From an uncultured Desulfurococcaceae archaeon (lineage in GTDB: Archaea; Thermoproteota; Thermoprotei_A; Sulfolobales; NBVN01): 59,048 bases of DNA. Shown here piece by piece: positions 1-59,048 of the stretch. Numbering within the stretch: position 1 is the stretch's first letter; each line of letters begins with the position of its first letter. Location: assembly GCA_964404265.1 (NCBI GenBank), contig CAYOJG010000001.1:59112-118159 (forward strand), in the 5' to 3' direction. The position numbers and the translations under genes were made by a program. Below the pieces are notes generated by a model, which did not search any database, was not told the DNA's origin, and saw only the letters and a list, made by a program, of their open reading frames with translations.

Positions 1-55
1 ACTTTGCAGGGCGAGACGTTAATACTTCACGCACCACATAGTTAATGGTGGTAAC

Positions 56-1309
56 ATGCCTTACGAAGTGAAGAATATTGGTTTAGCTGATAAAGGAAGG
101 GAACAGATTCGGTGGGCAGAAAACCATATGCCTGTGCTGATGAGGCTTCGAAGAATTTTTGAGGAGGAGAAGCCTTTCAAAGGATTGGTTATTTCTGCAG
201 TTCTCCACGTAACGAAGGAGACCGCTGTCCTTATGAAAACCCTTAAGGCGGGCGGGGCTGAGGTGTGGCTGGCTGGAAGCAATCCTATGTCTACACAAGA
301 TGATGTGGCTGCGGCTTTAGCTAGTGAAGGAGTAAATGTTTTCGCGTGGAGAGGGGAGTCCGCTGAGGAGTACTATTCATGCATAAAGGAGGTTGCTGAG
401 GCACACCCCCATATAGTTCTGGATGATGGTGCAGACCTCCACGCATTCCTCCACGGCAAAGCCCCTCAACTCGGGGAAAGTGTGTGGGGAGGCACAGAAG
501 AAACTACAACAGGGGTCATAAGGCTTAGGTCGCTTGAGAGGGAAGGTACATTGAAATACCCTGTAATAGCTGTAAACGATTCAATGACCAAGTACATGTT
601 TGATAATAGATATGGGACAGGGCAGTCCACTATTGATGGAATTCTTAGGGCAACAAACATCCTCATCGCAGGCAAGACAGTTGTTGTGGCAGGGTATGGC
701 TGGGTAGGGAAAGGAATAGCGATGAGGGCTAGAGGTATGGGGGCCAAAGTAATAGTTACTGAGGTTAACCCAATTAGGGCACTTGAAGCCCTTATGGATG
801 GCTACCAAGTGATGAAGATGGAAGATGCCGCTAGATTAGGCGACGTCTTCATCACGGCGACAGGGAATAAGAACGTGATAGATCTTCACCACATTAGAAA
901 TATGAAGGATGGGGCAATCCTAGCCAACTCAGGACATTTCAATGTCGAGATAAATGTTGAGGGCCTCGAGAAAGAGGCTGTCGACATGAAGAAAATCAGA
1001 GAGAACGTGGTTGAGTACACACTCCCTTCAGGTAAGAGAATTTATCTCTTAGCGGAAGGAAGGCTTGTTAATCTGGTTGCTGCTGAAGGACACCCCAGCG
1101 AAGTCATGGATATGAGTTTCGCTAATCAAGCACTCGCAGTGAAATATATTTCGGAGAAGCATGATGCCCTCGCCAAGAAAGTCTATGTTCTTCCCAAAGA
1201 GATAGATGAGGAGATAGCGCTCCATAAACTCCAAGCAATGGGTGTGGAGATAGATCAGCTCACAGAGGAGCAGAGGAAGTATTTGACTTCATGGCTATAC
1301 GGAACCTAG
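56..1309 (+). CDS. ahcY: S-adenosyl-L-homocysteine hydrolase
   Basis: 417-aa ORF with EETTTGV and NAD-binding GYGWVGKG motifs typical of AdoHcy hydrolase. Confidence 0.9.
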
Positions 1310-1515
1310 CTAGTCACTATGTATAGCTATGCACTGCTTCACACACTCAGCGACACATGCTGAAAATTCGTCGCCTCTCCTTGGATAGCAAAAATCTGAA
1401 CATTTTTCTTCGCATAACAGTAACCTTGATTTAACCACCATCATATTATCACCTAATATTGTTTATTGGGATATTAATTTAAGCTTACCTATTAACAGAT
1501 AATTGAGGTGCTTTA

Positions 1516-1755
1516 ATGAATAGCAGTGATGATGAGAAGAGCTCTTGGAAGGATCTTCTCGTAGGGGATCTTTCCAATATCTGGTTCGAGTACGATCAGC
1601 AGAACGACATACTCTACATAAATTTTGGGTACGACATCGAGGATGCGGACGAGTCATTCCTTACAGAGAATGATGTTGCTGTCCGAATAAAGAACGGAAG
1701 GGTCGTGTCCCTCACAGTCTTCGACTTCACTAAGAAAATAGGGCTGGAGTTCTAG
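1516..1755 (+). CDS. small conserved protein, DUF2283-like
   Basis: 79-aa ORF; the 'ILYINFGYD...VSLTVFDF' pattern resembles the DUF2283 family. GAGGTG lies upstream of the ATG. Family call is from memory only. Confidence 0.4.
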   Translation: MNSSDDEKSSWKDLLVGDLSNIWFEYDQQNDILYINFGYDIEDADESFLTENDVAVRIKNGRVVSLTVFDFTKKIGLEF

Positions 1756-1756
1756 G

Positions 1757-3466
1757 GTGAAGTCCTTGGAAAGCATCCTTAAGGAAATAAAGAAGGGAAT
1801 GACGCGAACACGCCTCCTAACCTACATCACCAATATTTCTTCCTTCCACAGGATTCAAGGAACTAAGTACTTGATAGATGCGGGAAACTACATCAAGGAC
1901 GTTTTAGAGGACTCCAACCTCTATGTGGAGGTTCTCGACTATAGTTATAGAGATCCTCATCCTTGGCTACCTCCCTTAATTGGGTGGTGGGTTCGGGACG
2001 GCGAGGTTTACCTGCTTGATAAGGAGGAAAAAATTCTTTCATCCTTCAGTCATGCATCCACAGCAATTGTAGCCCACTCACCACCTGGCTATTTCGAGGG
2101 GAGAGTTACTTACGTCGGGAGAGAGAAGGAAATTCCAGAGGGGGTGGAGGTTGTTCTTCTGGATGGTGGCGGGATCCTTAAGTATTTGGAGGCTGTCGAG
2201 AAAGGTGCTCAAGCTGTCCTCTTTTTCAGGAGGGATGCCGCAGTTAATGCTCTTCCCTATATAGGTCTTTTCCCTACACCTCAACACCTACCCAAATTGA
2301 AGGCTCCGGCCCTAACCTTATCGAGGAGGGATGCTGAAAGCATCATAAGCAGGCTGGCTGCAGGAGAGGAAGTAAAGGTTAAGGGTTTCGTTGACTCAGG
2401 ATTCACTGATCCTTCACCTATACGTGTGATCTACGCGTCCTTAAGCCCTAGAAATGATGGGGGAGGGTTAACAGTTATGACAGCACATTATTGTCATCCA
2501 GCAGGGACAATAAATGATAACGTAAGTGGGGCAGCATCACTTCTGCTTGCAGCTTCAGCATTAAGTAAGGCTTCACCAGCCTTTAGGAAAAGATTCAACA
2601 TAGCGTTTGGGTGGGTTCCTGAGCACTACGGATCGCTTCCACTAGTGAAGCGTTTAGTGAGTGAAGGATTCCAGGTGCAGGGAGCAATTAATCTGGACAT
2701 GGTTGGCGAGAAACAGTCTCTTACGGGCTCCACCCTCTACTTCGTCAGACCACCTATCCATATGCTTAGCAGTTTTGAGGCGGCAACCTACCAAATAATT
2801 TCACATGAATTAAGTCCTAAGCAAGGGTTCCATGTAAGGGGCATCCATAAAGGGAGGCTTAGATTTGATATACTGAACTATGAGTACGGAAGCGACCACG
2901 ACTCCTTCATAGCCTACGGAATTCCGTCGGTATCCTTAATCAACTGGCCAGATAAGTACTATCACAGCAGCCTCGACTTCATTGATAAGGTGGATTGGGA
3001 CGGATTAATCAAGGTTGCATATGCGTCGATGAAGGCGGCATTAATTAACTCAAGCATTCTCAGCGTCTATACTCACTATAAGCTCTTCGTTAAAGGTATG
3101 GATCTAATGCAGGTATCCCGGGATGGGATGCTAGTGGAGTTAAGGAGAATTCTCTACGAGGAAGGTCTGGAAACTTTTCTGAGACCTCCCAAGGAAATAG
3201 TTTCTAAGGGTAGAGGTATTGTAACGGTGGGAGGACTAAGTAGGTCCGCCCAGAGCGGGCCATGCTTAGATCTGGTGAAGTTGGGAAGGTCTATGGGATG
3301 GCTTTCTACAGCCTTAATACTTACTGTGAAGCTTGCCTCCGCAGGTATCGGGAAGGAGGGGTTGAAGAGGGCTGTTGAGGCGGAGCTAGGTCTTAACGTT
3401 GAGGAGGATGTGTTCGCGAAAATTATCCAGTGTCTTGCGGAGAAAGGCGTTCTCGGTGAGTTATAG
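1757..3466 (+). CDS. M28-family metallopeptidase-like protein
   Basis: 569-aa ORF with a GTG start right after the upstream stop. M28-like motifs: HYCHPAGTINDNVSGAA, NLDMVG, GSDHDSFIAYGIPS. Confidence 0.6.
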   Translation: MKSLESILKEIKKGMTRTRLLTYITNISSFHRIQGTKYLIDAGNYIKDVLEDSNLYVEVLDYSYRDPHPWLPPLIGWWVRDGEVYLLDKEEKILSSFSHASTAIVAHSPPGYFEGRVTYVGREKEIPEGVEVVLLDGGGILKYLEAVEKGAQAVLFFRRDAAVNALPYIGLFPTPQHLPKLKAPALTLSRRDAESIISRLAAGEEVKVKGFVDSGFTDPSPIRVIYASLSPRNDGGGLTVMTAHYCHPAGTINDNVSGAASLLLAASALSKASPAFRKRFNIAFGWVPEHYGSLPLVKRLVSEGFQVQGAINLDMVGEKQSLTGSTLYFVRPPIHMLSSFEAATYQIISHELSPKQGFHVRGIHKGRLRFDILNYEYGSDHDSFIAYGIPSVSLINWPDKYYHSSLDFIDKVDWDGLIKVAYASMKAALINSSILSVYTHYKLFVKGMDLMQVSRDGMLVELRRILYEEGLETFLRPPKEIVSKGRGIVTVGGLSRSAQSGPCLDLVKLGRSMGWLSTALILTVKLASAGIGKEGLKRAVEAELGLNVEEDVFAKIIQCLAEKGVLGEL

Positions 3467-3467
3467 C

Positions 3468-4019
3468 ATGCTTCTTGTATTTTATGGTAAGGGGAAGGGT
3501 AAGACTACGGCAGCATTAGGGACAGCAATGAGGGCTCTTGGTAGGGGATGGAATGTTCTAATGGTTCAGTTCATGAAGAAAGGCGGTTATGGAGAGTTAG
3601 AGTTCTTTAACTCCTTAAGTGCTGAGGAATCCCCCTTCAAGAATAGGGTGAGGTGGTATATGCTGGGGACTGAGGAATTCGTTTCTCCCGGAAACCTAGG
3701 GGATGAGGTGGCCTCCATAAATATGGCTTTAGCGTACGGGTTCCTGCTCAATATTTTCCCGAAGCTTCTAAGAGAGTTCAATCCTCAATTGACGATTATG
3801 GATGAATTAGGTATAGCGATACATATGGGGATAGTGGATGAGAACCTAGGTCTTAGGGTGGCTAAGGTTTTTGCTGAGAATCGGGATAGGCATGGAATAA
3901 TCACTGGGAGGTATGTACCTTCACCGATTAAGGAGGTTGCGGATCTAGTGACTGAAGTTAGGGAAGTAAAACACTACTTCAGGAAGGGGTATGTTTCGTT
4001 AAAAGGTTTGGATCTGTGA
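3468..4019 (+). CDS. cobO: cob(I)alamin / cob(I)yrinic acid a,c-diamide adenosyltransferase (CobA/CobO/BtuR family)
   Basis: P-loop FYGKGKGKTTAALG followed by MVQFMKKG. ATG at 3468 chosen, 1 nt after the upstream stop, instead of the ORF-track start at 3399. Confidence 0.7.
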   Translation: MLLVFYGKGKGKTTAALGTAMRALGRGWNVLMVQFMKKGGYGELEFFNSLSAEESPFKNRVRWYMLGTEEFVSPGNLGDEVASINMALAYGFLLNIFPKLLREFNPQLTIMDELGIAIHMGIVDENLGLRVAKVFAENRDRHGIITGRYVPSPIKEVADLVTEVREVKHYFRKGYVSLKGLDL

Positions 4020-4021
4020 CC

Positions 4022-6100
4022 TTACTGAAAGCCTAGGTATGAAAGCAGGTTGTATTGTATTATTACCTGCACGAACACTAGCGATACTACGCTCATCAGC
4101 TTTATGAGTATATTGAGTGAAGGTCCTGACGCATCCTTGAGCGGGTCACCTACAGTGTCCCCAATTACTGTGGCTTTATGTGCCTCACTGCCTTTACCGC
4201 CGTAGTTTCCTTCCTCAACATATTTCTTTGCATTATCCCATGTGTTACCTACGTTACCTTGAAATAGGCCGAGCAGCAGCCCCGTGATTGTCGCTGCGAG
4301 AAGTGTTCCTGCTAGGGCGTAGGGTCCTAGGACAAACCCTACTACTAGAGGTGCAACTATCGCTAGGAGACCGGGCTTCACCAGCCTTTTAAGTGCGTAG
4401 GAAGTAACTATTGAAACCGCCCTCCCATAGTCAGGCTTCTCCTTAAACTCAAGAATCCCGGGCTTCTCCCTGAACTGCCTCTTGATCTCCTCAATCAGTA
4501 CGAAAGCGGCGTCACTGACCGCGAGAATAACTATGGTGGTGAAGAGCGCTGGAAGTGCTATACCAACTAAAGCTCCCGTGATTACGTTGGCGTTCAGTAT
4601 GCTCATTCTCGCCATGATCTCTTCGAGACTTATGTTAGTTGCGTCAAGTATGGTGCTTGAGTAGGCCCCTATGAATGCTAGGGCCGTTAGTGCTGCCGAC
4701 CCTATCGCGAATCCTTTGGATACTGACTTCATGGTGTTTCCTGCGGAATCCAGCTTATCTGTTATGGCCCTCACACTTTCTCCTAGGCCGGCCTGTTCAG
4801 CTATTCCAGCAGCGTTATCCGTTATGGGCCCGTAAGCATCAGCGCTGACTACTATACCTGCCAAGGAAAGCATTCCTACGGCGGCAAGCGCTACACCGTA
4901 TATACCGAACCAGAACCCGTAGGGGGCGAGAATGAAGTAAGCTATTAATTCAGCGGTAGCTATGCCTATCGCAGGGACGGCAACACTCTCAAAGCCGTAC
5001 GCCATTCCTGTAAGGATTGTTAAGGGTGGACCCTGCTGAGACATGAAAGCAACTTTTCTAACCGGTGGCTTGCTAGGATTAGTGAAGTAGTCGCTCGTCA
5101 GCCCCACAATTATCCCTGCAATTATTCCAGCTATAACTACGGAGAACGCCTTGAGCCCTGCTTCAGCCCCCAGAAGCATGTAGCTCAGTGGGAAAGTGAA
5201 TGCAGCAACTAGCACCCCCGCAATTACTGTCGAAATAGAGAGAGGTTTTGATGGATCGCCACCCTCCTTCACCCTAACGAAGAATGATGTTATTATTGAA
5301 GCGAAAATCCCTGCTGACGCTACAGCTAGTGGAAGTAATGCCCAATTAATCCATGCATCTCCTATGGAAGCTATCAGTGCGGTGGCAGCTATAACCATAG
5401 TGGAGATTATTGAACCTACGTAGGACTCGAAAAGGTCGGCACCCATTCCCGCAACATCTCCGACATTATCACCGACATTGTCGGCAATTACTCCCGGATT
5501 CCTTGGGTCATCCTCAGGAATGCCTTCCTCAACTTTTCCCACGAGGTCAGCCCCAATATCGGCGGCTTTAGTGTATATTCCTCCACCAACCCTAGCGAAA
5601 AGCGCCACTGTGGATGCGCCGAAGCTGTAGCCTATAATGGTTTTAACGGCATCAGATGTTCCTCCATATCCCAGATACTGTAGGCCTATGAGGAGAGTAC
5701 CTACCCCTACAACCATCAGGCCTAGAACCATTCCCCCGTTGAAGGCCACCCGAAGTGCTTTAGAGATTCCGTACTCCTTAGCTGCGTAGGTAGTCCTCAC
5801 ATTAGCGTTTACTGCTATCCACATCCCCACATACCCAGCTATCACGGACGATAGGGCCCCTAAGATGTAGCTGAGTGACATTAAGGGGCTGATGAAGAAA
5901 AGTACCGCCATAATTATTACTGCTATTGTCAATATGACGCTGTACTGCTTCTTCAAGTAGGCCTTGGCGCCCTCCTTTATGTAGTTATGTATCTCGACTA
6001 TCTTTCCAGAGCCTTGAGGCTGCTTCATTACGAACCAAGCTAGAATAAGTGCATAGATAACGGCTAGGGCCCCTGCCGCGATAGTAATAAGTATTAACAT
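4022..6100 (-). CDS. hppA: membrane-bound proton-translocating pyrophosphatase
   Basis: 692-aa polytopic ORF with signatures GGIYTKAADIGADLVGKVE and DNVGDNVGD. Confidence 0.9.
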   Translation of the reverse strand: MLILITIAAGALAVIYALILAWFVMKQPQGSGKIVEIHNYIKEGAKAYLKKQYSVILTIAVIIMAVLFFISPLMSLSYILGALSSVIAGYVGMWIAVNANVRTTYAAKEYGISKALRVAFNGGMVLGLMVVGVGTLLIGLQYLGYGGTSDAVKTIIGYSFGASTVALFARVGGGIYTKAADIGADLVGKVEEGIPEDDPRNPGVIADNVGDNVGDVAGMGADLFESYVGSIISTMVIAATALIASIGDAWINWALLPLAVASAGIFASIITSFFVRVKEGGDPSKPLSISTVIAGVLVAAFTFPLSYMLLGAEAGLKAFSVVIAGIIAGIIVGLTSDYFTNPSKPPVRKVAFMSQQGPPLTILTGMAYGFESVAVPAIGIATAELIAYFILAPYGFWFGIYGVALAAVGMLSLAGIVVSADAYGPITDNAAGIAEQAGLGESVRAITDKLDSAGNTMKSVSKGFAIGSAALTALAFIGAYSSTILDATNISLEEIMARMSILNANVITGALVGIALPALFTTIVILAVSDAAFVLIEEIKRQFREKPGILEFKEKPDYGRAVSIVTSYALKRLVKPGLLAIVAPLVVGFVLGPYALAGTLLAATITGLLLGLFQGNVGNTWDNAKKYVEEGNYGGKGSEAHKATVIGDTVGDPLKDASGPSLNILIKLMSVVSLVFVQVIIQYNLLSYLGFQ

Positions 6101-6273
6101 GGCATTAGCACCTTAATTTCTCGTGCATGCGCCTATTTTAAGTCTATCTCTTAAATGAGGTAGATTAATGGAGGGACGGAAAGAATATATTTTTAGTTTA
6201 GTGGTTTATGTGAAGCATAAATGTGCTGAGGAGTAATGATGGAAACTCTTGCTGGATTTAAGGGTGGTATCAA

Positions 6274-7269
6274 GTGGGTCAAAGCTTAAGCACAACTATA
6301 TATTCTGGATGGGGATGGGATGAGTGTGTCGCTACGGCGGTGCTGGCAACAGCCCTCCTAAGGAAAGGATATAAAGTATACATTGAGTTTCCTTCACCTT
6401 CAGAGAGGCGAGGCTTATTCATAACTAAATCGTATGCCGTGGGGTTCTCCCATAGAGAGGGATCAATACTGAATGACGCCATAGCGATCCAGTACCTTCC
6501 CGATAAGAGGCTTGGGGTTATACTGAAGTATGACTCCACAGGGAAAGGAGAGGTAATTATGAGGTTTTCTAACGTAAGTTCATTAACTATGACGCTCATG
6601 GAATATGTTCAAACCCTGAACGAGAACGTTACTGTCCCGGAGCAGCTTCTCAGAGATATCGAGAACATTAACTCAGGAGACCTTGACAAACTCTCGAAGG
6701 TAGGGAAACTCATGGTGCAGGCTTTGAAAATTAATTACTCATCGAAAGAATTCAGGCAGGTAATGTACTCATTCGCTATGGAAGCTATAAGAACAAGAAC
6801 TGTTAGGGCGACAGAGGATCTCGCTAAGGAGGCTCAGAAATATGACGAAGCTATGGAGATAGGGAACAAGATTCTGGAGGAGAAGCAGTATATCCCTTAC
6901 GGAGACCTTAAGGTTTTGATTATTTCATCGAAATGTAAGAAGCCTGTAATCAGGGAGAACTACTCTCTCCTCAGGCCTGTGGCCTACGACCTTCTCCTCA
7001 AGGTATGTAGGGAGGACGGTGTCGGGATTCTTGTTCAGGAGACAGAATTAGGGCACACTATAAGAATATGTTTAAGGAGGAGGGATGTCAGCTTCGTGAA
7101 CGTCATAGCTTCGATACCTAAGGACCTCAGCGATCTGCTCAACGTTTCTCTAAGAGGGAACCACATAATTATTAAGTACAGGAACCCGGCCGAAAGCACG
7201 CTTGATAATGTCCTTCAGCTAGTTGACACGATAGCCCACACCATATCGGAGCAGTTGAAGCGTAAGTGA
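6274..7269 (+). CDS. hypothetical protein (possible degenerate DHH/DHHA1-like fold)
   Basis: 331-aa ORF with a GTG start and no catalytic motif recognised. The N-terminal strand-loop-helix pattern and length loosely recall inactive RecJ/Cdc45-like proteins. Confidence 0.5.
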   Translation: MGQSLSTTIYSGWGWDECVATAVLATALLRKGYKVYIEFPSPSERRGLFITKSYAVGFSHREGSILNDAIAIQYLPDKRLGVILKYDSTGKGEVIMRFSNVSSLTMTLMEYVQTLNENVTVPEQLLRDIENINSGDLDKLSKVGKLMVQALKINYSSKEFRQVMYSFAMEAIRTRTVRATEDLAKEAQKYDEAMEIGNKILEEKQYIPYGDLKVLIISSKCKKPVIRENYSLLRPVAYDLLLKVCREDGVGILVQETELGHTIRICLRRRDVSFVNVIASIPKDLSDLLNVSLRGNHIIIKYRNPAESTLDNVLQLVDTIAHTISEQLKRK

Positions 7270-7281
7270 AGGTGTTAAAGA

Positions 7282-8250
7282 ATGGTTAAGGCTGTCGTGA
7301 CGGGTGGTGCAGGATTCATAGGTTCTAATCTAGTTGAGTATCTTCTAAGGGAGGACGTCGATGAGGTAGTGGTGATAGATAATCTTTCGTCAGGGAGGAG
7401 GGAGTTTCTGTCCCACATTAAGGATGGCAGACTGAGGCTTATAGTAAGCGATCTGAAGAAGCCTGACCCAACATGGGTTGAGGAGTTCAGGAGTGCGGAC
7501 ATTGTTTACCACTTTGCGGCCAATCCTGAGGTAAGGACCTCGGTGACGGATCCGGAGATTCATTTTCAAGAGAATGTGGTCGCGTCATTCAATGTTCTGG
7601 AAGCCTGTAGAAAGGGCGGAGTGAAGGAATTAGTTTTCGCAAGTTCCTCCACAGTTTACGGAGATGCTGTCAAGTTCCCTACACCGGAAGATTACCATCC
7701 GCTAGTCCCTATATCTATATATGGAGCTGCTAAGCTCGCTGTCGAGAACCTTATAACAACATACAGTGTTCTCTACGGAATTAAGGGAGCTATACTGCGG
7801 TTCGCTAATATAGTTGGCCCGCGGCAGAGTCACGGAGTTATTGTTGATTTCATTAGGAAGTTGAGGGAGAACCCTCATCGACTGGAGATTTTAGGTGACG
7901 GTACTCAGAAGAAGTCCTACCTCCATGTTTCCGACCTGCTTAAAGGCATGAGCTATATTTTAGATTATCTTAGGAGGTCTGATGAGCCTTTCCAGATCTT
8001 CAACTTGGGTAATAAGGACTGGGTTAATGTGGTTGAGATAGCTGACCTAGTTACTGAGGAGATGGGCTTAAGCAACGTCGAATATGTTTTCAAGCCGGCC
8101 ACCCCGGACGGGAGAGGGTGGAAAGGGGACGTTAAGTTCATGCTTCTGGACATCAGCAGGATTGAGTCTTTGGGATGGACCCCTCGCCTCTCCTCAAAGG
8201 AGGCTTTGAGGGAGGCCGTCAGGTGGTTACTGGGTGCTTCCCATGATTAA
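7282..8250 (+). CDS. NAD-dependent epimerase/dehydratase (UDP-glucose 4-epimerase-like)
   Basis: TGGAGFIGS Rossmann motif and YGAAK (YxxxK) catalytic motif; 322 aa. Confidence 0.8.
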   Translation: MVKAVVTGGAGFIGSNLVEYLLREDVDEVVVIDNLSSGRREFLSHIKDGRLRLIVSDLKKPDPTWVEEFRSADIVYHFAANPEVRTSVTDPEIHFQENVVASFNVLEACRKGGVKELVFASSSTVYGDAVKFPTPEDYHPLVPISIYGAAKLAVENLITTYSVLYGIKGAILRFANIVGPRQSHGVIVDFIRKLRENPHRLEILGDGTQKKSYLHVSDLLKGMSYILDYLRRSDEPFQIFNLGNKDWVNVVEIADLVTEEMGLSNVEYVFKPATPDGRGWKGDVKFMLLDISRIESLGWTPRLSSKEALREAVRWLLGASHD

Positions 8251-9286
8251 GGCATTATTCAGCCCTTACTTCCTTAAGCATAGGGATAAGGAAGGCGCAC
8301 ATCCTGAATCCCCGGACCGGCTGAAAATAATCAGGAATGTAGTTGAGTCGAGGAGATTCAGTGGAGAGGTTGAGGTTGTTGAGTTCGAGGAGATTTTTCG
8401 CGAGAAGTCTCTAAAGGTTCATGACCCTGACTACATTAACTACATAAAGAGGGAGTCGGAGAAAGGGTTCCATTACATAGATCCTGATACTTACGTCTGT
8501 GAAGACACTTTCAAGGCAGGGATAACTGCTTTAAGCGTTTCTTATGAGGCTTCAGAGATCTCTTTGAGGGAAGGTATACCGGTATTTGTTTTTCCTAGAC
8601 CTCCTGGACATCATGCAGGGAGGAAAGGGGCAGCCCTTAACGCCCCGACAAACGGGTTCTGCATATTCAATAATGCTGCTGCAGCTACTTTGGCTTTCAG
8701 GGAGAGGGGGATGCGAGTTGCTGTGATTGATTTCGATGCCCACCACGGTAATGGCACTCAGGAGATATTCTGGACTGATCCGCAGGTTCTCCACATAGAT
8801 ATCCATGAGTACGGAATTTATCCAGGCACGGGCTGGATTAGAGAGGCCGGTGGTGGTGCTGCTAAAGGAACTAAGTTGAACGTACCCCTTCCTAAGGGAG
8901 CGACCCAAGAGAATTATAGATGGATCTTCTGCGGAATGATCCCTAAGGTTCTGGAGGTGTTTAAACCGGAAGCCCTCGTTGTTTCAGCAGGTTTCGACCC
9001 GCACGTCCTCGACTCGATGTCGACCCTAAGAGTGAGTAATGAAGGTTTTAGAGATTTCGGAATATTCATTTCACATCTGATTTCTTCTTTCGGAATTAAG
9101 GCATTCGTTAACGTTCTTGAAGGAGGTTACGGCTACGCTCTGAAGGAGGGCTTACTCAACTATCTTGACGGCCTATTCAGTCATTACGGTGTTAGAATAG
9201 AGTGCGGTGACGTTAAGCCTTCACTACCCTCCACCTGGGTGAAGGATCTGGAAGGAATTTTAAACGAGTTTTGGGGGATTCAGTAG
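8243..9286 (+). CDS. histone deacetylase-family protein (AcuC / acetylpolyamine amidohydrolase-like)
   Basis: PPGHHAG and DFDAHHGNGTQ motifs. The ATG at 8243 overlaps the upstream stop (ATGATTAA). Confidence 0.8.
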   Translation: MIKALFSPYFLKHRDKEGAHPESPDRLKIIRNVVESRRFSGEVEVVEFEEIFREKSLKVHDPDYINYIKRESEKGFHYIDPDTYVCEDTFKAGITALSVSYEASEISLREGIPVFVFPRPPGHHAGRKGAALNAPTNGFCIFNNAAAATLAFRERGMRVAVIDFDAHHGNGTQEIFWTDPQVLHIDIHEYGIYPGTGWIREAGGGAAKGTKLNVPLPKGATQENYRWIFCGMIPKVLEVFKPEALVVSAGFDPHVLDSMSTLRVSNEGFRDFGIFISHLISSFGIKAFVNVLEGGYGYALKEGLLNYLDGLFSHYGVRIECGDVKPSLPSTWVKDLEGILNEFWGIQ

Positions 9287-9305
9287 AGGTTTACTCGCCG
9301 AAAAA

Positions 9306-11522
9306 TTAAAACGGGGAGATGAAGTCCTGCGCCTTAGGAGGCTCTGGCTTCAGCCCCTTCCTCTGCCTTATCTTCTTGATTAGCTCAGGAAGCAGCGAGT
9401 CTGGTACAGGGGCCCAGCGGCTGAATTCAGTTCCCCAGAACGCCTTGCCTGCCGTAGCTGACCTTAGCTCGTTAGCGAGATTCATTGATTCCGCAACAGG
9501 TATTTCCGCAAGTATTCTCACCTGCGACGTACCCTGCTGAATCACATCCAGGACCTTCCCTCTCTTCCTTGTGATGACCGAGATTACGGAACTCATAGTC
9601 TCCATCGGGCACCTTATGTCAAGCTTCTGCAGAGGCTCGAGCAGTGTAGGCCTATCGCTCAGCATCCCTCCATAGATCGGGTTCCTTACTGCGGGATATA
9701 TCTGGGCGGGGCCTCTATGGGCTGGGTCCTCGTGAACTACGGCATCATGTAGAACTACCTTAACTCCCCTAACAGGCTCCATAGCCAACGGCCCTTCAGC
9801 CATAGCTAGCCTGAAGCCCTGAATTATAGTGTCCTTTATTTCTCTAAGGTGCTGGACACCGACAGTCTTATCCACTATTATGTTAAAGTTCTCGTCTATT
9901 GCCCAGATCTTCCTTGCTTCGTCATAGTTCCAGCCTGCCTTATCCCTCAGTATCTTGGCTCTTTCCCTAGAATCCATGTCTTCAACCACAATCCCTTGCT
10001 GAATCAGCTGAATCGTCTCATCGTTCAGGGGCTCCACACTTATGTAGAGCTTATTATGCTTGTTCGGTGACTTACCCTCGAGAACAGGGGATGACGATCT
10101 TATCGTCTCCCTATAAACAACTATTGGGGGTGATGTCTCGACCTCAAGGCCGTAGTTCTCCTTAAGCATCGTGAGAACGATCTCTAGGTGAAGCGGCCCC
10201 ATACCCGATATCAGGTATTCTCCTGTTTCCTCATTAATCTTCACTACGAGGTTGGGGTCCTCAATCGAGAGCTTCCTCAAAGCATCAATCAGTTTCGTTA
10301 AGTCCTGCATTCGCTTCGGCTCGACGGCCATAGTAACTACCGGCTCAGAGACGTAGTGCAGCTTCTCGAAAGGTGCGGCGACATCCTTGTACTTCACCGA
10401 AACTGCGGTCTCGCCTGACCTAGCCTTATCTAGACCGAGGACGGCACCTATGTTCCCCGCCGTCACGTACTCAACCTGCTCTCTGTAGGGGCCCATGTAT
10501 AGGCCTACCTGAAGCGCTTTCTGACTTGTTCTAGCCATAACGAGCCACAGCTCTTCCCCAGCCTTCAGCGTTCCTGAGAATATCCTTCCTGTAGCGACCA
10601 TACCTGCATGCGGATCAATCCTCATGTCATTGATGAGGAATACTGTAGGGCCGTTGGGGTCAGCGTTAATCATTGCTTTACCTAGTTCAGAATCTATGTC
10701 ACCTTTCCATATCTTGGGCACTCTATACCTCTGAGCCACCTTGGGGTTGGGAACGTGGTTAACAACCATCTCCAGAAGCGGCTCATGAAGAGGTATAAGT
10801 TTCTGGAGTTCCTGAACAGCCTCCTTACCTTTCGCATATGCATTCATCATATCCATTATTTTGATCCCTTTCTTGTTGGCGTATGGGACTGTCAGTCCTA
10901 TCTTGTCCCTAGCCGATCCGAAGGCTACCTGTCCCTTGCCTGCGTCGAGAAGCCATTTCTCCTTGAATTCAGGGTCTGCGTACTCCATAATCATGTTGTT
11001 TACTTGTTTGATTATCTCAACGAATCTCTTCATTATCTCGTCCGGCGTGAGCTTAAGTTCCTTGATAAGCCTGTCGACCTTATTTATGTAGAGAAGGGGC
11101 CTCACACGTTCCTCAAGCGCTTGGCGGAGAACTGTCTCGGTCTGCGTCATAACTCCCTCAACAGCATCAACAACCACTATCGCGCCGTCCAGAACCCTTA
11201 GAGACCTAGTGACCTTACCTGAGAAGTCCACGTGTCCAGGCGTGTCGATCAGGTTGATAACGTATCCCTTACCGCCCGATTCGTGATAGAGGCTTATGTT
11301 GGCTGACTTTACAGTTACTCCCCTCTTCTGCTCCACATCGAGATAATCGAGTGCTAGGGCCTCTCCAGCAACCTTAGCCGATATTATTCCTGCGGCCGCA
11401 AGCAGAGTGTCTGAGGTTGTTGTCTTTCCATGGTCAACGTGCGCAATTATACCTATGTTTCTCACGTGTTCAAGGTCAGACATTATTTTCTGGATCTGCT
11501 CAACTGTCTTATATCGAGGCAT
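9306..11522 (-). CDS. fusA: translation elongation factor 2 (aEF-2)
   Basis: 738 aa. GTPase motifs [17 protein letters not shown] and NKVDR; diphthamide-loop-like [11 protein letters not shown]. Confidence 0.95.
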
Positions 11523-11572
11523 CTTCGTTAACCAGTGTGTTAGAGTTAAGAAGAATTAAAAGCTTACGTTAC

Positions 11573-12295
11573 TTAACCTGTTTCATTTCTACCTTTAAGG
11601 TATTTCTCGAGGTCCTCGCTCCTTTTACGGGTGTTGTAGGGATACGTCGAGATCTTATGTATCGTTAGGGCTTTCTCCTCACTCATTCCTTCAACCCTGC
11701 TCAGCTCTGCAGGAGACGCATTAATCACTTCCTTCAAGCTTCCGAACTTTCGGAGAAGTCTTTCAGCCAGCGTAGGACCTATTCCAGGAAATGACGACAG
11801 TATGTAAAGCTGCCATTCACTGAGGTCAGCCTCCTTAGGCTTGCTTTTCTTTCTGTAGGTTGGGAATGCTTGAGTCTTTCCGCGTGCCCCCCAGTTCTTC
11901 TCCGCTATGTACTGAATTATTTCGGCCGTGTGCCTAGCGTTCCTCGAGTATATTACGGGGAGATCATTAATCACGGCCGCAGTTATTACGGCGGCCTCAA
12001 TTGCCTTATGTCTGTCCGTCACTCTGTAGAGGTTTGCATAATCCCCTTCTATGAGGAGTACGGGTTTCATACCTGACTTAACAAGCCTCCTAACTTGATC
12101 GAAGAACCTTCCCTGAAACACTGAATGTATCAGGTCATCCAGCCTTTTCCTCTCTATTATTATCCCTTCAGCCGGTATGTAGTCCCCCACAGGCAACTGC
12201 TTGAATATAACTGTAACACCCTTCTCCATAAGGTATTTAGGAACCCTCGATTGCTTCTCCCTCTCATCAACATAGATTTTAACCAACCTACTCAC
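11573..12295 (-). CDS. xpf: short crenarchaeal XPF/ERCC4 nuclease with C-terminal (HhH)2
   Basis: ERCC4 signature VGDY...IIERKRLDDL, then tandem helix-hairpin-helix FPGIGPTLAERLL ... SRVEGMSEEKA. Confidence 0.8.
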   Translation of the reverse strand: MSRLVKIYVDEREKQSRVPKYLMEKGVTVIFKQLPVGDYIPAEGIIIERKRLDDLIHSVFQGRFFDQVRRLVKSGMKPVLLIEGDYANLYRVTDRHKAIEAAVITAAVINDLPVIYSRNARHTAEIIQYIAEKNWGARGKTQAFPTYRKKSKPKEADLSEWQLYILSSFPGIGPTLAERLLRKFGSLKEVINASPAELSRVEGMSEEKALTIHKISTYPYNTRKRSEDLEKYLKGRNETG

Positions 12296-13349
12296 ACTCC
12301 GTTAACCACCTGCCCTCTTCTAAGGTAGTGATCCGTAGACCTAGTTCTGTGAGGACCTTCCTTAACGCTTTCAGGAATTCCTTAGGAGGCACCTTCCCAG
12401 GAATCTTCACTCCCGCAGCACCTGCATGCCCTCCCCCTTCACCGCCTAGGAGTTCTCCAAGCCTTTTAGTTATGGATGCTGAGACAGGCGCGTTTAAATG
12501 GTTAATAAGTGTGTCTGTTGCCCTAATACTAACCCTTGTTTCCCCTTTCCTTTTCGCAACAGCTATCGCTAAATCAGCACCTGAATCTATGAGGACCTTG
12601 AGAACGGAGGATTCGTGAGCACCTATACAGGTTATAGCCATTAACCATTCCTTATTCAGCTCGTAGATCCCTGTCCTCGATATCCCTTTAAGCTTGGCGA
12701 CCTTCTCCGACTTACTTATCTCCCTAGATGTGAGGAGTTTCGAAGCTTCAGAATATCTGCCCCCCGACTCCATAAGGTCGGCTAGTGTTCTGAAGGTGGA
12801 TGCTTTAGCAAGCCTAAGCATTCTGGTGTCGTAAAGTATGCCTGCTATCAGGAGGGTTAGAACCTCACTTCTTACGGTTACCCCCGCCTCCTTCATAACC
12901 ATCGCAGCAAGCTCACTGGATGAGGAGGTCTCGGTTCCGTATACGCTGATTTCCGCATCCTTAATCAGTTCGTTTATTACATGGTGATCAAGAACCGCAT
13001 ATTTCTTGGGCTGAAGCTCCTTCCCTAATTCCCCAAGCTGGGCCTTTGTGGAAGTGTCCACGATTATGTAGCGCGAGCATTTTTCTGGGGGCGGGTATGG
13101 GTGTACGGTTTCCTGCAGGTTAAGTTGTTTGAGTAGTCTTTTTGAGGCTGAATCTATTCCTTCAGGGGCTACAACATATATCTTGCTCGTCGGGTTTAGT
13201 GAATGAACTACTTCAGCCAGAGCTATTGCTGCTGCCACAGCGTCCGGGTCTCCATTGTTGTGGAACGCTATACATAGTCTCCTCTTCCTCTTCACCCATT
13301 TCAGGAATTCCTTAATCTGGGTCTTTAGGTGCTTTGTTCCTGAGCTCAT
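12288..13349 (-). CDS. DHH/DHHA1 family phosphoesterase (RecJ/NrnA-like)
   Basis: Motifs HNNGDPDAVAAA, LDHHV and GGGHAGAAG. Overlaps neighbouring genes at both ends, consistent with an operon. Confidence 0.75.
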   Translation of the reverse strand: MSSGTKHLKTQIKEFLKWVKRKRRLCIAFHNNGDPDAVAAAIALAEVVHSLNPTSKIYVVAPEGIDSASKRLLKQLNLQETVHPYPPPEKCSRYIIVDTSTKAQLGELGKELQPKKYAVLDHHVINELIKDAEISVYGTETSSSSELAAMVMKEAGVTVRSEVLTLLIAGILYDTRMLRLAKASTFRTLADLMESGGRYSEASKLLTSREISKSEKVAKLKGISRTGIYELNKEWLMAITCIGAHESSVLKVLIDSGADLAIAVAKRKGETRVSIRATDTLINHLNAPVSASITKRLGELLGGEGGGHAGAAGVKIPGKVPPKEFLKALRKVLTELGLRITTLEEGRWLTECE

Positions 13350-13650
13350 TTCTTACCACGTCCATGGCCTTACTTATTGCTTCATCAATCCTTGCTTCCA
13401 GGTATGGTCCTGGAGGCCCGCGGGTGTGTACTGTTACATCTATCTTCAGTATAACTTCCTTATCCGTCACCTCAATCTTCACAGTTGCGTCGTATTCTTC
13501 CCGGGAGGATATCGATGAAGAAAGATTTTCCCTTAGAGCGTTCTCGGCCGCATTCACTAAATCCGAAATATCGTCATCACTTAGCTTTGTTGGATCTATC
13601 CCCACATTCTCTGTAGGGATTCCCTTAACCAGCCTTCGGCTGGGCCCCAT
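13312..13650 (-). CDS. small conserved archaeal protein (DUF3194-like)
   Basis: 112-aa ORF overlapping the prefoldin beta 3' end. Position next to pfdB matches a conserved archaeal neighbour. Family name recalled, not verified. Confidence 0.45.
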   Translation of the reverse strand: MGPSRRLVKGIPTENVGIDPTKLSDDDISDLVNAAENALRENLSSSISSREEYDATVKIEVTDKEVILKIDVTVHTRGPPGPYLEARIDEAISKAMDVVRNELRNKAPKDPD

Positions 13651-13996
13651 ATCCCCCAGTCCTTATCTTCTCTAGTTCTTTCTTAAGGTCGTCCAGCTGC
13701 TGCCTGAGGGAGGCCTCCATCTTTTCGTAGGAGTTTAGCCTTATCTCCAGTTCCTCCTTCCTCTCCTTCAGCTCCTTCTCCACATTCTCCTTAGGTACCT
13801 TAACCATGACGAAGCCTGTGTTCTTATATACCGGTGTGTCTTCCTCCACACTTCCCAGGACGTTCAGAGCCATATCTATGTCCTTTATTTCTGAAACAAC
13901 TACAGACTTCTGCGTAAGTATTGATGCAAGCTGGTTCTCCAGCTGCTGGTACTTAATTATTTTCTGTTCGAGTTCGGGCGGTATTTTCTGCGCCAT
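13625..13996 (-). CDS. pfdB: prefoldin beta subunit
   Basis: 123-aa coiled-coil protein (ELEQKIIKYQQLENQL ...) at the expected position in the exosome superoperon. Confidence 0.8.
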   Translation of the reverse strand: MAQKIPPELEQKIIKYQQLENQLASILTQKSVVVSEIKDIDMALNVLGSVEEDTPVYKNTGFVMVKVPKENVEKELKERKEELEIRLNSYEKMEASLRQQLDDLKKELEKIRTGGYGAQPKAG

Positions 13997-14030
13997 ACTC
14001 CCTTACCACTCCCCATATACTGCCTAGGCT

Positions 14031-14285
14031 TTAAGTATTGCTCTGCCTTGGTAGGTTCTGAAGCATTCTCTCGGTTGCCTCCATAAGCCTGAGTAATGAA
14101 TTGATAGTTGCTCTGAATGAGCTGTGGTCGGGAGCCTCAATAACTATCCTGACTGAGTCCCCTTCCTCACTGATGGATGCTTTAACCCCTCTTAAAGCGA
14201 TCCGGGTTTCAGGGGTTAACGCCTTAACTACGGCTTCCCTGAGCTTTTCATCAGGCCTCCTCAGACTCAGCTCCGCCTTAATCAT
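14031..14285 (-). CDS. KEOPS complex Pcc1-like subunit
   Basis: 84-aa ORF with SVRIVIEAPDHSSFRATINSLLRLMEA, resembling the Pcc1/CTAG family; context between Brix and prefoldin. Confidence 0.5.
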   Translation of the reverse strand: MIKAELSLRRPDEKLREAVVKALTPETRIALRGVKASISEEGDSVRIVIEAPDHSSFRATINSLLRLMEATERMLQNLPRQSNT

Positions 14286-14838
14286 TTCTCCCGCCTCTAG
14301 GGTAGTTAATCACCTTCAATGCCTTGAATTGCGGGCCGCAAACCCTCTGTGTTTGAAGACATATGAAGCGTACTGTAGGTTCCTCGCCAGTGCCTACAGA
14401 TACCTCTATGGCTGGAGTTAGTGGGTCGGGAGGTTTCGGCACTGTTTTAAGGAGTGGTGCCAGGAAGTTCGCCACCTCCAGCTGCGTCCTTTCAGTAATT
14501 TTCTGGGGGTTAAGGACTATTGTCTTGATGTTGTAGGGTGTCTGCCCTCCCCGCATTTCTCTGAGGAGCTTCACACCAGTTATCTTCATGAGCGCTTTCT
14601 TCACTAGCCCTTCCTCGGTTGGTTCGTAGTGGACTATGGCTGAGGGGTTGCCTTTCTTCTCGAGAATCATCATTACTGCGTGAGCTTCATTGCGACGGGC
14701 TATTGAAGCCAAATCGTCTAGGGTTGCCTTACCTCTGTTGAAGCGTAGTGAGTTAGGTATGGCTTTAACTAGGTCTTTTATGAAGGATCTTGTTCTTCTA
14801 GAAGGCTCCCGTGAGGAGGTTATGATTACTTTGCTCAA
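14278..14838 (-). CDS. Brix-domain (Imp4-like) ribosome biogenesis protein
   Basis: 186 aa. N-terminus VIITSSREPSRRTRSFIKDL is typical of archaeal Brix proteins; superoperon context. Confidence 0.6.
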   Translation of the reverse strand: MSKVIITSSREPSRRTRSFIKDLVKAIPNSLRFNRGKATLDDLASIARRNEAHAVMMILEKKGNPSAIVHYEPTEEGLVKKALMKITGVKLLREMRGGQTPYNIKTIVLNPQKITERTQLEVANFLAPLLKTVPKPPDPLTPAIEVSVGTGEEPTVRFICLQTQRVCGPQFKALKVINYPRGGRND

Positions 14839-14845
14839 AAGAGGT

Positions 14846-15100
14846 TCACGCTTTACCTAGGACGCTTCTCCCTATCTCCGTGACGGGTTGGTAGGCACCG
14901 CCCGCAAACACGGTGCCGCATTTAGGACACTGCCAGAGCCCAACAGCTATCCTCTTCATAACAACTTTTGTTCCGCAGTAGGGGCATTCTACCTTAGCAT
15001 ACCTTTTCTCCATTACTTTCCTCCACTTCTTCCTTAGGGAGGATCCGTATCTTGCCCCAAACCGTCCGGAAATCTTCACGATCTTTGTTCTCCTTACCAT
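14846..15100 (-). CDS. rpl37ae: 50S ribosomal protein L37Ae (eL43)
   Basis: 84 aa; GRFGARYG start and a CPYCG...CPKCG zinc ribbon. Confidence 0.9.
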   Translation of the reverse strand: MVRRTKIVKISGRFGARYGSSLRKKWRKVMEKRYAKVECPYCGTKVVMKRIAVGLWQCPKCGTVFAGGAYQPVTEIGRSVLGKA

Positions 15101-15123
15101 TCTCCTCCTCTCCTAAACCTGTG

Positions 15124-16269
15124 TCATTCGCTTGGTTTTAAGCTTTCGGTTTCCTCACTTTCTTTTTCTAGGTCTTCTTCCGGCTTTTCTTCCTGTTCGG
15201 CCTCTTCCGCTTTTTCTTCTTCTGGGACGGCCGGGGCCTCCTCTTTTTTTGGGGGTTCCTCCTGCTGGGGCTCGGCCTCCTCCGGAGTAGGCTTCTCTTC
15301 CTCCGGCTTCTCCAGCTCCTCCTTCTCCACTTCCTCAGCTTCCTCGCTCGGTACCTCCTCCTCTAAGGGTGTTTCCTCTACTTCCTCAGTCTTTTCCTCA
15401 GCCTTCTCCTCTTCTGCCTCCTCGGCAGCCTCTGCGGGCCTTTGGACGACCTGCGTCACTTTCTGAATCATTTCCTTCCCTTTCTCTATTGCTATTTCTG
15501 CTGCTTTGATTGCTTCTTCCTTAGTTATGGATGCGAGTCCAGCCTTCTGTATTCCTGCTATTACCCCATCCTCATCGACAGCGATCATTATTTTGGAGTC
15601 CAGCACGCTTTCCTCTTCCTGGTCGGGATCCACTATTAAGGCATCCTTTATCTTCCCTATCGTGACAGTCACAACCTTCTTCCTCAGCGGTAGTTCGCCC
15701 ACGTATGTTGACTTATCTATTAGTACCTGCTCGTCCTCAGTTATTTCGAACTTAGGTATCTTCGCCGTCATCAATGCTGCTAGGGTGCCTATGGATGCTG
15801 CGTCCGTCAGGTTGCCGTCGTGGTCCAAGACATAGATATCTATCCAAACCATCCACACTTTCTTGCCTGGGATTATTGCGAGCTTCTCAAGCTCTATTGC
15901 GTGTGTCTCCCTTATCGACCTGTCAATAACTCTGGCCAGCTCGATAGCGTTCTCGTCTGGTGGACCGGGCTCGAAGACAGGTGAGGCCATCGGGACGAAC
16001 TCGGCCGAGACCACAATAACTCCCTCGTTAGGTGCGTCTGAGTAGGGTGTCCCTACCTCCATCTTCACACCTACTAGGACCTGCGTGTTCCCTAGCTTGA
16101 CGTAGGCCGAGCCGTCTGCTTTAGGCAGGTAGTTAGGTATTATGGTGAGTTTCCTGTAGTCCTTTAGGCCGCGGCCGTCGAGCCTCGTTCCTTTCTTCAC
16201 TATGGCCGCTATGGTTTCTGCCTTGAGTTTAGGTATTATGTAGTCCGGTGTTGAGGGTGTTAACGACAT
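15124..16269 (-). CDS. rrp42: exosome complex component Rrp42 with a 105-aa acidic C-terminal extension
   Basis: RNase PH-like domain (LDGRGLKDYRKL ... GSAYVKLGNTQVLVGVK) in roughly the first 275 aa, then an E/K/P-rich tail. The start overlaps the rrp41 stop. Confidence 0.85.
   Translation of the reverse strand: MSLTPSTPDYIIPKLKAETIAAIVKKGTRLDGRGLKDYRKLTIIPNYLPKADGSAYVKLGNTQVLVGVKMEVGTPYSDAPNEGVIVVSAEFVPMASPVFEPGPPDENAIELARVIDRSIRETHAIELEKLAIIPGKKVWMVWIDIYVLDHDGNLTDAASIGTLAALMTAKIPKFEITEDEQVLIDKSTYVGELPLRKKVVTVTIGKIKDALIVDPDQEEESVLDSKIMIAVDEDGVIAGIQKAGLASITKEEAIKAAEIAIEKGKEMIQKVTQVVQRPAEAAEEAEEEKAEEKTEEVEETPLEEEVPSEEAEEVEKEELEKPEEEKPTPEEAEPQQEEPPKKEEAPAVPEEEKAEEAEQEEKPEEDLEKESEETESLKPSE
15127..15441 (-). 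repeat. low-complexity E/K/P-rich coding tract (Rrp42 tail)
   Basis: Top strand is runs of ctcctc/cttcttc. It translates to RPAEAAEEAEEEKAEEK...EETESLKPSE, with 105 aa counted by hand. Confidence 0.8.
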
Positions 16270-17006
16270 TATTCCTCTACCTCCACCTTCAGGTATTTGT
16301 TTCGAAGCGTTTCCTTCTGTATGCTGTAGATCTGTCTTATCCCTTTCAGAGCCAGCTCAAGCCCTTCCTCGAACTCCTCCTTCGTTAAGGTTCCGTTGAG
16401 TTGGAGCAGAGTTATCTCGTCTAGGGCCGGCGCGGCGGCGACAGGCATGTCCGCCTCCCCGAAGTTGTCCTCGACCTGATCTATGTCGAGGACAAGTACT
16501 CCGTCAACCTTCCCCACAGCAACCGCGGCGACTATGTCCCTCATAGGTATCCCTGCGTCCGCGAGGGCGAGGGATGCGGCTGTGAGGGATGTTGTCCTAG
16601 TTCCTCCGTCAGCACTTATTACCTCAATGAATATGTCGATTGATGCCCTCGGGAAGAGCTCGGTCATCACGACCGGTTCTAGTGCTTCCCTAATCACTTT
16701 AGACAGCTCTATCTCCCTCCTTGACGGTGCCGGCGACTTCCTCTCATCCGTCGAGAACGGCGCCATGTGGTATCTGCACCTCAGCACCGCCCTGTAGGGT
16801 ATCGCTATGTGTTTTGGCTGTGCCTCCCTGGGGCCGTACACGGCAGCGATCACTCTGGTTTTACCGAACTCTACGTAGGCTGATCCGTTGGCGTTGTTTA
16901 GAACACCTACCTCCATCTTTATCGGTCTGAGTTCGTTGAAGGCTCTTCCGTCATGCCTCCGTCCATCATCCATTATGAGTTTCGGCTTCTCGCCTTTACC
17001 TCCCAC
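16269..17006 (-). CDS. rrp41: exosome complex exonuclease Rrp41
   Basis: 245 aa, RNase PH fold ([30 protein letters not shown]). Confidence 0.9.
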
Positions 17007-17736
17007 TTATGATTCCCCTCCTGACCTTTTCTTTTAGAATAAACTCCTTCACCCTGTCGGTGAGTCCTGTTGTGTGTGCCTCCCTCTCAATCTTCCTTAT
17101 TGCTAACACGAGTATCTCCTCCGCGTCTTGGTTGGGGCAGTTAATCACTATCCTGCCGTTCATACCTATTACGAGCCTGCATCCTGTCTCCCCCTCGAGA
17201 ACCGACTGCATGGATCCTTTCCTCCCTATGAGTCGAGGTACCTTAACAGGGCTTACCTCTATGACTGTGCCTTTCTTCACCTTCCCTAGACCCCTACCCC
17301 TGGTTGTTAGGTGAGGGTCCCTGGTTCTGTCGAATGTATCTATCTTAGCTATGACCACATCGCCCACGTCAAGGTAGTTTGTGAGGTCTTCCTTGGCAGG
17401 GTTGACTGGCTTGCCCAGGAAGTCTGACGCGTAAAGAATTCCTGGGAACGGCGCCCTTATGTCGACCTCCCAGCTCGTCAGCCCTACGGAAGTAACTATC
17501 CCTACAACAACATCATCTTTTTTGGGGTAGTAGTACCCTTCGAGAGGTATGATTGATATGGTTTTGTTTTTCAGGTCTTTCTTCGCGAGACCTACTACGA
17601 GTGAGTAGTACTTGTCTCCCTTCACGTATATTGTGTTCGGGGTGATGACCTTGAAGCCTGCGTCAGCGACTTCGTCTCCGGGCGTCACTATTTTCCTCTC
17701 TATCTGTTCGGGTTCGTTTACCTCTTTTCCACTCAT
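16996..17736 (-). CDS. rrp4: exosome complex RNA-binding protein Rrp4 (S1 + KH)
   Basis: 246 aa. S1-like [16 protein letters not shown] and KH-like [26 protein letters not shown]. Confidence 0.85.
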
Positions 17737-17737
17737 T

Positions 17738-18430
17738 TCAGAACACCTTCACCTCTACCTCTGCTTCTCCTTTCGTTGCGCGGTTTATTGAATCTATTAC
17801 CTCTGCCTGCATGCCTGCAGGAACCTCTATCTCGACCGTGTAGGACCCGTCGTTAAGCCATTTCTCCTTCTTTACCTCTCCGAGTTTCCTTAGCTCTGAG
17901 TAGGCCCTTCCCGCATGCTGCGGCGGGACCTTCACAGTGATGACTGCCCTAGCTATCTTTATGGGGATGTGTCTTGAGATTGCCTTGATTGCGTGGGCGG
18001 CCTGCTCCTCCACGCTTTTATATAGGTCTACGCTGAAGCGGGCCTCCTCCATAGCCTTCTCGATTCTGTGGGGAGGTATCGGGGTCTTTGTTTTTGGGTC
18101 GACGGCGGATCTCGCTATGTAGTTTATTATGAGCTTTCTTTTTGCTTCGAGGAGCTTCCTCCTCTGCTCGGTTGTTAGGTGGAGCTCGCCCTTAAGGATG
18201 ATTACTTCAGCAACCTTCTTCAGGTCGTCCGTGCCGAAGACTTTCCTTACTTCCTCGGGGGATGCTCTGTCCCCTTTCCTGGCGTCCTTATAGATGTAGT
18301 CCCCTACAAGGACTTCATCTATCGGGACCTTCTCCCCTTCCCTCATCTTGAATGCTTTGTCCGGGTTTACAAGGATCTCGAATTTCCTTCCTCCCTTCTC
18401 ATACCTCGCTATGACGTATTCCCTGCTCAT
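17738..18430 (-). CDS. SBDS-family ribosome maturation protein (Sdo1)
   Basis: 230 aa; the N-terminus VIARYEKGGRKFEILVNPDKA is characteristic of SBDS. Confidence 0.85.
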   Translation of the reverse strand: MSREYVIARYEKGGRKFEILVNPDKAFKMREGEKVPIDEVLVGDYIYKDARKGDRASPEEVRKVFGTDDLKKVAEVIILKGELHLTTEQRRKLLEAKRKLIINYIARSAVDPKTKTPIPPHRIEKAMEEARFSVDLYKSVEEQAAHAIKAISRHIPIKIARAVITVKVPPQHAGRAYSELRKLGEVKKEKWLNDGSYTVEIEVPAGMQAEVIDSINRATKGEAEVEVKVF

Positions 18431-18449
18431 GATTTCCCCCGTTCCTCAG

Positions 18450-19199
18450 CTACTCCTTCTTTTCAGCCTCTTTATTGACTCCCGACTTCTGTATGTATTC
18501 AGCAATCTCCTCACTCGTAAGTTTCCTGAATTCCTTCGTTTCAGGATCGACTATACCTATCTCAACGAGTTCCGGTTTTAGCGGAACCTCTGTCGATGCT
18601 TTGAGGGCTTTGAGGGCCAGCTCTATCGTTTCCTCCTTTCCGAGGTCTTTCCTGTAGTTCTTCTCTAAGTATTCTGTGGCCGGCTGCTCTCCCTCACCCA
18701 TAGCTATGGCTAGGTAGGAGAAGTAGTAGCCGTTTATCTCTGTTTTGAATAGCTGTACACCTTTACGGTCCACTCCGAGGAAGAGAAGGGAGACTCCGAA
18801 GGGCCTTACGCCTGCGTGCTGTGTGTAGAGCTGCTTTATGTCGCATACCTGCCTAACAACATACTCTACGTCGGCAGGCTCGTCGTACACGAACCTGTAG
18901 TTCATTGCCGCCCTCCTTGCGTAGTCTATAAGCACTCTCCCGTCGGCCGCGAGGCCCGCGAATGATGAGCCTATGTGTGTGTCTATGGGGAATATCTTCA
19001 CTATAGATCCGAGGTCTATGAGGGGGGATATTGTCCTCTTCTCTGCTAAAAGTACTCCCAGACTGTCTGTCTTTACGGCTATGGTTGTCCATCCTTTACT
19101 TATGTTTTTGGCTGCGTACTCTACCTGAAATAATTTACCGTCAGGTGAGAAGACCGTGATGGCCCTATCATAACCCATTGCTGGTGGTCCGAACGCCAA
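18450..19199 (-). CDS. psmA: proteasome subunit alpha
   Basis: YDRAITVFSPDGKLFQVEYA signature; 249 aa. Confidence 0.9.
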   Translation of the reverse strand: MAFGPPAMGYDRAITVFSPDGKLFQVEYAAKNISKGWTTIAVKTDSLGVLLAEKRTISPLIDLGSIVKIFPIDTHIGSSFAGLAADGRVLIDYARRAAMNYRFVYDEPADVEYVVRQVCDIKQLYTQHAGVRPFGVSLLFLGVDRKGVQLFKTEINGYYFSYLAIAMGEGEQPATEYLEKNYRKDLGKEETIELALKALKASTEVPLKPELVEIGIVDPETKEFRKLTSEEIAEYIQKSGVNKEAEKKE

Positions 19200-19276
19200 A
19201 CCTATTACCCTACATGTGTTCTTCTTTAGTAATATAAACCTTAAATGATCCGCCTCGCTTCTCTATGGGTGTTTGA

Positions 19277-20278
19277 ATGGTTGAGTTGATTGAGTCTATG
19301 CGTTCGGGCGGTGTGGCCGTTGTTGGGGCTGGGGGTGCTGGAGATATTGTTTCAGCTTACGTGACCTGCAGGGTTCTTGAGGATCTTTTCGGTGTTTCTA
19401 GATGTATCCCTGTTGCGGTTCTTTGGGAGAGGTGGGTGCTGGATCCTTTCCCCGGCCCTATACCGAGGGAGGCTTTGAAGGGTGTTAGGGATAGTGATTG
19501 TGTTTGGTTGAGGCATGACTCATGGGTTGAGAGGCCTGGCTACAGGTTCGTTCCTCAGGCATCCATTATTGCTAGGTACGCGGGTGTTGAGGTCCCGGGC
19601 ATCGTTGCTGATGAGGGGCTTTCAGGGTTCAAGAAATGTCTTAAGGAAGTCACTGATTCTGGCTATAGGCATGTCATGGCCCTCGATGTGGGCGGTGACA
19701 TACTTGCGGAAGGACATGAGGAGTGGCTGTGGTCACCCCTCACAGACGCCTTAACACTGGCTGCGGTCGCGGATCTCGACTCCTCCGTAGGTGTTCTCGC
19801 GCCAGGAGCGGACGGGGAGCTTCCCGCTTGGTACGTCCTTGAAAGGATTGAGGAGGCTGCAGAGCTCGGAGGATACCTAGGCTCCATAGGTCTCTGGAGA
19901 GACCATGTAAGGATCTATGAAGAAATACTTCCCCACACAAAAACCGAGGCAGGCCTCATACCCTACAAAGCGCTGAAAGGCGAAATGAGGAAGAACCATA
20001 TAAGGGAAGGGTCAAGGGAAGTCGACATAAACCCAACATCCCCAATAATCTACATACTAACCACCCAAGCAACACTAAAACTCAACAAACTGGCAAACCA
20101 ACTCAAAAACACGGAAACCCTCCAACAAGCAAACCAAACAGCCCACAAACTACAAATACCCACAGAACTAGACCTAGAAAAAGAAATAGCGAAAAACCAC
20201 GGCACAGGCCCACAAACAAAACCAAACTGGACCAAAGCAAGAAACAACATACACAAACAAATAAAGAAACAACCATAA
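19277..20278 (+). CDS. DUF1152-like protein with a compositionally aberrant C-terminal third
   Basis: 333 aa with VVGAGGAGD ... ALDVGGDILAEG motifs recalled from DUF1152. From about nt 19925 the coding DNA is almost pure A/C and the protein becomes K/N/T/Q/H/P-rich. Confidence 0.5.
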   Translation: MVELIESMRSGGVAVVGAGGAGDIVSAYVTCRVLEDLFGVSRCIPVAVLWERWVLDPFPGPIPREALKGVRDSDCVWLRHDSWVERPGYRFVPQASIIARYAGVEVPGIVADEGLSGFKKCLKEVTDSGYRHVMALDVGGDILAEGHEEWLWSPLTDALTLAAVADLDSSVGVLAPGADGELPAWYVLERIEEAAELGGYLGSIGLWRDHVRIYEEILPHTKTEAGLIPYKALKGEMRKNHIREGSREVDINPTSPIIYILTTQATLKLNKLANQLKNTETLQQANQTAHKLQIPTELDLEKEIAKNHGTGPQTKPNWTKARNNIHKQIKKQP

Positions 20279-20313
20279 AACACTTAAAAACCAAACAACC
20301 ACAATAAAGAAAC
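19925..20313. other. extreme A+C-rich top-strand block
   Basis: Hand count of 20041-20100: A28 C21 G3 T8. There is an abrupt onset inside the DUF1152-like ORF, and the block ends at the G-run preceding the tRNA. Confidence 0.85.
20261..20313 (+). repeat. two copies of ATAAAGAAAC (20261-20270, 20304-20313); candidate TATA-like elements upstream of the tRNA
   Basis: Exact 10-mers read from the sequence. A third copy lies at 21504-21513, also immediately 5' of a GC-rich RNA-like segment. Confidence 0.5.
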
Positions 20314-20364
20314 GGGGGGCCAAAGCAGCGGGGTGGGGTAGCCAGGCAGCCCGCGGGGCTCATA

Positions 20365-20388
20365 GGAGCCCGGGCGGCCCGGCACCTA
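20365..20388 (+). other. candidate 24-nt intron at the canonical 37/38 position
   Basis: GGAGCCCGGGCGGCCCGGCACCTA lies between CTCATA and ACCCC. It contains a CCGGG-CGG-CCCGG hairpin. No canonical BHB could be drawn by hand. Confidence 0.4.
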
Positions 20389-20421
20389 ACCCCTAGACGG
20401 CCTAATTCAAGCGTGGAAGTT

Positions 20422-21477
20422 ATGAGCAAAACCTCAAGATGCGTTGAGGAGAGTATTCGTGGAATAACAAACTGCTTTTCTTCTATTGCTAAGGGTGAAG
20501 TCCTACAGATTTGCTGCTTCCAACCAAAGAATGATGATGTAAAACCTCTGCTGTTGAAAGCTTTAGGATTAATTCTCACAGATGGTAATCTCTCCGCACT
20601 CCTTAAGGGATACAGAACTATAGTCTTCCGAGGAGTGAATGAATCGTCAGTTCAATCTATTAGCAAAACATTTCTTCAACTGGGTTCATGCATAAGAATC
20701 AGAAATTATTCTCCTAACGTGGAAAAATTCGGTGTCCCCTCCTTTCAAGTTAGTGTCTTAAGCAAAGGGTCCTTCAGGCCTTTGAAGGAAGAACTCATTA
20801 AACTGCTGAAATCCGTGTTTGAATCCCCTCTTTCTCTCTTTTCTCGATTATCGACTAGGGCTTCTGCTGCTTTTCTAGCAGGGATCCTTGACGGTGATGG
20901 ATATGTTGGGAAAGAGAAGAGATATATTTCTATAGCGCTAAAGAGGAGTTCAAACAAAGGAAGAATTATTCATGAATTTCTTCGATACGTAGAAGCAGTT
21001 GGACTTATTTCTGTCGGAAAATATACAGGTCCACCTAAATATGAAGTAGTTATAACCTTCCCATCTATAGACTATGCCAGATTAGTTTCTGAATATGTTT
21101 ACCATCCTTTGAAGAGGGAGAGATTCCTTAGATACCTTAGAAATGTTGAACGTAGCCGGTACTGTGGTACATCAATAGAGCAGTATAAGGCTATCCTGAT
21201 ACATGCTTCCTATGGTTATCTAATGAAGAAAGGAAATAGTGCTATCCTTGTTCTGTATATACCTGTAAGGCAAGCTAAGAAAGGATTAAGGTCAATAACT
21301 TCAGGAGGCATTCTTCCCAAACCTTTAGTCGCAGGAGGAAGATTAATGATCAAGGTGCCTAAGAAATGTATACCGAATCTGGCGAAGGCCCTAGAGCAAA
21401 GCGACACAAACAGAGTTAATGAGAAGATAGCTGAAGTAGTAAAGACGTATATTAAGGATTATGGTATGTCACCTTAA
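20422..21477 (+). CDS. double-motif LAGLIDADG homing endonuclease-like protein
   Basis: Two dodecapeptide motifs, LLKALGLILTDGNL and AAFLAGILDGDGYV, about 110 aa apart, plus a ~150-aa C-terminal extension. ATG at 20422; the ORF-track GTG is at 20413. Confidence 0.7.
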   Translation: MSKTSRCVEESIRGITNCFSSIAKGEVLQICCFQPKNDDVKPLLLKALGLILTDGNLSALLKGYRTIVFRGVNESSVQSISKTFLQLGSCIRIRNYSPNVEKFGVPSFQVSVLSKGSFRPLKEELIKLLKSVFESPLSLFSRLSTRASAAFLAGILDGDGYVGKEKRYISIALKRSSNKGRIIHEFLRYVEAVGLISVGKYTGPPKYEVVITFPSIDYARLVSEYVYHPLKRERFLRYLRNVERSRYCGTSIEQYKAILIHASYGYLMKKGNSAILVLYIPVRQAKKGLRSITSGGILPKPLVAGGRLMIKVPKKCIPNLAKALEQSDTNRVNEKIAEVVKTYIKDYGMSP

Positions 21478-21503
21478 CTAAAATATTTAAGGCGAGTTGT
21501 AAC

Positions 21504-21513
21504 ATAAAGAAAC
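21504..21513 (+). repeat. third copy of ATAAAGAAAC
   Basis: Exact match to 20261-20270 and 20304-20313. It sits 2 nt upstream of the 13-nt GC-rich segment GCCGGGCCGCCCG. Confidence 0.5.
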
Positions 21514-21578
21514 AGGCCGGGCCGCCCGCCTCGGAGATACACCCTTCAAGGGGTCTGACCCGAGGTCGGTGGTTCAAA

Positions 21579-21602
21579 ACGGGCTGTAAAGGCCCGGGAA
21601 AG
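21579..21602 (+). other. 24-nt intron in the T-loop (about position 59/60) of tRNA-iMet
   Basis: GGTGG-TTCAAA[ACGGGCTGTAAAGGCCCGGGAAAG]T-CCACC. The intron has a CGGGC/GCCCG hairpin. A relaxed bulge-helix-bulge is drawable: T-stem, AGT bulge, TTC/GAA helix, AAAA bulge, hairpin. Confidence 0.6.
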
Positions 21603-21622
21603 TCCACCCCCCGCTACCACAA

Positions 21623-21646
21623 AGAGAAGCCCCCCACCACTTCTCT
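21623..21646. terminator. hairpin between the tRNA 3' end and the convergent protease gene (possible bidirectional terminator)
   Basis: AGAGAAG-CCCCCCACCA-CTTCTCT: a 7-bp stem with a short T-run following on each strand. Function is inferred only. Confidence 0.25.
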
Positions 21647-21649
21647 CCT

Positions 21650-22320
21650 TTGTTCAAAGAAACAAGAGATTGTGCAGACAAGTTCTCTTCCCCTATTTTC
21701 TTTGGTTTGTGTGTTTTGTGGGGTGTGTTGGTGTTGGTATTGGGCCTGGTATGTATTCTACTGTTGGTCTTGCTGGTTTTTCTTGTGGGTATAGTTCCAT
21801 GAGTTGGTATACTTCTTGGGGTAGTTGTGTTTTTACTTTTAGTCCTATTTCTTGTAGGTCTTCTGCGGTTATTGGCCAGTCGTGTGTGTAGGTTCCTTCG
21901 ACTAGTTTTTGTATTGCTTTCTGTATTTGTTGTTGGTTTAGTTTTCCTTGGAGGAGTTTTGTTACTAGTTGTTTTGTTTGGTTGAGTGCTTTTTGGGCTA
22001 TGTCTGCTAGGATTAGTGTTTGGTCGCTTACTTTGTCTGTTCCTTTTTGTTTGACTGCGTTTATTATTGAGGGTGCTGGGTATTGGCCTTGCTGTGTTGT
22101 TAGTTGTGGGTCTACTGGGCCTAGTACTGCGTCGGGGTCCATCCATATTTCGTCGGCTGCTAGTGATATGAGGGTTCCTCCGCTCATTGCGTAGTGGGGG
22201 ATTATCACTATTTTCTTTGCTGGGTGTCTTTTGAGGGCTAGGGCTATCTGTGACGCTGCCAGTAGTAGGCCTCCCGGCGTGTGGAGTATTAAGGCTATAG
22301 GTGTTTCGGGGGGTGTTGAC
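21650..22320. other. extreme G+T-rich top-strand block
   Basis: Hand count of 21721-21780: G22 T28 A4 C6. It covers the 3' two-thirds of the minus-strand protease gene, whose coding strand is therefore A/C-rich. Confidence 0.85.
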
Positions 22321-22580
22321 CTTATTGCCCTAAGGACCTGTTCAGAGTCCTCGATATCTATGAATCTGTATATAGGTATGCCTAGGAGCGAGATCTTCTC
22401 CTGCCTATGGATCATGGTGATTACTTTAGCACCGAGCCTCCTCTCAAGAGCCCTGATTAGGGAGGCCCTAGCGTTCTTAAGCGACTGGTACTTCATGTAG
22501 GGCGTTACGAAAGTTATGAAGATCCATATGAGGAAAAACATCCAAAGCAGGTCCCCGAACGTGGGTGAAGCATCCGCCAA
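21693..22580 (-). CDS. Clp-fold (SDH/DUF114-type) membrane-anchored serine protease-like protein
   Basis: 295 aa. An N-terminal TM segment, then VITMIHRQE...LILHTPGG...HYAMSGGTLISLAADEIWMDPDAVLGPVDPQL, typical of the ClpP/crotonase-fold SDH family. Confidence 0.6.
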   Translation of the reverse strand: MADASPTFGDLLWMFFLIWIFITFVTPYMKYQSLKNARASLIRALERRLGAKVITMIHRQEKISLLGIPIYRFIDIEDSEQVLRAIRSTPPETPIALILHTPGGLLLAASQIALALKRHPAKKIVIIPHYAMSGGTLISLAADEIWMDPDAVLGPVDPQLTTQQGQYPAPSIINAVKQKGTDKVSDQTLILADIAQKALNQTKQLVTKLLQGKLNQQQIQKAIQKLVEGTYTHDWPITAEDLQEIGLKVKTQLPQEVYQLMELYPQEKPARPTVEYIPGPIPTPTHPTKHTNQRK

Positions 22581-22611
22581 TCAAACCACCAATAAATAAT
22601 GAAGGGATGAA

Positions 22612-22956
22612 CTATTTACCTTTCCCACCCAGCCACCTCTCGAGACCACCCCCGGAAGGCCTCCCACCCCTAGAAACCTTAGCGGAGATCTCCCCAATAA
22701 GGGAGTCCCAAGACCTCTCCCCGGAAGCCCAAGCAGCGACAGCCCCCTCCAAACCGGCCATAAGCCTCAGAAACTCCGGCCAAGAAACACCTGAAGCTGA
22801 AAGCTGATCCCTCCAGAAACCCCACAAATACTTAGGCAACCTATTACCTAGCCAAACAGCATACCTAGGGCTGACGCCTGCCCTAACCAACTCAGCAATA
22901 AACTCCTTAACATCTCGAGGTTCTGGAGGAGTAGGCAACCCACCCAAACAAAGCAC
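22612..22956 (-). CDS. hypothetical protein
   Basis: 114-aa ORF, G/W/L/R-rich because its coding strand is the G+T-rich strand here. No motif recognised. Confidence 0.4.
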   Translation of the reverse strand: MLCLGGLPTPPEPRDVKEFIAELVRAGVSPRYAVWLGNRLPKYLWGFWRDQLSASGVSWPEFLRLMAGLEGAVAAWASGERSWDSLIGEISAKVSRGGRPSGGGLERWLGGKGK

Positions 22957-23035
22957 CTAGTAAATAATACGTAAAACACGAAAATAAAGACACAACGTTA
23001 AATTAACGCACACAAATAATGAATAAGGGAAGGGA

Positions 23036-23893
23036 ATGCCGGCCAAACCGAAGAAACTACACATAGGCCCAGCAGGCATACCCATATCAACCAAGAAGAA
23101 GTCCACGCCTGAAGGCGTCAGAAGGGTTGCTGAACTAGGCCTCGACGCCATGGAGATAGAGTTCGTCAGAGGAGTTAGAATGAGCCCCAAACTAGCTGAA
23201 GAAACAAGGAAAACAGCTGAAGAGGCCGGCGTCATGCTGACAGTGCACGCACCCTACTACATAAACCTCCTAAGCCCAGACGAAGAGAAGGTTAAGGCAT
23301 CAATAAAAAGAATAATGGACTCAGCGAGAGTAGGGTACCAGGCAGGGGCATGGTCAGTTGTTTTCCACCCAGGATACTACGGGAAAACAGACCCGGAAAC
23401 AGCGACACGTAAAGTAAGGGAAATCCTGAAGCAGATATCGAGACAGCTAATAGATGAAGGCCTCGACATATGGGTAAGGCCTGAAACTATGGGAGGCCTA
23501 GCAGAATACGGGTCCCTAGAAGAACTTCTTCAGGCGGTTGAAGGAATAGAGAAGATCTCCGTAACGATAGACTTCGCCCACCTATACGCAAGAACGCTAG
23601 GAAAATTCAACACCTATGAAGAATACGAAGCAGCACTCCAGAAAATAGAGGAAATCCTAGGGAAGGAAGCGCTCAGAAACATGCATATCCACATCTCAGG
23701 GATGGAGTACGGACCTAGAGGGGAGAAAAGACACCTAACACTAAGCGAAACAGAGTTCAACTGGAGGGACGTACTCCAAGTACTGAAAGACTACGGAGTT
23801 AAAGGCGTAATGATATGCGAATCCCCAATCCTTGAAGAGGACGCGCTAATACTAAAGAAAACCCTCGCAAAACTGAAGAAAAGAAGAAAATAA
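23036..23893 (+). CDS. endonuclease IV-like (AP endonuclease family 2 / xylose isomerase-like TIM barrel) protein
   Basis: 285 aa. LDAMEIEF..., HAPYYINL, VVFHPG, RPETMG and IDFAHL resemble the metal-ligand blocks of endonuclease IV. Confidence 0.6.
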   Translation: MPAKPKKLHIGPAGIPISTKKKSTPEGVRRVAELGLDAMEIEFVRGVRMSPKLAEETRKTAEEAGVMLTVHAPYYINLLSPDEEKVKASIKRIMDSARVGYQAGAWSVVFHPGYYGKTDPETATRKVREILKQISRQLIDEGLDIWVRPETMGGLAEYGSLEELLQAVEGIEKISVTIDFAHLYARTLGKFNTYEEYEAALQKIEEILGKEALRNMHIHISGMEYGPRGEKRHLTLSETEFNWRDVLQVLKDYGVKGVMICESPILEEDALILKKTLAKLKKRRK

Positions 23894-24133
23894 CTCAACA
23901 CCTAATCTTTTCATTACCCTCAAAACAGATTCCGTACCTCTCAACAGCCTCACAAAACTTCTCAATAGGTATGAAGGCGGTCGCCCCTGAACGCAGCCTA
24001 ACGAAAACAGACCTACCAACAACCCTGATCTCTGCCTCCTCACACACAACAACCACCGAATAAAAATAGATAGATAACTAAAAATAACTCAATGAGTTAA
24101 GAACTGAAGAAACTTCGGCGGAAGCTACTGAAG

Positions 24134-24577
24134 CTAATTAACCCTCCTAGCCCTCTTACCGAGCCTGGCCTCCCTCAAATACTGGATAGCCGCGGAGATA
24201 CTGCCCCTAGACTCAACTATAGGCCCCCACCTAGTCCTGAACTTCCTCGGAACCAAAGGCCTCACCCTCTTCTTCAACCTCCTGGGAACATAGCTAGCTT
24301 CCATACCCCTCAAACCGAAGGAACCGTCAATCATCTCAACAACCTCATCACGCTCAATAAGCTTCACCAAAACCTTCCTCAACCTATCCTCACCTGCCAG
24401 GCCGCTGAGCTCCTTCCTCAACTCCTTCCAAGTCACTGGACGCCCCTTCCTCCTAATAATGTCCTTAACCATCCTCTCAAGCTCCTCATCGTCAGGAGCC
24501 CTCATCACCACAACATCCTCATCCTCATACACAACCTCAAGATCCCTCTCCTCACTCCTTCTCTTATTTAAGGCCAT
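24134..24577 (-). CDS. hypothetical protein (basic; possible winged-helix)
   Basis: ATG at 24577 preferred over the ORF-track start at 24685, because an AT-run (24591-24603) lies just upstream. No family recognised. Confidence 0.45.
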   Translation of the reverse strand: MALNKRRSEERDLEVVYEDEDVVVMRAPDDEELERMVKDIIRRKGRPVTWKELRKELSGLAGEDRLRKVLVKLIERDEVVEMIDGSFGLRGMEASYVPRRLKKRVRPLVPRKFRTRWGPIVESRGSISAAIQYLREARLGKRARRVN

Positions 24578-24703
24578 ACCATTCACCCCGTTAATATATA
24601 TATCGCAAAAACCATATATAAACCTAAACAATAGAACAGCCCCACCACCAAGAGATAACGCCCTTTTAAGCAGTGCACACCTCAAAGAATAAACGGTGAG
24701 TAA

Positions 24704-24991
24704 ATGAAGCAGCTAACAATAGTCGCAACCATACCGCCCCACACAGACGCAGCAACCCTTAGAAAAATCCATATGATTAAGGCATTCCTCCAAGAAGAAA
24801 TAGGTGTGAAGGCAAACCTCGTAGTAATAGACGGCGAAGGGAAACCCAGAATAATCGCGATGGATGAGGTAATAGACCTCAACGAAGACCTGAACACGAT
24901 AATACATAAAATAGCTGAAAGTATGGCCTACGACCTATCAGACCCCAACTTCCTAGACAAAGTGGCGATAGGGGCGACAGGAAAAGAATGA
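24704..24991 (+). CDS. hypothetical protein
   Basis: 95-aa ORF preceded by GGTGAG, a Shine-Dalgarno-like sequence. Confidence 0.45.
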   Translation: MKQLTIVATIPPHTDAATLRKIHMIKAFLQEEIGVKANLVVIDGEGKPRIIAMDEVIDLNEDLNTIIHKIAESMAYDLSDPNFLDKVAIGATGKE

Positions 24992-25126
24992 AAAACGAGT
25001 TTACGCACTCGAGAAATTCGATTATCTAACCGAATAAAAAACCTAAAAAAGATAACCCAATATTTTAATATAGATATAGTAAATTTATAAACCTCAACTT
25101 AACATAATTATGGTAAGGTGTAAGCG

Positions 25127-25837
25127 GTGCTGACCGATGAAAGAATATTTGCCATAGAGCTCCTCAAATCCTTCAAAAAGATATTCAAGTACCGCGACCT
25201 AGAAGAAATAACGGGACTCCCCGCCCCGGCCCTATGGAGATACATAAACATGAAGATAATGCCCTCCGCGGAAAGGGCGCAGGAACTCGTTGAGAAACTC
25301 ACACAGCCGAACGTAATCGACAGAATATTCCGAGACAACATAATCGTTGCTGGGGAAAACCTCTACAACTTATCCAAAATTATTTACAGCCCGCCAATGC
25401 TGAAGATCTTTGCATACCTAGCCTACAGAGAGTTCCTAAGATACAACATAACGGCTGTAGTGACTGTGGAGGTGGATGGAATACCTGTAGCGGTTAACGT
25501 GGCGAGCGTTCTCGACACCTCCCTAGTGATAGCTAGGAGAAGGCCAGAACTCGGGATAAAGGACTACTACCAGACAAGCTATCTGGCGAGAGATCCTCCA
25601 GCAGTAATAAACCTCTTCCTCCCAACACACTCACTCAACATAAACGACAGAGTGCTGATAGTTGACGACCTCCTACACACAGGGAGGACGTCCTCAGCCC
25701 TCCTCAAACTGATAAGGATGGCTGGAGCAACACCCATAGGCCTCTTCTCAATAATAGGTGTAGGTAAATCCTGGGAGAAGATGCTTAAGGACCAGCTCGA
25801 AAAAATCTATGTCGTTAAATACCTCCCCGGTGAGTAG
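25127..25837 (+). CDS. phosphoribosyltransferase-domain protein with N-terminal HTH-like region
   Basis: PRPP-binding motif VLIVDDLLHTGRTSSA in the C-terminal half. GTG start. Confidence 0.6.
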   Translation: MLTDERIFAIELLKSFKKIFKYRDLEEITGLPAPALWRYINMKIMPSAERAQELVEKLTQPNVIDRIFRDNIIVAGENLYNLSKIIYSPPMLKIFAYLAYREFLRYNITAVVTVEVDGIPVAVNVASVLDTSLVIARRRPELGIKDYYQTSYLARDPPAVINLFLPTHSLNINDRVLIVDDLLHTGRTSSALLKLIRMAGATPIGLFSIIGVGKSWEKMLKDQLEKIYVVKYLPGE

Positions 25838-26729
25838 CCTGCTTAAGAGTGCAGTCCACGCCTACGCAGCAGCACTCCTCATAGAGGCTCTTGCCCCCCG
25901 CAAAATAAGCACAGTCAGCCACATCAAGGGGGTTAAAGACCTAACCATAATTAAGTTCATCTACACATACCCCTACCTACTAAAACACTTCACCGAACTG
26001 GCAGAAAGGGCGCTTAAGGAAGAACCCATCAGAATGGGGGAGTCAGTCAAAGAAACCATCAAACAAATAATACAAGACCCAAAAATACGGACAAACACGG
26101 CGTTAGGCTACCTAATTCTCGCCACCCCCGCTGCCTACGTAGTGTTCAGACACATAGCGGCTGAGGGGAGCCTAGCTAAACCGGTGGAGAAAGTGATTAA
26201 GGAAGGCGGACCGCTGATTAAGGACCAGCTGCAGAAAGAACCCGGCGAAGACCTGTACGAAGGCATAAGGCTTGCGAAACAGAAACACCTAGGCATATAC
26301 TACGGAACAATCCCCGATATAGCTGAGGGGGAGGTCCCTGTAAGCGTGTGGGAGGTCCTGCAGAAATCAAGTTACGACGACCAAGTCAGCAATGAGGTGG
26401 TTAGGAACTACCCCATAACTCTGGAAACATACAGGAAACTGCTTCAATACAGAGAGAGCGAGCTCCTAGAAGGAATTAGGGAAACCCACAAAGAAATACT
26501 CAGCCGCTACCCAGACACCCTGGTAACTAAAACCCACGGCTACCCAACAGCCGCCCTGCTTAAGGCAGTGGCTCAAAAAGAGGTGAACGCTGAGCTGTGG
26601 AGCGAGTGGATAAGGAAAAAAGGGATAAACCCGGGAACAACAAGCGACATCATCGCGGCTGCAGTAGCTCTCGCGGAGGTGGAGAAGGCTGCGTGCAGCA
26701 GTAATTCCGTCAGACATGATCATGACTGA
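25809..26729 (+). CDS. triphosphoribosyl-dephospho-CoA synthase (CitG/MdcB)-like protein
   Basis: 306 aa. The C-terminal NPGTTSDIIAAAVAL resembles the CitG 'NPGTSADL' block. The N-terminal EALAPRKISTVS lies where CitG has TPKPGLVD. Similarity judged from memory. Confidence 0.45.
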   Translation: MSLNTSPVSSLLKSAVHAYAAALLIEALAPRKISTVSHIKGVKDLTIIKFIYTYPYLLKHFTELAERALKEEPIRMGESVKETIKQIIQDPKIRTNTALGYLILATPAAYVVFRHIAAEGSLAKPVEKVIKEGGPLIKDQLQKEPGEDLYEGIRLAKQKHLGIYYGTIPDIAEGEVPVSVWEVLQKSSYDDQVSNEVVRNYPITLETYRKLLQYRESELLEGIRETHKEILSRYPDTLVTKTHGYPTAALLKAVAQKEVNAELWSEWIRKKGINPGTTSDIIAAAVALAEVEKAACSSNSVRHDHD

Positions 26730-27282
26730 GGAGGAGCTGCGGAAACTCCTACGCCTCCTCCTCAACGCAGGCATTGAAGCCGCAATACTTCTCGGATTCC
26801 CGAACATACCCCTCATAAAGCCGCCGGCCGCTGAATCAATGAAAACACTGGTAGTGACAAGCATGCTTAACGACATCCAAGTAACTAAGAAAGGACGTAA
26901 ACATTCAATACTTCTCGACGGGAAGGTCAAGGAAATAAACGAAGTCACTGTAGGAGGGGTGGGGGGTGTAGACCCACACCAAAACATAGACGCCCTAATA
27001 AAGAATAGAGAAAAACCTGAAGTAATCATAAGCTACTTCCCGGCTAAGGGATGTGGGGACTACATCCCCCAACTTGATGTGAGGAAAGGTCTGGGAGAGC
27101 TTAAGGAACTCATCATTCATGTGAAGCCCGCCACCCTAATAACTGGAGGAACAACCAACGAGGAATGCAGAATGCATGAAACCCTAGTACTCACAGTCGC
27201 TAGAAGAAGCTACCTAATAATAGACCTTTTCAGTAATGGGGAGCCTGAAAGCTTCCGATGGTTAAAGCTCCCTAGCCATTAA
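26716..27282 (+). CDS. hypothetical protein
   Basis: 188-aa ORF overlapping the upstream gene by 14 nt (operon-like). No catalytic motif recognised. Confidence 0.45.
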   Translation: MIMTEEELRKLLRLLLNAGIEAAILLGFPNIPLIKPPAAESMKTLVVTSMLNDIQVTKKGRKHSILLDGKVKEINEVTVGGVGGVDPHQNIDALIKNREKPEVIISYFPAKGCGDYIPQLDVRKGLGELKELIIHVKPATLITGGTTNEECRMHETLVLTVARRSYLIIDLFSNGEPESFRWLKLPSH

Positions 27283-27759
27283 CCAAGCGTCCTCGCCGTC
27301 AAGGTAGTAGAACCTGATCCTCCGAACCTTCCTAAAACCTAGCTTCTCATACATACTTATAGCTGCCTCGTTACTGACCCGGACCTCCAGATAAACCTCC
27401 TTAGCCCCGTAGAAGTTCTTAAGCCTATCCATAACCTCAACCATGAGTCTTGTCCCTATACCCCTCCTCCTGAACCCCGGGAGAACCGCGATACTGACGA
27501 TGTGGCCAACCATCTTAGGGAACGAAACCCTAACGAAGCCCAGCCTCCTCTCAACCCTAGACATGACGTAACCGACAATAGATCCCCCCACCTCAGCAAC
27601 AAGGAATGCCTTACCCCAAAGCCTGATGTGGTCCTTCCAGAAATACTCCGGGTAATGCTCCCTCAAAGTAGTCATGTTTATACCTATGACTGCGTCAAGG
27701 TCCTCCTCCCTAGCCTCCCTAATCACGACATCACTTCCCGCACCCATCAGCACACACAT
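27262..27759 (-). CDS. rimI: GNAT N-acetyltransferase (RimI-like)
   Basis: Acetyl-CoA motif RRRGIGTRLM. ATG at 27759 preferred because an AT-rich promoter-like tract lies at about 27770-27800. The ORF-track start at 27930 would add 57 unlikely residues. Confidence 0.7.
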   Translation of the reverse strand: MCVLMGAGSDVVIREAREEDLDAVIGINMTTLREHYPEYFWKDHIRLWGKAFLVAEVGGSIVGYVMSRVERRLGFVRVSFPKMVGHIVSIAVLPGFRRRGIGTRLMVEVMDRLKNFYGAKEVYLEVRVSNEAAISMYEKLGFRKVRRIRFYYLDGEDAWLMAREL

Positions 27760-27803
27760 CTCTTTAATAACAAATAAGGAATTAAAATAAATAGGTAGGC
27801 GGA

Positions 27804-29045
27804 TTGAATGAGCCTTCACATCACCCCGCGAAGGAGATCTGGGGAAGCAAATCAAGGCACCTCGCACACGTAAAGGTTGCCGTAGGGTTATCTGCCTCAG
27901 TAGCAATATACAGAACCGTAGATGTTGCAAGAGAGCTCATACGAAGAGGGGCCACCATATATCCAGTCATGACTGAGGAGGCCGCGGAACTCCTCTCACC
28001 GACACTTATGGAGTGGGCCACAGGCAGCAGAACCTACGTCCGCTTCGCAGGCGAGACAGGACATATAGGGATAGGTGAGGAAGCATCCGGGATGCTGATA
28101 GCGCCGGCGACAGCTAACATCATAGGCAAGCTCGCCTCATCAATAGCGGATAACGCAGTTACTCTTACAGCGCTCGACATCATGGGTAAAGGAAAACCAC
28201 TCATACTTGTTCCCGCAATGCATTCAGGCCTATGGAGTTCGGGCCCCCTACAGGAAGCCATCACAAAGCTTGAGAATTACGGGGCGGTGGTGATACCTCC
28301 GAGAATGGAGGAAGGGAAAGCGAAATACCCCAACACAGAAGACATTGTTGATGCTGTAGATGCGCTATCAACCCGTGGCCAAGACCTCAAAGGACTGAAA
28401 GTAGTGGTAACCGCGGGCCCGACGAGGGAATGGCTGGATCCGGTGAGGTACATAAGTAACCCATCCACCGGCAGGATGGGTATCGCACTCGCCAGAGAGG
28501 CCTACTTCAGAGGTGCTTCAGTAACCCTAATCCATGGACCGACAGCTGAGCCCCTCCCCCACTACATCAAAACAGTAAGGGTCGAGACCGCGGAAGAAAT
28601 GCTTAACGCCGTCCTGCAGGAAGCTAGACAGATGAAGCCTGACGCAGTCATAATGGCAGCAGCTCCCGCAGACTTCAGACCTGAAGAAACCCAAGAAACC
28701 AAGATAGAGTCAGGAAAGGAACTGACGCTGAAACTCATCCCCACACCGAAAATAGCGTCGACGTTAAGGAACGAGTATGAAGGGATAATCATAGGGTTCG
28801 CAGCCGAAACAATACTTAACGATGAGGAAAGGCTCGTAAGCAAGGCCAAGGACAAACTCAGGAAGAGAGGATTCAACGCCATAATAGCTAATGAAGTAAG
28901 TTACGATAAGGTAGGGTTCGCAACCGAACACAGTAAGGCCTACCTAATCACAGAGGAAGGCGAGATTGTGAGAATAGGGAAAGCCTTGAAGATAGTGATC
29001 GCCAGAAAGATCCTTGACTACGTCAAAGAGGAAGCCTCCAGATGA
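27804..29045 (+). CDS. coaBC: bifunctional phosphopantothenoylcysteine decarboxylase / phosphopantothenate-cysteine ligase
   Basis: N-terminal flavoprotein domain (VGLSASVAIYRTVD..., PATANIIGKLA) and CoaB domain (ISNPSTGRMG). Start codon uncertain (TTG at 27804). Confidence 0.85.
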   Translation: MNEPSHHPAKEIWGSKSRHLAHVKVAVGLSASVAIYRTVDVARELIRRGATIYPVMTEEAAELLSPTLMEWATGSRTYVRFAGETGHIGIGEEASGMLIAPATANIIGKLASSIADNAVTLTALDIMGKGKPLILVPAMHSGLWSSGPLQEAITKLENYGAVVIPPRMEEGKAKYPNTEDIVDAVDALSTRGQDLKGLKVVVTAGPTREWLDPVRYISNPSTGRMGIALAREAYFRGASVTLIHGPTAEPLPHYIKTVRVETAEEMLNAVLQEARQMKPDAVIMAAAPADFRPEETQETKIESGKELTLKLIPTPKIASTLRNEYEGIIIGFAAETILNDEERLVSKAKDKLRKRGFNAIIANEVSYDKVGFATEHSKAYLITEEGEIVRIGKALKIVIARKILDYVKEEASR

Positions 29046-29914
29046 GGATTAAGGCACCCCTACACGTAACTGGGTTCTGGATACCCTTCATATATCCGGA
29101 CCCAGTGATAACGGGGTCAATAGGGGCCGGCCTGCTTCTATGCCCGCCAGCAACCATCAAGACAGGTACCCGAATAACTACGGTCAACGGTGTTAAGGCA
29201 GGGGAAAACATAAGGAAAACTATTCAGAGAATACTCAAAACCGAAAACGTTAACGCGGAAGTAAAGAGCCCTGCAGAGCTGGGTGAAGGATTCGGGATGA
29301 GTGCAATCCTCTCCATAGCGCTTGCCGCGGACGGCCTTCAGAGACAATCAACCTGCTGCAGTGAAGAGGAGATAGGGAGGACGGCCCACCTAGCTGAAGT
29401 AATGAACAGAACAGGCCTAGGAGACGTAATATCCATAATGACCGGCGAAGGACTTGTGGTGAGGACCAGGCCTGGTCCTCCAGGAATCGGTGAAACATTC
29501 AGCATCCCCCTCAAAGAAGAATTAAGGATAGTGTCGGTCACCACGGGGGAGATTTACACCCCAAAAATGCTTGAAAGCCTCGCAGGGAAAATAAGAAGGT
29601 TCGGCAGGGAAGCAATGGAGAATTTCCTGCGGAACGAAACCCTTGAAAACTTTCTAGAAACCGCCAGGAAATTCAGCATGAAGACAGGTATGCTTCCCCA
29701 ATACCTCAAGGAACAGTTGAGGAGGCTGCAGCCCTACATAAGGAAAGGGCTTGTTCTAGGGTACTACAGGAAAAAGAATGTCCTCATTATCGTGGCGGAG
29801 AAATCAGGTGCCATGGAAATAGCGGATAATGTTAAGGACCTAGGCAAAACCAGAGTATTTAGGCCCTGCACCCAAGAAAGATTTGAGGTAACACCAAATG
29901 ATAAAAATACCTAA
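29042..29914 (+). CDS. pantoate kinase (archaeal GHMP-family)
   Basis: GHMP motif GEGFGMSAILSIALA. The 4-nt overlap with coaBC and position next to phosphopantothenate synthetase match the archaeal CoA pathway. Confidence 0.6.
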   Translation: MRIKAPLHVTGFWIPFIYPDPVITGSIGAGLLLCPPATIKTGTRITTVNGVKAGENIRKTIQRILKTENVNAEVKSPAELGEGFGMSAILSIALAADGLQRQSTCCSEEEIGRTAHLAEVMNRTGLGDVISIMTGEGLVVRTRPGPPGIGETFSIPLKEELRIVSVTTGEIYTPKMLESLAGKIRRFGREAMENFLRNETLENFLETARKFSMKTGMLPQYLKEQLRRLQPYIRKGLVLGYYRKKNVLIIVAEKSGAMEIADNVKDLGKTRVFRPCTQERFEVTPNDKNT

Positions 29915-30692
29915 GACCCATCCAAGATATGAATCGCTGATGATCAGAGAGAAACTGATTGAAGGATTTCATGAAGGCTACGTCGCTGAGGCCGGCCTGA
30001 TAGCTCACGGCAGGGGAGAATGCTTCGACTACCTCATAGGTGAGGAAACAATCCCGCCGGCCAAGAAAGCCATAAGGGCGGCCGCGGCCGCCATGCTCCT
30101 ATCGAAGCACCCGGTAATTTCCGTGAACGGAAACACAGCGGCGCTTGTCCCTAAAGAAATGGTTGAGCTCGCTAAGGAAGCTAACGCATACCTCGAAGTA
30201 AACCTGTTTTACAGAACCCAAGAAAGAGCGGTGAAAATAAGGAAGGTTCTTCAAAGCCATGGAGCTCCGGAAGTGCTGGGCGTGGACGATGCATCTGTAA
30301 GGATCCCTGAACTGGAAAGCGAGAGAAGGAAGGTAAGCCCTAAAGGCATATGGCCCGCAGACCTAGTTCTCATACCTCTAGAAGATGGTGACAGGGCCGA
30401 AGCCCTCAAAAAACTTGGGAAGAAAATAATTGCGATAGATCTTAACCCTCTGTCAAGAACGTCCCTAGTCGCAGACATAACGATAGTGGATAACGTTGTG
30501 AGGGCGATGAAGAAGCTTGTGGAGGAAGTGAAGACACTGAAGAACGAGAATGAGGAAACCCTTAGAGGTATAGTCGAAGGCTTCAACAACGAAGAAAACC
30601 TGAAAGATGTCCTTAAATGGATAAAGAACCGGCTGGAGGAACTAACACAGAAAAAACTTACCTACTCCCCGACTCCTTCAAAAGACGCTTAA
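29898..30692 (+). CDS. phosphopantothenate synthetase (4-phosphopantoate--beta-alanine ligase)
   Basis: 264 aa. HGRGECFDYLIGEET block as recalled for the archaeal PPS family. Cluster context. Confidence 0.6.
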   Translation: MIKIPKTHPRYESLMIREKLIEGFHEGYVAEAGLIAHGRGECFDYLIGEETIPPAKKAIRAAAAAMLLSKHPVISVNGNTAALVPKEMVELAKEANAYLEVNLFYRTQERAVKIRKVLQSHGAPEVLGVDDASVRIPELESERRKVSPKGIWPADLVLIPLEDGDRAEALKKLGKKIIAIDLNPLSRTSLVADITIVDNVVRAMKKLVEEVKTLKNENEETLRGIVEGFNNEENLKDVLKWIKNRLEELTQKKLTYSPTPSKDA

Positions 30693-31518
30693 ACCTCTCC
30701 AGCTCGGAAGGCTTCATGCCCTGATACTCACTCTCGGATGGAAACTCCCCTGACCTCACATCCCCGACATAACGACTGATAGCCTCAAGAAATGTTCCGT
30801 AACCATCCACATACTTCCTTGCGAAAGGCGGGGGCTCCCTGTTCAGCCCTACTAAGTCATGGAAAACGAGAATCTGGCCATCGCATAAAGGCCCTGCCCC
30901 GATACATATCGTAGGGACAGATAAACGCCTCGTAACCTCCTCAGCAACCTCTGACGCAGTGTTCTCAATAACGACAGAAAAAACACCAGCATCCTCCAAA
31001 GCCTTCGCATCCTCAATAACCGATAAAGCATCCTCAGCCTTCTTCCCCCTAAGCCTATACCCACCTAAAACAAGGTACCTCTGAGGATTTAGACCCACAT
31101 GTCCCATTACCGGGATCCCTGCCTTAACCATTGCCTCAACCTTATCAACAACCTCTACACCGCCCTCAATCTTAACGGCGTCCGCCCCCAGCTTAAGGAA
31201 CCTCCCCGCATTCCTAACAGCCTCCTCCCTACTAACCTCATAACTCAGGAAAGGCATATCAGCCACAACCAAAGCCCTAGGGTGCGCATTAACGACGGCC
31301 CTAACAGAATGCATAACCTCCTCCATACTCACAGGAAGCGTCGATGAATACCCCATAATCACCATGCCCAGCGAATCACCCACAAGGATTCCGTCAACAC
31401 CTGCCTCGTCAGCAACGCGGGCTTGGAAAAATGTGTAGGCCGTAACCATAACGATTTTCCTGCCCTCCCTCTTCATCTTAATGAAGTCCCGAGGGAAAAC
31501 CTTCCCCATAAACCTCAC
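30658..31518 (-). CDS. panB: 3-methyl-2-oxobutanoate hydroxymethyltransferase
   Basis: IVMVTAYT..., VGDSLGMV and VKIEGG blocks; 286 aa. The 3' end overlaps the convergent PPS gene by 35 nt. Confidence 0.85.
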   Translation of the reverse strand: MRFMGKVFPRDFIKMKREGRKIVMVTAYTFFQARVADEAGVDGILVGDSLGMVIMGYSSTLPVSMEEVMHSVRAVVNAHPRALVVADMPFLSYEVSREEAVRNAGRFLKLGADAVKIEGGVEVVDKVEAMVKAGIPVMGHVGLNPQRYLVLGGYRLRGKKAEDALSVIEDAKALEDAGVFSVVIENTASEVAEEVTRRLSVPTICIGAGPLCDGQILVFHDLVGLNREPPPFARKYVDGYGTFLEAISRYVGDVRSGEFPSESEYQGMKPSELERFKRLLKESGSR

Positions 31519-31544
31519 TAAGAATACTAGCCCCCATAAACTAA

Positions 31545-32462
31545 TTAATCATAATGAAATCCCTCAAGCTCCTTAACAAGGTGCCATAGAGACCTATTAA
31601 CAGCTACATCAACACCCACTAAAACACCTCTCGAAACCACAGCGCCGTTAATGAAGTCCACCTCTGTCCTCCTACCTCGCAAAATATCCTGAAGCATGGA
31701 GGAGTAATTGTCCTTAGTGGCTGAAGCAACCCGCCACAATTCCCCTACAGGATCCCGAGGGAAGACAATACCAACGGCCTTCCCAACAGCCTCACACTCC
31801 TTCACAGCCTTCAAAGCCAGATAGTGGGCTGAAGGATTCGTCAAGACAACCCCGTTCCTAGCCCTAAGAAGAGATGTCACAGGGTTTATCGCTGCATTAA
31901 CGCATAGCTTAAGCCACCGAAACTGATCTATCTCCGCAACTACATTCAGAGGCATGAAACTCAGAATCTCCGCAACCTCATCGGCCTTATCAACCGTTGA
32001 AGGACCGAGAAAGCTTTCGCTACACCCCACGAAAACAGCCTTACCTGGCTCGGCCCTATGAACACCGCAATTAAGAACGAGGGCCAAGGCTCTGCCTCCC
32101 CCAACAAAACTTTTCACGGTCTCGAAAGTCCCCAGACCGTTCTGTGTAGCAACAACCACCCCCTCCCGCCTAAGCTTCCTCAAAATGCCGTAAGCAGCAG
32201 GCGGGGCATCGTAGGCCTTAGTAGCTAGAAATACTACCTCAAGCGACCTGTCAGCCAACTCATTAAGCCTGGCAGGCCTCCCTCGAACAATCGTTGCCTC
32301 ACCGCTCTGCAAATCCTTGAGAACGGGGAAAGTGAATTCAGTTGAACGATGAATCAGTACAGGTTCAATACCTACCTTATTAAGGAAGTACGTTAAAAGA
32401 GTTCCTACAGAACCTATACCTAGAACTGCAACCCTTTCCCCGCCATCACTCCATGGAGTCAT
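31545..32462 (-). CDS. panE: 2-dehydropantoate 2-reductase
   Basis: N-terminal VAVLGIGSVGT Rossmann motif. Length of 305 aa and adjacency to panB. Confidence 0.75.
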   Translation of the reverse strand: MTPWSDGGERVAVLGIGSVGTLLTYFLNKVGIEPVLIHRSTEFTFPVLKDLQSGEATIVRGRPARLNELADRSLEVVFLATKAYDAPPAAYGILRKLRREGVVVATQNGLGTFETVKSFVGGGRALALVLNCGVHRAEPGKAVFVGCSESFLGPSTVDKADEVAEILSFMPLNVVAEIDQFRWLKLCVNAAINPVTSLLRARNGVVLTNPSAHYLALKAVKECEAVGKAVGIVFPRDPVGELWRVASATKDNYSSMLQDILRGRRTEVDFINGAVVSRGVLVGVDVAVNRSLWHLVKELEGFHYD

Positions 32463-33123
32463 TTATTCTAGCCTGAGAAAGAATTACTTCAGGCTCCTTA
32501 AATGCATCCTTACGGGAGGCTGACCACTGGGAAAGGGTTTTCAGAGACCTGAGAAGGTAGGAAGCCTTAATCATGAATTCCCTGTACCTGTCCCCGTGCC
32601 TCATGGCGTCCTTAAGAACCTTGGCAATTAAGGGAACATCACGGAAAATTATCTCCCTAATATACTCCTTATCCACCTCAGTGAGTTTCCCGCGCCTGAA
32701 AATCGACTTAACCTTAGAGATTAAACCGTCGATATTCAAGGCAGCTATCTGAATGTCTAAAGCATAAATCTCGGGATCCTCGATAACGTCGCGGGGGCCA
32801 ACGCCCTTATCTATTAATGCCTTCTTAACAGCCTCCACATCCGTGAAGACATACCATTTCTGAGCGACGCTCTTATATGAAGTCTCAATAATTCCGTAAT
32901 CCCTCTCCATAATCCGCAGCAGGTGGCTGGGATTATACTTAATTCCCCACTCGGAAAGCTTCCTCATAATCCCCTTAAAGTCGAAGTGGCCAGGGGTCTT
33001 CTTCCCTGAAGCAAGATACTCTTCCATAACCTCGTAGGCAGCCTTCAAAACGACTTTAGCCCTCTCCCCATACCTCACCAGAACTTCCTCAACAATGGTT
33101 TCAGTCAGCGTAACCAATTCCAA
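32446..33123 (-). CDS. hypothetical protein
   Basis: 225-aa ORF; its stop region overlaps the panE start. No motif recognised. Confidence 0.45.
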   Translation of the reverse strand: MELVTLTETIVEEVLVRYGERAKVVLKAAYEVMEEYLASGKKTPGHFDFKGIMRKLSEWGIKYNPSHLLRIMERDYGIIETSYKSVAQKWYVFTDVEAVKKALIDKGVGPRDVIEDPEIYALDIQIAALNIDGLISKVKSIFRRGKLTEVDKEYIREIIFRDVPLIAKVLKDAMRHGDRYREFMIKASYLLRSLKTLSQWSASRKDAFKEPEVILSQARINDSME

Positions 33124-33300
33124 ACCCGGAGATATAGCGAGGCCGTAATCTAAAAAGAAAACCTCAGCAAAAACAGGTGGTCGTTGAAAAATACCTTATA
33201 TTTCCCCAGTATTACCTAACTGTTAAACTATTACCTGGATCCAACCATAATTTTTAATCATAGGTTATTAACAGGAAGGAAAAACCTATGTGGGGACTAG

Positions 33301-34044
33301 ATGCGTATAGAGTACGCCGTATACCTAGATAAGGTCGTTAAGGACTTCGGGAAGGTTAGGGCGTTAGACGGACTAAGTTTGAGGGTCCGTCCTGGCACTG
33401 TATTCGGGCTCATAGGTCCTAACGGAGCGGGGAAAACAACAACCCTGAGAATTATTTCGACACTGGTCACACCGGACAGCGGAGAGGTATACATCCTGGG
33501 AAGAAAGCTTCCAGAGGAGAAAGATCATGTACGCCCGCAAATAACCTATTTACCTGAGGATGCCGGTATTTATCATCGCCTCACTGGCTGGGAGAACCTA
33601 CTCTTCTATGCAATGATATATTATGGAAAAACGCCTGAAGCTGAGGAGGTCGCTAAGTACGGGGCACAGATAGCCTCACTTCCTGAGAAGGATCTCAACC
33701 GAAAAGCCTCAGAATATAGCAAAGGAATGATTAGGAGGATAGCCATCGCAAGAACGCTAATGCTCAGTCCTCAGCTCGCAATCCTTGATGAACCAACCTC
33801 AGGCCTAGACATATTCTCAGCTTACAGAGTGAGAAAAATGATTAAGGGCTTCGTGAAGGAAACAGGTTCAACAATTATACTTTCTTCACATAACATGCTT
33901 GAAATTGAGGATCTATGTGATGAAGTCGCCCTCATACATAAAGGGAAAATAGTCGCTGAAGGAATGCCTCAGGAACTCCTCAGAAGATACGGTGGAAGAA
34001 ACCTCGAAGAAGTCTTCATAGCTCTCGCAGGTGGTGGCGAATGA
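33301..34044 (+). CDS. ABC transporter ATP-binding protein (ABC-2 type)
   Basis: Walker A GPNGAGKTT, signature YSKGMIRR, Walker B LAILDEPTSGLD. Confidence 0.9.
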   Translation: MRIEYAVYLDKVVKDFGKVRALDGLSLRVRPGTVFGLIGPNGAGKTTTLRIISTLVTPDSGEVYILGRKLPEEKDHVRPQITYLPEDAGIYHRLTGWENLLFYAMIYYGKTPEAEEVAKYGAQIASLPEKDLNRKASEYSKGMIRRIAIARTLMLSPQLAILDEPTSGLDIFSAYRVRKMIKGFVKETGSTIILSSHNMLEIEDLCDEVALIHKGKIVAEGMPQELLRRYGGRNLEEVFIALAGGGE

Positions 34045-35270
34045 ACATCTACCCAGTAATATGGAAGGAACTGAAAGACATGTCTCGTGACATACGTACC
34101 TTAGCAGCAATATCGCTTATGCCGCTACTAATGATGCCTCTCCTAGCACTCTCATCAATCTATGCTCAAGGCCTCCAGCCGGGGACAGTCATAATAATGG
34201 ATGAGGACAGGATAGAAATACAGCTAGGGAATGGAACCATAATATCTTCCGCGAACCTCACAACATGGCTTAAGAACGAATTCGTGAAGACCGGGTATAA
34301 AGTCCTCAACGAGGAAACAGGTGAATTCGACCTAGAAATCAAGATACCTAAAGGCTTCACGAAGAACCTAACACTCTTCAACACCACAGCAGAACTAACG
34401 ATAGTTAAGAATGTAGCATCAAGCAAGTCTCAAAACGCCGAAGGGATCGCCAGGAACGTGATTAATGCATTCTCTCATACTGTCGCTGAGCTTAAAGTGA
34501 AGTACCTCGGCCGCCTAGCTCAAATCTCCATATATCCTCCATCAGTACTGTCACCAATCTCCACATACACAGAACTCGTCAGACCTGGTGGAGAGGAAGC
34601 TACCTATGAAGAAACTGTCCAGATAGCTTTAAGCAAGCTGCTTGCCTTCAGCCTAGTATTCGTCACAACACCCTCCATAGCCTACATAACGGATTCAGTA
34701 GTAGGGGAGAAAGAGAGAAAGACTTTCGAGTCCCTCCTAACCACCCCCCTCTCACGCTCAGCAATAGTCCTAGGTAAGCTTGTCTCGGCCTCATTCATAG
34801 GCCTTGTCACAGGGCTAGCGGATGCTGCAGGACTAATACTATTCTTTATCCTCCCCTCCATAGCTTACGGAGTGAATCTACTCGCATTCTTCACGCCATC
34901 CCTAATACTGGCCCACATAACAGCCGTGTATGTCTCTGTGCTGGCATCCCTTGCACTCATAATGCCTATAGTTATCAGGTCAGGGAGCTACCGAACTGCC
35001 CAAGTATTCTCACTAATAATTATCAGTGCAGCATCAATAGTTTTCTTCATATCCCTATATGTAGACATAAACCAGATAGTTCCGGCAGCGAAGTATGTGC
35101 TATACATACTCCCCTACACACATGCAGTTCAAATGATTAAAGTATCGGTGTTCGGAGATCTAACAAGCTTCCTTCTACACCTCTCTGCCGCGGTAGCAGA
35201 GATACTTATTCTAATAGGTGTAGCGATAAAACTCTTCAATGAAGAGAAAATAATCTATTCCCGCACTTAA
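34041..35270 (+). CDS. ABC-2 type transporter permease
   Basis: 409 aa. One N-terminal TM segment, a large extracytoplasmic loop and a C-terminal multi-TM bundle. 4-nt overlap with the ATPase gene. Confidence 0.7.
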   Translation: MNIYPVIWKELKDMSRDIRTLAAISLMPLLMMPLLALSSIYAQGLQPGTVIIMDEDRIEIQLGNGTIISSANLTTWLKNEFVKTGYKVLNEETGEFDLEIKIPKGFTKNLTLFNTTAELTIVKNVASSKSQNAEGIARNVINAFSHTVAELKVKYLGRLAQISIYPPSVLSPISTYTELVRPGGEEATYEETVQIALSKLLAFSLVFVTTPSIAYITDSVVGEKERKTFESLLTTPLSRSAIVLGKLVSASFIGLVTGLADAAGLILFFILPSIAYGVNLLAFFTPSLILAHITAVYVSVLASLALIMPIVIRSGSYRTAQVFSLIIISAASIVFFISLYVDINQIVPAAKYVLYILPYTHAVQMIKVSVFGDLTSFLLHLSAAVAEILILIGVAIKLFNEEKIIYSRT

Positions 35271-35309
35271 ACTTAAAATAATACTTCTTATTTACCTTTG
35301 GGTCTGGAG

Positions 35310-37490
35310 ATGGTTAGGGTAAATCTGGAGCCTTTGAGAAGACATAAATCACTGGTCATAACCTGTGTCTCGCTCGCGGTGTTAATTATTGCGCTGGCTG
35401 TGGGGGTCTACCTCCGCATGTACCCCATATTCATAGCGGAGCGTTGGGGCTACGGACCAACCCTGCAGGAGCTTGATCCCTACTCCGAATACTGGGTGGC
35501 CGAGAAGCTCCTGACTAAGGGACTCGGATACTACCTTCAGCTCACACCCCAAAACCCGGAAACCCACATCTTCTGGTATCCTTGGGGAAGAGACTTCACA
35601 AGATCCTCGCTTCCAATGGTTCCCTACTTCAGCGTAATAACCTACTACATTGCGCATGCATTCAGTCCGTCACTGACTCTATACACATGGATGGTCTATG
35701 TTCCACTCCTCTTCTTCATTATGAGTACTCTCGGAATATACTTCACAGCTAGGGAGCTGTGGGGAGATATACCTGCGGCAATATCCGCTCTCACAGGATC
35801 ACTCATGTTCATAAGCAGGCACCTGGCTGGATTTACAGTTAAGTACTCTGCAGGGCTTGCATTCCTCTTCCCAGCAATCTACTTCCATGTCAGGGCATGG
35901 AAAAGGGATAGCAGAGTAAGTGCCTTACTAACGGGGATTTTCCTGGCCTTAACGGCTGCCTCATGGGCAGGGTTCAACATACTCCTCGGAATAATATTCC
36001 TCATGATCTCTCTCCTCCCGCTCTTGAGGAAGGTTAGGAAAGAGGACTTCATTATTCTCGCACTAGAAATGATTCCGCTGACTCTGGCTTTAGTCACTAT
36101 TCCCTTTTACGGTTGGCAGTATCTCATAAAGAGTGTGGGTGTTCTAATCCCGGCAAGCTTCCTAATGCTGGGAATTGGTTGTGGACTTCAGAAACTTGCG
36201 GAGAAGAGGGAGCTAGTTATTTCAATGCCCTTCTTCAAACGCACCAGGCTCCTATACACACTGATCCTTATCCTAGTCGGTGTGGTTGGGATAGGAGGGC
36301 TCATCAGCGGAGTCATCCATGTTAAAGGGAAGGCCCTGGCCGCCCTAGGCCTCTCCGGAGTTGTCCACGTACTTGTCTCTACAGTACAGGAATATGCTCC
36401 CGCCAGGCCTGACGCCTTCATACAGTTTCAGGGCGCGGCGGTCGTGGTCTCGCTACTGATGCTAATATACTTCGCCTATAGAGTCATCATGAAGAAGGAT
36501 CTTCTGGACCTATTCGTGGGGGCTCTCTACCTATTATCCTTCTACGCTACAGTCAACCTCTCCTACTTCTTCCCCTACCTAAACTACCTCACCGCGCTAG
36601 TTTCAGGGAGTTTCATCTACGTAATGCTGAAGAAGGTTATGGCTGAGGGTGTTAGGAAGGACTGGTTCATATCGATGTTTTCCATACTTATTGTAGCGCT
36701 CTACGTCACAGCTGTGGTTGGGCAGGGAGTGACAGGCTGGGCGAAGACGTATGAATATCAAGCCCCAATGCTCCTGACATCGGGTATCTCACTAGCTGTG
36801 GATGCTCCTGCATGGCAGGATACTCTTAAATGGCTCCGCAACGACACGTCAGATAACTCGGTCGTGATAAGTTGGTGGGACTACGGCTACTGGATCTCCG
36901 TTCTGGGGAACAGAACGACGGTAGCGGACGGAGCTACACTGAACGCTACACAGATCGAGCTGTTAGCTAAAGCACTTACAGGAAGTGAGGAGGAAGCCTA
37001 CATAACATTTACGCAGAAGTTCAAGGCAGACCCCAATAACCTCTACCTCGTGGCTTATGAGGTATACATGGTTGACGAGAGAAACGGATACGTGTATGTG
37101 GGACCCCTCGTGCTGGGGAACTACTATCTAGGTGCGGACGCCGCTAAAGGTATCGCAGCCATATACAGGATAGCTAACAGAACCCCACCCATATATCAGT
37201 ACCAGCCTCCGCAATCAAGAATAGCGTACTCACTCCCTGACTGGACAAATGAAACCCTGCAGGAAGCCACGCTATTCAAGATAATTCTGAAGACAGCATA
37301 TGTTGTGTGGGGAGACCAAGGATTCAAAGCAGCCTTCCCATATAAGAACCCTTATAGGCCAGATATCCTTCCAGAACCCAACATGACCATCTTCCAGCCT
37401 GCACAAATCTCTGTAAGTAAAGTGCTAAGCAATCCCAACATCTACGTCGTTGTATCCGTCTACAAAGCGGTCTCGCCGGGAGAGTCATGA
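35310..37490 (+). CDS. aglB: oligosaccharyltransferase AglB (STT3 family)
   Basis: Polytopic N-terminal half and the WWDYGYW motif. ATG at 35310; the ORF-track TTG is at 35298. Confidence 0.85.
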   Translation: MVRVNLEPLRRHKSLVITCVSLAVLIIALAVGVYLRMYPIFIAERWGYGPTLQELDPYSEYWVAEKLLTKGLGYYLQLTPQNPETHIFWYPWGRDFTRSSLPMVPYFSVITYYIAHAFSPSLTLYTWMVYVPLLFFIMSTLGIYFTARELWGDIPAAISALTGSLMFISRHLAGFTVKYSAGLAFLFPAIYFHVRAWKRDSRVSALLTGIFLALTAASWAGFNILLGIIFLMISLLPLLRKVRKEDFIILALEMIPLTLALVTIPFYGWQYLIKSVGVLIPASFLMLGIGCGLQKLAEKRELVISMPFFKRTRLLYTLILILVGVVGIGGLISGVIHVKGKALAALGLSGVVHVLVSTVQEYAPARPDAFIQFQGAAVVVSLLMLIYFAYRVIMKKDLLDLFVGALYLLSFYATVNLSYFFPYLNYLTALVSGSFIYVMLKKVMAEGVRKDWFISMFSILIVALYVTAVVGQGVTGWAKTYEYQAPMLLTSGISLAVDAPAWQDTLKWLRNDTSDNSVVISWWDYGYWISVLGNRTTVADGATLNATQIELLAKALTGSEEEAYITFTQKFKADPNNLYLVAYEVYMVDERNGYVYVGPLVLGNYYLGADAAKGIAAIYRIANRTPPIYQYQPPQSRIAYSLPDWTNETLQEATLFKIILKTAYVVWGDQGFKAAFPYKNPYRPDILPEPNMTIFQPAQISVSKVLSNPNIYVVVSVYKAVSPGES

Positions 37491-38731
37491 ATGAGCTATG
37501 TGCAGAATACCTCGTCCTCACCCCCTACCAATGGGTGAGGAACGGATGCATAGTTTTTGATAAAGAAATCAGGAAAATCTACCAAAAAGAAGGAGTTGAG
37601 GAGCCGGGAACGGTTATAACTCACGGGCTGACATCAGCCCACACCCACCTAGGCCTCTACCCCATAAGAACCACCGTAGCTTACGGTCTAAGGCTTGACG
37701 ACTGGGTAGGGGAATATGCATGGCCGTGGGAGAAGTTCCTTAAGGAAAACCCGGAGCTAAGCTACCACATATCAATCACTGCGATACAGGAAATGGCAGC
37801 CAACGGAGTGACCGCTTTTGCAGACATGCATTTCAATGAAGAAGAGGTTTTGAAGGCAGTTATAGACTCCGGAGTGAAGGCCGACCTAAGCGTGGCTATA
37901 ATGAATCGGGGAGTGTTCTCTGACTACCGTCACGGCATTGAGGAGAACCTGAAACTACTGAAGAAGGCCCAAGGTCATTCAAGGATAAAAGTGAGGCTCG
38001 GGCCCTGCACACCCAGACTCCTCACACCGAAAGAGTTCAGGGATGTAGTGGATACGGCTAAGGAGCATGGGGTAGGGATACATACACACCTAGCGGAAGT
38101 AAAGGATGATGAGTTATGGCTGATGAGGAAATGGGGAATGAACCTCAGAGACTTCATAAGATACACCCAGCTGGACACCATAGACTCGCTAATCGCTCAC
38201 GCTATATGGATTGAGTCGGCAATAGATATTCTCTCAAGATCTACGTCAACACTGATCCATCTCCCCAGATCTAATGTATACCTCGGCGATGGACACATGC
38301 CAGTGTACTACCTAGTGAATCAGGGGGCTAAGGTATCGATAGGTATAGACATAGCCCCAACCTACAACATAAGGGACGATATGAAGGCATTCCTCATGCT
38401 TAACTCCGGAATGACGACGCCAGCACTTATCGAGCTGCCGTACTACCTAGCAACTGAAGCAGGATACAAAGCCCTGCAACTCGGAACAGGCTCAATAAGG
38501 GTTGGGGAGCCCGCCGACATAGTTATGTGGAGGACAGTGGAAACCCCTGAAAAACCCCATCCTCTAGCCTCAGTAATGCTAACCAATATAGAGGCCAGCG
38601 AAGTATATGTCGACGGCGAACTAATATTTAAAGACGGAGTCCTAACAAGGCTAGGCGAAGACAGAGTGGAAAACTCGAGAATAGCGCTCAAGGAATTCAT
38701 AAAAAGCTTCAGGGCCAGATCTAGCTCTTGA
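37487..38731 (+). CDS. amidohydrolase-family deaminase (MTA/SAH deaminase-like)
   Basis: Metal-binding SAHTHL, HTHLAE and other amidohydrolase superfamily blocks; 414 aa. ATGA overlap with aglB. Confidence 0.65.
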   Translation: MNELCAEYLVLTPYQWVRNGCIVFDKEIRKIYQKEGVEEPGTVITHGLTSAHTHLGLYPIRTTVAYGLRLDDWVGEYAWPWEKFLKENPELSYHISITAIQEMAANGVTAFADMHFNEEEVLKAVIDSGVKADLSVAIMNRGVFSDYRHGIEENLKLLKKAQGHSRIKVRLGPCTPRLLTPKEFRDVVDTAKEHGVGIHTHLAEVKDDELWLMRKWGMNLRDFIRYTQLDTIDSLIAHAIWIESAIDILSRSTSTLIHLPRSNVYLGDGHMPVYYLVNQGAKVSIGIDIAPTYNIRDDMKAFLMLNSGMTTPALIELPYYLATEAGYKALQLGTGSIRVGEPADIVMWRTVETPEKPHPLASVMLTNIEASEVYVDGELIFKDGVLTRLGEDRVENSRIALKEFIKSFRARSSS

Positions 38732-39368
38732 AAAACAGTTTCTTAGTCTCATAACCAAATTTCTTGAGCGCTGCAATAACCCCCTCCGTGTAAAGCTCGT
38801 TGATCACCACATACCAATCAACCTTCACGACTATATATGTAAGGAGAGCAGTCACAGCGATTAGGATAGGTATTGTCCAGAGATGAACAACCGCAATCCC
38901 TGCAATCCATGAGGCGTAAAGGACAACAATCGAGGTAAGAACAGCCTTACCCGCCAAAATTGCTATGAAGTAGAGCAGAATGGGGTAACCCATAATCCCT
39001 AAAGGGACGTAGAGAATATCGTCGGGAAGTGGAGAAGCAGCGAAAACTAATATAGCAATGAACAGAGATCTTTTAGCTATGCGCTTAAATAAATCAACAT
39101 TCTTCTTGGTGGACTCGTTGAAGCCTTTAGAAACTGCTTTACCCATGAAGTATATCGCTATCTTACCTACTGTAGCTCCTAAGGCAGACGCAAGAACGAG
39201 AACCACCTTATCCAGTGGACTGACGTAGAAGAGGGCATAACCGGCAACGATACCTAAGTAAGGAATTGTGAAGAAAGGTATTGAATTAGACACGAGGCTA
39301 ATTAGAAATATGCCGAGGGGGCCGCCGACCAGACTCAGTATAGCGTTCACAAGCTCCGTCAAGTCCAC
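38721..39368 (-). CDS. membrane protein (DedA/VTT-like)
   Basis: 215 aa with about 5-6 predicted TM segments. Family assignment is tentative. Confidence 0.4.
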   Translation of the reverse strand: MDLTELVNAILSLVGGPLGIFLISLVSNSIPFFTIPYLGIVAGYALFYVSPLDKVVLVLASALGATVGKIAIYFMGKAVSKGFNESTKKNVDLFKRIAKRSLFIAILVFAASPLPDDILYVPLGIMGYPILLYFIAILAGKAVLTSIVVLYASWIAGIAVVHLWTIPILIAVTALLTYIVVKVDWYVVINELYTEGVIAALKKFGYETKKLFFKS

Positions 39369-39419
39369 CTGGAATAACCAATACTAATTAAGGCCCAATA
39401 TATAAAGAAATTGATTGGC

Positions 39420-39950
39420 ATGACCCATGAACGAGTAACTAAGATAGCTGAAGACGTTGTTAAATGCCCCCTCTGTGGCGAGGAAAGCTTAAGGCTAAGC
39501 ATATTCCTATACGACGCCCCCTACATAGGGAAAATAATTGTGCAGACTGGGAGATGCTCATCCTGCGGATTCAAATGGTCAAACGTCGGCCTCGCAGAGT
39601 ACTCCAAGCCAAAAAGAATTCTCCTGCAGGTGAAAGGAACAGATGAACTGAATGCACTAGTGGTCAAGACTGCGGAAGCAACAATCAAGATCCCTGAACT
39701 CGGGATCGAAATAACTCCCGGTCCTGCTGCCCAAGGATACATCACTACAGTGGAGGGAGTTCTTCACAGAGTCCTTGAACATGTCCCTACAGAATGCCTT
39801 AATGAAGAAAGCGAGTGCTACCCGAAAGTCCAAAGGATTAGAGAGGCTGCAGAGGGTCAGCATGAATTCACGTTAATCATAGAGGATCCTTCAGGAAGAA
39901 GCACAATAACGGGAGAAAAAATCCGGGTTGTTGAGGAGGAACTTAAGTAG
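39420..39950 (+). CDS. ZPR1-type zinc-finger protein
   Basis: CPLCG ... APYIGKIIVQTGRCSSCGF arrangement typical of the ZPR1 zinc-finger domain. AT-rich box ATATATAAAG just upstream. Confidence 0.6.
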   Translation: MTHERVTKIAEDVVKCPLCGEESLRLSIFLYDAPYIGKIIVQTGRCSSCGFKWSNVGLAEYSKPKRILLQVKGTDELNALVVKTAEATIKIPELGIEITPGPAAQGYITTVEGVLHRVLEHVPTECLNEESECYPKVQRIREAAEGQHEFTLIIEDPSGRSTITGEKIRVVEEELK

Positions 39951-39953
39951 CCT

Positions 39954-40490
39954 TTACTCAACCTTAATCTCGAACTCCTCTCTAGATTTCTTACTCTTCT
40001 TCAGCTCTACCTCAAGGACGCCGTTGCGGTACTGTGCCTTAGCAGTCTTAATGTCGACCTCTTCAGGAAGCTGGATTTCCTTATAGTACTTCTTTCCGTT
40101 CTCAGCATCAATAATCAGTGTCTTCCCTTTAGCCCTAAGCTTGATTTTATCCTTCTCGACTCCGGGAACCTCAACAACCACTCTAAGCTTATCTCCTTCA
40201 TCAAGGATATCTACGAGAGGCTCAATCTCTTCCATAATCTTCGAAGTTCCTCTTTCCCTCCTAACGTTACCGAATTCCTCAATCTTCGGCTTTCCATCGG
40301 GGCCTATAGTTATCCTGAAGCCGTAGACGAAGGGTCCTGTCCTCCTAAATCCTTTCTCCTCGGGGAACTCAGAGAACTTCTCGAACTCCTTAAAGAACTC
40401 GTCCACTACCTCCTCCATATCCTTAAAGAATAGGTCGAACAAGTCGAAGATGTTTTTCCTTCTCTTTCTGTAGCTCACGATCTCACCCAA
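39954..40490 (-). CDS. small heat-shock protein (Hsp20/alpha-crystallin)
   Basis: Alpha-crystallin domain LRVVVEVPGVEKDKIKL ... AQYRNGVLEVEL. Confidence 0.85.
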   Translation of the reverse strand: MGEIVSYRKRRKNIFDLFDLFFKDMEEVVDEFFKEFEKFSEFPEEKGFRRTGPFVYGFRITIGPDGKPKIEEFGNVRRERGTSKIMEEIEPLVDILDEGDKLRVVVEVPGVEKDKIKLRAKGKTLIIDAENGKKYYKEIQLPEEVDIKTAKAQYRNGVLEVELKKSKKSREEFEIKVE

Positions 40491-40548
40491 AAAAATAACG
40501 TTTTGTAAAGATATAAGTTATTTCTGGGTTAGGAAGGTTGGTACTTTA

Positions 40549-40878
40549 TTACTCAATGTAGGAGATCATGAACCTCCTAACACCGAGGTTAGTTAGGTCA
40601 GGAGAGTCAGGGTCGAGAGTTGAAAGCTGCATTAATTCATCAATGTCCGGATCCTCAATAATACCGATCCTCATCAATTGAGAAAGCTTCTCTGCAAGTT
40701 CCTTATCTCCGGGATCATTTCCAATACCTGCTATGAAGGCCTTCCTCACACGAACATTTCCGCCGAGCGGGGAAGTAACGAAAGCGAACCACACCTTAAT
40801 ATCTACCCCGTTCTTATTTTCCTCAGGCTTTAAATTCAATCCAGAACCAAGCACTCTAAAGGGATGAGTCTTGAGCAT
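40549..40878 (-). CDS. hypothetical protein
   Basis: 109-aa ORF. Its 5' end overlaps the divergent ORF 40871-41194 by 8 nt, so one of the two starts (or ORFs) is doubtful. Confidence 0.35.
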   Translation of the reverse strand: MLKTHPFRVLGSGLNLKPEENKNGVDIKVWFAFVTSPLGGNVRVRKAFIAGIGNDPGDKELAEKLSQLMRIGIIEDPDIDELMQLSTLDPDSPDLTNLGVRRFMISYIE

Positions 40879-41194
40879 CGAAGTGATTGTTATTACTAAT
40901 GGTTCTGAACTGGGTGAAGAAATACTGAGAAGGGCATGGAAAGCGGCCCAGAAGCTTTTCCATGAATATGGAATAGAGACTTATGTCATACCTTACCAGG
41001 TTAAGCATGGTAAGGTTTCATTAGTGATTAATGGATTGGAGTATCATGTCACCAAGCTTCCGAAGCCTGAAGAGTTAATGGATCTGATACTGTCTGCAGC
41101 CTCTAACGAAGAGATGTGGACGAAGGGAGAAGCTGTAGGAGCCGTAATTGTGGAGGAAGGAGACTTCGGCGATGGAGCAGTTGTAGAGATCTAA
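40871..41194 (+). CDS. hypothetical protein
   Basis: 107-aa ORF with a TTG start (alternative GTG at 40883). No motif recognised. Confidence 0.35.
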   Translation: MSIEVIVITNGSELGEEILRRAWKAAQKLFHEYGIETYVIPYQVKHGKVSLVINGLEYHVTKLPKPEELMDLILSAASNEEMWTKGEAVGAVIVEEGDFGDGAVVEI

Positions 41195-41203
41195 CTAAAC
41201 TCC

Positions 41204-42118
41204 TTACAATATATCACATATTCCCTTCTCTTCCCACTTACCTAACCTGCCGGAGAGAACCACGTTCTTCATTTCTAGGCATCCAGGCAGCGAGGCCTTA
41301 CCTAAAACCCCGTACTTTTCGAAGAAGCTCCTTTCAAATACTATTCTATCTGAGGATATCCCTAACCGCTTCAGATCCGAGTATGCCTTCTGCCTAAACC
41401 CGCCGACCTCTTTATAATTGGTGTAGGGAATAATGGAGTACATTAAGCTGTAATCACCGCGTATAGGCAGGGGGATCTTCACGATAACTGCTGAAAAGAA
41501 TTTCCGTTTCCCTAGAAAGAATGTCTTAAATTTCTCCTCGCGCCCTCCCACAATGAAAACGCTGATATATAGGGGTTCGAAAGGAAAACTTCGTGAAGCC
41601 TCTTCAGCTCTGCATCCCTTAATTTTGCGGACTAAATATTCTAAAGGTAAGGTATTGATTAGTTGCCTGAACCTCACAAGCCCCCACTGACTCATTTTAA
41701 TTGCTGATGAATTTAGATCGATCCACAGGATCTCTCCAAACTTCCTCTCTGATCTAACACTGGTAATCATCGCCCGGAATAGTTGGCACCAACTCTTCTC
41801 TGGTGTGTAAACCTTAGAAGGCGGTTCCCTGAACCACTGAGGCAGTTCAAGCTCACTCAAGGAAAATTTTCCTAAATAATCTCTGTACTCACCAATCAAC
41901 TCACTATCTGAATCCAGCTCTTGAGGTGTGCCTCCCAGTCTCTCTATACATTCCGGGTTAGTTACATAGATGGGGAGCCTATCTATACAGCCTCCCATAT
42001 AATCCCAACCATAGAGGGAGCTTCCCCCCTCCCAGAAATCTATTATCAGGTCGTTAGGTCCCGGCCCCTGCAAAAGGGTGGCTAATGAAAGACCTAGGAA
42101 AATCCTGTCGTAACTCAT
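41204..42118 (-). CDS. hypothetical protein
   Basis: 304-aa ORF; no motif recognised. Confidence 0.45.
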   Translation of the reverse strand: MSYDRIFLGLSLATLLQGPGPNDLIIDFWEGGSSLYGWDYMGGCIDRLPIYVTNPECIERLGGTPQELDSDSELIGEYRDYLGKFSLSELELPQWFREPPSKVYTPEKSWCQLFRAMITSVRSERKFGEILWIDLNSSAIKMSQWGLVRFRQLINTLPLEYLVRKIKGCRAEEASRSFPFEPLYISVFIVGGREEKFKTFFLGKRKFFSAVIVKIPLPIRGDYSLMYSIIPYTNYKEVGGFRQKAYSDLKRLGISSDRIVFERSFFEKYGVLGKASLPGCLEMKNVVLSGRLGKWEEKGICDIL

Positions 42119-42125
42119 CCGAGCA

Positions 42126-42395
42126 TCACCTTCCCTTCTTCTCCATCTTTATCCTGTGGTCGTAGTGCTCCGTTCCATGAGTCCTCATATGATTAAGTAA
42201 ATCGATAATCGTGAAAAATGTGGGTGTTCCTACCTCCGTGATATTTGTTTCTTTACCTTCAGGACATATTTTCTCAATATCAGCGCATATGGGGCAGAGA
42301 ATCATACCTGTAACTAGATCCTTACATGTCTCGATACGCATCCCTGCGTACTCAAGCTTAACCCTTACCCACCTTGGTTCCCAAGAGAGCGACAT
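42126..42395 (-). CDS. hypothetical small Cys/His-containing protein
   Basis: 89 aa with CPICADIEKICPEG ... HMRTHGTEH, possibly metal-binding. Confidence 0.4.
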   Translation of the reverse strand: MSLSWEPRWVRVKLEYAGMRIETCKDLVTGMILCPICADIEKICPEGKETNITEVGTPTFFTIIDLLNHMRTHGTEHYDHRIKMEKKGR

Positions 42396-42433
42396 CCAAA
42401 ACCCTTTAGGTAAATCAACAAATCAAATAATAA

Positions 42434-42580
42434 CTATTGAAGTCCAGCAGTTTTTTCCTTAGCGACCTTGCTCTCAATAGCCAACCTAATTAAGTCGCTC
42501 TTGTTCTTGAAGTAACCCTTCCTAACCAACATATCGATGCGTTTAAGTGACGCCACATTTATCTTGAATGATATAACCAC
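42434..42580 (-). CDS. unlisted small ORF: ribbon-helix-helix (CopG-like) protein
   Basis: Hand translation of the minus strand gives (GTG)VISFKINVASLKRIDMLVRKGYFKNKSDLIRLAIESKVAKEKTAGLQ*. This is the typical RHH beta-strand plus two-helix pattern. It is below the ORF-track length cut-off. Confidence 0.45.
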   Translation of the reverse strand: MVISFKINVASLKRIDMLVRKGYFKNKSDLIRLAIESKVAKEKTAGLQ

Positions 42581-42785
42581 AGACCTTCCCTTAACGTTAT
42601 TTTCATTCGCTATTAGCTCTCCCCTTTAAAGTAACACCACACAGGAATTTATTTTTTAACTCGCTAATAATACAACCCTGCTATTAATAAGTTAGTGAAG
42701 AACTTACTTGAAATTATAGATTAACGCCCTTATGGATTTACCTTTTTAAGAACTCGCGTCTACAGTATATTGACTGGGGTATAAC

Positions 42786-43193
42786 GTGGAGGATTCGCTA
42801 TCCAGTATCACCCGATATCTTGTGATTAAGCGACTCTCGGGAGATACGGTAACCATACTTGCGATTAAGGAGTATCTGATTGATGGTGCTTCTCCGAGCA
42901 CTATAGGGCATAAGTACGGGATTTCCAAATTCAGGGTAAGGGGTTATGTACAGAGAGTAATGGATAAGGCAAGGAATCATATGACCGCTGCGGCAATCGT
43001 GAGCAGGGTTTTCCCCTACGTCATAAATATAGAGCCGATAATTCTGAAGGTTGGTAACAGGTATGTCTGCCTGAAATGCGATCAGCAACTGGCTAGGAGT
43101 CAGGTTGAGCACCATATTCGGAGGAAGCATAAGGAACTAGTTAATGAGTTGGTTTCACACATCACTGCATCGGTAAGGACTCAGGTCCGTTAA
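42786..43193 (+). CDS. hypothetical protein with HTH-like N-terminus and C2H2-like zinc finger
   Basis: 135 aa. ASPSTIGHKYGISKFRVRGYV (HTH-like) and CLKCDQQLARSQVEHHIRRKH (C2H2-like). GTG start after an AT-rich intergenic region. Confidence 0.45.
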   Translation: MEDSLSSITRYLVIKRLSGDTVTILAIKEYLIDGASPSTIGHKYGISKFRVRGYVQRVMDKARNHMTAAAIVSRVFPYVINIEPIILKVGNRYVCLKCDQQLARSQVEHHIRRKHKELVNELVSHITASVRTQVR

Positions 43194-43266
43194 TTTTCTT
43201 GAACTCCTCAACCGATGTCACTCACATAAAATGATTTAATACATATTCATATTAGGTAAGTTCAGC

Positions 43267-44850
43267 GTGCTAGGTATTGGATTGTTTAATGAGGTGAATG
43301 TTGAGAGACCAACTGGTAAAGGGGTGAAAATAGCCCTCCTTTATCCCGGGCCTTACACAGCATCATTGACCAACCTTTTCACACATATATCTTACTATCT
43401 GCTTTCCTCCCAGCTACCTAGCGCAGTGATCGATAGGTTCACGTCCGATAACCCGTCTAAGGGGGCTTTAACGGGACTTCCCCTAACAAGTTTCGATGTA
43501 GTGCTTGCGTCGGTGGGGTTTGAGCTCGATCTACTTCAACTAGCGAAAATACTTCTCCAAAACAGCATAACTCCCCTTACACATAAAAGGAGTGGGAAAA
43601 ACTACCCTGTCTTGATAGGCGGTGGTCCCGCCTTAATGGCTAATCCTTTCCCCGCAACCTCAATACTTGACTATATTTATGTGGGTGAGGGTGAGGAGCT
43701 ATTAGCTCAACTCATTGATTCATTCCATGAACTTCCTCCGTCCACTCCTCGTTGGAGGATCAGGGAACTTCTCCATAACTCCCTACTCCAGAACCCTTCA
43801 GTGGTGTGCAGGGATAAACCTCAGGGAATGAGGTATCATCCCCCCAAACTAGACGACCTCTTCATACCTGATAAGCTCATCAGATCCCTCACCCACACCC
43901 CAATCTATGGAGACGGGTACTACATAGAAGTGAGCAGAGGTTGCAGATGGCTCTGCCCTTACTGCATGGAGTCCCACGTCTTTCATCCCCCCAGGCACCG
44001 ATCAAAAGATGTGGTTGTGAACAGCACCTACCGTGGAGTTGAGAACTTGAAGGTGGATAGGGTTGTGTTTTATTCCTTATCCTTTTTCGATCACCCTGAA
44101 GCAGACGACATTCTTTATGCAATGCTTGAGAAAGGAATCCTATACTCCGTCCCCTCCCTCAGATATCACACACTGAACGAGGAAAGGGTTAAGCTGATTA
44201 GGAGGGGCGGGCAGAGAACCCTTACCCTGGCCCCAGAAACAGGCTCCAGGAATGCCTCATGCTTGATAAGGAAAGATCTCGACAGTGAGTTAATTGAGGC
44301 TTTATCCTCCACAGCTTTCGAGGAAGGAATGAATGTGAAGCTCTACTTCATGTTCGGACTTCCTGGCGAGGGTGATGATGCAGGTAAAGCTGCTGGAGAA
44401 CTTGTGAAGAGGGTTGCTGAAAGAAACAGGAAGGTTGCTGAAGGTGTTAAGGTGAGCGTAAACCCCTTAATACCTAAATCATGGACACCTCTGCAGTACT
44501 GTCCACTAATCCGGAAAGAAGAGTTCAAGAGAAAGTCTGCTGACCTTCGCAAGATGATTAAGGGACTCAGAATAAGGGTTTTCACCTACGACTGGCGGTG
44601 GGCACATGTGCAGGCAATAATTTCTCTCGGTGACGAAGCAGTTGGAGAAGTTATTGCTAAATGGGGGGTAGAGGGAGGAGGCCCTTCCAACTTCATAAGG
44701 ATCTTGAGGAGTAAGGGGTTAGATCCAGACTTCCCCTTAGAACCTAGAAATCCAGAAGACTTTACTAAGTGGAGGAACATTGACGATATTCATAAGGAAG
44801 TTGTGCAGAAAACAGGAGAGAAAATATATGCGGAGTACTGCAGCCGCTAG
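43267..44850 (+). CDS. radical SAM protein (with N-terminal B12-binding-like domain)
   Basis: CRWLCPYC (CX3CX2C) cluster motif; 527 aa. Confidence 0.75.
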   Translation: MLGIGLFNEVNVERPTGKGVKIALLYPGPYTASLTNLFTHISYYLLSSQLPSAVIDRFTSDNPSKGALTGLPLTSFDVVLASVGFELDLLQLAKILLQNSITPLTHKRSGKNYPVLIGGGPALMANPFPATSILDYIYVGEGEELLAQLIDSFHELPPSTPRWRIRELLHNSLLQNPSVVCRDKPQGMRYHPPKLDDLFIPDKLIRSLTHTPIYGDGYYIEVSRGCRWLCPYCMESHVFHPPRHRSKDVVVNSTYRGVENLKVDRVVFYSLSFFDHPEADDILYAMLEKGILYSVPSLRYHTLNEERVKLIRRGGQRTLTLAPETGSRNASCLIRKDLDSELIEALSSTAFEEGMNVKLYFMFGLPGEGDDAGKAAGELVKRVAERNRKVAEGVKVSVNPLIPKSWTPLQYCPLIRKEEFKRKSADLRKMIKGLRIRVFTYDWRWAHVQAIISLGDEAVGEVIAKWGVEGGGPSNFIRILRSKGLDPDFPLEPRNPEDFTKWRNIDDIHKEVVQKTGEKIYAEYCSR

Positions 44851-45575
44851 GTCTCTAATGGATTGATTATGTCGAATGCTGGAATCTTGTAGAGATTCTC
44901 CTCCGAAACCTCAACAATCAACTGATCACCCAGAAATATGCTGACACCAGTTATCTTTCCTGAAGTCTTCGTTATTAACGCCCTCACATTCGTCCCTTTC
45001 AACACCTCACCTAGCTCATCCACCTCAACAGTCCCGTAAATAATGGATTCTCCCAGAAGTCTGAGGGTTTCTCTCCTCACAACATGGCAATTGCTCTTCT
45101 TCAGCGACGCCTTAGTTAGCTCAAACAATAAATCCTTGGGAGGAGGTAAGATCTTGAATAATGTGAGCACTGAAGACAGGTCTGTGCAGCTAACCCTCTC
45201 AAGAAGCTCAACTAAAGGTGGGCCAGAAACCTCCAGACCAAGCTCCAGACCCCTATTAATTATTTCTTTAAGCCCAATCAGCTCCAAGGACAGGGCAGAA
45301 AGCCCCCTCCAAGCATGTGTATAGGTACTCATATTCTTCTGGCTGAAGATGAACCTAGTTAATGCATTCAGGCCTAAATCCATGTTCTCGTTAAGCATTC
45401 TTCCTAAATATATGAGGAGATGAGAAGGATCTCCACTCGTCTCATAGATCTCGGCCGCCTTCCTAATATACTCATGAAGTATGTGCTCCTTCCTCAACTT
45501 GCTTAGATGTGTAGAGATAAGTTCCTCAATATCTTCTTCGCCTTTCACAGTATTCTTCCTTCTTCTAAAGAACAC
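44847..45575 (-). CDS. hypothetical protein
   Basis: 242-aa ORF; no motif recognised. Confidence 0.4.
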   Translation of the reverse strand: MFFRRRKNTVKGEEDIEELISTHLSKLRKEHILHEYIRKAAEIYETSGDPSHLLIYLGRMLNENMDLGLNALTRFIFSQKNMSTYTHAWRGLSALSLELIGLKEIINRGLELGLEVSGPPLVELLERVSCTDLSSVLTLFKILPPPKDLLFELTKASLKKSNCHVVRRETLRLLGESIIYGTVEVDELGEVLKGTNVRALITKTSGKITGVSIFLGDQLIVEVSEENLYKIPAFDIINPLET

Positions 45576-45639
45576 CGCTGAATCCCTTTAGAACTCTATG
45601 TACTCGAATGAAATATAAAAACGAGGGCCCCTAGAATGG

Positions 45640-45975
45640 TTATAACCTGCGCAACTTAATCAGGCCTAAACCCTCAGCCATCTCTAGAACCCATCCACTA
45701 AGCTCTTTCGCTATTTCCTCAGCAGGATCACATGTGCATCCACCCCACGCCTCCTTAATTGCCTCCTCAGCAGCTTCCTTATTGATGATGGGCCTGTACT
45801 CCCTTTCAAGGGTCTCAAGCAGTTCTTCAAGCGATTTCCTCCCTTCCTTAACCATTCCATTAACTCTTTCTAGAAGCTCCGCGCTGGGAAGTATTCTATC
45901 TCTCTCGTCGTCAGGAACGATAGCCAGATAAATAAGGAGAGGCCTGTAATCTCTAATTATTTTTCCCGTAGCCAT
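45640..45975 (-). CDS. hypothetical protein
   Basis: 111-aa ORF; no motif recognised. Confidence 0.4.
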   Translation of the reverse strand: MATGKIIRDYRPLLIYLAIVPDDERDRILPSAELLERVNGMVKEGRKSLEELLETLEREYRPIINKEAAEEAIKEAWGGCTCDPAEEIAKELSGWVLEMAEGLGLIKLRRL

Positions 45976-46045
45976 TAATGGCTTATCTATAACTCAAACC
46001 CGAATTATATATGTTTATGTTAAGATAAATTATTTGGGGTTGAGG

Positions 46046-46939
46046 ATGAAGGCACTCGTATGGGACCATGACCTATTCATTGATGATGTTCAAATCCCTC
46101 CTATACCTGAAGGATGGGTATTAGGAAGAACTCTCTCTGCGTCACTATCCTCTATAGATAGATCCATAATTTCCGGTCTACATCCTGGAACACCCAGAAG
46201 GGTGCTCGGTTCCTATGGGGTTGTAAGGGTTCTGGAGGTTGGGATACATGCAGAGGCTGAGCAGGGGAAGATCTATGGCGTAGTGCCGTACTGCCAAGAT
46301 AAGGTGATTCCCCTACACATCGACGGACTGATGAGTGAGTACTCCTCTATTCCTTCCAAATGCCTAAGAAGTATACCTAGTGATGCAGACCTAGGCATAG
46401 CTCCACTAGGACTGGAAGTATCTTTCCTGAACCATCTGAAGGAAGTGGTTGCGGATACAGAAAAAGTTCTTATGATCGGATGCGGTTTCCAAGGATACAT
46501 CATTAGCAGCTATTTATCATCAATAACTGACCTAATAGTTAGCTGTCCCGACGCTGAGAAGGCATTAATGAAGGAAATAAGCGGGTTAGGAGTCAAGGTC
46601 TTAAGCATAGATAAAGTACTAAACGAAAAGTTCGATGCCGTAATATTCAATTCAACCAGCACATACTACTCAATAAAGGCGCCGAGACTTCTTAAGGATG
46701 GAGGAGTGCTGTATCTCACACCCTTATTGCCGACTTATGTAACTACACTCACACAAATACCTGGATCCTTCAAGGTGGTCTGGGGAAAGCACACATTAAT
46801 CCGCCAAGGAATGGAGGCAGTATCTAAATTACCTAAGCACCTGATGAACCGCTATGTTAGAGTTACTGATGAACTTGAGGAGGTTCCTCAACTAATTAGG
46901 CATTTCCCTAGAGTTATTTATGTTTCCAGTAAAAAGTGA
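46046..46939 (+). CDS. medium-chain dehydrogenase/reductase-like protein
   Basis: GroES-like N-terminus (MKALVW...GVVRVLEVG) and a Rossmann-like MIGCGFQG. ATG at 46046 is preceded by GAGG. Confidence 0.45.
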   Translation: MKALVWDHDLFIDDVQIPPIPEGWVLGRTLSASLSSIDRSIISGLHPGTPRRVLGSYGVVRVLEVGIHAEAEQGKIYGVVPYCQDKVIPLHIDGLMSEYSSIPSKCLRSIPSDADLGIAPLGLEVSFLNHLKEVVADTEKVLMIGCGFQGYIISSYLSSITDLIVSCPDAEKALMKEISGLGVKVLSIDKVLNEKFDAVIFNSTSTYYSIKAPRLLKDGGVLYLTPLLPTYVTTLTQIPGSFKVVWGKHTLIRQGMEAVSKLPKHLMNRYVRVTDELEEVPQLIRHFPRVIYVSSKK

Positions 46940-46941
46940 AG

Positions 46942-48138
46942 CTACTCTCCCTTGAAAAAGCTCAGGGGAGTTATCTTAGTAGGTTTCTCCTTTATCTTCT
47001 CTTTAACTAAGTCAGCAATGATTCTAACTCCTTCCCTGATTTCCTCAGGTGACGGATAACTGAAGTTGAGGCGCATAGTGTTCCATCCCATACCATTCGC
47101 GAAGAAGGATGCTCCAGGAACATAGGCGACACCCGCATCTATTGCTTCCATCAACATTTTCTTCGTGTCTATGTCGTAACTGGGTAGGAAAACCATAACG
47201 AAAAGCCCTCCAACAGGTCTAGGCCACCAAGCCTCTTTACACATGTAGGTGTCTAAAGCCTCAATCATTGCATCCCTCTTAGCCCTGTAAAGAATCTTGG
47301 CCTTATTTATTGTTTCATCAACTACCCCACGCCTAATTGCCTCCAATGCAATGAATTGCGTGAGCGTAGGTGTGTGGAGATCTGCTGTCTGCTTAGCTCT
47401 CTCCATGAAGTCAACTATATGCTTATTGGCCACAACCCAACCTATTCTCAGGCCGGGGGAAAGGATCTTGCTGAAGGTACTCATATAGATTACTCTGCCT
47501 TCCTTATCTAAGGTCTTAAGAGGAGTTACATCAACACCTTCATCATAGATGAAGTAGGAGTAGGGATCGTCCTCAACAATTATTAGGTCGTACTCTGAAG
47601 CCAGCTCAAGCAGCTCTTTCTTCCTCTCCAAACTCATCGTAACTCCTGCAGGATTATGGGCTACAGGGATCGTGTATATAAACTTAATTTTCCTTCCCAG
47701 CCATTTAAGCCTCTTCAGCTCCTCCCTCAGAATATCGGTCTTCATACCGTCTTCGTCTATGGGGATGGCCGTTATGCTGGGTTTAGAGAGCCTGAAAGCA
47801 TTCAGAGCTGCAAGATACGTCGGTAGCTCAACAATTATCTCGTCATCCTTCTGAAGGAGAATTCTTGACATTAGGTCCAGAGCCTGCTGCGACCCTGTAG
47901 TTACTATGATGTCATCATCACTGTTTATTCTGACCCCTTTCTTCTCAAGAAACTTAAGAAGTTCCTCACGGAACTCCGTCACACCTATGGTTGGGGAGTA
48001 CTGGAGGGCCTTATCACCGCTCTCCTTAATTACATCGTACGCTATCTGAGCAAGTTCCTCCTTAGGGAAAACCTTAGGATCCGGCAGCCCGCCTGCAAGA
48101 CTAATTATCTTTCTCCCTTCAGTCAACTTCAGGAGCAT
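46942..48138 (-). CDS. class I/II PLP-dependent aminotransferase
   Basis: STFSKILSPGLRIGW (PLP-lysine block) and NPAG; 398 aa. Confidence 0.8.
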   Translation of the reverse strand: MLLKLTEGRKIISLAGGLPDPKVFPKEELAQIAYDVIKESGDKALQYSPTIGVTEFREELLKFLEKKGVRINSDDDIIVTTGSQQALDLMSRILLQKDDEIIVELPTYLAALNAFRLSKPSITAIPIDEDGMKTDILREELKRLKWLGRKIKFIYTIPVAHNPAGVTMSLERKKELLELASEYDLIIVEDDPYSYFIYDEGVDVTPLKTLDKEGRVIYMSTFSKILSPGLRIGWVVANKHIVDFMERAKQTADLHTPTLTQFIALEAIRRGVVDETINKAKILYRAKRDAMIEALDTYMCKEAWWPRPVGGLFVMVFLPSYDIDTKKMLMEAIDAGVAYVPGASFFANGMGWNTMRLNFSYPSPEEIREGVRIIADLVKEKIKEKPTKITPLSFFKGE

Positions 48139-48269
48139 GCGAACCTCCGAAGCCCTAAATAGGTCCGCTCGATCTGCTAGAAGCCTTTCATATTTAACCG
48201 TAAGCTACACCCAAATATAAAGAGCTCAAAAGATTTTTAAATATTAAGAAAATTGTTTTAATTAAGCCC

Positions 48270-48674
48270 TCACTTCTTTAAAACAGGTATGAATTTAAGC
48301 CCATAATATATTAGGCCGTAGGGGTTATCGCTACTTAATCTCCTTAAGACAGCCTCAACCTCAATACCTTCCTCAATCTCGGAGGGTTCAACATCTACAA
48401 TCTCTCCCGGAACCTTCACGCCCTCCTCCAGCTCTATTAGCCCTATAATCCTAGGCATAGACTCCTCCTCACCCTCACGCCTGAAGTAAGTCACGGTATA
48501 GCTTACCACTCTGCCGCGGCCTCTGGAAGTGTATGTTTCCACATCTCTTGAGCCGCAGAATGGGCAGACCTCCCTACCAGGGAAGGAAACCCTTCCGCAC
48601 TTTCTGCACCTCGTCAACTTAATGAAGTAGTATGAATCTTTCTTCCTCCAGAACTGTGATATAGAGTGCTTCAT
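48270..48674 (-). CDS. DUF35 Zn-ribbon/OB-fold protein (scaffold of the thiolase/HMG-CoA synthase complex)
   Basis: CRKCG...CPFCG zinc ribbon plus OB-fold. The ATG at 48674 overlaps the thiolase stop (TAATG). Confidence 0.75.
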   Translation of the reverse strand: MKHSISQFWRKKDSYYFIKLTRCRKCGRVSFPGREVCPFCGSRDVETYTSRGRGRVVSYTVTYFRREGEEESMPRIIGLIELEEGVKVPGEIVDVEPSEIEEGIEVEAVLRRLSSDNPYGLIYYGLKFIPVLKK

Positions 48675-49807
48675 TATTTCCACCTCTTTAAAAGAATCAG
48701 GTAGGCTGAGAGGTCTGGACCAGTCATTGAGTGAACTAGGGAGTATTCTCCATCATACTTCAGCCCATTGAAACCTGAAGTCATAAGCTCATAGTTTTCA
48801 GCCACTGCATACAGTGGGGTGGCTCCTACAGGATGGCCTCTGGCCTTCAGCCCGCCTCCCACGTTAAGGAAAGGCATTTCATCAAGGGATTTGAGGAGCT
48901 TTCCAGCCTCACCAATCCCTAAGGCCTCTAAAGCTAATAAACCGTAAATACTGTAGGCGTCATGTACCTGAATAGCAGTATTCTCGTCTATAGTGATTCC
49001 GGTCCTCGAACTCAGCTCTCTCCACGCATTAGAGGTTGCTTCAAAGAATGTCAGGTCCTCCCTGAGGTAGAGGGGATGCCCAACCGCTTGGGTAATCTCC
49101 TTAACCTCCACAGGCTCTGCGGAAGCCCTCTTCAATCCCTCCTCATCTGAAAGAATTATTGATGCTGCACCGTCCCCCAAGGGGAAGGCATCGTAGAGAG
49201 TTAAAGGCTCCGATATCACGACACCGCTTAAAGCCTTCTCACGCGTTATCTTGAAGGGTAGCTGAGCAAACGGGTTGGTGGAGGCTTTCTCATGCATATT
49301 AACTGACCATGCTGCAATATCCTCCTTAGATATGCTTCTCCTCTTCATAAACTCTCTCATAATTATGGCTGCATATGACGGGGGAGTGATATTTCTCACT
49401 ACCTCATACTCGAAATCAAGAAGTGTGGAGTAGGCATAGTTTGCTTTATCGGAAGGGTACTCCGTAAGCTTCTCGAAACCCACTACCGCTACGTACCTAG
49501 CCCTTCCTGCCTCCAGAAGGGATTTAGCTACCTCTAAGGCAGCGCTCCCAGAAGCCTCACCATACTCAACCCTTAACGCCTTAAGATCTTTGAGCCCAAG
49601 CTCCTGAGCAAGGATTCTTGCAGGGTCTGACTGATTCATTAAGATCTGTGGGAAAGCAGTTGACACTATCAAATAGTCTAGATCGTTCCCGCTCACACCG
49701 CTTTTCTCCATGGCTTTAGAAAGGGATTCCATGGCCAACTCCTTAAACCCTTTACTGAAGTGCCGACCGATCTTAGTCATTCCCGAACCTATAATAAACA
49801 CGGACAT
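48674..49807 (-). CDS. acetyl-CoA C-acetyltransferase (archaeal thiolase)
   Basis: Thiolase-like fold (MSVFIIGSGMTKIG...). The ATG at 49807 is preceded by GGTGAGGAA. Sits between the HMGCS and DUF35 genes. Confidence 0.8.
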   Translation of the reverse strand: MSVFIIGSGMTKIGRHFSKGFKELAMESLSKAMEKSGVSGNDLDYLIVSTAFPQILMNQSDPARILAQELGLKDLKALRVEYGEASGSAALEVAKSLLEAGRARYVAVVGFEKLTEYPSDKANYAYSTLLDFEYEVVRNITPPSYAAIIMREFMKRRSISKEDIAAWSVNMHEKASTNPFAQLPFKITREKALSGVVISEPLTLYDAFPLGDGAASIILSDEEGLKRASAEPVEVKEITQAVGHPLYLREDLTFFEATSNAWRELSSRTGITIDENTAIQVHDAYSIYGLLALEALGIGEAGKLLKSLDEMPFLNVGGGLKARGHPVGATPLYAVAENYELMTSGFNGLKYDGEYSLVHSMTGPDLSAYLILLKRWK

Positions 49808-49811
49808 TTCC

Positions 49812-50876
49812 TCACCCCACATTCCTATGTATTATTCTCCTGTTCTTCGCGTACCTACCGTAGGTTATGTAACGTTTCCTTTTCAGAAGCTCCTCAACCT
49901 TAGGAGCTAGCTCCGCCTTACCCTCTATCCTGTCGGTAACTATGAAGCTCATGGCATCGCTACCGGCTCCGCTCCCGAAGGGGGCCACAAGAATTCTTTC
50001 ACCCGGCTTTGCTGAGTCCAAAACCTTAGCAAACCCGATCAATGCGGAAGCATTATAGGTGTTCCCTATCCATGGAGTGACTATCCCTGGTAATATTTTC
50101 TCTTTAGGGAAGCCCAACCTCTTCCCCACGGAAAGCGGGAATTTTCCATTAGGCTGGTGGAAGATTGCGTAGTCAAAGTCACTCGGTTTAAGATCCAGCT
50201 CCTCCATCAACATTCTTACTGCTGTCATGATGTGGTGGAAGTATGCAGGCTCACCAGTGAATCCCTCACCATGCATGGGATATCTCGACCCCTCCCTCCT
50301 CCAGAAATCAGGTGTGTCAGTGACGTAAGTTACGGCTCCTTCAAACCTTGCTACCGATTCCTCAGCACTGCCTAGAATGAAGGCTGCAGCTCCAGAGGAC
50401 GCTGTGAATTCAAGCACATCACCTGGGTTTGCTTGAGCAGTATCTGAACCTATTGCTAGCCCGTATTTTATAGTTCTGCTCGCGACTAGAGCCGTAGCTA
50501 GCCTTAATCCTTCACTACCCGCCCTGCAAGCGAACTCCATATCGGTACTGAGTTTCCTACTTGAAGCACCTATAGCCTCAGCGATTATGGTTGCTGAAGG
50601 TTTAACTGCATATGGCTTAGACTCCGTCCCCACAAAGACCGCTTCAATTAATCCAGGATCTATCCCTGCCCTAGCTAGAGCAGATCTGGCAGCATACCAC
50701 CCCATAGTTACAGTGTCCTCATCCTCTCGAGCAACAGCCTTCTCCTCAATCCATATACCCTTAGGAACCTGGGGAGGAAAACCCCATAAAAGAGCTATGT
50801 CATCAGCCTTAAGCCTGTCCCTCGGGATGTAGGCCCCCCAACCTATAATGCCTACCTTCTCTTCAGGCCTTCCCAT
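49812..50876 (-). CDS. hydroxymethylglutaryl-CoA synthase
   Basis: 354 aa. The N-terminus [12 protein letters not shown] and condensing-enzyme blocks are typical of archaeal HMGCS. Operon with the thiolase and DUF35 genes. Confidence 0.8.
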
Positions 50877-50940
50877 AAATCATACCTTAAACTAACTTGA
50901 AAAAGTTCCTTTTATTGCTTTATGAATAAAGAAAGAAACA

Positions 50941-51999
50941 TCAGTGTTTAGCATGCAACCAGCAGGCCACGTAATGATCAGGCTTAACCTCTATTAGTGG
51001 AGGCTCCTTCCGCTTACAAACATCCATCGCGTATAGGCATCTCGGATGGAATCTGCATCCGGGAGGAATCTCAGCCGCGCTCGGAACCTCACCCTTAATA
51101 GGTACGTTCCTAGTCTTTAGCCTGTTGCTTGGATCAGGTTCTGGAACAGCCGCCAGCAATGCCTTAGTATAGGGATGCTGGGGGTCATTAATCACTACAT
51201 CACTAGGCCCCATCTCAACAATCTTACCGAGATACATAACAGCTATCCTTGTGCAGAGGTAGCTAGCGACAGCCAAATCATGAGTGATGAAGAGATAAGC
51301 AAGATTCCTTGAGGCCTGCAAGTCAAGCATAAGCTGAAGAATCTCGGCCCTGATAGAGACGTCAAGCATGCTCACAGGCTCGTCAGCCACAACAAGCGTA
51401 GGTCTCAGAATCATTGCTCTAGCGAAAGCAACCCTCTGTCTCTGACCTCCTGAAAGCATGTGCGGGTATCTATCCATGAACTCTTCGGGAGGTATCAGCT
51501 TAACTTCTGATAGGGCCCTATAGATTATTTCCCTCCTCTCCTCCTCAGTGCTGCCGAAGCCGTGAACAACTAGAGGCTCCTTAAGAATGTCGTACACCCT
51601 CATCCTCGGGTTTAGGGAACCGAATGGGTCTTGGAATACTATCTGGATCTCTCTCCTCAGAAGCTTCGATATCTTCTTAGGGAGCTTCTGGGCTAGATCC
51701 ACATACCCGTCCTTATCCATAAGTTCCTTAGGTATTTTGGCTGCGACCTCTGCCGAAGGCTTGTAAAGCATGCTCCCTCCAGTAGGTTCAATTAGCCTAG
51801 TTATTAAACGGCCGGTAGTAGTCTTACCGCATCCAGACTCTCCCACAAGACAGAAAACCTCTCCAAGCCTGATATCGAAGTCAACACCGTCGACAGCCCT
51901 GACATATCTCCTAGGCTTGAAGGTGAAGATTTCTTTAAGGCTTCGTCTCAAAGGAAAATATTTCTGAAGACCCCTGACCTTAAGAACTACCTCACTCAT
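50941..51999 (-). CDS. oligopeptide/dipeptide ABC transporter ATP-binding protein (OppF/DppF-like)
   Basis: Walker [18 protein letters not shown], Walker [12 protein letters not shown], and the C-terminal oligopeptide-type extension with Cys residues. Confidence 0.85.
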
Positions 52000-52958
52000 T
52001 TCTTCTCACCCATTAGGTGGCATGCAACGAAATGCTGGGGCTCCACCTCAATTAGGGTTGGTTCAATCTTCCTGCACTTATCCATAGCGTACGGGCATCT
52101 TGGGTAGAATCTGCATCCGGGCGGCGGCCTAACGAGGTCTGGAGGTACTCCAGGTATCCAAGAAATCTTCTCCTTCGACCTTATCCTTGGAATAGATTTG
52201 AGAAGTCCCTGAGTGTAGGGATGCTGTGGATTGAGGAATATCTGCTCCGACGTCCCTATCTCAACAATCTTTCCTGCATACATGATAGCTACCTTATCAG
52301 CGATCTCGGCAATCAGGCTTAAGTCGTGAGTAATGAATATCATGGCCACCTTATACTTCTCTTTAATCTGCTTGAAGAGATTCATGATCTGTGCCTGAAC
52401 AATCACGTCGAGAGCTGTTGTGGGCTCGTCGGCAATCACAAGCTTCGGGTTGAGAAGCAGGGCCATAGCAATAACTACTCTCTGCTTCTGGCCACCGGAA
52501 AGCTCATGAGGATACCTCCTCATAATAGTTGCGTCCAGACCTACAGCCTCAAGAAGTTTAGCCACCTGCTCTCTCGCCTCGTTCTTCGCGAGTCCAGCAT
52601 GAATCATTAGGGGCTCAGTCAGCTGGTTCTCTATTGAATATACTGGGTTAAGAGCGTTCATAGCTCCCTGAAATATCATGCTTATTTTCTTCCACCTGAC
52701 CTTCTTCCTCAGCTCATCCTCAGAAAGCTTAGTAATCTCTATTCCATCAAGATTTATTGTTCCGCCAGCAATCTTTCCAGGCGACGGAACCAAACCCATT
52801 AATGCCCACGCAAGCGTGGACTTACCGCATCCAGACTCTCCGGCAATACCCAGAACCTCCCCTTCCTCCAAAGTGAAGGAAACATCATCTACCGCTTTAA
52901 CCACTCCTCTAAGGGTGTAGTAATAGGTTTTCAGGTTCTTTACTTCTAGTACAGGCAT
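51996..52958 (-). CDS. oligopeptide/dipeptide ABC transporter ATP-binding protein (OppD/DppD-like)
   Basis: Walker A GESGCGKST, LSGGQKQR, VIADEPTTALD. Confidence 0.85.
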   Translation of the reverse strand: MPVLEVKNLKTYYYTLRGVVKAVDDVSFTLEEGEVLGIAGESGCGKSTLAWALMGLVPSPGKIAGGTINLDGIEITKLSEDELRKKVRWKKISMIFQGAMNALNPVYSIENQLTEPLMIHAGLAKNEAREQVAKLLEAVGLDATIMRRYPHELSGGQKQRVVIAMALLLNPKLVIADEPTTALDVIVQAQIMNLFKQIKEKYKVAMIFITHDLSLIAEIADKVAIMYAGKIVEIGTSEQIFLNPQHPYTQGLLKSIPRIRSKEKISWIPGVPPDLVRPPPGCRFYPRCPYAMDKCRKIEPTLIEVEPQHFVACHLMGEKK

Positions 52959-52968
52959 CTCTCACACC

Positions 52969-54678
52969 TCACCTGATCAGCCTCGGGTTAAGTATTCTGT
53001 CCAGCGCGTAGCCAATAAACACGAAAGTCATTCCTACTATAGCTATCCCTATTCCTGGAGGAACTACCCACCACCAGGCACCGTTCAGGACAGCACCAGC
53101 TGCCTGAGCGTCATGAAGTATTTTACCCCAAGTCACTACCGCTGGGTCTCCTAGGCCTAGGAAGCTAAGCCCTGCCTCAGAAAGAATTGCTCCGGGAACG
53201 GATAGAGCTATCGAAGCGAATGTGTAGGGTAGCACCTGCGGGAACACATGCCTAAGTATAATTCTCCTAGAGCTCGCACCGATGGCCCTAGCAGCCTCAA
53301 CGTATAGATTCTCCTTAATCTGCAGAACCATGCTCCTAACAGTGAACACCATACCTACCCAAGAGAAGACCACCAATATCCAGACGATGTTCCATATGCT
53401 CTGACCGAAGAAGTAGGCAAGTATAATCAGCAGAGGTAGAACAGGGAGTGAATACATAATCTGCGCGAATCTAAGCATTATTATGTCTGTCCATCCGCCC
53501 ATATACCCGGAGATAACTCCGTAGATTACTCCTATCAAGGTGCTGAGGACAGACACCACTACACCTATTATGAGCGCCCATCTAAGACCGTAAAGCATTG
53601 CAGACCATAGGTCACGGCCCTGATTATCAGTTCCTAATGCCCCATAGACCCCTAGAACCTTTGCCCTCAGGATTTTGAATTCTCCGATCGGGAAGCCCTC
53701 GGGAACTCTTATCAGCACCCTGGTCTTCAATATATAGGTTCCTTTAAGCAGTGGAGCCTCACCAGTCGTTATACCCTCCACAGCTTGAGACATGATGAAG
53801 TTTGTGGGGTTTATGTAGGTGCCAGGAGAATAGCTCTCACCAGCTGCCTCCAGAAGAGGCCCCAACACCTTATTGATTATGTCGGGGTTGCCTGTGTTCA
53901 GAAGGCCACCCATATACTCCCTTACTGAGAATCTCCAGTGGTCAGGCGTAGCTATATATTTCACATATGTTCCTTCCTCAGTGGTGTTGGAGTAGGACGG
54001 TATCTTAAGCAGGTTCAGGAGATCCGGGTTTGTTAGGTCAGCATACTGATTAATGTCCCATACGTTGCTCATGTTAGGGTTAGATCCTGGGGTAAAGGTT
54101 AGGACTATGCCGTCAGGCCTATGCCACTCAATACTTATTCCTTGAGGCATTCCTTCCTTAATCATTATAGGCCCGAGATCGCTCAGCATAATTATGTCGT
54201 CCGGGGCAGTGTTGGCTGTTAATGTGTACTCAAGATCGTTCTCAATATACAATATGTACCTGAATCCTAGACCTTTCCTAATGCTGTCCAGAAGCTGTTT
54301 CTGCTGGTCTTCAGGAAGCTGCTTAATGGCTTCAGCAGCTCCCGGCTGAATCGCTTCCAGGTACTTCAACATATCCTCGTCCTTATTCAGGTCTAGGAGG
54401 GTGTAATTGGCCCTAGATACTGTTAAGTTAGTGGTTTCAGGCAGTGTGTTGCCGACGAACCAATTAACCCACTCCGGTGGAGCCAGCTTCGGCAACATTT
54501 TCGCGTCCCAGTACTCTCCATGACCGCTCCAGTTCTCTATGTCTTGAGGATTGGCTAGAAGTGGGAACGCTAGAGCCAACCCTATCAAGATTATGAGAAG
54601 TATGAATCCGAATAATCCAGACTTTACCCTCTTCAATTCACCTAAGAACCACCTAACCTTCTCCCAATCTATCCTCAT
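52969..54678 (-). CDS. ABC transporter permease (OppC/DppC-like) with a ~300-aa extracytoplasmic insertion
   Basis: A TM segment near residue 25, a long soluble segment, then the conserved permease core in the C-terminal ~220 aa; 569 aa. Confidence 0.75.
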   Translation of the reverse strand: MRIDWEKVRWFLGELKRVKSGLFGFILLIILIGLALAFPLLANPQDIENWSGHGEYWDAKMLPKLAPPEWVNWFVGNTLPETTNLTVSRANYTLLDLNKDEDMLKYLEAIQPGAAEAIKQLPEDQQKQLLDSIRKGLGFRYILYIENDLEYTLTANTAPDDIIMLSDLGPIMIKEGMPQGISIEWHRPDGIVLTFTPGSNPNMSNVWDINQYADLTNPDLLNLLKIPSYSNTTEEGTYVKYIATPDHWRFSVREYMGGLLNTGNPDIINKVLGPLLEAAGESYSPGTYINPTNFIMSQAVEGITTGEAPLLKGTYILKTRVLIRVPEGFPIGEFKILRAKVLGVYGALGTDNQGRDLWSAMLYGLRWALIIGVVVSVLSTLIGVIYGVISGYMGGWTDIIMLRFAQIMYSLPVLPLLIILAYFFGQSIWNIVWILVVFSWVGMVFTVRSMVLQIKENLYVEAARAIGASSRRIILRHVFPQVLPYTFASIALSVPGAILSEAGLSFLGLGDPAVVTWGKILHDAQAAGAVLNGAWWWVVPPGIGIAIVGMTFVFIGYALDRILNPRLIR

Positions 54679-54680
54679 GT

Positions 54681-55793
54681 TTACCTCCCTCCACCAACAG
54701 TGCCTGTCCTAACTCTCGGGTCTAGAAGCGCATAGATGAAGTCTAGGAGGACAATCACGGCCACAAATAGGAAGGCAGTCATGTATGTGACGGCTATGAG
54801 TACACCTGTGTCACCGTTCTGTAGAGCAACCCAGTAGGTCCTTCCCATTCCAGGCCAGGAGAACACTGTCTCCGTAATTATGGCTCCACCTAGAGAACCA
54901 ACTATGCTGAGGGCGCTCATTGTGACGATCGGAGGGCTGGCGGCTCTTAACACGTGCTTATATAGCACTGATCTTTCGGGAACTCCTTTAGCCCTAGCAA
55001 CCATTACGAAGTCCTCAGTCATTGTCGAAATCACTACGTTCCTGATTATGTATGACCAGCCTCCGAAGCTTACGAGAACTATGGTAAGTACAGGGAGCCA
55101 GAGGTACTTCAACCAAATAGGTATTGAGTAGATCACGTAGAGGAAGCCTGAATACTGCTGAGCCAAGGCGGCAAGCTCCGCATATATATCTATCGAAGCG
55201 AACGGTGCCCACCCCAGCTCGAAAGCAAATAATAGAAGCATTAACATACCCACCCACCACATGGGCAGTGAGGCAGAAATCATAGCAATTGTTGACACTG
55301 TTCTATCCATTAAACCTCCGGCTCTTTTAGCTGCTTGGAGGCCAAGAAATATACCTATAGCGATCACTATCAGTGTCGAAGTAGTGAAGAGTATGATGGT
55401 GTTGGGCAGAGCTGCAAGAATTACATCTGTTGCTGTGTTGCCCTTAGCACCTGCATAGTGCGCCCTAGCATGGAACATGTCGAAGTTAAGTGTCAGTGAC
55501 CAAACAGCGTAACGAAGCACCCTAACGGGTTTTGGATCCAGTAGTCCTAGGTCACGGTAGATTGTGTAATTCATTCTCTCAACCATTTCGTCAGTTACAA
55601 CTACTCCTCTACGCTCTAACGCACGGATTTTCTGTTGAAGAAGTTCTTGAGCATAGCCCCTCAGCTGCCTATCTCCCTGCTCGACGAATATGAAGGAAAT
55701 CACAAACGACACTATTATTAGAACTATCAACGCGTTAGCAACAGCCTTGGCCACTGTAACCCCAAGTCCAGCCAAGTAAAACCCCTTGAACAT
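54681..55793 (-). CDS. ABC transporter permease (OppB/DppB-like)
   Basis: 370-aa polytopic protein, adjacent to and co-oriented with the OppC/D/F-like genes. Confidence 0.75.
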   Translation of the reverse strand: MFKGFYLAGLGVTVAKAVANALIVLIIVSFVISFIFVEQGDRQLRGYAQELLQQKIRALERRGVVVTDEMVERMNYTIYRDLGLLDPKPVRVLRYAVWSLTLNFDMFHARAHYAGAKGNTATDVILAALPNTIILFTTSTLIVIAIGIFLGLQAAKRAGGLMDRTVSTIAMISASLPMWWVGMLMLLLFAFELGWAPFASIDIYAELAALAQQYSGFLYVIYSIPIWLKYLWLPVLTIVLVSFGGWSYIIRNVVISTMTEDFVMVARAKGVPERSVLYKHVLRAASPPIVTMSALSIVGSLGGAIITETVFSWPGMGRTYWVALQNGDTGVLIAVTYMTAFLFVAVIVLLDFIYALLDPRVRTGTVGGGR

Positions 55794-55930
55794 TTAAGGG
55801 AGTGAGCTTTTAAGCTTATTTCATTTTAAACCATTAATCAATTGCAACGAATTTTTTCTACAGTTAGAAAAATAATAAGTTCCGTTAAATAATAAACATC
55901 AAAAAATTAATTCTTTATTATTTAAAAAGA

Positions 55931-58891
55931 TTATTTCTTTTTCAGTGCGAACCCTATCAGTGCTCCGACTACTAGACCGACCAGCAGCAGTATTCCTGCC
56001 ATAGTCCAGTCAGTCTGGACTACGGGAACTGTGGTAGGCACCTGCTGAGTGAAGGTTGTTGTCACGGTGTTGGTCTTGTACTGGGTTGTCGTGTAGGTCG
56101 TTGTCTTCGTGACTGTTACAGTGCCTGTTCCTGGCGGTGTCGTCGTCGTGGTCGTTGTCGTGGTAGTTGTGGTTGTCGTGGTTATAGCACCTGTGCTCAC
56201 CAGCTCTAAGTTCTTAATGACGCTGATACCTGACCTCGGGCTACCGATTATGAACTGGAGCATGTAGGCTCCTGCCTGGCTCATGTAATCACTGGTGAAG
56301 TCACTCGGCAGCTTGATCTGGTACCTGCCAGGCGAGCTGAGCGTTATTGCGTCCTCAGGCAACGGAGCTATATACACAGTTCCGTTCTCAGTTACCTTAT
56401 ACAGGTTTGCGTAGATCACTGCATCAGTCGGGTCTTCCTCGGAGAATGTTGGCAGTATTCTATACAGCTTAGTCCTCAACACCCATGAGTACTCCTGCCC
56501 AGGCACGACAAGTGAGGGTACAGTGCCCTCGAAGCCAACGAAGGCAGGTACGTACAGCTCGAACTGGGTGTTCCAGTATCCTGGACCATACACATAGTCA
56601 TTGAACCACTTCATCACCAGCGTGTTGCTGTTGGGGTCATAAGAGTCCACATAGAACGGACCGTTGCTTATCATTGCATGGTTGTGGGCATCGATGAAGG
56701 CTATTGACAGCTCGTAGTCGTCAGTGCTTGCAGAGATGCCTGGGAACTCTGTTATGTACTTAGGTATAAAGCCTCTGTACACGAACTCCTCCATTTTCGC
56801 CTTTATGTCCTTAGCGTGCTGCGGGTTGATGAAGCTTATGCCCACAGTCTGTCCTTCTCTGTCGGTCCATCCGTAAGGCAGTGTCTGGCCTGTGCCGACA
56901 GCTCCAGAAGCCACCAGCTCCTCGGCAGCTGCCTGAACTGTCCAAGCAACGTCTGGCCATATGATTGCCTGATCAGCAATCAGGACATCGTATACATCCA
57001 AGTAGGAGATGTATACCTCCATAGCTGTCGCATTAATTACCTTGATACCTCTTATTATATACATTGAATATCCTGCAGCCTCCTCGACCTCTGGGTCGTA
57101 GTATGGGTCTGTTGTTGTGTTGGTTGATTCGTCGCTTGTCCACTCCCATAGGAATCCATACCAGTACACTACGTCAGCCATTGAGACGGGTCTGCCGTCA
57201 TGCCACTTACCGAAGTTGAAGTTAACGACGACCTTCTGTATCGGGTCACCGAAAGGTCCTTCAGTCTCTCCAGCGTACAGAGGCTCCCACTTCTTATCCT
57301 TCGGGTTAAACACTAAAGCATCGTCAGGCACGGTCACATCGTATGTGACCTTGTATGACTTGACCCTTATCGGGACGGGCATGCCGTTAATCGGTGAGGA
57401 GTAGAAGTCGAAGTCCCTCACCAGCCTGCCCATCAGCTCGCTGTAGACATCATTGAAGCCTAGCACTGTGTTCCAGGCGCTCATAAAGAGAGCACCCTGA
57501 GACGAGTACTCCACTATAGTTGCTTTGCCGTCAGTTGTCTGGAGGGTTCTCAGTGCCCAAGGTGTCCAGATACCGCTGGCAACACCGGGGACGAGCTGAG
57601 TCACCCTATCCCTGTTAACGGGAGCAAACTCCCAGTTCTCAGTTACGAAGACTCTTGGGGCTCTTAAGAGACCCGCCTTTAGGGCTTTCTCCATTAGTGC
57701 CCATAGTTCGTCCACGTTCTGCTGTGTGTATGAGCCGTAGTATAGCTGTACACCCCAGTTGTATTCTGTGCTGTTGAACCAGTACCACCAAGACTTGACC
57801 CTGTGGTTGGGTCCGTAGCCTCTCAGTGGTGAGTAGAAGAAGGCAATGTCGTACCTGCCCCATACGTCAATGTCTTCACCCATGGAGACCCAACCCTCTG
57901 TGTAGAGGGTCCATACTATGCCTCCAAGGGTTTCTGAAGTTGTTACCGGGTTGGTGCCGTAGATAATGGGTGTTACGACGGACCTCTCCCTCTCTATCCT
58001 GACTACTTTGATGTTCCATATTTTCTCCATCCAGGTGGATATTTGTCTACCTACCTCTAGCCTTTCGTCCTCAACTCTAATCACGAAGTAGACAGTTATC
58101 GGTTCCTCGCTGCCGTCAGGTTTCTTTAAGTACCAGTACTTCCCTGTGGGTGAGCTTGAGTCGTCCTTCAGATATAGATCGAAGCCGTAGTTCTGCAGAA
58201 CTGACTTCGCGTTAGCCATAGCCTCCTCAAACATCTGCTTAGCCTTATCCTGATCACCGGCAGGTGTCAGGCCGAGGTCATCGTAAACATGCTTCAACCT
58301 CGGGTAGGCAGGGTGAGAAGGCCTGATCGCGCCTAAAGCAGCAGCTGCAGAACCGCCATAGATTGTCCTAACTATTAGGTCTCTATTGATCAGAAAGTTT
58401 AGTGCGTACCTTATTTCACCAATTCCGAACGGGTTGAAATGAACCTTGCTCCAGTCAGTTATGTCGGTTATGTTGACCCAGTTGCTGTTAAAGTCTGTTG
58501 GTGAGTCCCAGTAAATCAGTCCGGGTAGCCAGGTCCCTGTAATGTTATAGTCAAGCTGCTCCACATATCCTGGCCCATTCGGGTCGATGACGTTCGCAGC
58601 AGGGTTAAGAGCTATGTCAACGTAGGTCGTTGTCGACCTAATCAGTTTCATCTTACCCAACACTGTGGGGTCTAGGTCCTGGTACTGAGGTAGCGGTGAT
58701 GACCAGGCGAAAGCGTCTGCGTCACCGTTCGCCACCTCTAATATTGCCGCATCCCTGTTCAGCCTGACCTTCCAAGTTATTTCGGTTACTGGCTGTCCAG
58801 CCTGCGCTTGGGTTGGTGTCGCCGTAAACGGAATTACGGAGAGCACCAACAGTATAAGTACTAATATAGGTGCAAGACTACCTTTATTCAT
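55931..58891 (-). CDS. extracellular solute-binding protein (family 5, Opp/Dpp-type) with Thr-rich linker and C-terminal TM anchor
   Basis: 986 aa. N-terminal signal/anchor segment, a large soluble domain, a run of about 15 Thr then a T/V/P-rich linker, a hydrophobic segment and a final KKK. First gene of the ABC operon. Confidence 0.65.
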   Translation of the reverse strand: MNKGSLAPILVLILLVLSVIPFTATPTQAQAGQPVTEITWKVRLNRDAAILEVANGDADAFAWSSPLPQYQDLDPTVLGKMKLIRSTTTYVDIALNPAANVIDPNGPGYVEQLDYNITGTWLPGLIYWDSPTDFNSNWVNITDITDWSKVHFNPFGIGEIRYALNFLINRDLIVRTIYGGSAAAALGAIRPSHPAYPRLKHVYDDLGLTPAGDQDKAKQMFEEAMANAKSVLQNYGFDLYLKDDSSSPTGKYWYLKKPDGSEEPITVYFVIRVEDERLEVGRQISTWMEKIWNIKVVRIERERSVVTPIIYGTNPVTTSETLGGIVWTLYTEGWVSMGEDIDVWGRYDIAFFYSPLRGYGPNHRVKSWWYWFNSTEYNWGVQLYYGSYTQQNVDELWALMEKALKAGLLRAPRVFVTENWEFAPVNRDRVTQLVPGVASGIWTPWALRTLQTTDGKATIVEYSSQGALFMSAWNTVLGFNDVYSELMGRLVRDFDFYSSPINGMPVPIRVKSYKVTYDVTVPDDALVFNPKDKKWEPLYAGETEGPFGDPIQKVVVNFNFGKWHDGRPVSMADVVYWYGFLWEWTSDESTNTTTDPYYDPEVEEAAGYSMYIIRGIKVINATAMEVYISYLDVYDVLIADQAIIWPDVAWTVQAAAEELVASGAVGTGQTLPYGWTDREGQTVGISFINPQHAKDIKAKMEEFVYRGFIPKYITEFPGISASTDDYELSIAFIDAHNHAMISNGPFYVDSYDPNSNTLVMKWFNDYVYGPGYWNTQFELYVPAFVGFEGTVPSLVVPGQEYSWVLRTKLYRILPTFSEEDPTDAVIYANLYKVTENGTVYIAPLPEDAITLSSPGRYQIKLPSDFTSDYMSQAGAYMLQFIIGSPRSGISVIKNLELVSTGAITTTTTTTTTTTTTTTPPGTGTVTVTKTTTYTTTQYKTNTVTTTFTQQVPTTVPVVQTDWTMAGILLLVGLVVGALIGFALKKK
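56138..56182 (-). repeat. poly-threonine codon run (ACN x15) in the binding-protein linker
   Basis: Top strand tgt cgt cgt cgt ggt cgt tgt cgt ggt agt tgt ggt tgt cgt ggt, counted by hand. Confidence 0.85.
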
Positions 58892-59048
58892 AAGGTCACC
58901 TCATATAACGAATAATCTCCTTCCCTTTTAAGTGTTACTTAATGAAGGATATATTAACTTAATATAAATAAGCTAAAAATAAAAATTATTGATTAAAGGA
59001 ATTTAATTTAATCGAATTCCTGTAAATTAATCAAGTAAAATATCTCAT

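Follow-up and report, generated by a model that had tools for sequence, protein, structure and literature searches.

Strand-asymmetric base composition on both sides of an initiator tRNA-Met gene follows the state of its homing-endonuclease cassette in a hyperthermophilic archaeon and its relatives

The window analysed here is a stretch of 59,048 nucleotides from an uncultured Desulfurococcaceae archaeon, in which two convergent genes, encoding a DUF1152 protein and an SDH-type ClpP-fold serine protease, lie one on each side of an interrupted initiator tRNA-Met gene (Table 1). Synteny of the DUF1152 gene is conserved in relatives, and for the protease 8000 homologues were found. The tRNA gene was missed in situ by both ARAGORN and Rfam. 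When spliced, its counterpart in the related locus L134 was called as tRNA-Met(cat); it has A1:U72, and its anticodon stem contains three G-C pairs. A search against Rfam gave no group I intron signal. The ORF encoded in the large intron matches Pfam PF14528 (25.7 bits, cut-off 22.5), carries the motif LAGILDGDGYV and is 31-35% identical to the ORFs found at the same site in the related loci L006 and L059. It is unskewed and AT-rich (GC 0.39 vs 0.48 for the window; M3 0.49), and cassettes across the related loci have a GC of 0.35-0.44, 6-10 points under that of their own loci, and an M3 of 0.40-0.51. TATA-like A/T runs facing outwards were seen at 20279-20313.

Table 1. Features of the tRNA-Met locus and composition blocks around it (window coordinates)
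Feature	Coordinates	Strand	Details
DUF1152 gene	19277-20278	+	333 aa; Pfam PF06626, 263 bits, profile positions 2-294 of 295
Outer-left block	19277-19897		top strand G+T-rich; MK skew -0.25; third-position A/C 0.14-0.30
Inner-left block	19898-20313		top strand A+C-rich; DUF1152 3' end and spacer up to tRNA promoter
Initiator tRNA-Met(CAT), interrupted	20327-21619	+	exact matches to exons common to all relatives
tRNA-Met 5' exon	20327-20364	+	
Large intron	about 20365-21557	+	
Cassette	20358-21693		without collinear counterpart in L001, a 95%-identical relative
LAGLIDADG homing-endonuclease ORF	20413-21477	+	intron-encoded; 354 aa from GTG; ATG at 20422
tRNA-Met T-arm exon	end 21578	+	
T-loop intron	21579-21602	+	24 nt
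tRNA-Met 3' exon	21603-21619	+	CCA encoded
Inner-right block	21666-22506		top strand G+T-rich; strong part 21693-22200, then ramp back to zero
SDH-type ClpP-fold serine protease gene	21693-22580	-	295 aa; Pfam PF01972, 391.6 bits, profile 9-278 of 286
Outer-right domain	22507-33123		top strand A+C-rich at synonymous sites, both gene orientations; strongest 22600-24700; far end placed by eye

BLASTN aligned L001 with the window at 19344-20357 and at 21694-26164 only, apart from an inverted match of 84 nt: the flanks are ~95% identical, whereas the cassettes are unrelated and the tRNA arrangement differs, L001 having a different endonuclease-like ORF and an inverted tRNA 3' half. Judged from such alignments, cassette turnover is fast. 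In L001, L002 and L004 the tRNA is split near position 30/31, and its halves have complementary leader and trailer sequences. Split genes for tRNA-Asp and tRNA-Lys are reportedly known in Desulfurococcales from the 2011 work of Chan, Cozen and Lowe. Split and permuted tRNA genes of Desulfurococcales, the archaeal order of our locus, and other Crenarchaeota have been described (Chan, Cozen & Lowe 2011, PMC3218864), among them a permuted tRNA-iMet in Thermofilum; unlike the cases in the available text of that paper, where the terms 'skew' and 'composition' do not occur, the split gene here is tRNA-iMet, and its halves are adjacent and convergent with endonuclease ORFs between them.

The top-strand composition (A+C-G-T)/N averaged 0.03 across the window in 200-nt windows (SD 0.138), and absolute values above 0.4 occurred in the 59 kb solely at 19901-20400 (+0.38 to +0.68) and 21701-22200 (-0.42 to -0.58). 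Against a background of 400-nt windows outside the feature (SD 0.108, range -0.24 to +0.39), the skew was +0.55 at 19913-20312 (z 4.7), -0.575 at 21700-22099 (z -5.7) and -0.325 at 19300-19699 (z -3.4). The base counts behind the two strongest blocks were A192 C112 G49 T36 on the left (19925-20313, skew +0.56) and A52 C70 G151 T235 on the right (21693-22200, skew -0.52), while the tRNA and its intron (20327-21619) had a skew of +0.01. The order and polarity of the blocks and the unskewed centre are thus as the initial annotation had described them, and its four 60-nt hand counts were all exact. Repeats were considered as a source of the skew and rejected, the repeat check having given weak low-complexity rows only.

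Cumulative skew changes sign at 19897 and 22506, with a minimum at each. The switch had been read as abrupt, within a few nucleotides at about 19920-19935; at third codon positions, however, it is not a step but a ramp over ~400-800 nt, the values on the left rising through 0.22, 0.28, 0.42, 0.50, 0.58, 0.68, 0.80 and 0.95. The outer blocks of the same description are peaks of larger domains. The outer-left block is the strongest stretch of a domain running on leftwards through proteasome and exosome genes, and on the right the third-position top-strand A/C content is 0.6-0.88 regardless of gene orientation out to ~33.1 kb (an end placed by eye, the comparators reaching ~5 kb), M3 being 0.56-0.69 in plus-strand and 0.17-0.35 in minus-strand genes. 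The inner zone occupies the first ~400-850 bp on each side; 0.4-0.9 kb from the tRNA locus the sign reverses, giving way to a weaker opposite skew over several kb, the outer zone, from ~0.9 kb to at least 5 kb. In the inner zone the strand running 5'->3' outward from the tRNA has nearly lost A and C at unconstrained sites, so that its complement is A/C-only; in the outer zone the other strand shows a like bias, more weakly.

The inner blocks take in the last ~125 codons of the DUF1152 gene and the C-terminal half of the SDH protease. Third codon positions were A36 C21 G3 T0 in the left block and A0 C1-3 G13-19 T38-45 in the right one, and four-fold sites on the coding strand were A55 C15 G0 T0 in SDH codons 150-295 and A18 C12 G3 T0 in DUF1152 codons 255-333; non-coding spacers are likewise skewed. 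The proteins themselves are shifted by the skew, from E to Q, from R to K and from V to I/A/T. Polarised changes at codon positions 1+2 went from G/T to A/C rather than the reverse in ratios of 17:1 and 43:8, as against 8:6 and 34:42 in the 5' controls. C-termini rich in K/N/T/Q/H/P are limited to the closest homologues: for SDH the fraction is 0.42-0.50 in these vs 0.30±0.045 in 120 homologues, and in DUF1152 some 12 clusters have 0.40-0.59, the mean being 0.25. The footprint is an imprint of mutation upon ordinary host DNA and not something inherent to the host proteins.

Across fourteen related loci, a set that is small and phylogenetically related, the pattern goes with how far the DNA lies from the tRNA locus and not with the identity or orientation of genes. 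In L006, HTH and ABC genes sit between SDH and the tRNA. There the corresponding SDH codons lie ~2.5-2.9 kb from the tRNA and count A3 C16 G28 T30, and the C-terminus of the new tRNA neighbour, an ABC-2 permease, counts A44 C11 G5 T1. A radical-SAM gene is the skewed tRNA neighbour in L133. In L135 the right neighbour, an AP endonuclease gene, is transcribed away from the tRNA and still has a G/T-rich top strand (-0.43 to -0.48), with an M3 of 0.23 over its first 100 codons and 0.64 beyond. The skew is real, is concentrated at synonymous and non-coding sites, and depends on position independently of gene identity and orientation.

Its strength varies with the endonuclease cassette. Inner skew, given as left/right, is about ±0.3-0.64 where the endonuclease is intact (window +0.64/-0.55, L001 +0.63/-0.59, L002 +0.57/-0.58, L006 +0.47/-0.51, L135 +0.29/-0.36), about ±0.2-0.4 where it has decayed (L004 +0.23/-0.42, L133 +0.40/-0.22), and about 0-0.2 where it is lost or absent, be it with an ORF-less intron (L129 +0.23/-0.23, L131 +0.07/-0.05) or no large intron (L134 +0.17/-0.03). 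The near-exception is L059, almost unskewed (+0.07/-0.17) with two intact endonuclease ORFs. Sister contrasts at 93-94% amino-acid identity (proteasome, SBDS) are provided by L110/L006 vs L131 and by L133 vs L134, and flank skew was absent from some 75 further archaeal tRNA-iMet loci that have no long intron. The outer skew is also endonuclease-associated, over at least 4-5 kb on either side: third-position A/C in left-hand orthologues is 0.25-0.46 in the strong loci window, L002 and L132 vs 0.43-0.58 in loci with a decayed, lost or absent endonuclease, and in the first five right genes it is 0.59-0.83 in the strong loci window, L002 and L128 vs 0.39-0.68. Outer asymmetry is mainly A<->G, C<->T being symmetric; in the L131/L110 pair the outer zone had 45 A/G vs 1 G/A differences. 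Among the sequences compared, skew is associated with cassette state, and this includes its decay in sister lineages that have no endonuclease.

Comparison of the window with L001 bears on how the inner blocks evolve. Overall divergence was 3.2% and 2.2% in the inner blocks and 8%, 5% and 4.2% nearby, and at four-fold sites it was 0.09 vs 0.19 in controls. The deficit lies in transitions (3/102 vs 26/225 in controls), while skew-neutral transversions stood at 0.05 in both. These figures fit a strongly transition-biased equilibrium; lowered inner-block divergence is also expected under constraint.

The best reading, which we consider somewhat probable, is that recurrent break repair, dependent on the endonuclease, has left the skew behind as a strand-specific footprint of mutation; that breaks occur, which strands they expose and by what chemistry these mutate is what we infer. 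Homing, replacement of the cassette, or cuts or nicks made by its enzyme would cause the locus to be broken and repaired by recombination again and again. Resection would expose the 3'-ended strands as long single-stranded tails, which at the growth temperature of a hyperthermophile would gain A->G and C->T changes, fixed at fill-in with the outer polarity. Repair synthesis, with one of the broken ends as primer, would cross the cassette and enter the opposite flank by a few hundred bases, so the newly synthesised strand in each flank would always be oriented away from the tRNA; error-prone D-loop synthesis, the new strand being transiently single-stranded and subject to the same transitions, would give the extreme inner polarity. 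The cassette, synthesised in either direction, would therefore stay unskewed, though drifting AT-rich. Purifying selection would preserve recognisable proteins while unconstrained sites reach saturation, and with decay of the endonuclease the pressure would end and the skew relax at the neutral rate. Endonuclease-triggered gene conversion is reportedly mutagenic, PMC5378118 giving a figure of 1400-fold from Hicks et al. 2010.

Several observations count against this reading. The intron already fills the target site in this genome, which leaves frequent cutting hard to explain, and yet four-fold sites at ~97-100% would need a local directional rate at least ~30x the reverse, and hence probably many events. 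L059, with two intact endonuclease ORFs, has near-zero skew. In two-ended repair the new strand should anneal to the other tail, where lesions could be repaired faithfully, so the mechanism offered for the inner zone is not compelling. A far exceeds C at four-fold sites (55:15), where pure transitions predict ~1:1, and an outer asymmetry dominated by A<->G departs from what deamination would produce by uncatalysed chemistry alone. Many of the amino-acid changes need transversions, as E to Q needs G->C, although these may be two-step paths. Strand damage during break repair had already been suggested in the initial annotation; the relatives favour that part of it, since skew tracks cassette state, but simple deamination of the tails would account for the outer polarity only.

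Given its dependence on position and its association with the cassette across loci, the skew is hard to reconcile with protein-level selection, with tRNA transcription or with a fixed origin of replication. That the DUF1152 and SDH genes owe it to ordinary selection on protein sequence or codon usage is practically out of the question: both proteins match their Pfam families end to end, but the bias shifts inside a single gene, is present in non-coding spacers, and is opposite at the orthologous L006 codons ~2.5 kb from the tRNA, and the L006, L131 and L134 comparisons contradict it. Distant orthologues with the same amino-acid bias had been named in advance as a sign of such selection; when tested, they lacked it. 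Outward transcription or R-loops from tRNA or cassette promoters would leave the outward-running non-template strand single-stranded and deaminated, by read-through on one side and divergent or antisense transcripts on the other, and would agree with the inner polarity on both sides. Split arrangements do put the endonuclease ORF downstream of the 3'-half gene, pointing at the DUF1152 end, the L135 endonuclease ORF is antisense and points left, and the A/T runs at 20279-20313 are TATA-like and face outwards. We nevertheless think this rather unlikely, because the tRNA gene of L131 and L134, intact, without endonuclease and presumably expressed to the same degree, has unskewed flanks, L129 has little skew, and the intron and endonuclease ORF, at least as heavily transcribed, are unskewed at every locus (M3 0.40-0.51); moreover, the left block equals the right in strength without an obvious leftward unit in the window, and the opposite-sign outer zone, several kb in both gene orientations, is left unexplained. 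A replication geometry, with a local initiation site (inner) inside a fork-convergence zone (outer), or in one version with outward replication restarted at the cassette from a break or R-loop primer, would explain why the inner polarity is that of a bacterial-type origin and the outer that of a terminus, and why outer skew is indifferent to gene orientation as replication skew is. It is very unlikely, since the centre is a fast-changing endonuclease cassette without a conserved non-coding core or a left/right switch of its own, the called, Pfam-annotated neighbours in related loci include no initiator gene, the inner tract is just ~0.4-0.85 kb and outer skew fades within roughly 10-18 kb, and sister lineages lacking only the endonuclease have lost the skew. 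The initial annotation's tRNA transcription and local initiation zone are both disfavoured on these grounds.

Two further explanations involve the mobile cassette. Selection or biased transmission at its level could have shaped co-converted flanks into homology arms: with two non-pairing bases per strand they would not fold and would thus aid strand invasion and annealing in the heat, other possible benefits being T-run terminators and polar recombination signals. The lowered window-L001 divergence in the inner blocks, directional transversions alongside transitions, a tract length in agreement with typical co-conversion lengths and the overriding of host protein sequence all speak for it. We judge it unlikely, as it requires selection on hundreds of single sites, gives no reason for the opposite multi-kb outer zone, and leaves L059, with two intact endonucleases, without such arms; skew-neutral transversions at the background rate, with a deficit in transitions only, are what a biased mutational equilibrium predicts. 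Alternatively, the inner blocks may be flanks co-converted during homing from an already skewed donor lineage. Close relatives have clearly swapped the cassette and a portion of the tRNA, the inner blocks are unusually alike in the window and L001, and exon-flank co-conversion is a textbook by-product of homing (PMC5378118, available text). This too is improbable: it merely shifts the problem to the donor, which would need identical neighbours across different lineages, in each gene the skewed part has kept its collinearity and homology with the remainder, and the outer zone far exceeds co-conversion tracts in length. The same skew lies on non-orthologous neighbours (ABC-2 permease, radical SAM, opposite-orientation AP endonuclease) and so must arise in place; replacement of the gene 3' ends by foreign DNA, as proposed earlier, cannot be the source of a skew that re-forms on any adjacent gene, though co-conversion may spread it.

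We found no published description of such a footprint, and known systems resemble it in part. In yeast, work by Gordenin, Malkova and colleagues is said to have revealed hypermutation coordinated by strand, both in the single-stranded DNA of resected double-strand breaks and in the nascent strand of break-induced replication; at the break the mutated strand reportedly changes over, with the 3'-ended tail hit after resection and the nascent strand, which runs away from the break, hit during D-loop synthesis. Hits on the tail strand match the polarity of our outer zone and hits on the nascent D-loop strand that of the inner zone, but the yeast cases are single-event clusters in experiments or tumours, usually with added mutagen or deaminase, whereas here an evolutionary steady state, fixed in natural lineages, is seen in base composition. 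Replication GC/keto skew is also an orientation-independent keto/amino asymmetry with a sign switch at a point; the present skew is local (hundreds of bp to few kb), far stronger, switches twice in nested fashion and depends on a mobile cassette. Transcription-associated mutagenesis of the non-template strand likewise gives A->G and C->T on one strand, but here polarity follows the tRNA locus and not which strand encodes the affected gene (L135), and the heavily transcribed intron is unaffected.

Closest in setting are the mobile introns of yeast mitochondria, with mobility-associated diversity gradients at exon boundaries (Repar & Warnecke 2017, PMC5378118). As far as the available text goes, there too the effect has its centre where an endonuclease intron is inserted and fades with distance, is tied to mobile and not immobile introns, and has co-conversion or mutagenic repair after endonuclease cleavage as candidate causes. 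It consists, however, of raised SNP density over tens of bases, compared with saturated strand-asymmetric composition over 0.4-0.85 kb, a sign reversal and a multi-kb outer zone here, where neighbouring host genes of a hyperthermophilic archaeon are affected instead of the interrupted gene; 'strand bias' is absent from that text by term search, and its mechanisms section mentions none. Bulge-helix-bulge (BHB) introns often hold LAGLIDADG homing-endonuclease genes (PMC6125680, available text), and our locus resembles the archaeal rRNA BHB introns that host I-DmoI and I-PorI in having a LAGLIDADG ORF inside a protein-spliced intron. Unlike the rRNA introns, the tRNA host here is flanked by protein-coding genes with neutral sites, and the footprint on the flanks is therefore visible.

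The layout of genes and tRNA shows that the two blocks of extreme composition adjoining the tRNA are the 3' ends of two real convergent genes plus spacer: a DUF1152 gene on the left and a gene for an SDH-type ClpP-fold serine protease (SDH) on the right, each A+C-rich on its coding strand. Between them lies an initiator tRNA-Met gene with a cassette, an intron or insert carrying a homing endonuclease (HE) ORF. The HE ORF of the window matched PF14528 (LAGLIDADG_3) with 25.7 bits (cut-off 22.5) and has a LAGILDGDG motif, and homologous ORFs occupy the same site in L006 and L059, two of the related tRNA-iMet loci designated here by L numbers. A homologue search with the endonuclease as query returned the window's own protein alone; the relatives were obtained via the two flanking proteins.

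Neither ARAGORN nor Rfam, the latter searched at the gathering threshold and at E≤1 over 13-34 kb, detected an RNA gene in the window or any of the related loci, and the tRNA gene was located by matching of exons. The obvious exon joining at window 21490-21578 leaves the anticodon stem one C short (…CTCATA + ACCCGAGG), and ARAGORN called the naively joined exons a defective tRNA. The spliced form of L134, which has the same exons, was called as tRNA-Met(cat); it has the A1:U72 pair, and its anticodon stem closes with three consecutive G-C pairs. The large intron of the window may use another splice site or contain an extra micro-intron; the T-loop holds a second intron of 24 nt. The contiguous 37/38-intron loci (window, L006, L059, L129 and L131) have in common a junction …TC[T/G]A[A/G]CCCGAGG with a small covarying hairpin in front of it. 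Directly 3' of the tRNA, a G/C-rich hairpin-like element (…GAGAAGCCCCCCACCACTTCTC…), kept in L131, L133, L134 and L135, resembles tRNA acceptor and T-stem sequence; it may act as a terminator, or it may belong to the target of the endonuclease or of recombination.

Features of the window and of related tRNA-iMet loci (coordinates are those of the respective sequence)
Feature	Locus	Position	Strand	Remark
DUF1152 gene, full length	window	19277-20278	+	Pfam model matched end to end
Initiator tRNA-Met(CAT) gene	window	20327-21619	+	exon matching
LAGLIDADG homing-endonuclease ORF	window	20413-21477		354 aa; inside ~1.2-kb tRNA intron, downstream of 5' exon
Hairpin-like element	window	21620-21650		3' of tRNA
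SDH-type ClpP-fold protease gene, full length	window	21693-22580	−	Pfam model matched end to end
Contiguous tRNA, 37/38 intron	window	20327-21693		also L006, L129, L131
Contiguous tRNA, 30/31 intron	L135	5066-7648		with antisense 397-aa LAGLIDADG-like ORF
tRNA split at 30/31	L001	984-2290		3' half inverted
tRNA split at 30/31	L002	5955-8121		3' half inverted
tRNA split at 30/31	L004	5925-7053		3' half inverted
Second-family cassette ORF	L002	6929-8101	+	~370-400 aa
Second-family cassette ORF	L001	1041-2162	−	~370-400 aa
Second-family cassette ORF	L135	5386-6579	−	~370-400 aa
DUF1152 as two ORFs	L129	6411-7393
DUF1152 missing	L004	5886-7252
HTH regulator and two-gene ABC transporter	L006	5952-8325		lineage-specific; = L110 62-877
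Shadow ORF	window	20050-20283	−
Shadow ORF	window	20103-20579	−
Shadow ORF	window	21574-22146	−
Shadow ORF	window	21650-21985	+
Low-M3 gene	window	24134-24685	−	M3 0.17
Low-M3 gene	window	30658-31518	−	M3 0.24
Third-position dip and rebound	window	14600-15300		0.20-0.28, then 0.57-0.65

Composition was expressed as the top-strand skew (A+C−G−T)/N and, within genes, as the third-codon-position A/C share of the coding strand (M3). On recount, the four 60-nt hand counts in the initial annotation were all exact. In 200-nt windows over the 59 kb the skew had a mean of 0.03 and an SD of 0.138, and an absolute value of 0.4 was exceeded only at 19901-20400 (+0.38 to +0.68) and 21701-22200 (−0.42 to −0.58). 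In 400-nt windows, where the background outside these regions had an SD of 0.108 and ranged from −0.24 to +0.39, the skew was +0.55 at 19913-20312 (z 4.7), −0.575 at 21700-22099 (z −5.7) and −0.325 at 19300-19699 (z −3.4). The flips, annotated initially as abrupt, turned out to be ramps in which third-position composition shifts gradually across 400-800 nt; the outer blocks annotated beside them are present, as the strongest parts of larger domains and not as self-contained blocks. Cumulative skew has its turning points at 19897 and 22506. With distance, the third-position A/C share goes from 0.95 to 0.5 within ~565 nt on the left and from 0.03 to 0.5 within ~850 nt on the right; skew also declines with distance from the insertion site in L002, L006, L110 and L135, and in every skewed locus the two sides of the cassette have opposite signs. 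Because the pattern recurs in independent assemblies (NCBI, JGI, ENA and Logan) it is not an assembly artefact; the sequences compared are metagenome-assembled throughout, and the loci are few and related to one another. The comparison covered the 59-kb window and loci of ~10 kb; complete MAGs containing these loci are GCA_054043265.1, GCA_054039135.1, GCA_054043105.1 and GCA_054024695.1. Repeats were rejected as the source of the skew, the blocks being no repeat arrays and containing weak low-complexity rows only. Elsewhere in the window, a third-position dip and rebound surrounds a 285-nt intergenic/small-gene region in which no RNA-family match was found, and probably reflects the ordinary codon bias of small ribosomal-protein-type genes.

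The skew is located at unconstrained positions, and the pressure shifts the proteins too. Four-fold sites comprised A55 C15 G0 T0 in SDH codons 150-295 and A18 C12 G3 T0 in DUF1152 codons 255-333, while top-strand third positions in 60-codon windows reached A36 C21 G3 T0 on the left and A0 C1-3 G13-19 T38-45 on the right. The C-terminal half of SDH has Q21/E7/R2/V9 vs Q6/E15/R8/V17 in an unskewed orthologue, and polarised changes at codon positions 1+2 towards A/C ran 17:1 in SDH and 43:8 in DUF1152, compared with 8:6 and 34:42 in the 5' controls. The same amino-acid bias in distant orthologues had been named initially as a mark of selection on protein sequence; K/N/T/Q/H/P-rich C-termini were found, among 120 homologues each, in only the six closest for SDH (0.42-0.50 vs 0.30±0.045) and in about a dozen clusters for DUF1152 (0.40-0.59 vs a mean of 0.25), so that, with the bias confined to few or closest homologues, mutation bias was left standing. 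In the DUF1152 homologues P0136, P0139, P0140, P0142, P0152, P0170 and P0171 the ORF ends in …GGQSSGVG and a stop, which is translated from the spacer and the very start of the tRNA gene (…AGC GGG GTG GGG TAG); the ORF runs into the tRNA gene because T-depletion removed its normal stop codon. The breakage of DUF1152 in L129 and its loss from L004 may be either damage by mutation pressure or the fate of a simply dispensable gene.

Skew was then compared with the state of the cassette, using for all loci the same measure, the 300 nt adjoining the tRNA on each side.

Skew of the tRNA flanks and state of the cassette in the window and related tRNA-iMet loci
Locus	Cassette	Left	Right
window	intact ORF	+0.64	−0.55
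L001	intact ORF	+0.63	−0.59
L002	intact ORF	+0.57	−0.58
L006	intact ORF	+0.47	−0.51
L135	intact ORF	+0.29	−0.36
L132	contig breaks in tRNA	+0.56
L136	contig breaks in tRNA	+0.39
L128	contig breaks in tRNA		−0.49
L004	decayed ORF	+0.23	−0.42
L133	decayed ORF	+0.40	−0.22
L129	ORF-less ~300-nt intron	+0.23	−0.23
L131	ORF-less ~300-nt intron	+0.07	−0.05
L134	without large intron	+0.17	−0.03

The flank effect is present with an endonuclease-bearing intron and absent without it, with one near-exception: L059 carries a pair of intact endonuclease ORFs, of which the larger shares 32% identity with that of the window, yet has skews of +0.07/−0.17, and its right side gives a hint only (M3 0.27 in the first 100 codons vs 0.47 in the rest). 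Among 120 metagenomic loci sharing the tRNA 5' exon, L110, of the L006 lineage, was the only skewed one. In the ~75 of them with an uninterrupted or short-intron tRNA-iMet gene the absolute skew stayed under about 0.25; a few isolated values, each on one side only, reached up to 0.33 but formed no matching opposite-sign pattern. In a proteasome-α plus SBDS tree the sister of L131 is L110 (93-94% amino-acid identity) and that of L133 is L134 (94%), and these two pairs provide two independent contrasts of cassette state. Since residues derived in the skewed clade (…AHK…) persist in L131, this locus probably lost its endonuclease and then relaxed.

The polarity is set by the tRNA locus, since the neighbours in L006, L133 and L135 are skewed whatever their identity or orientation. 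L006 and L110, its near-twin, provide a natural experiment, with an HTH gene plus an ABC transporter inserted between SDH and the tRNA; the orthologous SDH codons, now ~2.5-2.9 kb off, have the opposite bias (A3 C16 G28 T30), and the new neighbour, an ABC-2 permease, has A44 C11 G5 T1 and a Thr-rich tail at its end. The right neighbour in L133 is a radical-SAM gene with a skewed 3' end. In L135 the gene in this place belongs to the AP-endonuclease family and points away from the tRNA; here spacer and first 100 codons have a G/T-rich top strand (−0.43 to −0.48; M3 0.23) and the sign is reversed beyond (M3 0.64). In the first few hundred bases the G/T-rich strand is the one running 5'→3' away from the tRNA, and further out it is the one running towards it.

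The outer zone was compared in orthologous genes up to ~5 kb from the tRNA on each side. The top-strand third-position A/C share on the left was 0.25-0.46 in the strongly skewed window, L002 and L132 vs 0.43-0.58 where the HE is decayed, lost or absent, and on the right 0.59-0.83 in the window, L002 and L128 vs 0.39-0.68; L006, with its HE intact, was intermediate on the right (0.49-0.76). The right-hand domain of the window extends over both gene orientations (M3 0.56-0.69 on + and 0.17-0.35 on −). The distal asymmetry in the L131/L110 pair is almost wholly A↔G (45 vs 1), with C↔T balanced (27 vs 26); this pair was rejected as a forward spectrum, because the derived skewed-clade residues kept in L131 mean that the differences may be relaxation of L131 and not the forward process. 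Two minus-strand genes of the window have very G/T-rich coding-strand third positions, with 30-codon M3 minima of 0.07, and we read both as belonging to the outer-right domain, with a coding-strand effect added, the more distant one, ~9 kb from the tRNA, being a case from the window only.

The flanks of the window and L001 are ~95% identical, without collinear homology across 20358-21693; in the L001 cassette the LAGLIDADG-like ORF is unrelated and lies on the opposite strand, and the L001 tRNA is split with its 3' half inverted. Cassettes are therefore replaced faster than 5% divergence accrues. Together with the intact ORFs, this rapid replacement is an indirect sign only that the enzyme may be active on intron-less alleles. 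They are themselves unskewed (M3 0.40-0.51), with a GC content 6-10 points below that of their own locus. Window–L001 divergence is 3.2% and 2.2% in the inner blocks vs 8%, 5% and 4.2% nearby, and the deficit at four-fold sites is in transitions only (3/102 vs 26/225), skew-neutral transversions being equal (0.05 vs 0.05). A deficit limited to transitions is expected at equilibrium when the directional pressure is strongly biased towards transitions; constraint would also fit the same data as the cause of the low inner-block divergence. The ~0-3% G/T at four-fold sites suggests that under such pressure the forward rate would be at least ~30x the reverse rate. Recent substitutions polarised between window and L001 with L002 as outgroup were too few, their fluxes balanced as at equilibrium, and the window–L002 skew-neutral transversion rate is uninformative because neutral sites are saturated.

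The structure of the initiator tRNA-Met gene is polymorphic among close relatives, window and L001 differing in it at ~95% flank identity. The split tRNAs of L001, L002 and L004 have convergent halves with complementary leader and trailer. To our knowledge, a split initiator tRNA with endonuclease ORFs between its halves has no report in Desulfurococcales. Split tRNA-Asp and tRNA-Lys were reportedly described there by Chan et al. in 2011. All three ORFs of a second cassette-ORF family share an …AG(I/A/V)(L/I)DGDG(T/A)I… motif; those tested gave no Pfam match at E≤0.01. Identity between the L001 and L002 members is 38%, and the L001 member shares this motif with the enzyme of the window but is otherwise unrelated to it. 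The three ORFs are presumably divergent LAGLIDADG endonucleases for the 30/31 site. A viral or plasmid vector for the cassette was rejected: the tRNA 20-mer matched one unrelated viral tRNA, and the endonuclease profile one weak (26%) relative with unskewed surroundings.

We infer that the pattern requires a process that spreads outwards from the locus. The inner polarity, in which the strand running away would be the one exposed or made, could come from the non-template strand of outward transcription, the lagging templates of diverging forks or a nascent D-loop strand (SDSA/BIR-type). Outward transcription driven by the tRNA and a fixed replication origin or terminus skew switch are nevertheless disfavoured, since in L131, L134 and L129 the tRNA still occupies the same chromosomal position, yet L131 and L134 lack the skew and L129 has only a weak one, an observation that also counts against the local initiation zone suggested in the initial annotation along with transcription. 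The intron and endonuclease ORF inside the tRNA transcript are unskewed, and the G+T-rich strand does not track the non-template strand of the affected gene: inner blocks in the DUF1152, SDH, ABC-2 and radical-SAM genes are A+C-rich on the coding strand, whereas the away-facing AP-endonuclease gene of L135 is G+T-rich, so that polarity follows the locus. As for an origin, the centre is a variable endonuclease cassette and not a conserved non-coding core, and no Orc1/Cdc6 was present among the called, Pfam-annotated neighbours in related loci.

We lean, with slightly more than even confidence, towards an endonuclease-dependent mutational footprint, and recurrent endonuclease-dependent break repair is the model that would cover most facts. 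Resection of the break would leave the towards-locus strands single-stranded, as in the outer zones; the 3'-tail polarity of 5'-3' resection agrees with these and is the reverse of the inner blocks. Repair synthesis leaving the cassette would generate the inner zone, each flank being synthesised in the 'away' direction only, and we propose that the cassette is unskewed and drifting AT-rich because it is synthesised in both directions. Endonuclease-triggered gene conversion is reportedly a strong source of mutations (Hicks et al. 2010, quoted by PMC5378118). That the footprint has this specific two-zone geometry we consider less likely than not. The window–L001 transition-specific deficit agrees with a single-strand-damage spectrum (C→T, A→G), whereas the A>>C excess, the directional transversions and the A↔G-dominated outer zone go beyond deamination alone, with polarisation confounded by convergence. 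The break-repair model has weak points: the target is already occupied in the genome, which makes the origin of frequent cutting a problem; the nascent strand is expected to anneal to the other tail, where faithful lesion repair is possible; A>>C at four-fold sites is left unexplained; the outer zone is dominated by A↔G; and L059 does not fit. A wider claim, to which we give somewhat less than even credence, is that a selfish HE cassette drives a previously undescribed strand-specific two-zone hypermutation, two-letter over an inner ~0.5 kb and opposite over several kb, which recodes or eventually destroys unrelated host genes and leaves a fixed record of the strands exposed in archaeal break repair. 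In a bolder version, the two-letter arms would be an adaptation of the cassette, serving it as homology arms free of structure.

Strand-coordinated mutation is known from single experimental events, both at resected breaks and during break-induced replication, and its polarities match those of the window locus. Of the published phenomena, the nearest one found is a gradient of SNP density at the exon boundaries of yeast mobile mitochondrial introns (PMC5378118), which, like the effect at the window locus, is tied to mobility and decays with distance; the paper reports neither saturation nor sign reversal, both of which the window locus has, and a term search of its text did not return 'strand bias'. 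'Skew' and 'composition' were likewise absent from the text of the split-tRNA Desulfurococcales paper PMC3218864, and we did not find the pattern described in literature on strand asymmetry, hyperthermophile deamination, co-conversion or tRNA-intron endonucleases. We class the phenomenon as break-repair or mobility-associated mutagenesis that is visible as a two-zone imprint fixed in base composition.

If the endonuclease link holds, the locus would be a natural steady-state record of recombinational-repair strand geometry in hyperthermophilic archaea, in which repair steps are hard to measure in vivo, and resection length, synthesis tract length and exposed strand would be readable as two length scales and two polarities. 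'Harmless' mobile introns would then carry a measurable cost in recoded neighbour proteins (Q21/E7 vs Q6/E15), lost stop codons and ORFs running into the tRNA. Convergent composition would mislead phylogenies and dN/dS for genes beside such loci; annotation would be misled by long false ORFs, and tRNA finders would miss the gene. An A/C-only or G/T-only strand has no TAA, TAG or TGA and so gives rise to long shadow ORFs, and those in the skewed blocks of the window are compositional artefacts.

Follow-up and report, generated by a model that had tools for sequence, protein, structure and literature searches.

A 59-kb stretch of DNA from the genome of an uncultured Desulfurococcaceae archaeon (59,048 nt; referred to here as the window) contains, at positions 20327–21619 of its plus strand, a complete initiator tRNA gene (tRNA-iMet(CAU)) once three predicted introns are taken out. 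It is highly likely (probability roughly 0.85) that this is a working gene with three introns of the archaeal bulge-helix-bulge (BHB) type, the largest of which encodes a homing endonuclease, the junctions and the splicing being predicted. The case is built on the anatomy of the gene, the geometry of the BHB motifs, covariation, the family and predicted fold of the encoded protein, and the pattern of presence and absence across orthologous loci; from these we infer an order of splicing, an activity and target for the endonuclease, and use of the promoter-like boxes. A first-pass annotation had proposed that an archaeal initiator tRNA gene is interrupted here by about 1.2 kb of LAGLIDADG-encoding DNA, and that proposal is supported and strengthened by the comparative data. 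The window intron is not a one-off: it is one of an intron family present in dozens of Desulfurococcales metagenome-assembled genomes. All features described below lie on the plus strand.

The gene as predicted after splicing, and its flanks

The gene comprises four exons. Exon 1 (20327–20364; 38 nt) supplies tRNA positions 1–37 and ends in CUCAUA, which includes the CAU anticodon; its sequence is identical or nearly so in all related loci. Exon 2 (21539–21540) consists of only two nucleotides, A38 and C39, and is followed by exon 3 (21559–21578; tRNA positions 40–59) and exon 4 (21603–21619; positions 60–76, with CCA encoded). The joined sequence of 77 nt is called tRNA-Met(CAT) by ARAGORN, with an acceptor stem of 7 bp (A1:U72), a D stem of 4 bp (one G.U), a T stem of 5 bp, and an anticodon stem of 5 bp made up of four G:C pairs and C27:G43; the expectation that the joined segments would give an initiator tRNA with all its stems is thus borne out. 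The CAU anticodon, the A1:U72 pair and the consecutive G:C pairs at the base of the anticodon stem are those of archaeal initiator tRNA-Met, and the exons are common to the window gene and the tRNA-iMet genes of other archaea. Neither ARAGORN nor Rfam reports a tRNA in the unspliced window DNA, and the gene surfaced only after manual splicing; it is therefore invisible to standard finders.

Outside the acceptor stem the transcript could form a 7-bp leader-trailer helix, in which the leader strand GGGGGGC (20314–20320) pairs with GCCCCCC at 21629–21635; the trailer strand is followed by ACCA, a look-alike of the acceptor end, and then by a T-rich run (trailer feature 21629–21639). In relatives the corresponding strands read GGCGGGG(C/U) and (G)CCCCGCC, a compensatory change, and NCCA after the outer helix is kept in nearly all of them. 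The possibility that EndA also processes the ends, through a further BHB formed by this helix and the acceptor stem, was considered and rejected because hand analysis of the sequence showed that the geometry does not fit. Upstream lies a TATA-like box, CTTAAAAA (20283–20290), preceded by an A-rich BRE-like stretch and probably serving as the promoter of the gene; its TTAAAA core starts 30 nt ahead of the leader helix, and a box at 30–33 nt upstream of that helix is found in 16 of 22 related loci.

Three predicted introns and their BHB motifs

A BHB motif was taken to consist of two opposed 3-nt bulges around a 4-bp helix, with flanking helices, and with cleavage after the second nucleotide of each bulge. 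The window introns show this bulge geometry, their removal restores a tRNA, and their helices carry compensatory changes among relatives. Intron I (20365–21538; 1174 nt) occupies the canonical position 37/38 and contains the endonuclease ORF. In the core of its motif (BHB-I) GAG at 20366–20368 pairs with CUC at 21530–21532, and GGAG at 21533–21536 faces the CUCA of the anticodon loop, leaving UA|G and AU|A as the 3-nt bulges. The same core, RGAG...CUC-GGAG-NN|A, occurs in ordinary ORF-less 37/38 introns of 21–41 nt in tRNA-iMet genes of Desulfurococcales and Thorarchaeota. Intron I is closed by a long-range helix of 13 bp, whose 5′ strand CGGGCGGCCCGGC (20371–20383) pairs perfectly with the 3′ strand GCCGGGCCGCCCG (21516–21528); a helix of 11–21 bp is found at the same place in every related lineage with differing sequence, and covariation is seen at 7 pairs.

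Intron II (21541–21558; 18 nt) lies at position 39/40 and, as judged from covariation and fold, has a canonical hBHBh′ structure (BHB-II). By hand analysis the 3′ end of intron I, CCUCGGAGAU (21529–21538), has a dual use: it gives the h′, H and bulge elements to BHB-I and also the outer (CCUCGG) and central (AGAU) helix strands to BHB-II, in which 21529–21534 pair with 21560–21565 and 21535–21538 pair with 21553–21556, all four central pairs being formed. Across 15 sequences 92.8% of the cells in this pairing are paired and 6 pairs are changed on both sides, a result matched by none of 500 shuffles, while registers slid from this one pair at only 27–60%; the local fold has an energy of -18.3 kcal/mol (z = -2.46). 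Exon 2 is placed at the sole junction that fits the geometry of BHB-II and gives the mature tRNA, and AC is kept at this place in every relative that has intron II.

Intron III (21579–21602; 24 nt), at position 59/60, is ORF-less and of the BHB type as judged from its fold, and it falls exactly where the first-pass annotation had put it. It folds into the T stem, an interior loop of 7/7 nt (a 4-bp H element plus a 3-nt bulge on each side) and an inner helix of 6 bp. For both BHB-I and BHB-III, RNAalifold and RNAfold give an outer helix, a 7/7-nt interior loop and an inner helix; the central helices have 3 of 4 pairs with an A.G mismatch, and the 3-nt bulges are correct. The minimum-energy fold of the BHB-I construct favors the adjacent register on the 5′ side. 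In minimum-energy folds of the whole precursor with the ORF cut out the BHBs are not directly seen, and targeted constructs and alignments are needed to reveal them. Self-splicing of intron I as a group I or group II intron was rejected because no ribozyme covariance model matched, either at Rfam gathering thresholds across the window or up to E = 10 within 20250–21700.

The encoded endonuclease

The ORF within intron I (20422–21477) encodes a protein of 351 aa when read from ATG 20422, or 354 aa from GTG 20413, both ending at 21477; the database gene call is shorter (307 aa). Its product is a LAGLIDADG endonuclease with two motifs, presumably monomeric, whose predicted fold resembles that of I-DmoI; a C-terminal extension of ~130 aa lies outside the LAGLIDADG core. 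The profile search proposed in the first-pass annotation gave a match to Pfam LAGLIDADG_3 at 25.7 bits (cut-off 22.5), and the two motifs, which had been placed about 110 aa apart, were found 105 aa apart as KALGLILTDG (D54) and AAFLAGILDGDG (D159); the motif residues, including both catalytic Asp residues (D54 and D159), are invariant among 7 sequences. The AlphaFold2 model (pLDDT 80.8, pTM 0.74) has the two-fold alpha-beta-beta-alpha-beta-beta-alpha core of the family, and its best Foldseek matches in the PDB are PI-SceI and I-DmoI (probability 1.0; TM-score 0.54–0.59 at I-DmoI length). A PDB search with sequence only gives a weak match to I-DmoI (E = 0.034). No promoter-like box was found upstream of the window ORF, unlike in several relatives.

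Related loci

All 10 database relatives of the ORF are located at position 37/38 of tRNA-iMet genes in uncultured Desulfurococcales, as are ~20 further loci; the comparators are all metagenome assemblies of uncultured organisms. When the same splicing rules are applied to the related loci, a tRNA-Met accepted by ARAGORN results in 33 of 33. The exons are near-identical across more than 30 loci, whereas the endonucleases are only 26–39% identical to that of the window, which thus has at most 39% identity to any relative.

The orthologous locus is defined by genes for proteasome-alpha and a DUF1152 protein upstream. Comparison of this locus for intron-less alleles, as the first-pass annotation had suggested, turned up an empty site (L068), along with a mini-intron (L064) and ORF-bearing introns in the window and five further loci (L001, L004, L038, L050 and L051). 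The occurrence of empty, ORF-less mini-intron and ORF-bearing states at orthologous loci is the pattern of a mobile intron. Two further loci, assigned by their iMet 37/38 context and with flanking genes that were not matched, carry a broken ORF (L012) and a remnant of ~265 nt (L040). At 59/60 the introns of relatives measure 0, 30–50, 187–283 or 712–955 nt, and the long ones carry a second LAGLIDADG ORF. Four loci (L010, L011, L015 and L023) were at first read as split 3′ halves. That reading was withdrawn for L015, which has a large 30/31 insert, since the first 30 nt of its tRNA lie ~1.3 kb upstream, and for L023, where the 5′ part of the tRNA and a promoter are also present upstream; the upstream sequence of L010 and L011 is short.

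Proposed expression, splicing and homing

Transcription would start ~14 nt upstream of tRNA position 1, and the anatomy of the precursor suggests an order in which it may be spliced. The local hairpin 21529–21565 would form a canonical BHB in the 3′ part of the transcript, where cleavage by EndA and joining by the RtcB ligase would remove the 18-nt intron II; A38-C39 would thereby be joined to C40, completing the 3′ strand of the anticodon stem. BHB-I could then form from the anticodon stem, a central helix of four positions (CUCA/GGAG) and two 3-nt bulges, with an inner helix composed of GAG/CUC and the 13-bp GC clamp that would unite sites 1174 nt apart, and cutting at this motif would free intron I. 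Because BHB-I can form only after removal of intron II, splicing of intron I is predicted to come second. For the 24-nt intron III, which interrupts the T loop, removal would take place at a BHB of its own. At the DNA level the endonuclease, by analogy with archaeal rRNA introns, would cut intron-less tRNA-iMet alleles near 37/38, and repair would copy the intron into them (homing).

Alternative interpretations

The first-pass exon map is correct in exon 1 (20327–20364) and exon 4 (21603–21619) and differs in between: it has a 24-nt intron at 20365–20388, a micro-exon ACCCC at 20389–20393, an intron of 1168 nt (20394–21561) at position 42/43, and a third exon starting at 21562. It yields the identical mature sequence, and 6 of 22 large-intron loci also have ACCCC after the 5′ helix strand. 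However, neither of its junction pairs forms a BHB or relaxed BHB on hand analysis, ACCCC arises by chance in 39% of intron shuffles, and the other 16 of the 22 loci have no ACCCC anywhere in the intron and are correctly spliced, in prediction, under the map preferred here, whose junctions are exactly those set by the covarying canonical BHB. The ACCCC exon is thus best seen as a chance 5-mer, absent from most relatives, and its map as scarcely credible. In the corrected map A38 and C39 come from 21539–21540 and C40–C42 from 21559–21561, with the 18-nt intron (21541–21558) between them, so that the third exon starts at 21559. It is also very improbable that this tRNA gene is defunct, an inserted endonuclease gene having broken it up, with the work done by a separate intact tRNA-iMet elsewhere. 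Such a reading could appeal to the silence of the standard finders at this locus and to the data being a 59-kb window only, but it would have to accommodate exons that are essentially invariant in more than 30 loci while the intron proteins fell to 26–39% identity, three BHB motifs that are all intact with compensatory changes, and a promoter box, leader-trailer helix and encoded CCA that are all conserved. Because it is syntenic with intron-free and mini-intron alleles, the locus is the resident iMet gene. Somewhat less remote, though still unlikely, is that the ORF no longer encodes a mobile endonuclease and is an inactive passenger or has another role, for example one in which the C-terminal extension lets the protein bind its own RNA or DNA. 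The age of the intron lineage (at most 39% identity to any relative), the absence of the upstream promoter-like box seen in relatives and the ~130-aa extension outside the core are in keeping with that idea; against it, the reading frame is unbroken, no member of the family departs from the shared motif residues or from the two catalytic Asp, and degenerate or deleted relatives (L012 and L040) fit selection through a cycle of invasion and not through benefit to the host.

A different question is whether the gene is, at least in part, a tRNA split in cis, its 5′ and 3′ pieces being separately transcribed, the second from an internal promoter at ~21486. We regard this as possible but doubtful. 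The 5′ piece would contain the leader, exon 1, a helix strand and the endonuclease mRNA, and the 3′ piece would start with the complementary helix strand and hold introns II and III with the later exons; the pieces would anneal by the 13-bp GC helix, and the same BHB would be cut and ligated in trans, as for the split tRNAs of Nanoarchaeum. The candidate internal promoter for the 3′ part is a BRE/TATA-like box, AAAATATTTAAGG (21486–21491), that comes directly after the stop codon of the ORF and 30 nt before the 3′ helix strand. Of 19 large-intron loci, 15 have a box of this kind (AAAG-TTTAWAAG type) at 26–36 nt, mostly 30–31 nt, ahead of the 3′ helix strand, compared with ~11% expected from box density, although these counts are not independent because the introns are A+T-rich and related by descent. 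Consistent with separate transcription, the distance matches the 30–33 nt that separate the promoter box of the gene from the leader helix, several large 59/60 introns have the same arrangement of boxes at their 3′ ends, the putative 3′ transcript wholly contains BHB-II, and the window has a copy of ATAAAGAAAC immediately ahead of each of the two helix strands (20304–20313 and 21504–21513). Split tRNA genes are defined by pieces at separate loci, however, and here a single strand carries every piece, in collinear order, within 1.3 kb. The pieces are neighbors on one strand in every case, so that read-through yields an ordinary cis intron, and no evident terminator separates the ORF stop from the internal box.

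Significance

Archaeal tRNA introns are described in reviews as short, non-coding and of unknown mobility (PMC4033280, PMC4090602), and homing endonucleases are on record only from archaeal rRNA introns, inteins and group I introns (PMC4496867, PMC6125680). A search of the full-text literature, with most subscription journals outside it, turned up no account of an archaeal tRNA gene whose BHB intron encodes a homing endonuclease, in agreement with the first-pass suggestion that the initiator tRNA is a new host context for a homing element. The window and its relatives present an initiator tRNA gene interrupted, at the canonical site for tRNA introns, by a BHB intron of about a kilobase that encodes an endonuclease, with what appears to be an obligate order of splicing around a 2-nt exon. 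They offer a concrete DNA-level route for the gain of tRNA introns, in which mini-introns would be deletion remnants; and, if the internal promoter is real, a direct path by which tRNA genes with introns could become split ones, a matter of long debate. Because standard tRNA finders miss such genes, these archaeal genomes will seem to have no initiator tRNA.

More speculatively, endonuclease-bearing BHB introns might be the missing step from tRNA genes with introns to split ones, and also a vehicle of archaeal tRNA-intron mobility. The suggestion is a tentative one, as a whole less likely to hold than to fail: the introns would home into sites 30/31, 37/38 and 59/60, in the palindromic arms of the initiator tRNA gene, would decay into the ordinary mini-introns of relatives, and would leave the gene pre-adapted to physical splitting by rearrangement. 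By bringing in a GC clamp and their own downstream promoter, such introns would allow each tRNA piece to be made separately and joined in trans.

Comparison with known systems

The closest counterparts of intron I are the BHB introns of archaeal rRNA genes (I-DmoI from the 23S rRNA of Desulfurococcus mobilis, I-PorI, I-ApeI and I-Vdi141I), which share with it the BHB and long closing helix, a LAGLIDADG endonuclease on the sense strand, occurrence in the same archaeal order and a predicted fold that matches I-DmoI. The host here, in contrast, is an initiator tRNA interrupted at the canonical tRNA intron position 37/38, and the window protein differs from I-DmoI in its length of 351 aa, its extra C-terminal region and its weak sequence similarity (E = 0.034). 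Splicing of intron I, unlike that of the rRNA introns, would also depend on earlier removal of a neighboring mini-intron, and the window intron has a conserved promoter-like box at its 3′ end; we know of no such box in archaeal rRNA introns. As in the family described here, shortened derivatives that have lost the ORF occur beside complete introns in rRNA genes (PMC2738675, PMC4496867).

An initiator tRNA whose anticodon loop is interrupted by a homing-endonuclease intron is also found in cyanobacteria. There a group I intron of tRNA-fMet reportedly encodes I-Ssp6803I, a finding said to be that of Bonocora and Shub in 2001. The cyanobacterial intron is a bacterial self-splicing group I ribozyme with a PD-(D/E)XK endonuclease, whereas in the window no ribozyme was detected, splicing by protein enzymes is predicted, and the endonuclease is of the LAGLIDADG family (for general background see PMC3984707). 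Multiple-intron tRNA genes of Crenarchaeota, in particular Thermoproteales, can have as many as three BHB introns (Sugahara et al. 2008, Fujishima et al. 2010; review PMC4033280) and, like the window gene, have introns at non-canonical positions including 59/60 and mutually dependent BHBs; the crenarchaeal endonuclease accepts relaxed motifs. The Thermoproteales introns are described as short (<100 nt) and non-coding (PMC4033280), and how they spread is unknown, whereas the 1174-nt intron described here encodes a homing endonuclease, which is a known mechanism of mobility at the DNA level.

Split, tri-split and permuted tRNA genes are known from Nanoarchaeum equitans (including tRNA-iMet at 37/38), from Caldivirga (tri-split tRNA-Gly) and from Desulfurococcales (split tRNA-Asp and tRNA-Lys), and in Thermofilum pendens the tRNA-iMet gene is permuted, the junction lying at 59/60, and also has a 37/38 intron (PMC3218864). 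The window gene and its relatives have in common with them GC-rich complementary flanks that rebuild a BHB, break points at 37/38, 59/60 and 30/31, and, possibly, a separate promoter for the downstream piece. The window gene differs in that its pieces are adjacent and collinear on one strand with the endonuclease gene between them, and their separate transcription is only suggested by the internal box.

An initiator tRNA gene interrupted by an endonuclease ORF

In the first-pass annotation an initiator tRNA was assembled from four segments (20327-20364, 20389-20393, 21562-21578 and 21603-21619) enclosing an ORF for a LAGLIDADG endonuclease. The sequence matches that description, and both components are real. 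ARAGORN reads the 77-nt join of the four segments as tRNA-Met(CAT), with stems of 7 bp (acceptor, beginning at A1:U72), 4 bp (D), 5 bp (anticodon, G:C-rich) and 5 bp (T) and with an encoded CCA; the ORF, in the profile search proposed in the same annotation, scores 25.7 bits against Pfam LAGLIDADG_3 (curated cut-off 22.5). ARAGORN finds no tRNA in the unspliced 59-kb window, and Rfam gives zero matches there at gathering thresholds and nothing relevant in 20250-21700 when relaxed to E up to 10. The original interpretation is upheld, but not its exon map.

Predicted introns and order of splicing

In the revised map, exon 1 (20327-20364, tRNA positions 1-37) is followed by predicted intron I (20365-21538, 1174 nt, at 37/38), exon 2 (21539-21540, A38 C39), intron II (21541-21558, 18 nt, at 39/40), exon 3 (21559-21578, positions 40-59), intron III (21579-21602, 24 nt, at 59/60) and exon 4 (21603-21619, positions 60-76); the mature product is identical under both maps. 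Intron I is closed by a long-range GC helix (the clamp), in which 20371-20383 (CGGGCGGCCCGGC) is perfectly complementary over 13 bp to 21516-21528, 1.1 kb away. Outward from the clamp, bulge-helix-bulge motif BHB-I consists of GAG (20366-20368) paired with CUC (21530-21532), a central helix in which C32-U33-C34 pairs with the G-A-G of GGAG (21533-21536) and A35 lies opposite G, and 3-nt bulges, U36-A37-G20365 on one strand and A21537-U21538-A21539 on the other; the predicted cuts fall after A37 (20364) and before A21539. BHB-II (21529-21565) is fully canonical, with an outer helix of CCUCGG (21529-21534) and CCGAGG (21560-21565), a central helix of AGAU (21535-21538) and GUCU (21553-21556), bulges ACA (21539-21541) and GAC (21557-21559), and an inner hairpin (21542-21552); its predicted cuts excise 21541-21558, the sole deletion that turns A-C-...-CCCGAGG into A38-C39-C40-C41-C42-G43. 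Intron III folds as the T stem, a 7/7-nt interior loop and a 6-bp helix, and BHB-III has 4+3 geometry (U54-A, U55-A, C56-G, and A57 opposite G).

The micro-exon ACCCC (20389-20393) of the earlier map is rejected because neither junction has a BHB motif, 39% of shuffles of the window intron contain this 5-mer by chance, and it is not general among relatives, any ACCCC occurring in the intron at only 6 of 22 large-intron loci. The sequence ACCCCTAG lies 3' of the clamp's 5' strand both in the window (20384-20396) and in the 265-nt remnant intron of related locus L040, and ACCCC also follows that strand in the L006/L017 and L007/L027/L035 lineages; in this position the 5-mer may be a relic that these introns share, or it may stand in transiently for the anticodon stem's 3' strand.

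One strand of BHB-II is formed by the last ten nucleotides of intron I, so that BHB-II could no longer form if intron I were removed first; BHB-I in turn needs an anticodon stem whose 3' strand, C39-G43, is contiguous only once intron II has gone. This anatomy suggests that intron II is excised before intron I, in which case the 2-nt exon would never be a free dinucleotide.

Related loci and conservation

Searches of 5.8 billion proteins gave 6 relatives of the ORF with a single sequence and 10 with a profile, and 9 of the 9 examined (all but the tenth, P0010) lie directly 3' of the CUCAUA of a tRNA-iMet gene. One of these relatives, at locus L001 (a Desulfurococcales MAG, NCBI GCA_027023255.1), is in a region syntenic with the window, in the order proteasome alpha, DUF1152, tRNA, SDH-type protease. 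A scan of one genome per species, using the exon-intron junction as query, gave 41 loci, ~32 of them archaeal (Desulfurococcales, Acidilobaceae, Thermoprotei MAGs and three Thorarchaeota), and a scan of metagenomes, for which the query was the window-clade leader joined to exon 1, added 21; the comparator loci are all from metagenomes. Position 37/38 is empty in some of these loci; others have an intron of 21-62 nt that lacks an ORF but has the same core (RGAG...CUC-GGAG-NN), the ~265-nt remnant (L040), or a 1.0-1.4-kb intron with a 300-400-aa ORF that is intact in ~20 loci and broken in L012. Two loci, L068 (empty site) and L064 (22-nt intron), adjoin the same DUF1152 gene as the window, with a proteasome-alpha gene also present at L068, and they are alleles of the window's locus in related lineages; the comparison of orthologous loci proposed in the first-pass annotation has yielded an intron-less allele (L068).

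Applied to the 33 complete loci, the window's splicing rules produce a tRNA-Met(CAT) by ARAGORN in every case (33/33). Across 15 aligned BHB-II regions, 92.8% of cells are paired and both partners have changed in 6 of the 15 pairs, values reached by 0 of 500 shuffles; sliding the partner by 1-3 columns lowers pairing to 27-60%, and in one lineage the central helix AGAU/GUCU has become GGAU/AUCC. The RNAalifold consensus of BHB-I comprises the anticodon stem and a 7/7 loop, then the invariant GAG/CUC and a long helix, in which seven pairs covary. The clamp measures 11-21 bp per locus, with unrelated sequences (e.g. GAGCGGUGGCCCGGUUGCC in L005 and CAGGGGCUGUCGGCC in L012). The mature tRNA is nearly constant (no more than 12 variants across the 33 loci, differing mainly in the D arm), whereas identity of the intron proteins to that of the window is just 26-39%; this contrast, along with the intact motifs, speaks against a pseudogene.

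The predicted endonuclease

The ORF runs from 20422 (ATG) or 20413 (GTG) to 21477 (stop codon 21475-21477). In a 7-sequence alignment K46, G49, L50, D54 and G55 of LAGLIDADG motif 1 and A150, G154, D157, G158, D159 and G160 of motif 2 are invariant. Its AlphaFold2 model (pLDDT 80.8) matches the PI-SceI endonuclease domain and I-DmoI in fold comparison with probability 1.0 (TM-score 0.54-0.59 on I-DmoI length); when sequence alone is compared with the PDB, there is just a weak match, at E = 0.034, to the half of a chimera that derives from I-DmoI. Residues ~225-351 make up an additional region, whose only matches are faint and winged-helix-like. The putative target would span the 37/38 site of the intron-less allele, a site within the inverted repeat formed by anticodon-stem DNA. 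Just 38 nt separate the clamp from the ORF ATG in the window, with no promoter-like box between them; at L001, L071, L072 and L073 a strong box of this kind (CACTTTATAAGTGC) lies in intron I, 50-60 nt before the ORF's start codon.

Flanks and further insertion sites

Just outside the acceptor stem is a 7-bp leader-trailer helix (GGGGGGC/GCCCCCC; 20314-20320 with the 21629-21639 region), which, with the ACCA and T-rich run that come after it, resembles a second acceptor end. Relatives show compensatory change, GGCGGGG(C/U) with (G)CCCCGCC plus (A/G)CCA, and NCCA is nearly always kept; no BHB geometry joins this helix to the tRNA. It could be a precursor clamp or an alternative G1:C72 end. The flanks (20160-20310 and 21640-21760) are strongly strand-asymmetric, C+A-rich upstream and G+T-rich downstream, and neighbouring ORFs 19277-20278 (+) and 21693-22580 (-) enter them as low-complexity tails; their annotated ends may therefore be over-extended.

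In eight relatives (L001 at 4190-4967, L006, L010, L011, L017, L030, L050 and L058) the 59/60 intron is 712-801 nt, is closed by a 14-18-bp helix and carries a second, unrelated LAGLIDADG ORF of ~200-230 aa (Pfam LAGLIDADG_3, 52 bits). Window intron III keeps the 5' end (ACGGGC) and 3' end (CCCGGGAAAG) of these large introns, as would be expected of a deletion remnant. A third site of large inserts is 30/31 (L055, L056, L052 and L015), where they measure 1.27-1.5 kb and have a long GC helix as closure; the L052 insert (1.39 kb) runs off the contig end, so that its closing helix would lie outside the sequence. The inserts of L055, L056 and L052, the three covered by the ORF scan, contain an ORF of ~400 aa that runs antisense to the tRNA and has LAGLIDADG-like motifs (FLAGVIDGDG), its Pfam match being below threshold.

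Promoter-like boxes

Directly 3' of the endonuclease stop codon lies AAAATATTTAAGG, and the box TTTAAG (21486-21491) starts 30 nt before the clamp 3' strand. In 15 of 19 large-intron loci a TTWWAR or TATAWA box, usually preceded by AAAG, occurs 26-36 nt (mostly 30-31) upstream of the same strand (~11% expected from box density in these introns), and in several of the large introns at 59/60 a similar box stands ahead of the clamp 3' strand. This spacing is like that of the tRNA gene's own putative promoter box, 30-33 nt before the leader helix (in the window CTTAAAAA, 20283-20290, whose TTAAAA core starts 30 nt before 20314). Together the boxes suggest that the tRNA 3' part may be transcribed separately and trans-joined in the manner of split tRNA genes. 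Given the common ancestry of the loci and the A+T-richness of the introns, this reading is considered rather unlikely; it would leave the predicted splice sites unchanged. The 10-mer ATAAAGAAAC occurs at 20304-20313 and 21504-21513, immediately upstream of the leader helix and the clamp 3' strand, respectively, both times between a promoter-like box and the predicted start point.

Comparison with known systems

In archaeal rRNA genes, those of Desulfurococcales among them, BHB introns that carry LAGLIDADG ORFs are well established (PMC4496867, PMC2738675), and archaeal tRNA introns have been reviewed as short (<100 nt), with a maximum of three per gene (PMC4033280); the words "homing" and "ORF" are absent from a 2014 review of tRNA intron handling. 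The split tRNA-iMet of Nanoarchaeum (at 37/38) and that of Thermofilum pendens, which is permuted at 59/60 and has an intron at 37/38 (PMC3218864), are broken at the same positions as here. No report of a BHB intron in an archaeal tRNA gene that carries an endonuclease ORF was found in the full-text literature, whose coverage was incomplete. As read from sequence, the finding is real and combines a BHB intron, a LAGLIDADG homing element and a multi-intron tRNA, in a family present in uncultured Desulfurococcales. The closest functional counterpart is bacterial, namely the group I intron of cyanobacterial tRNA-fMet, which encodes I-Ssp6803I; unlike the window's intron I, with its LAGLIDADG protein, it is self-splicing and its endonuclease belongs to another class.
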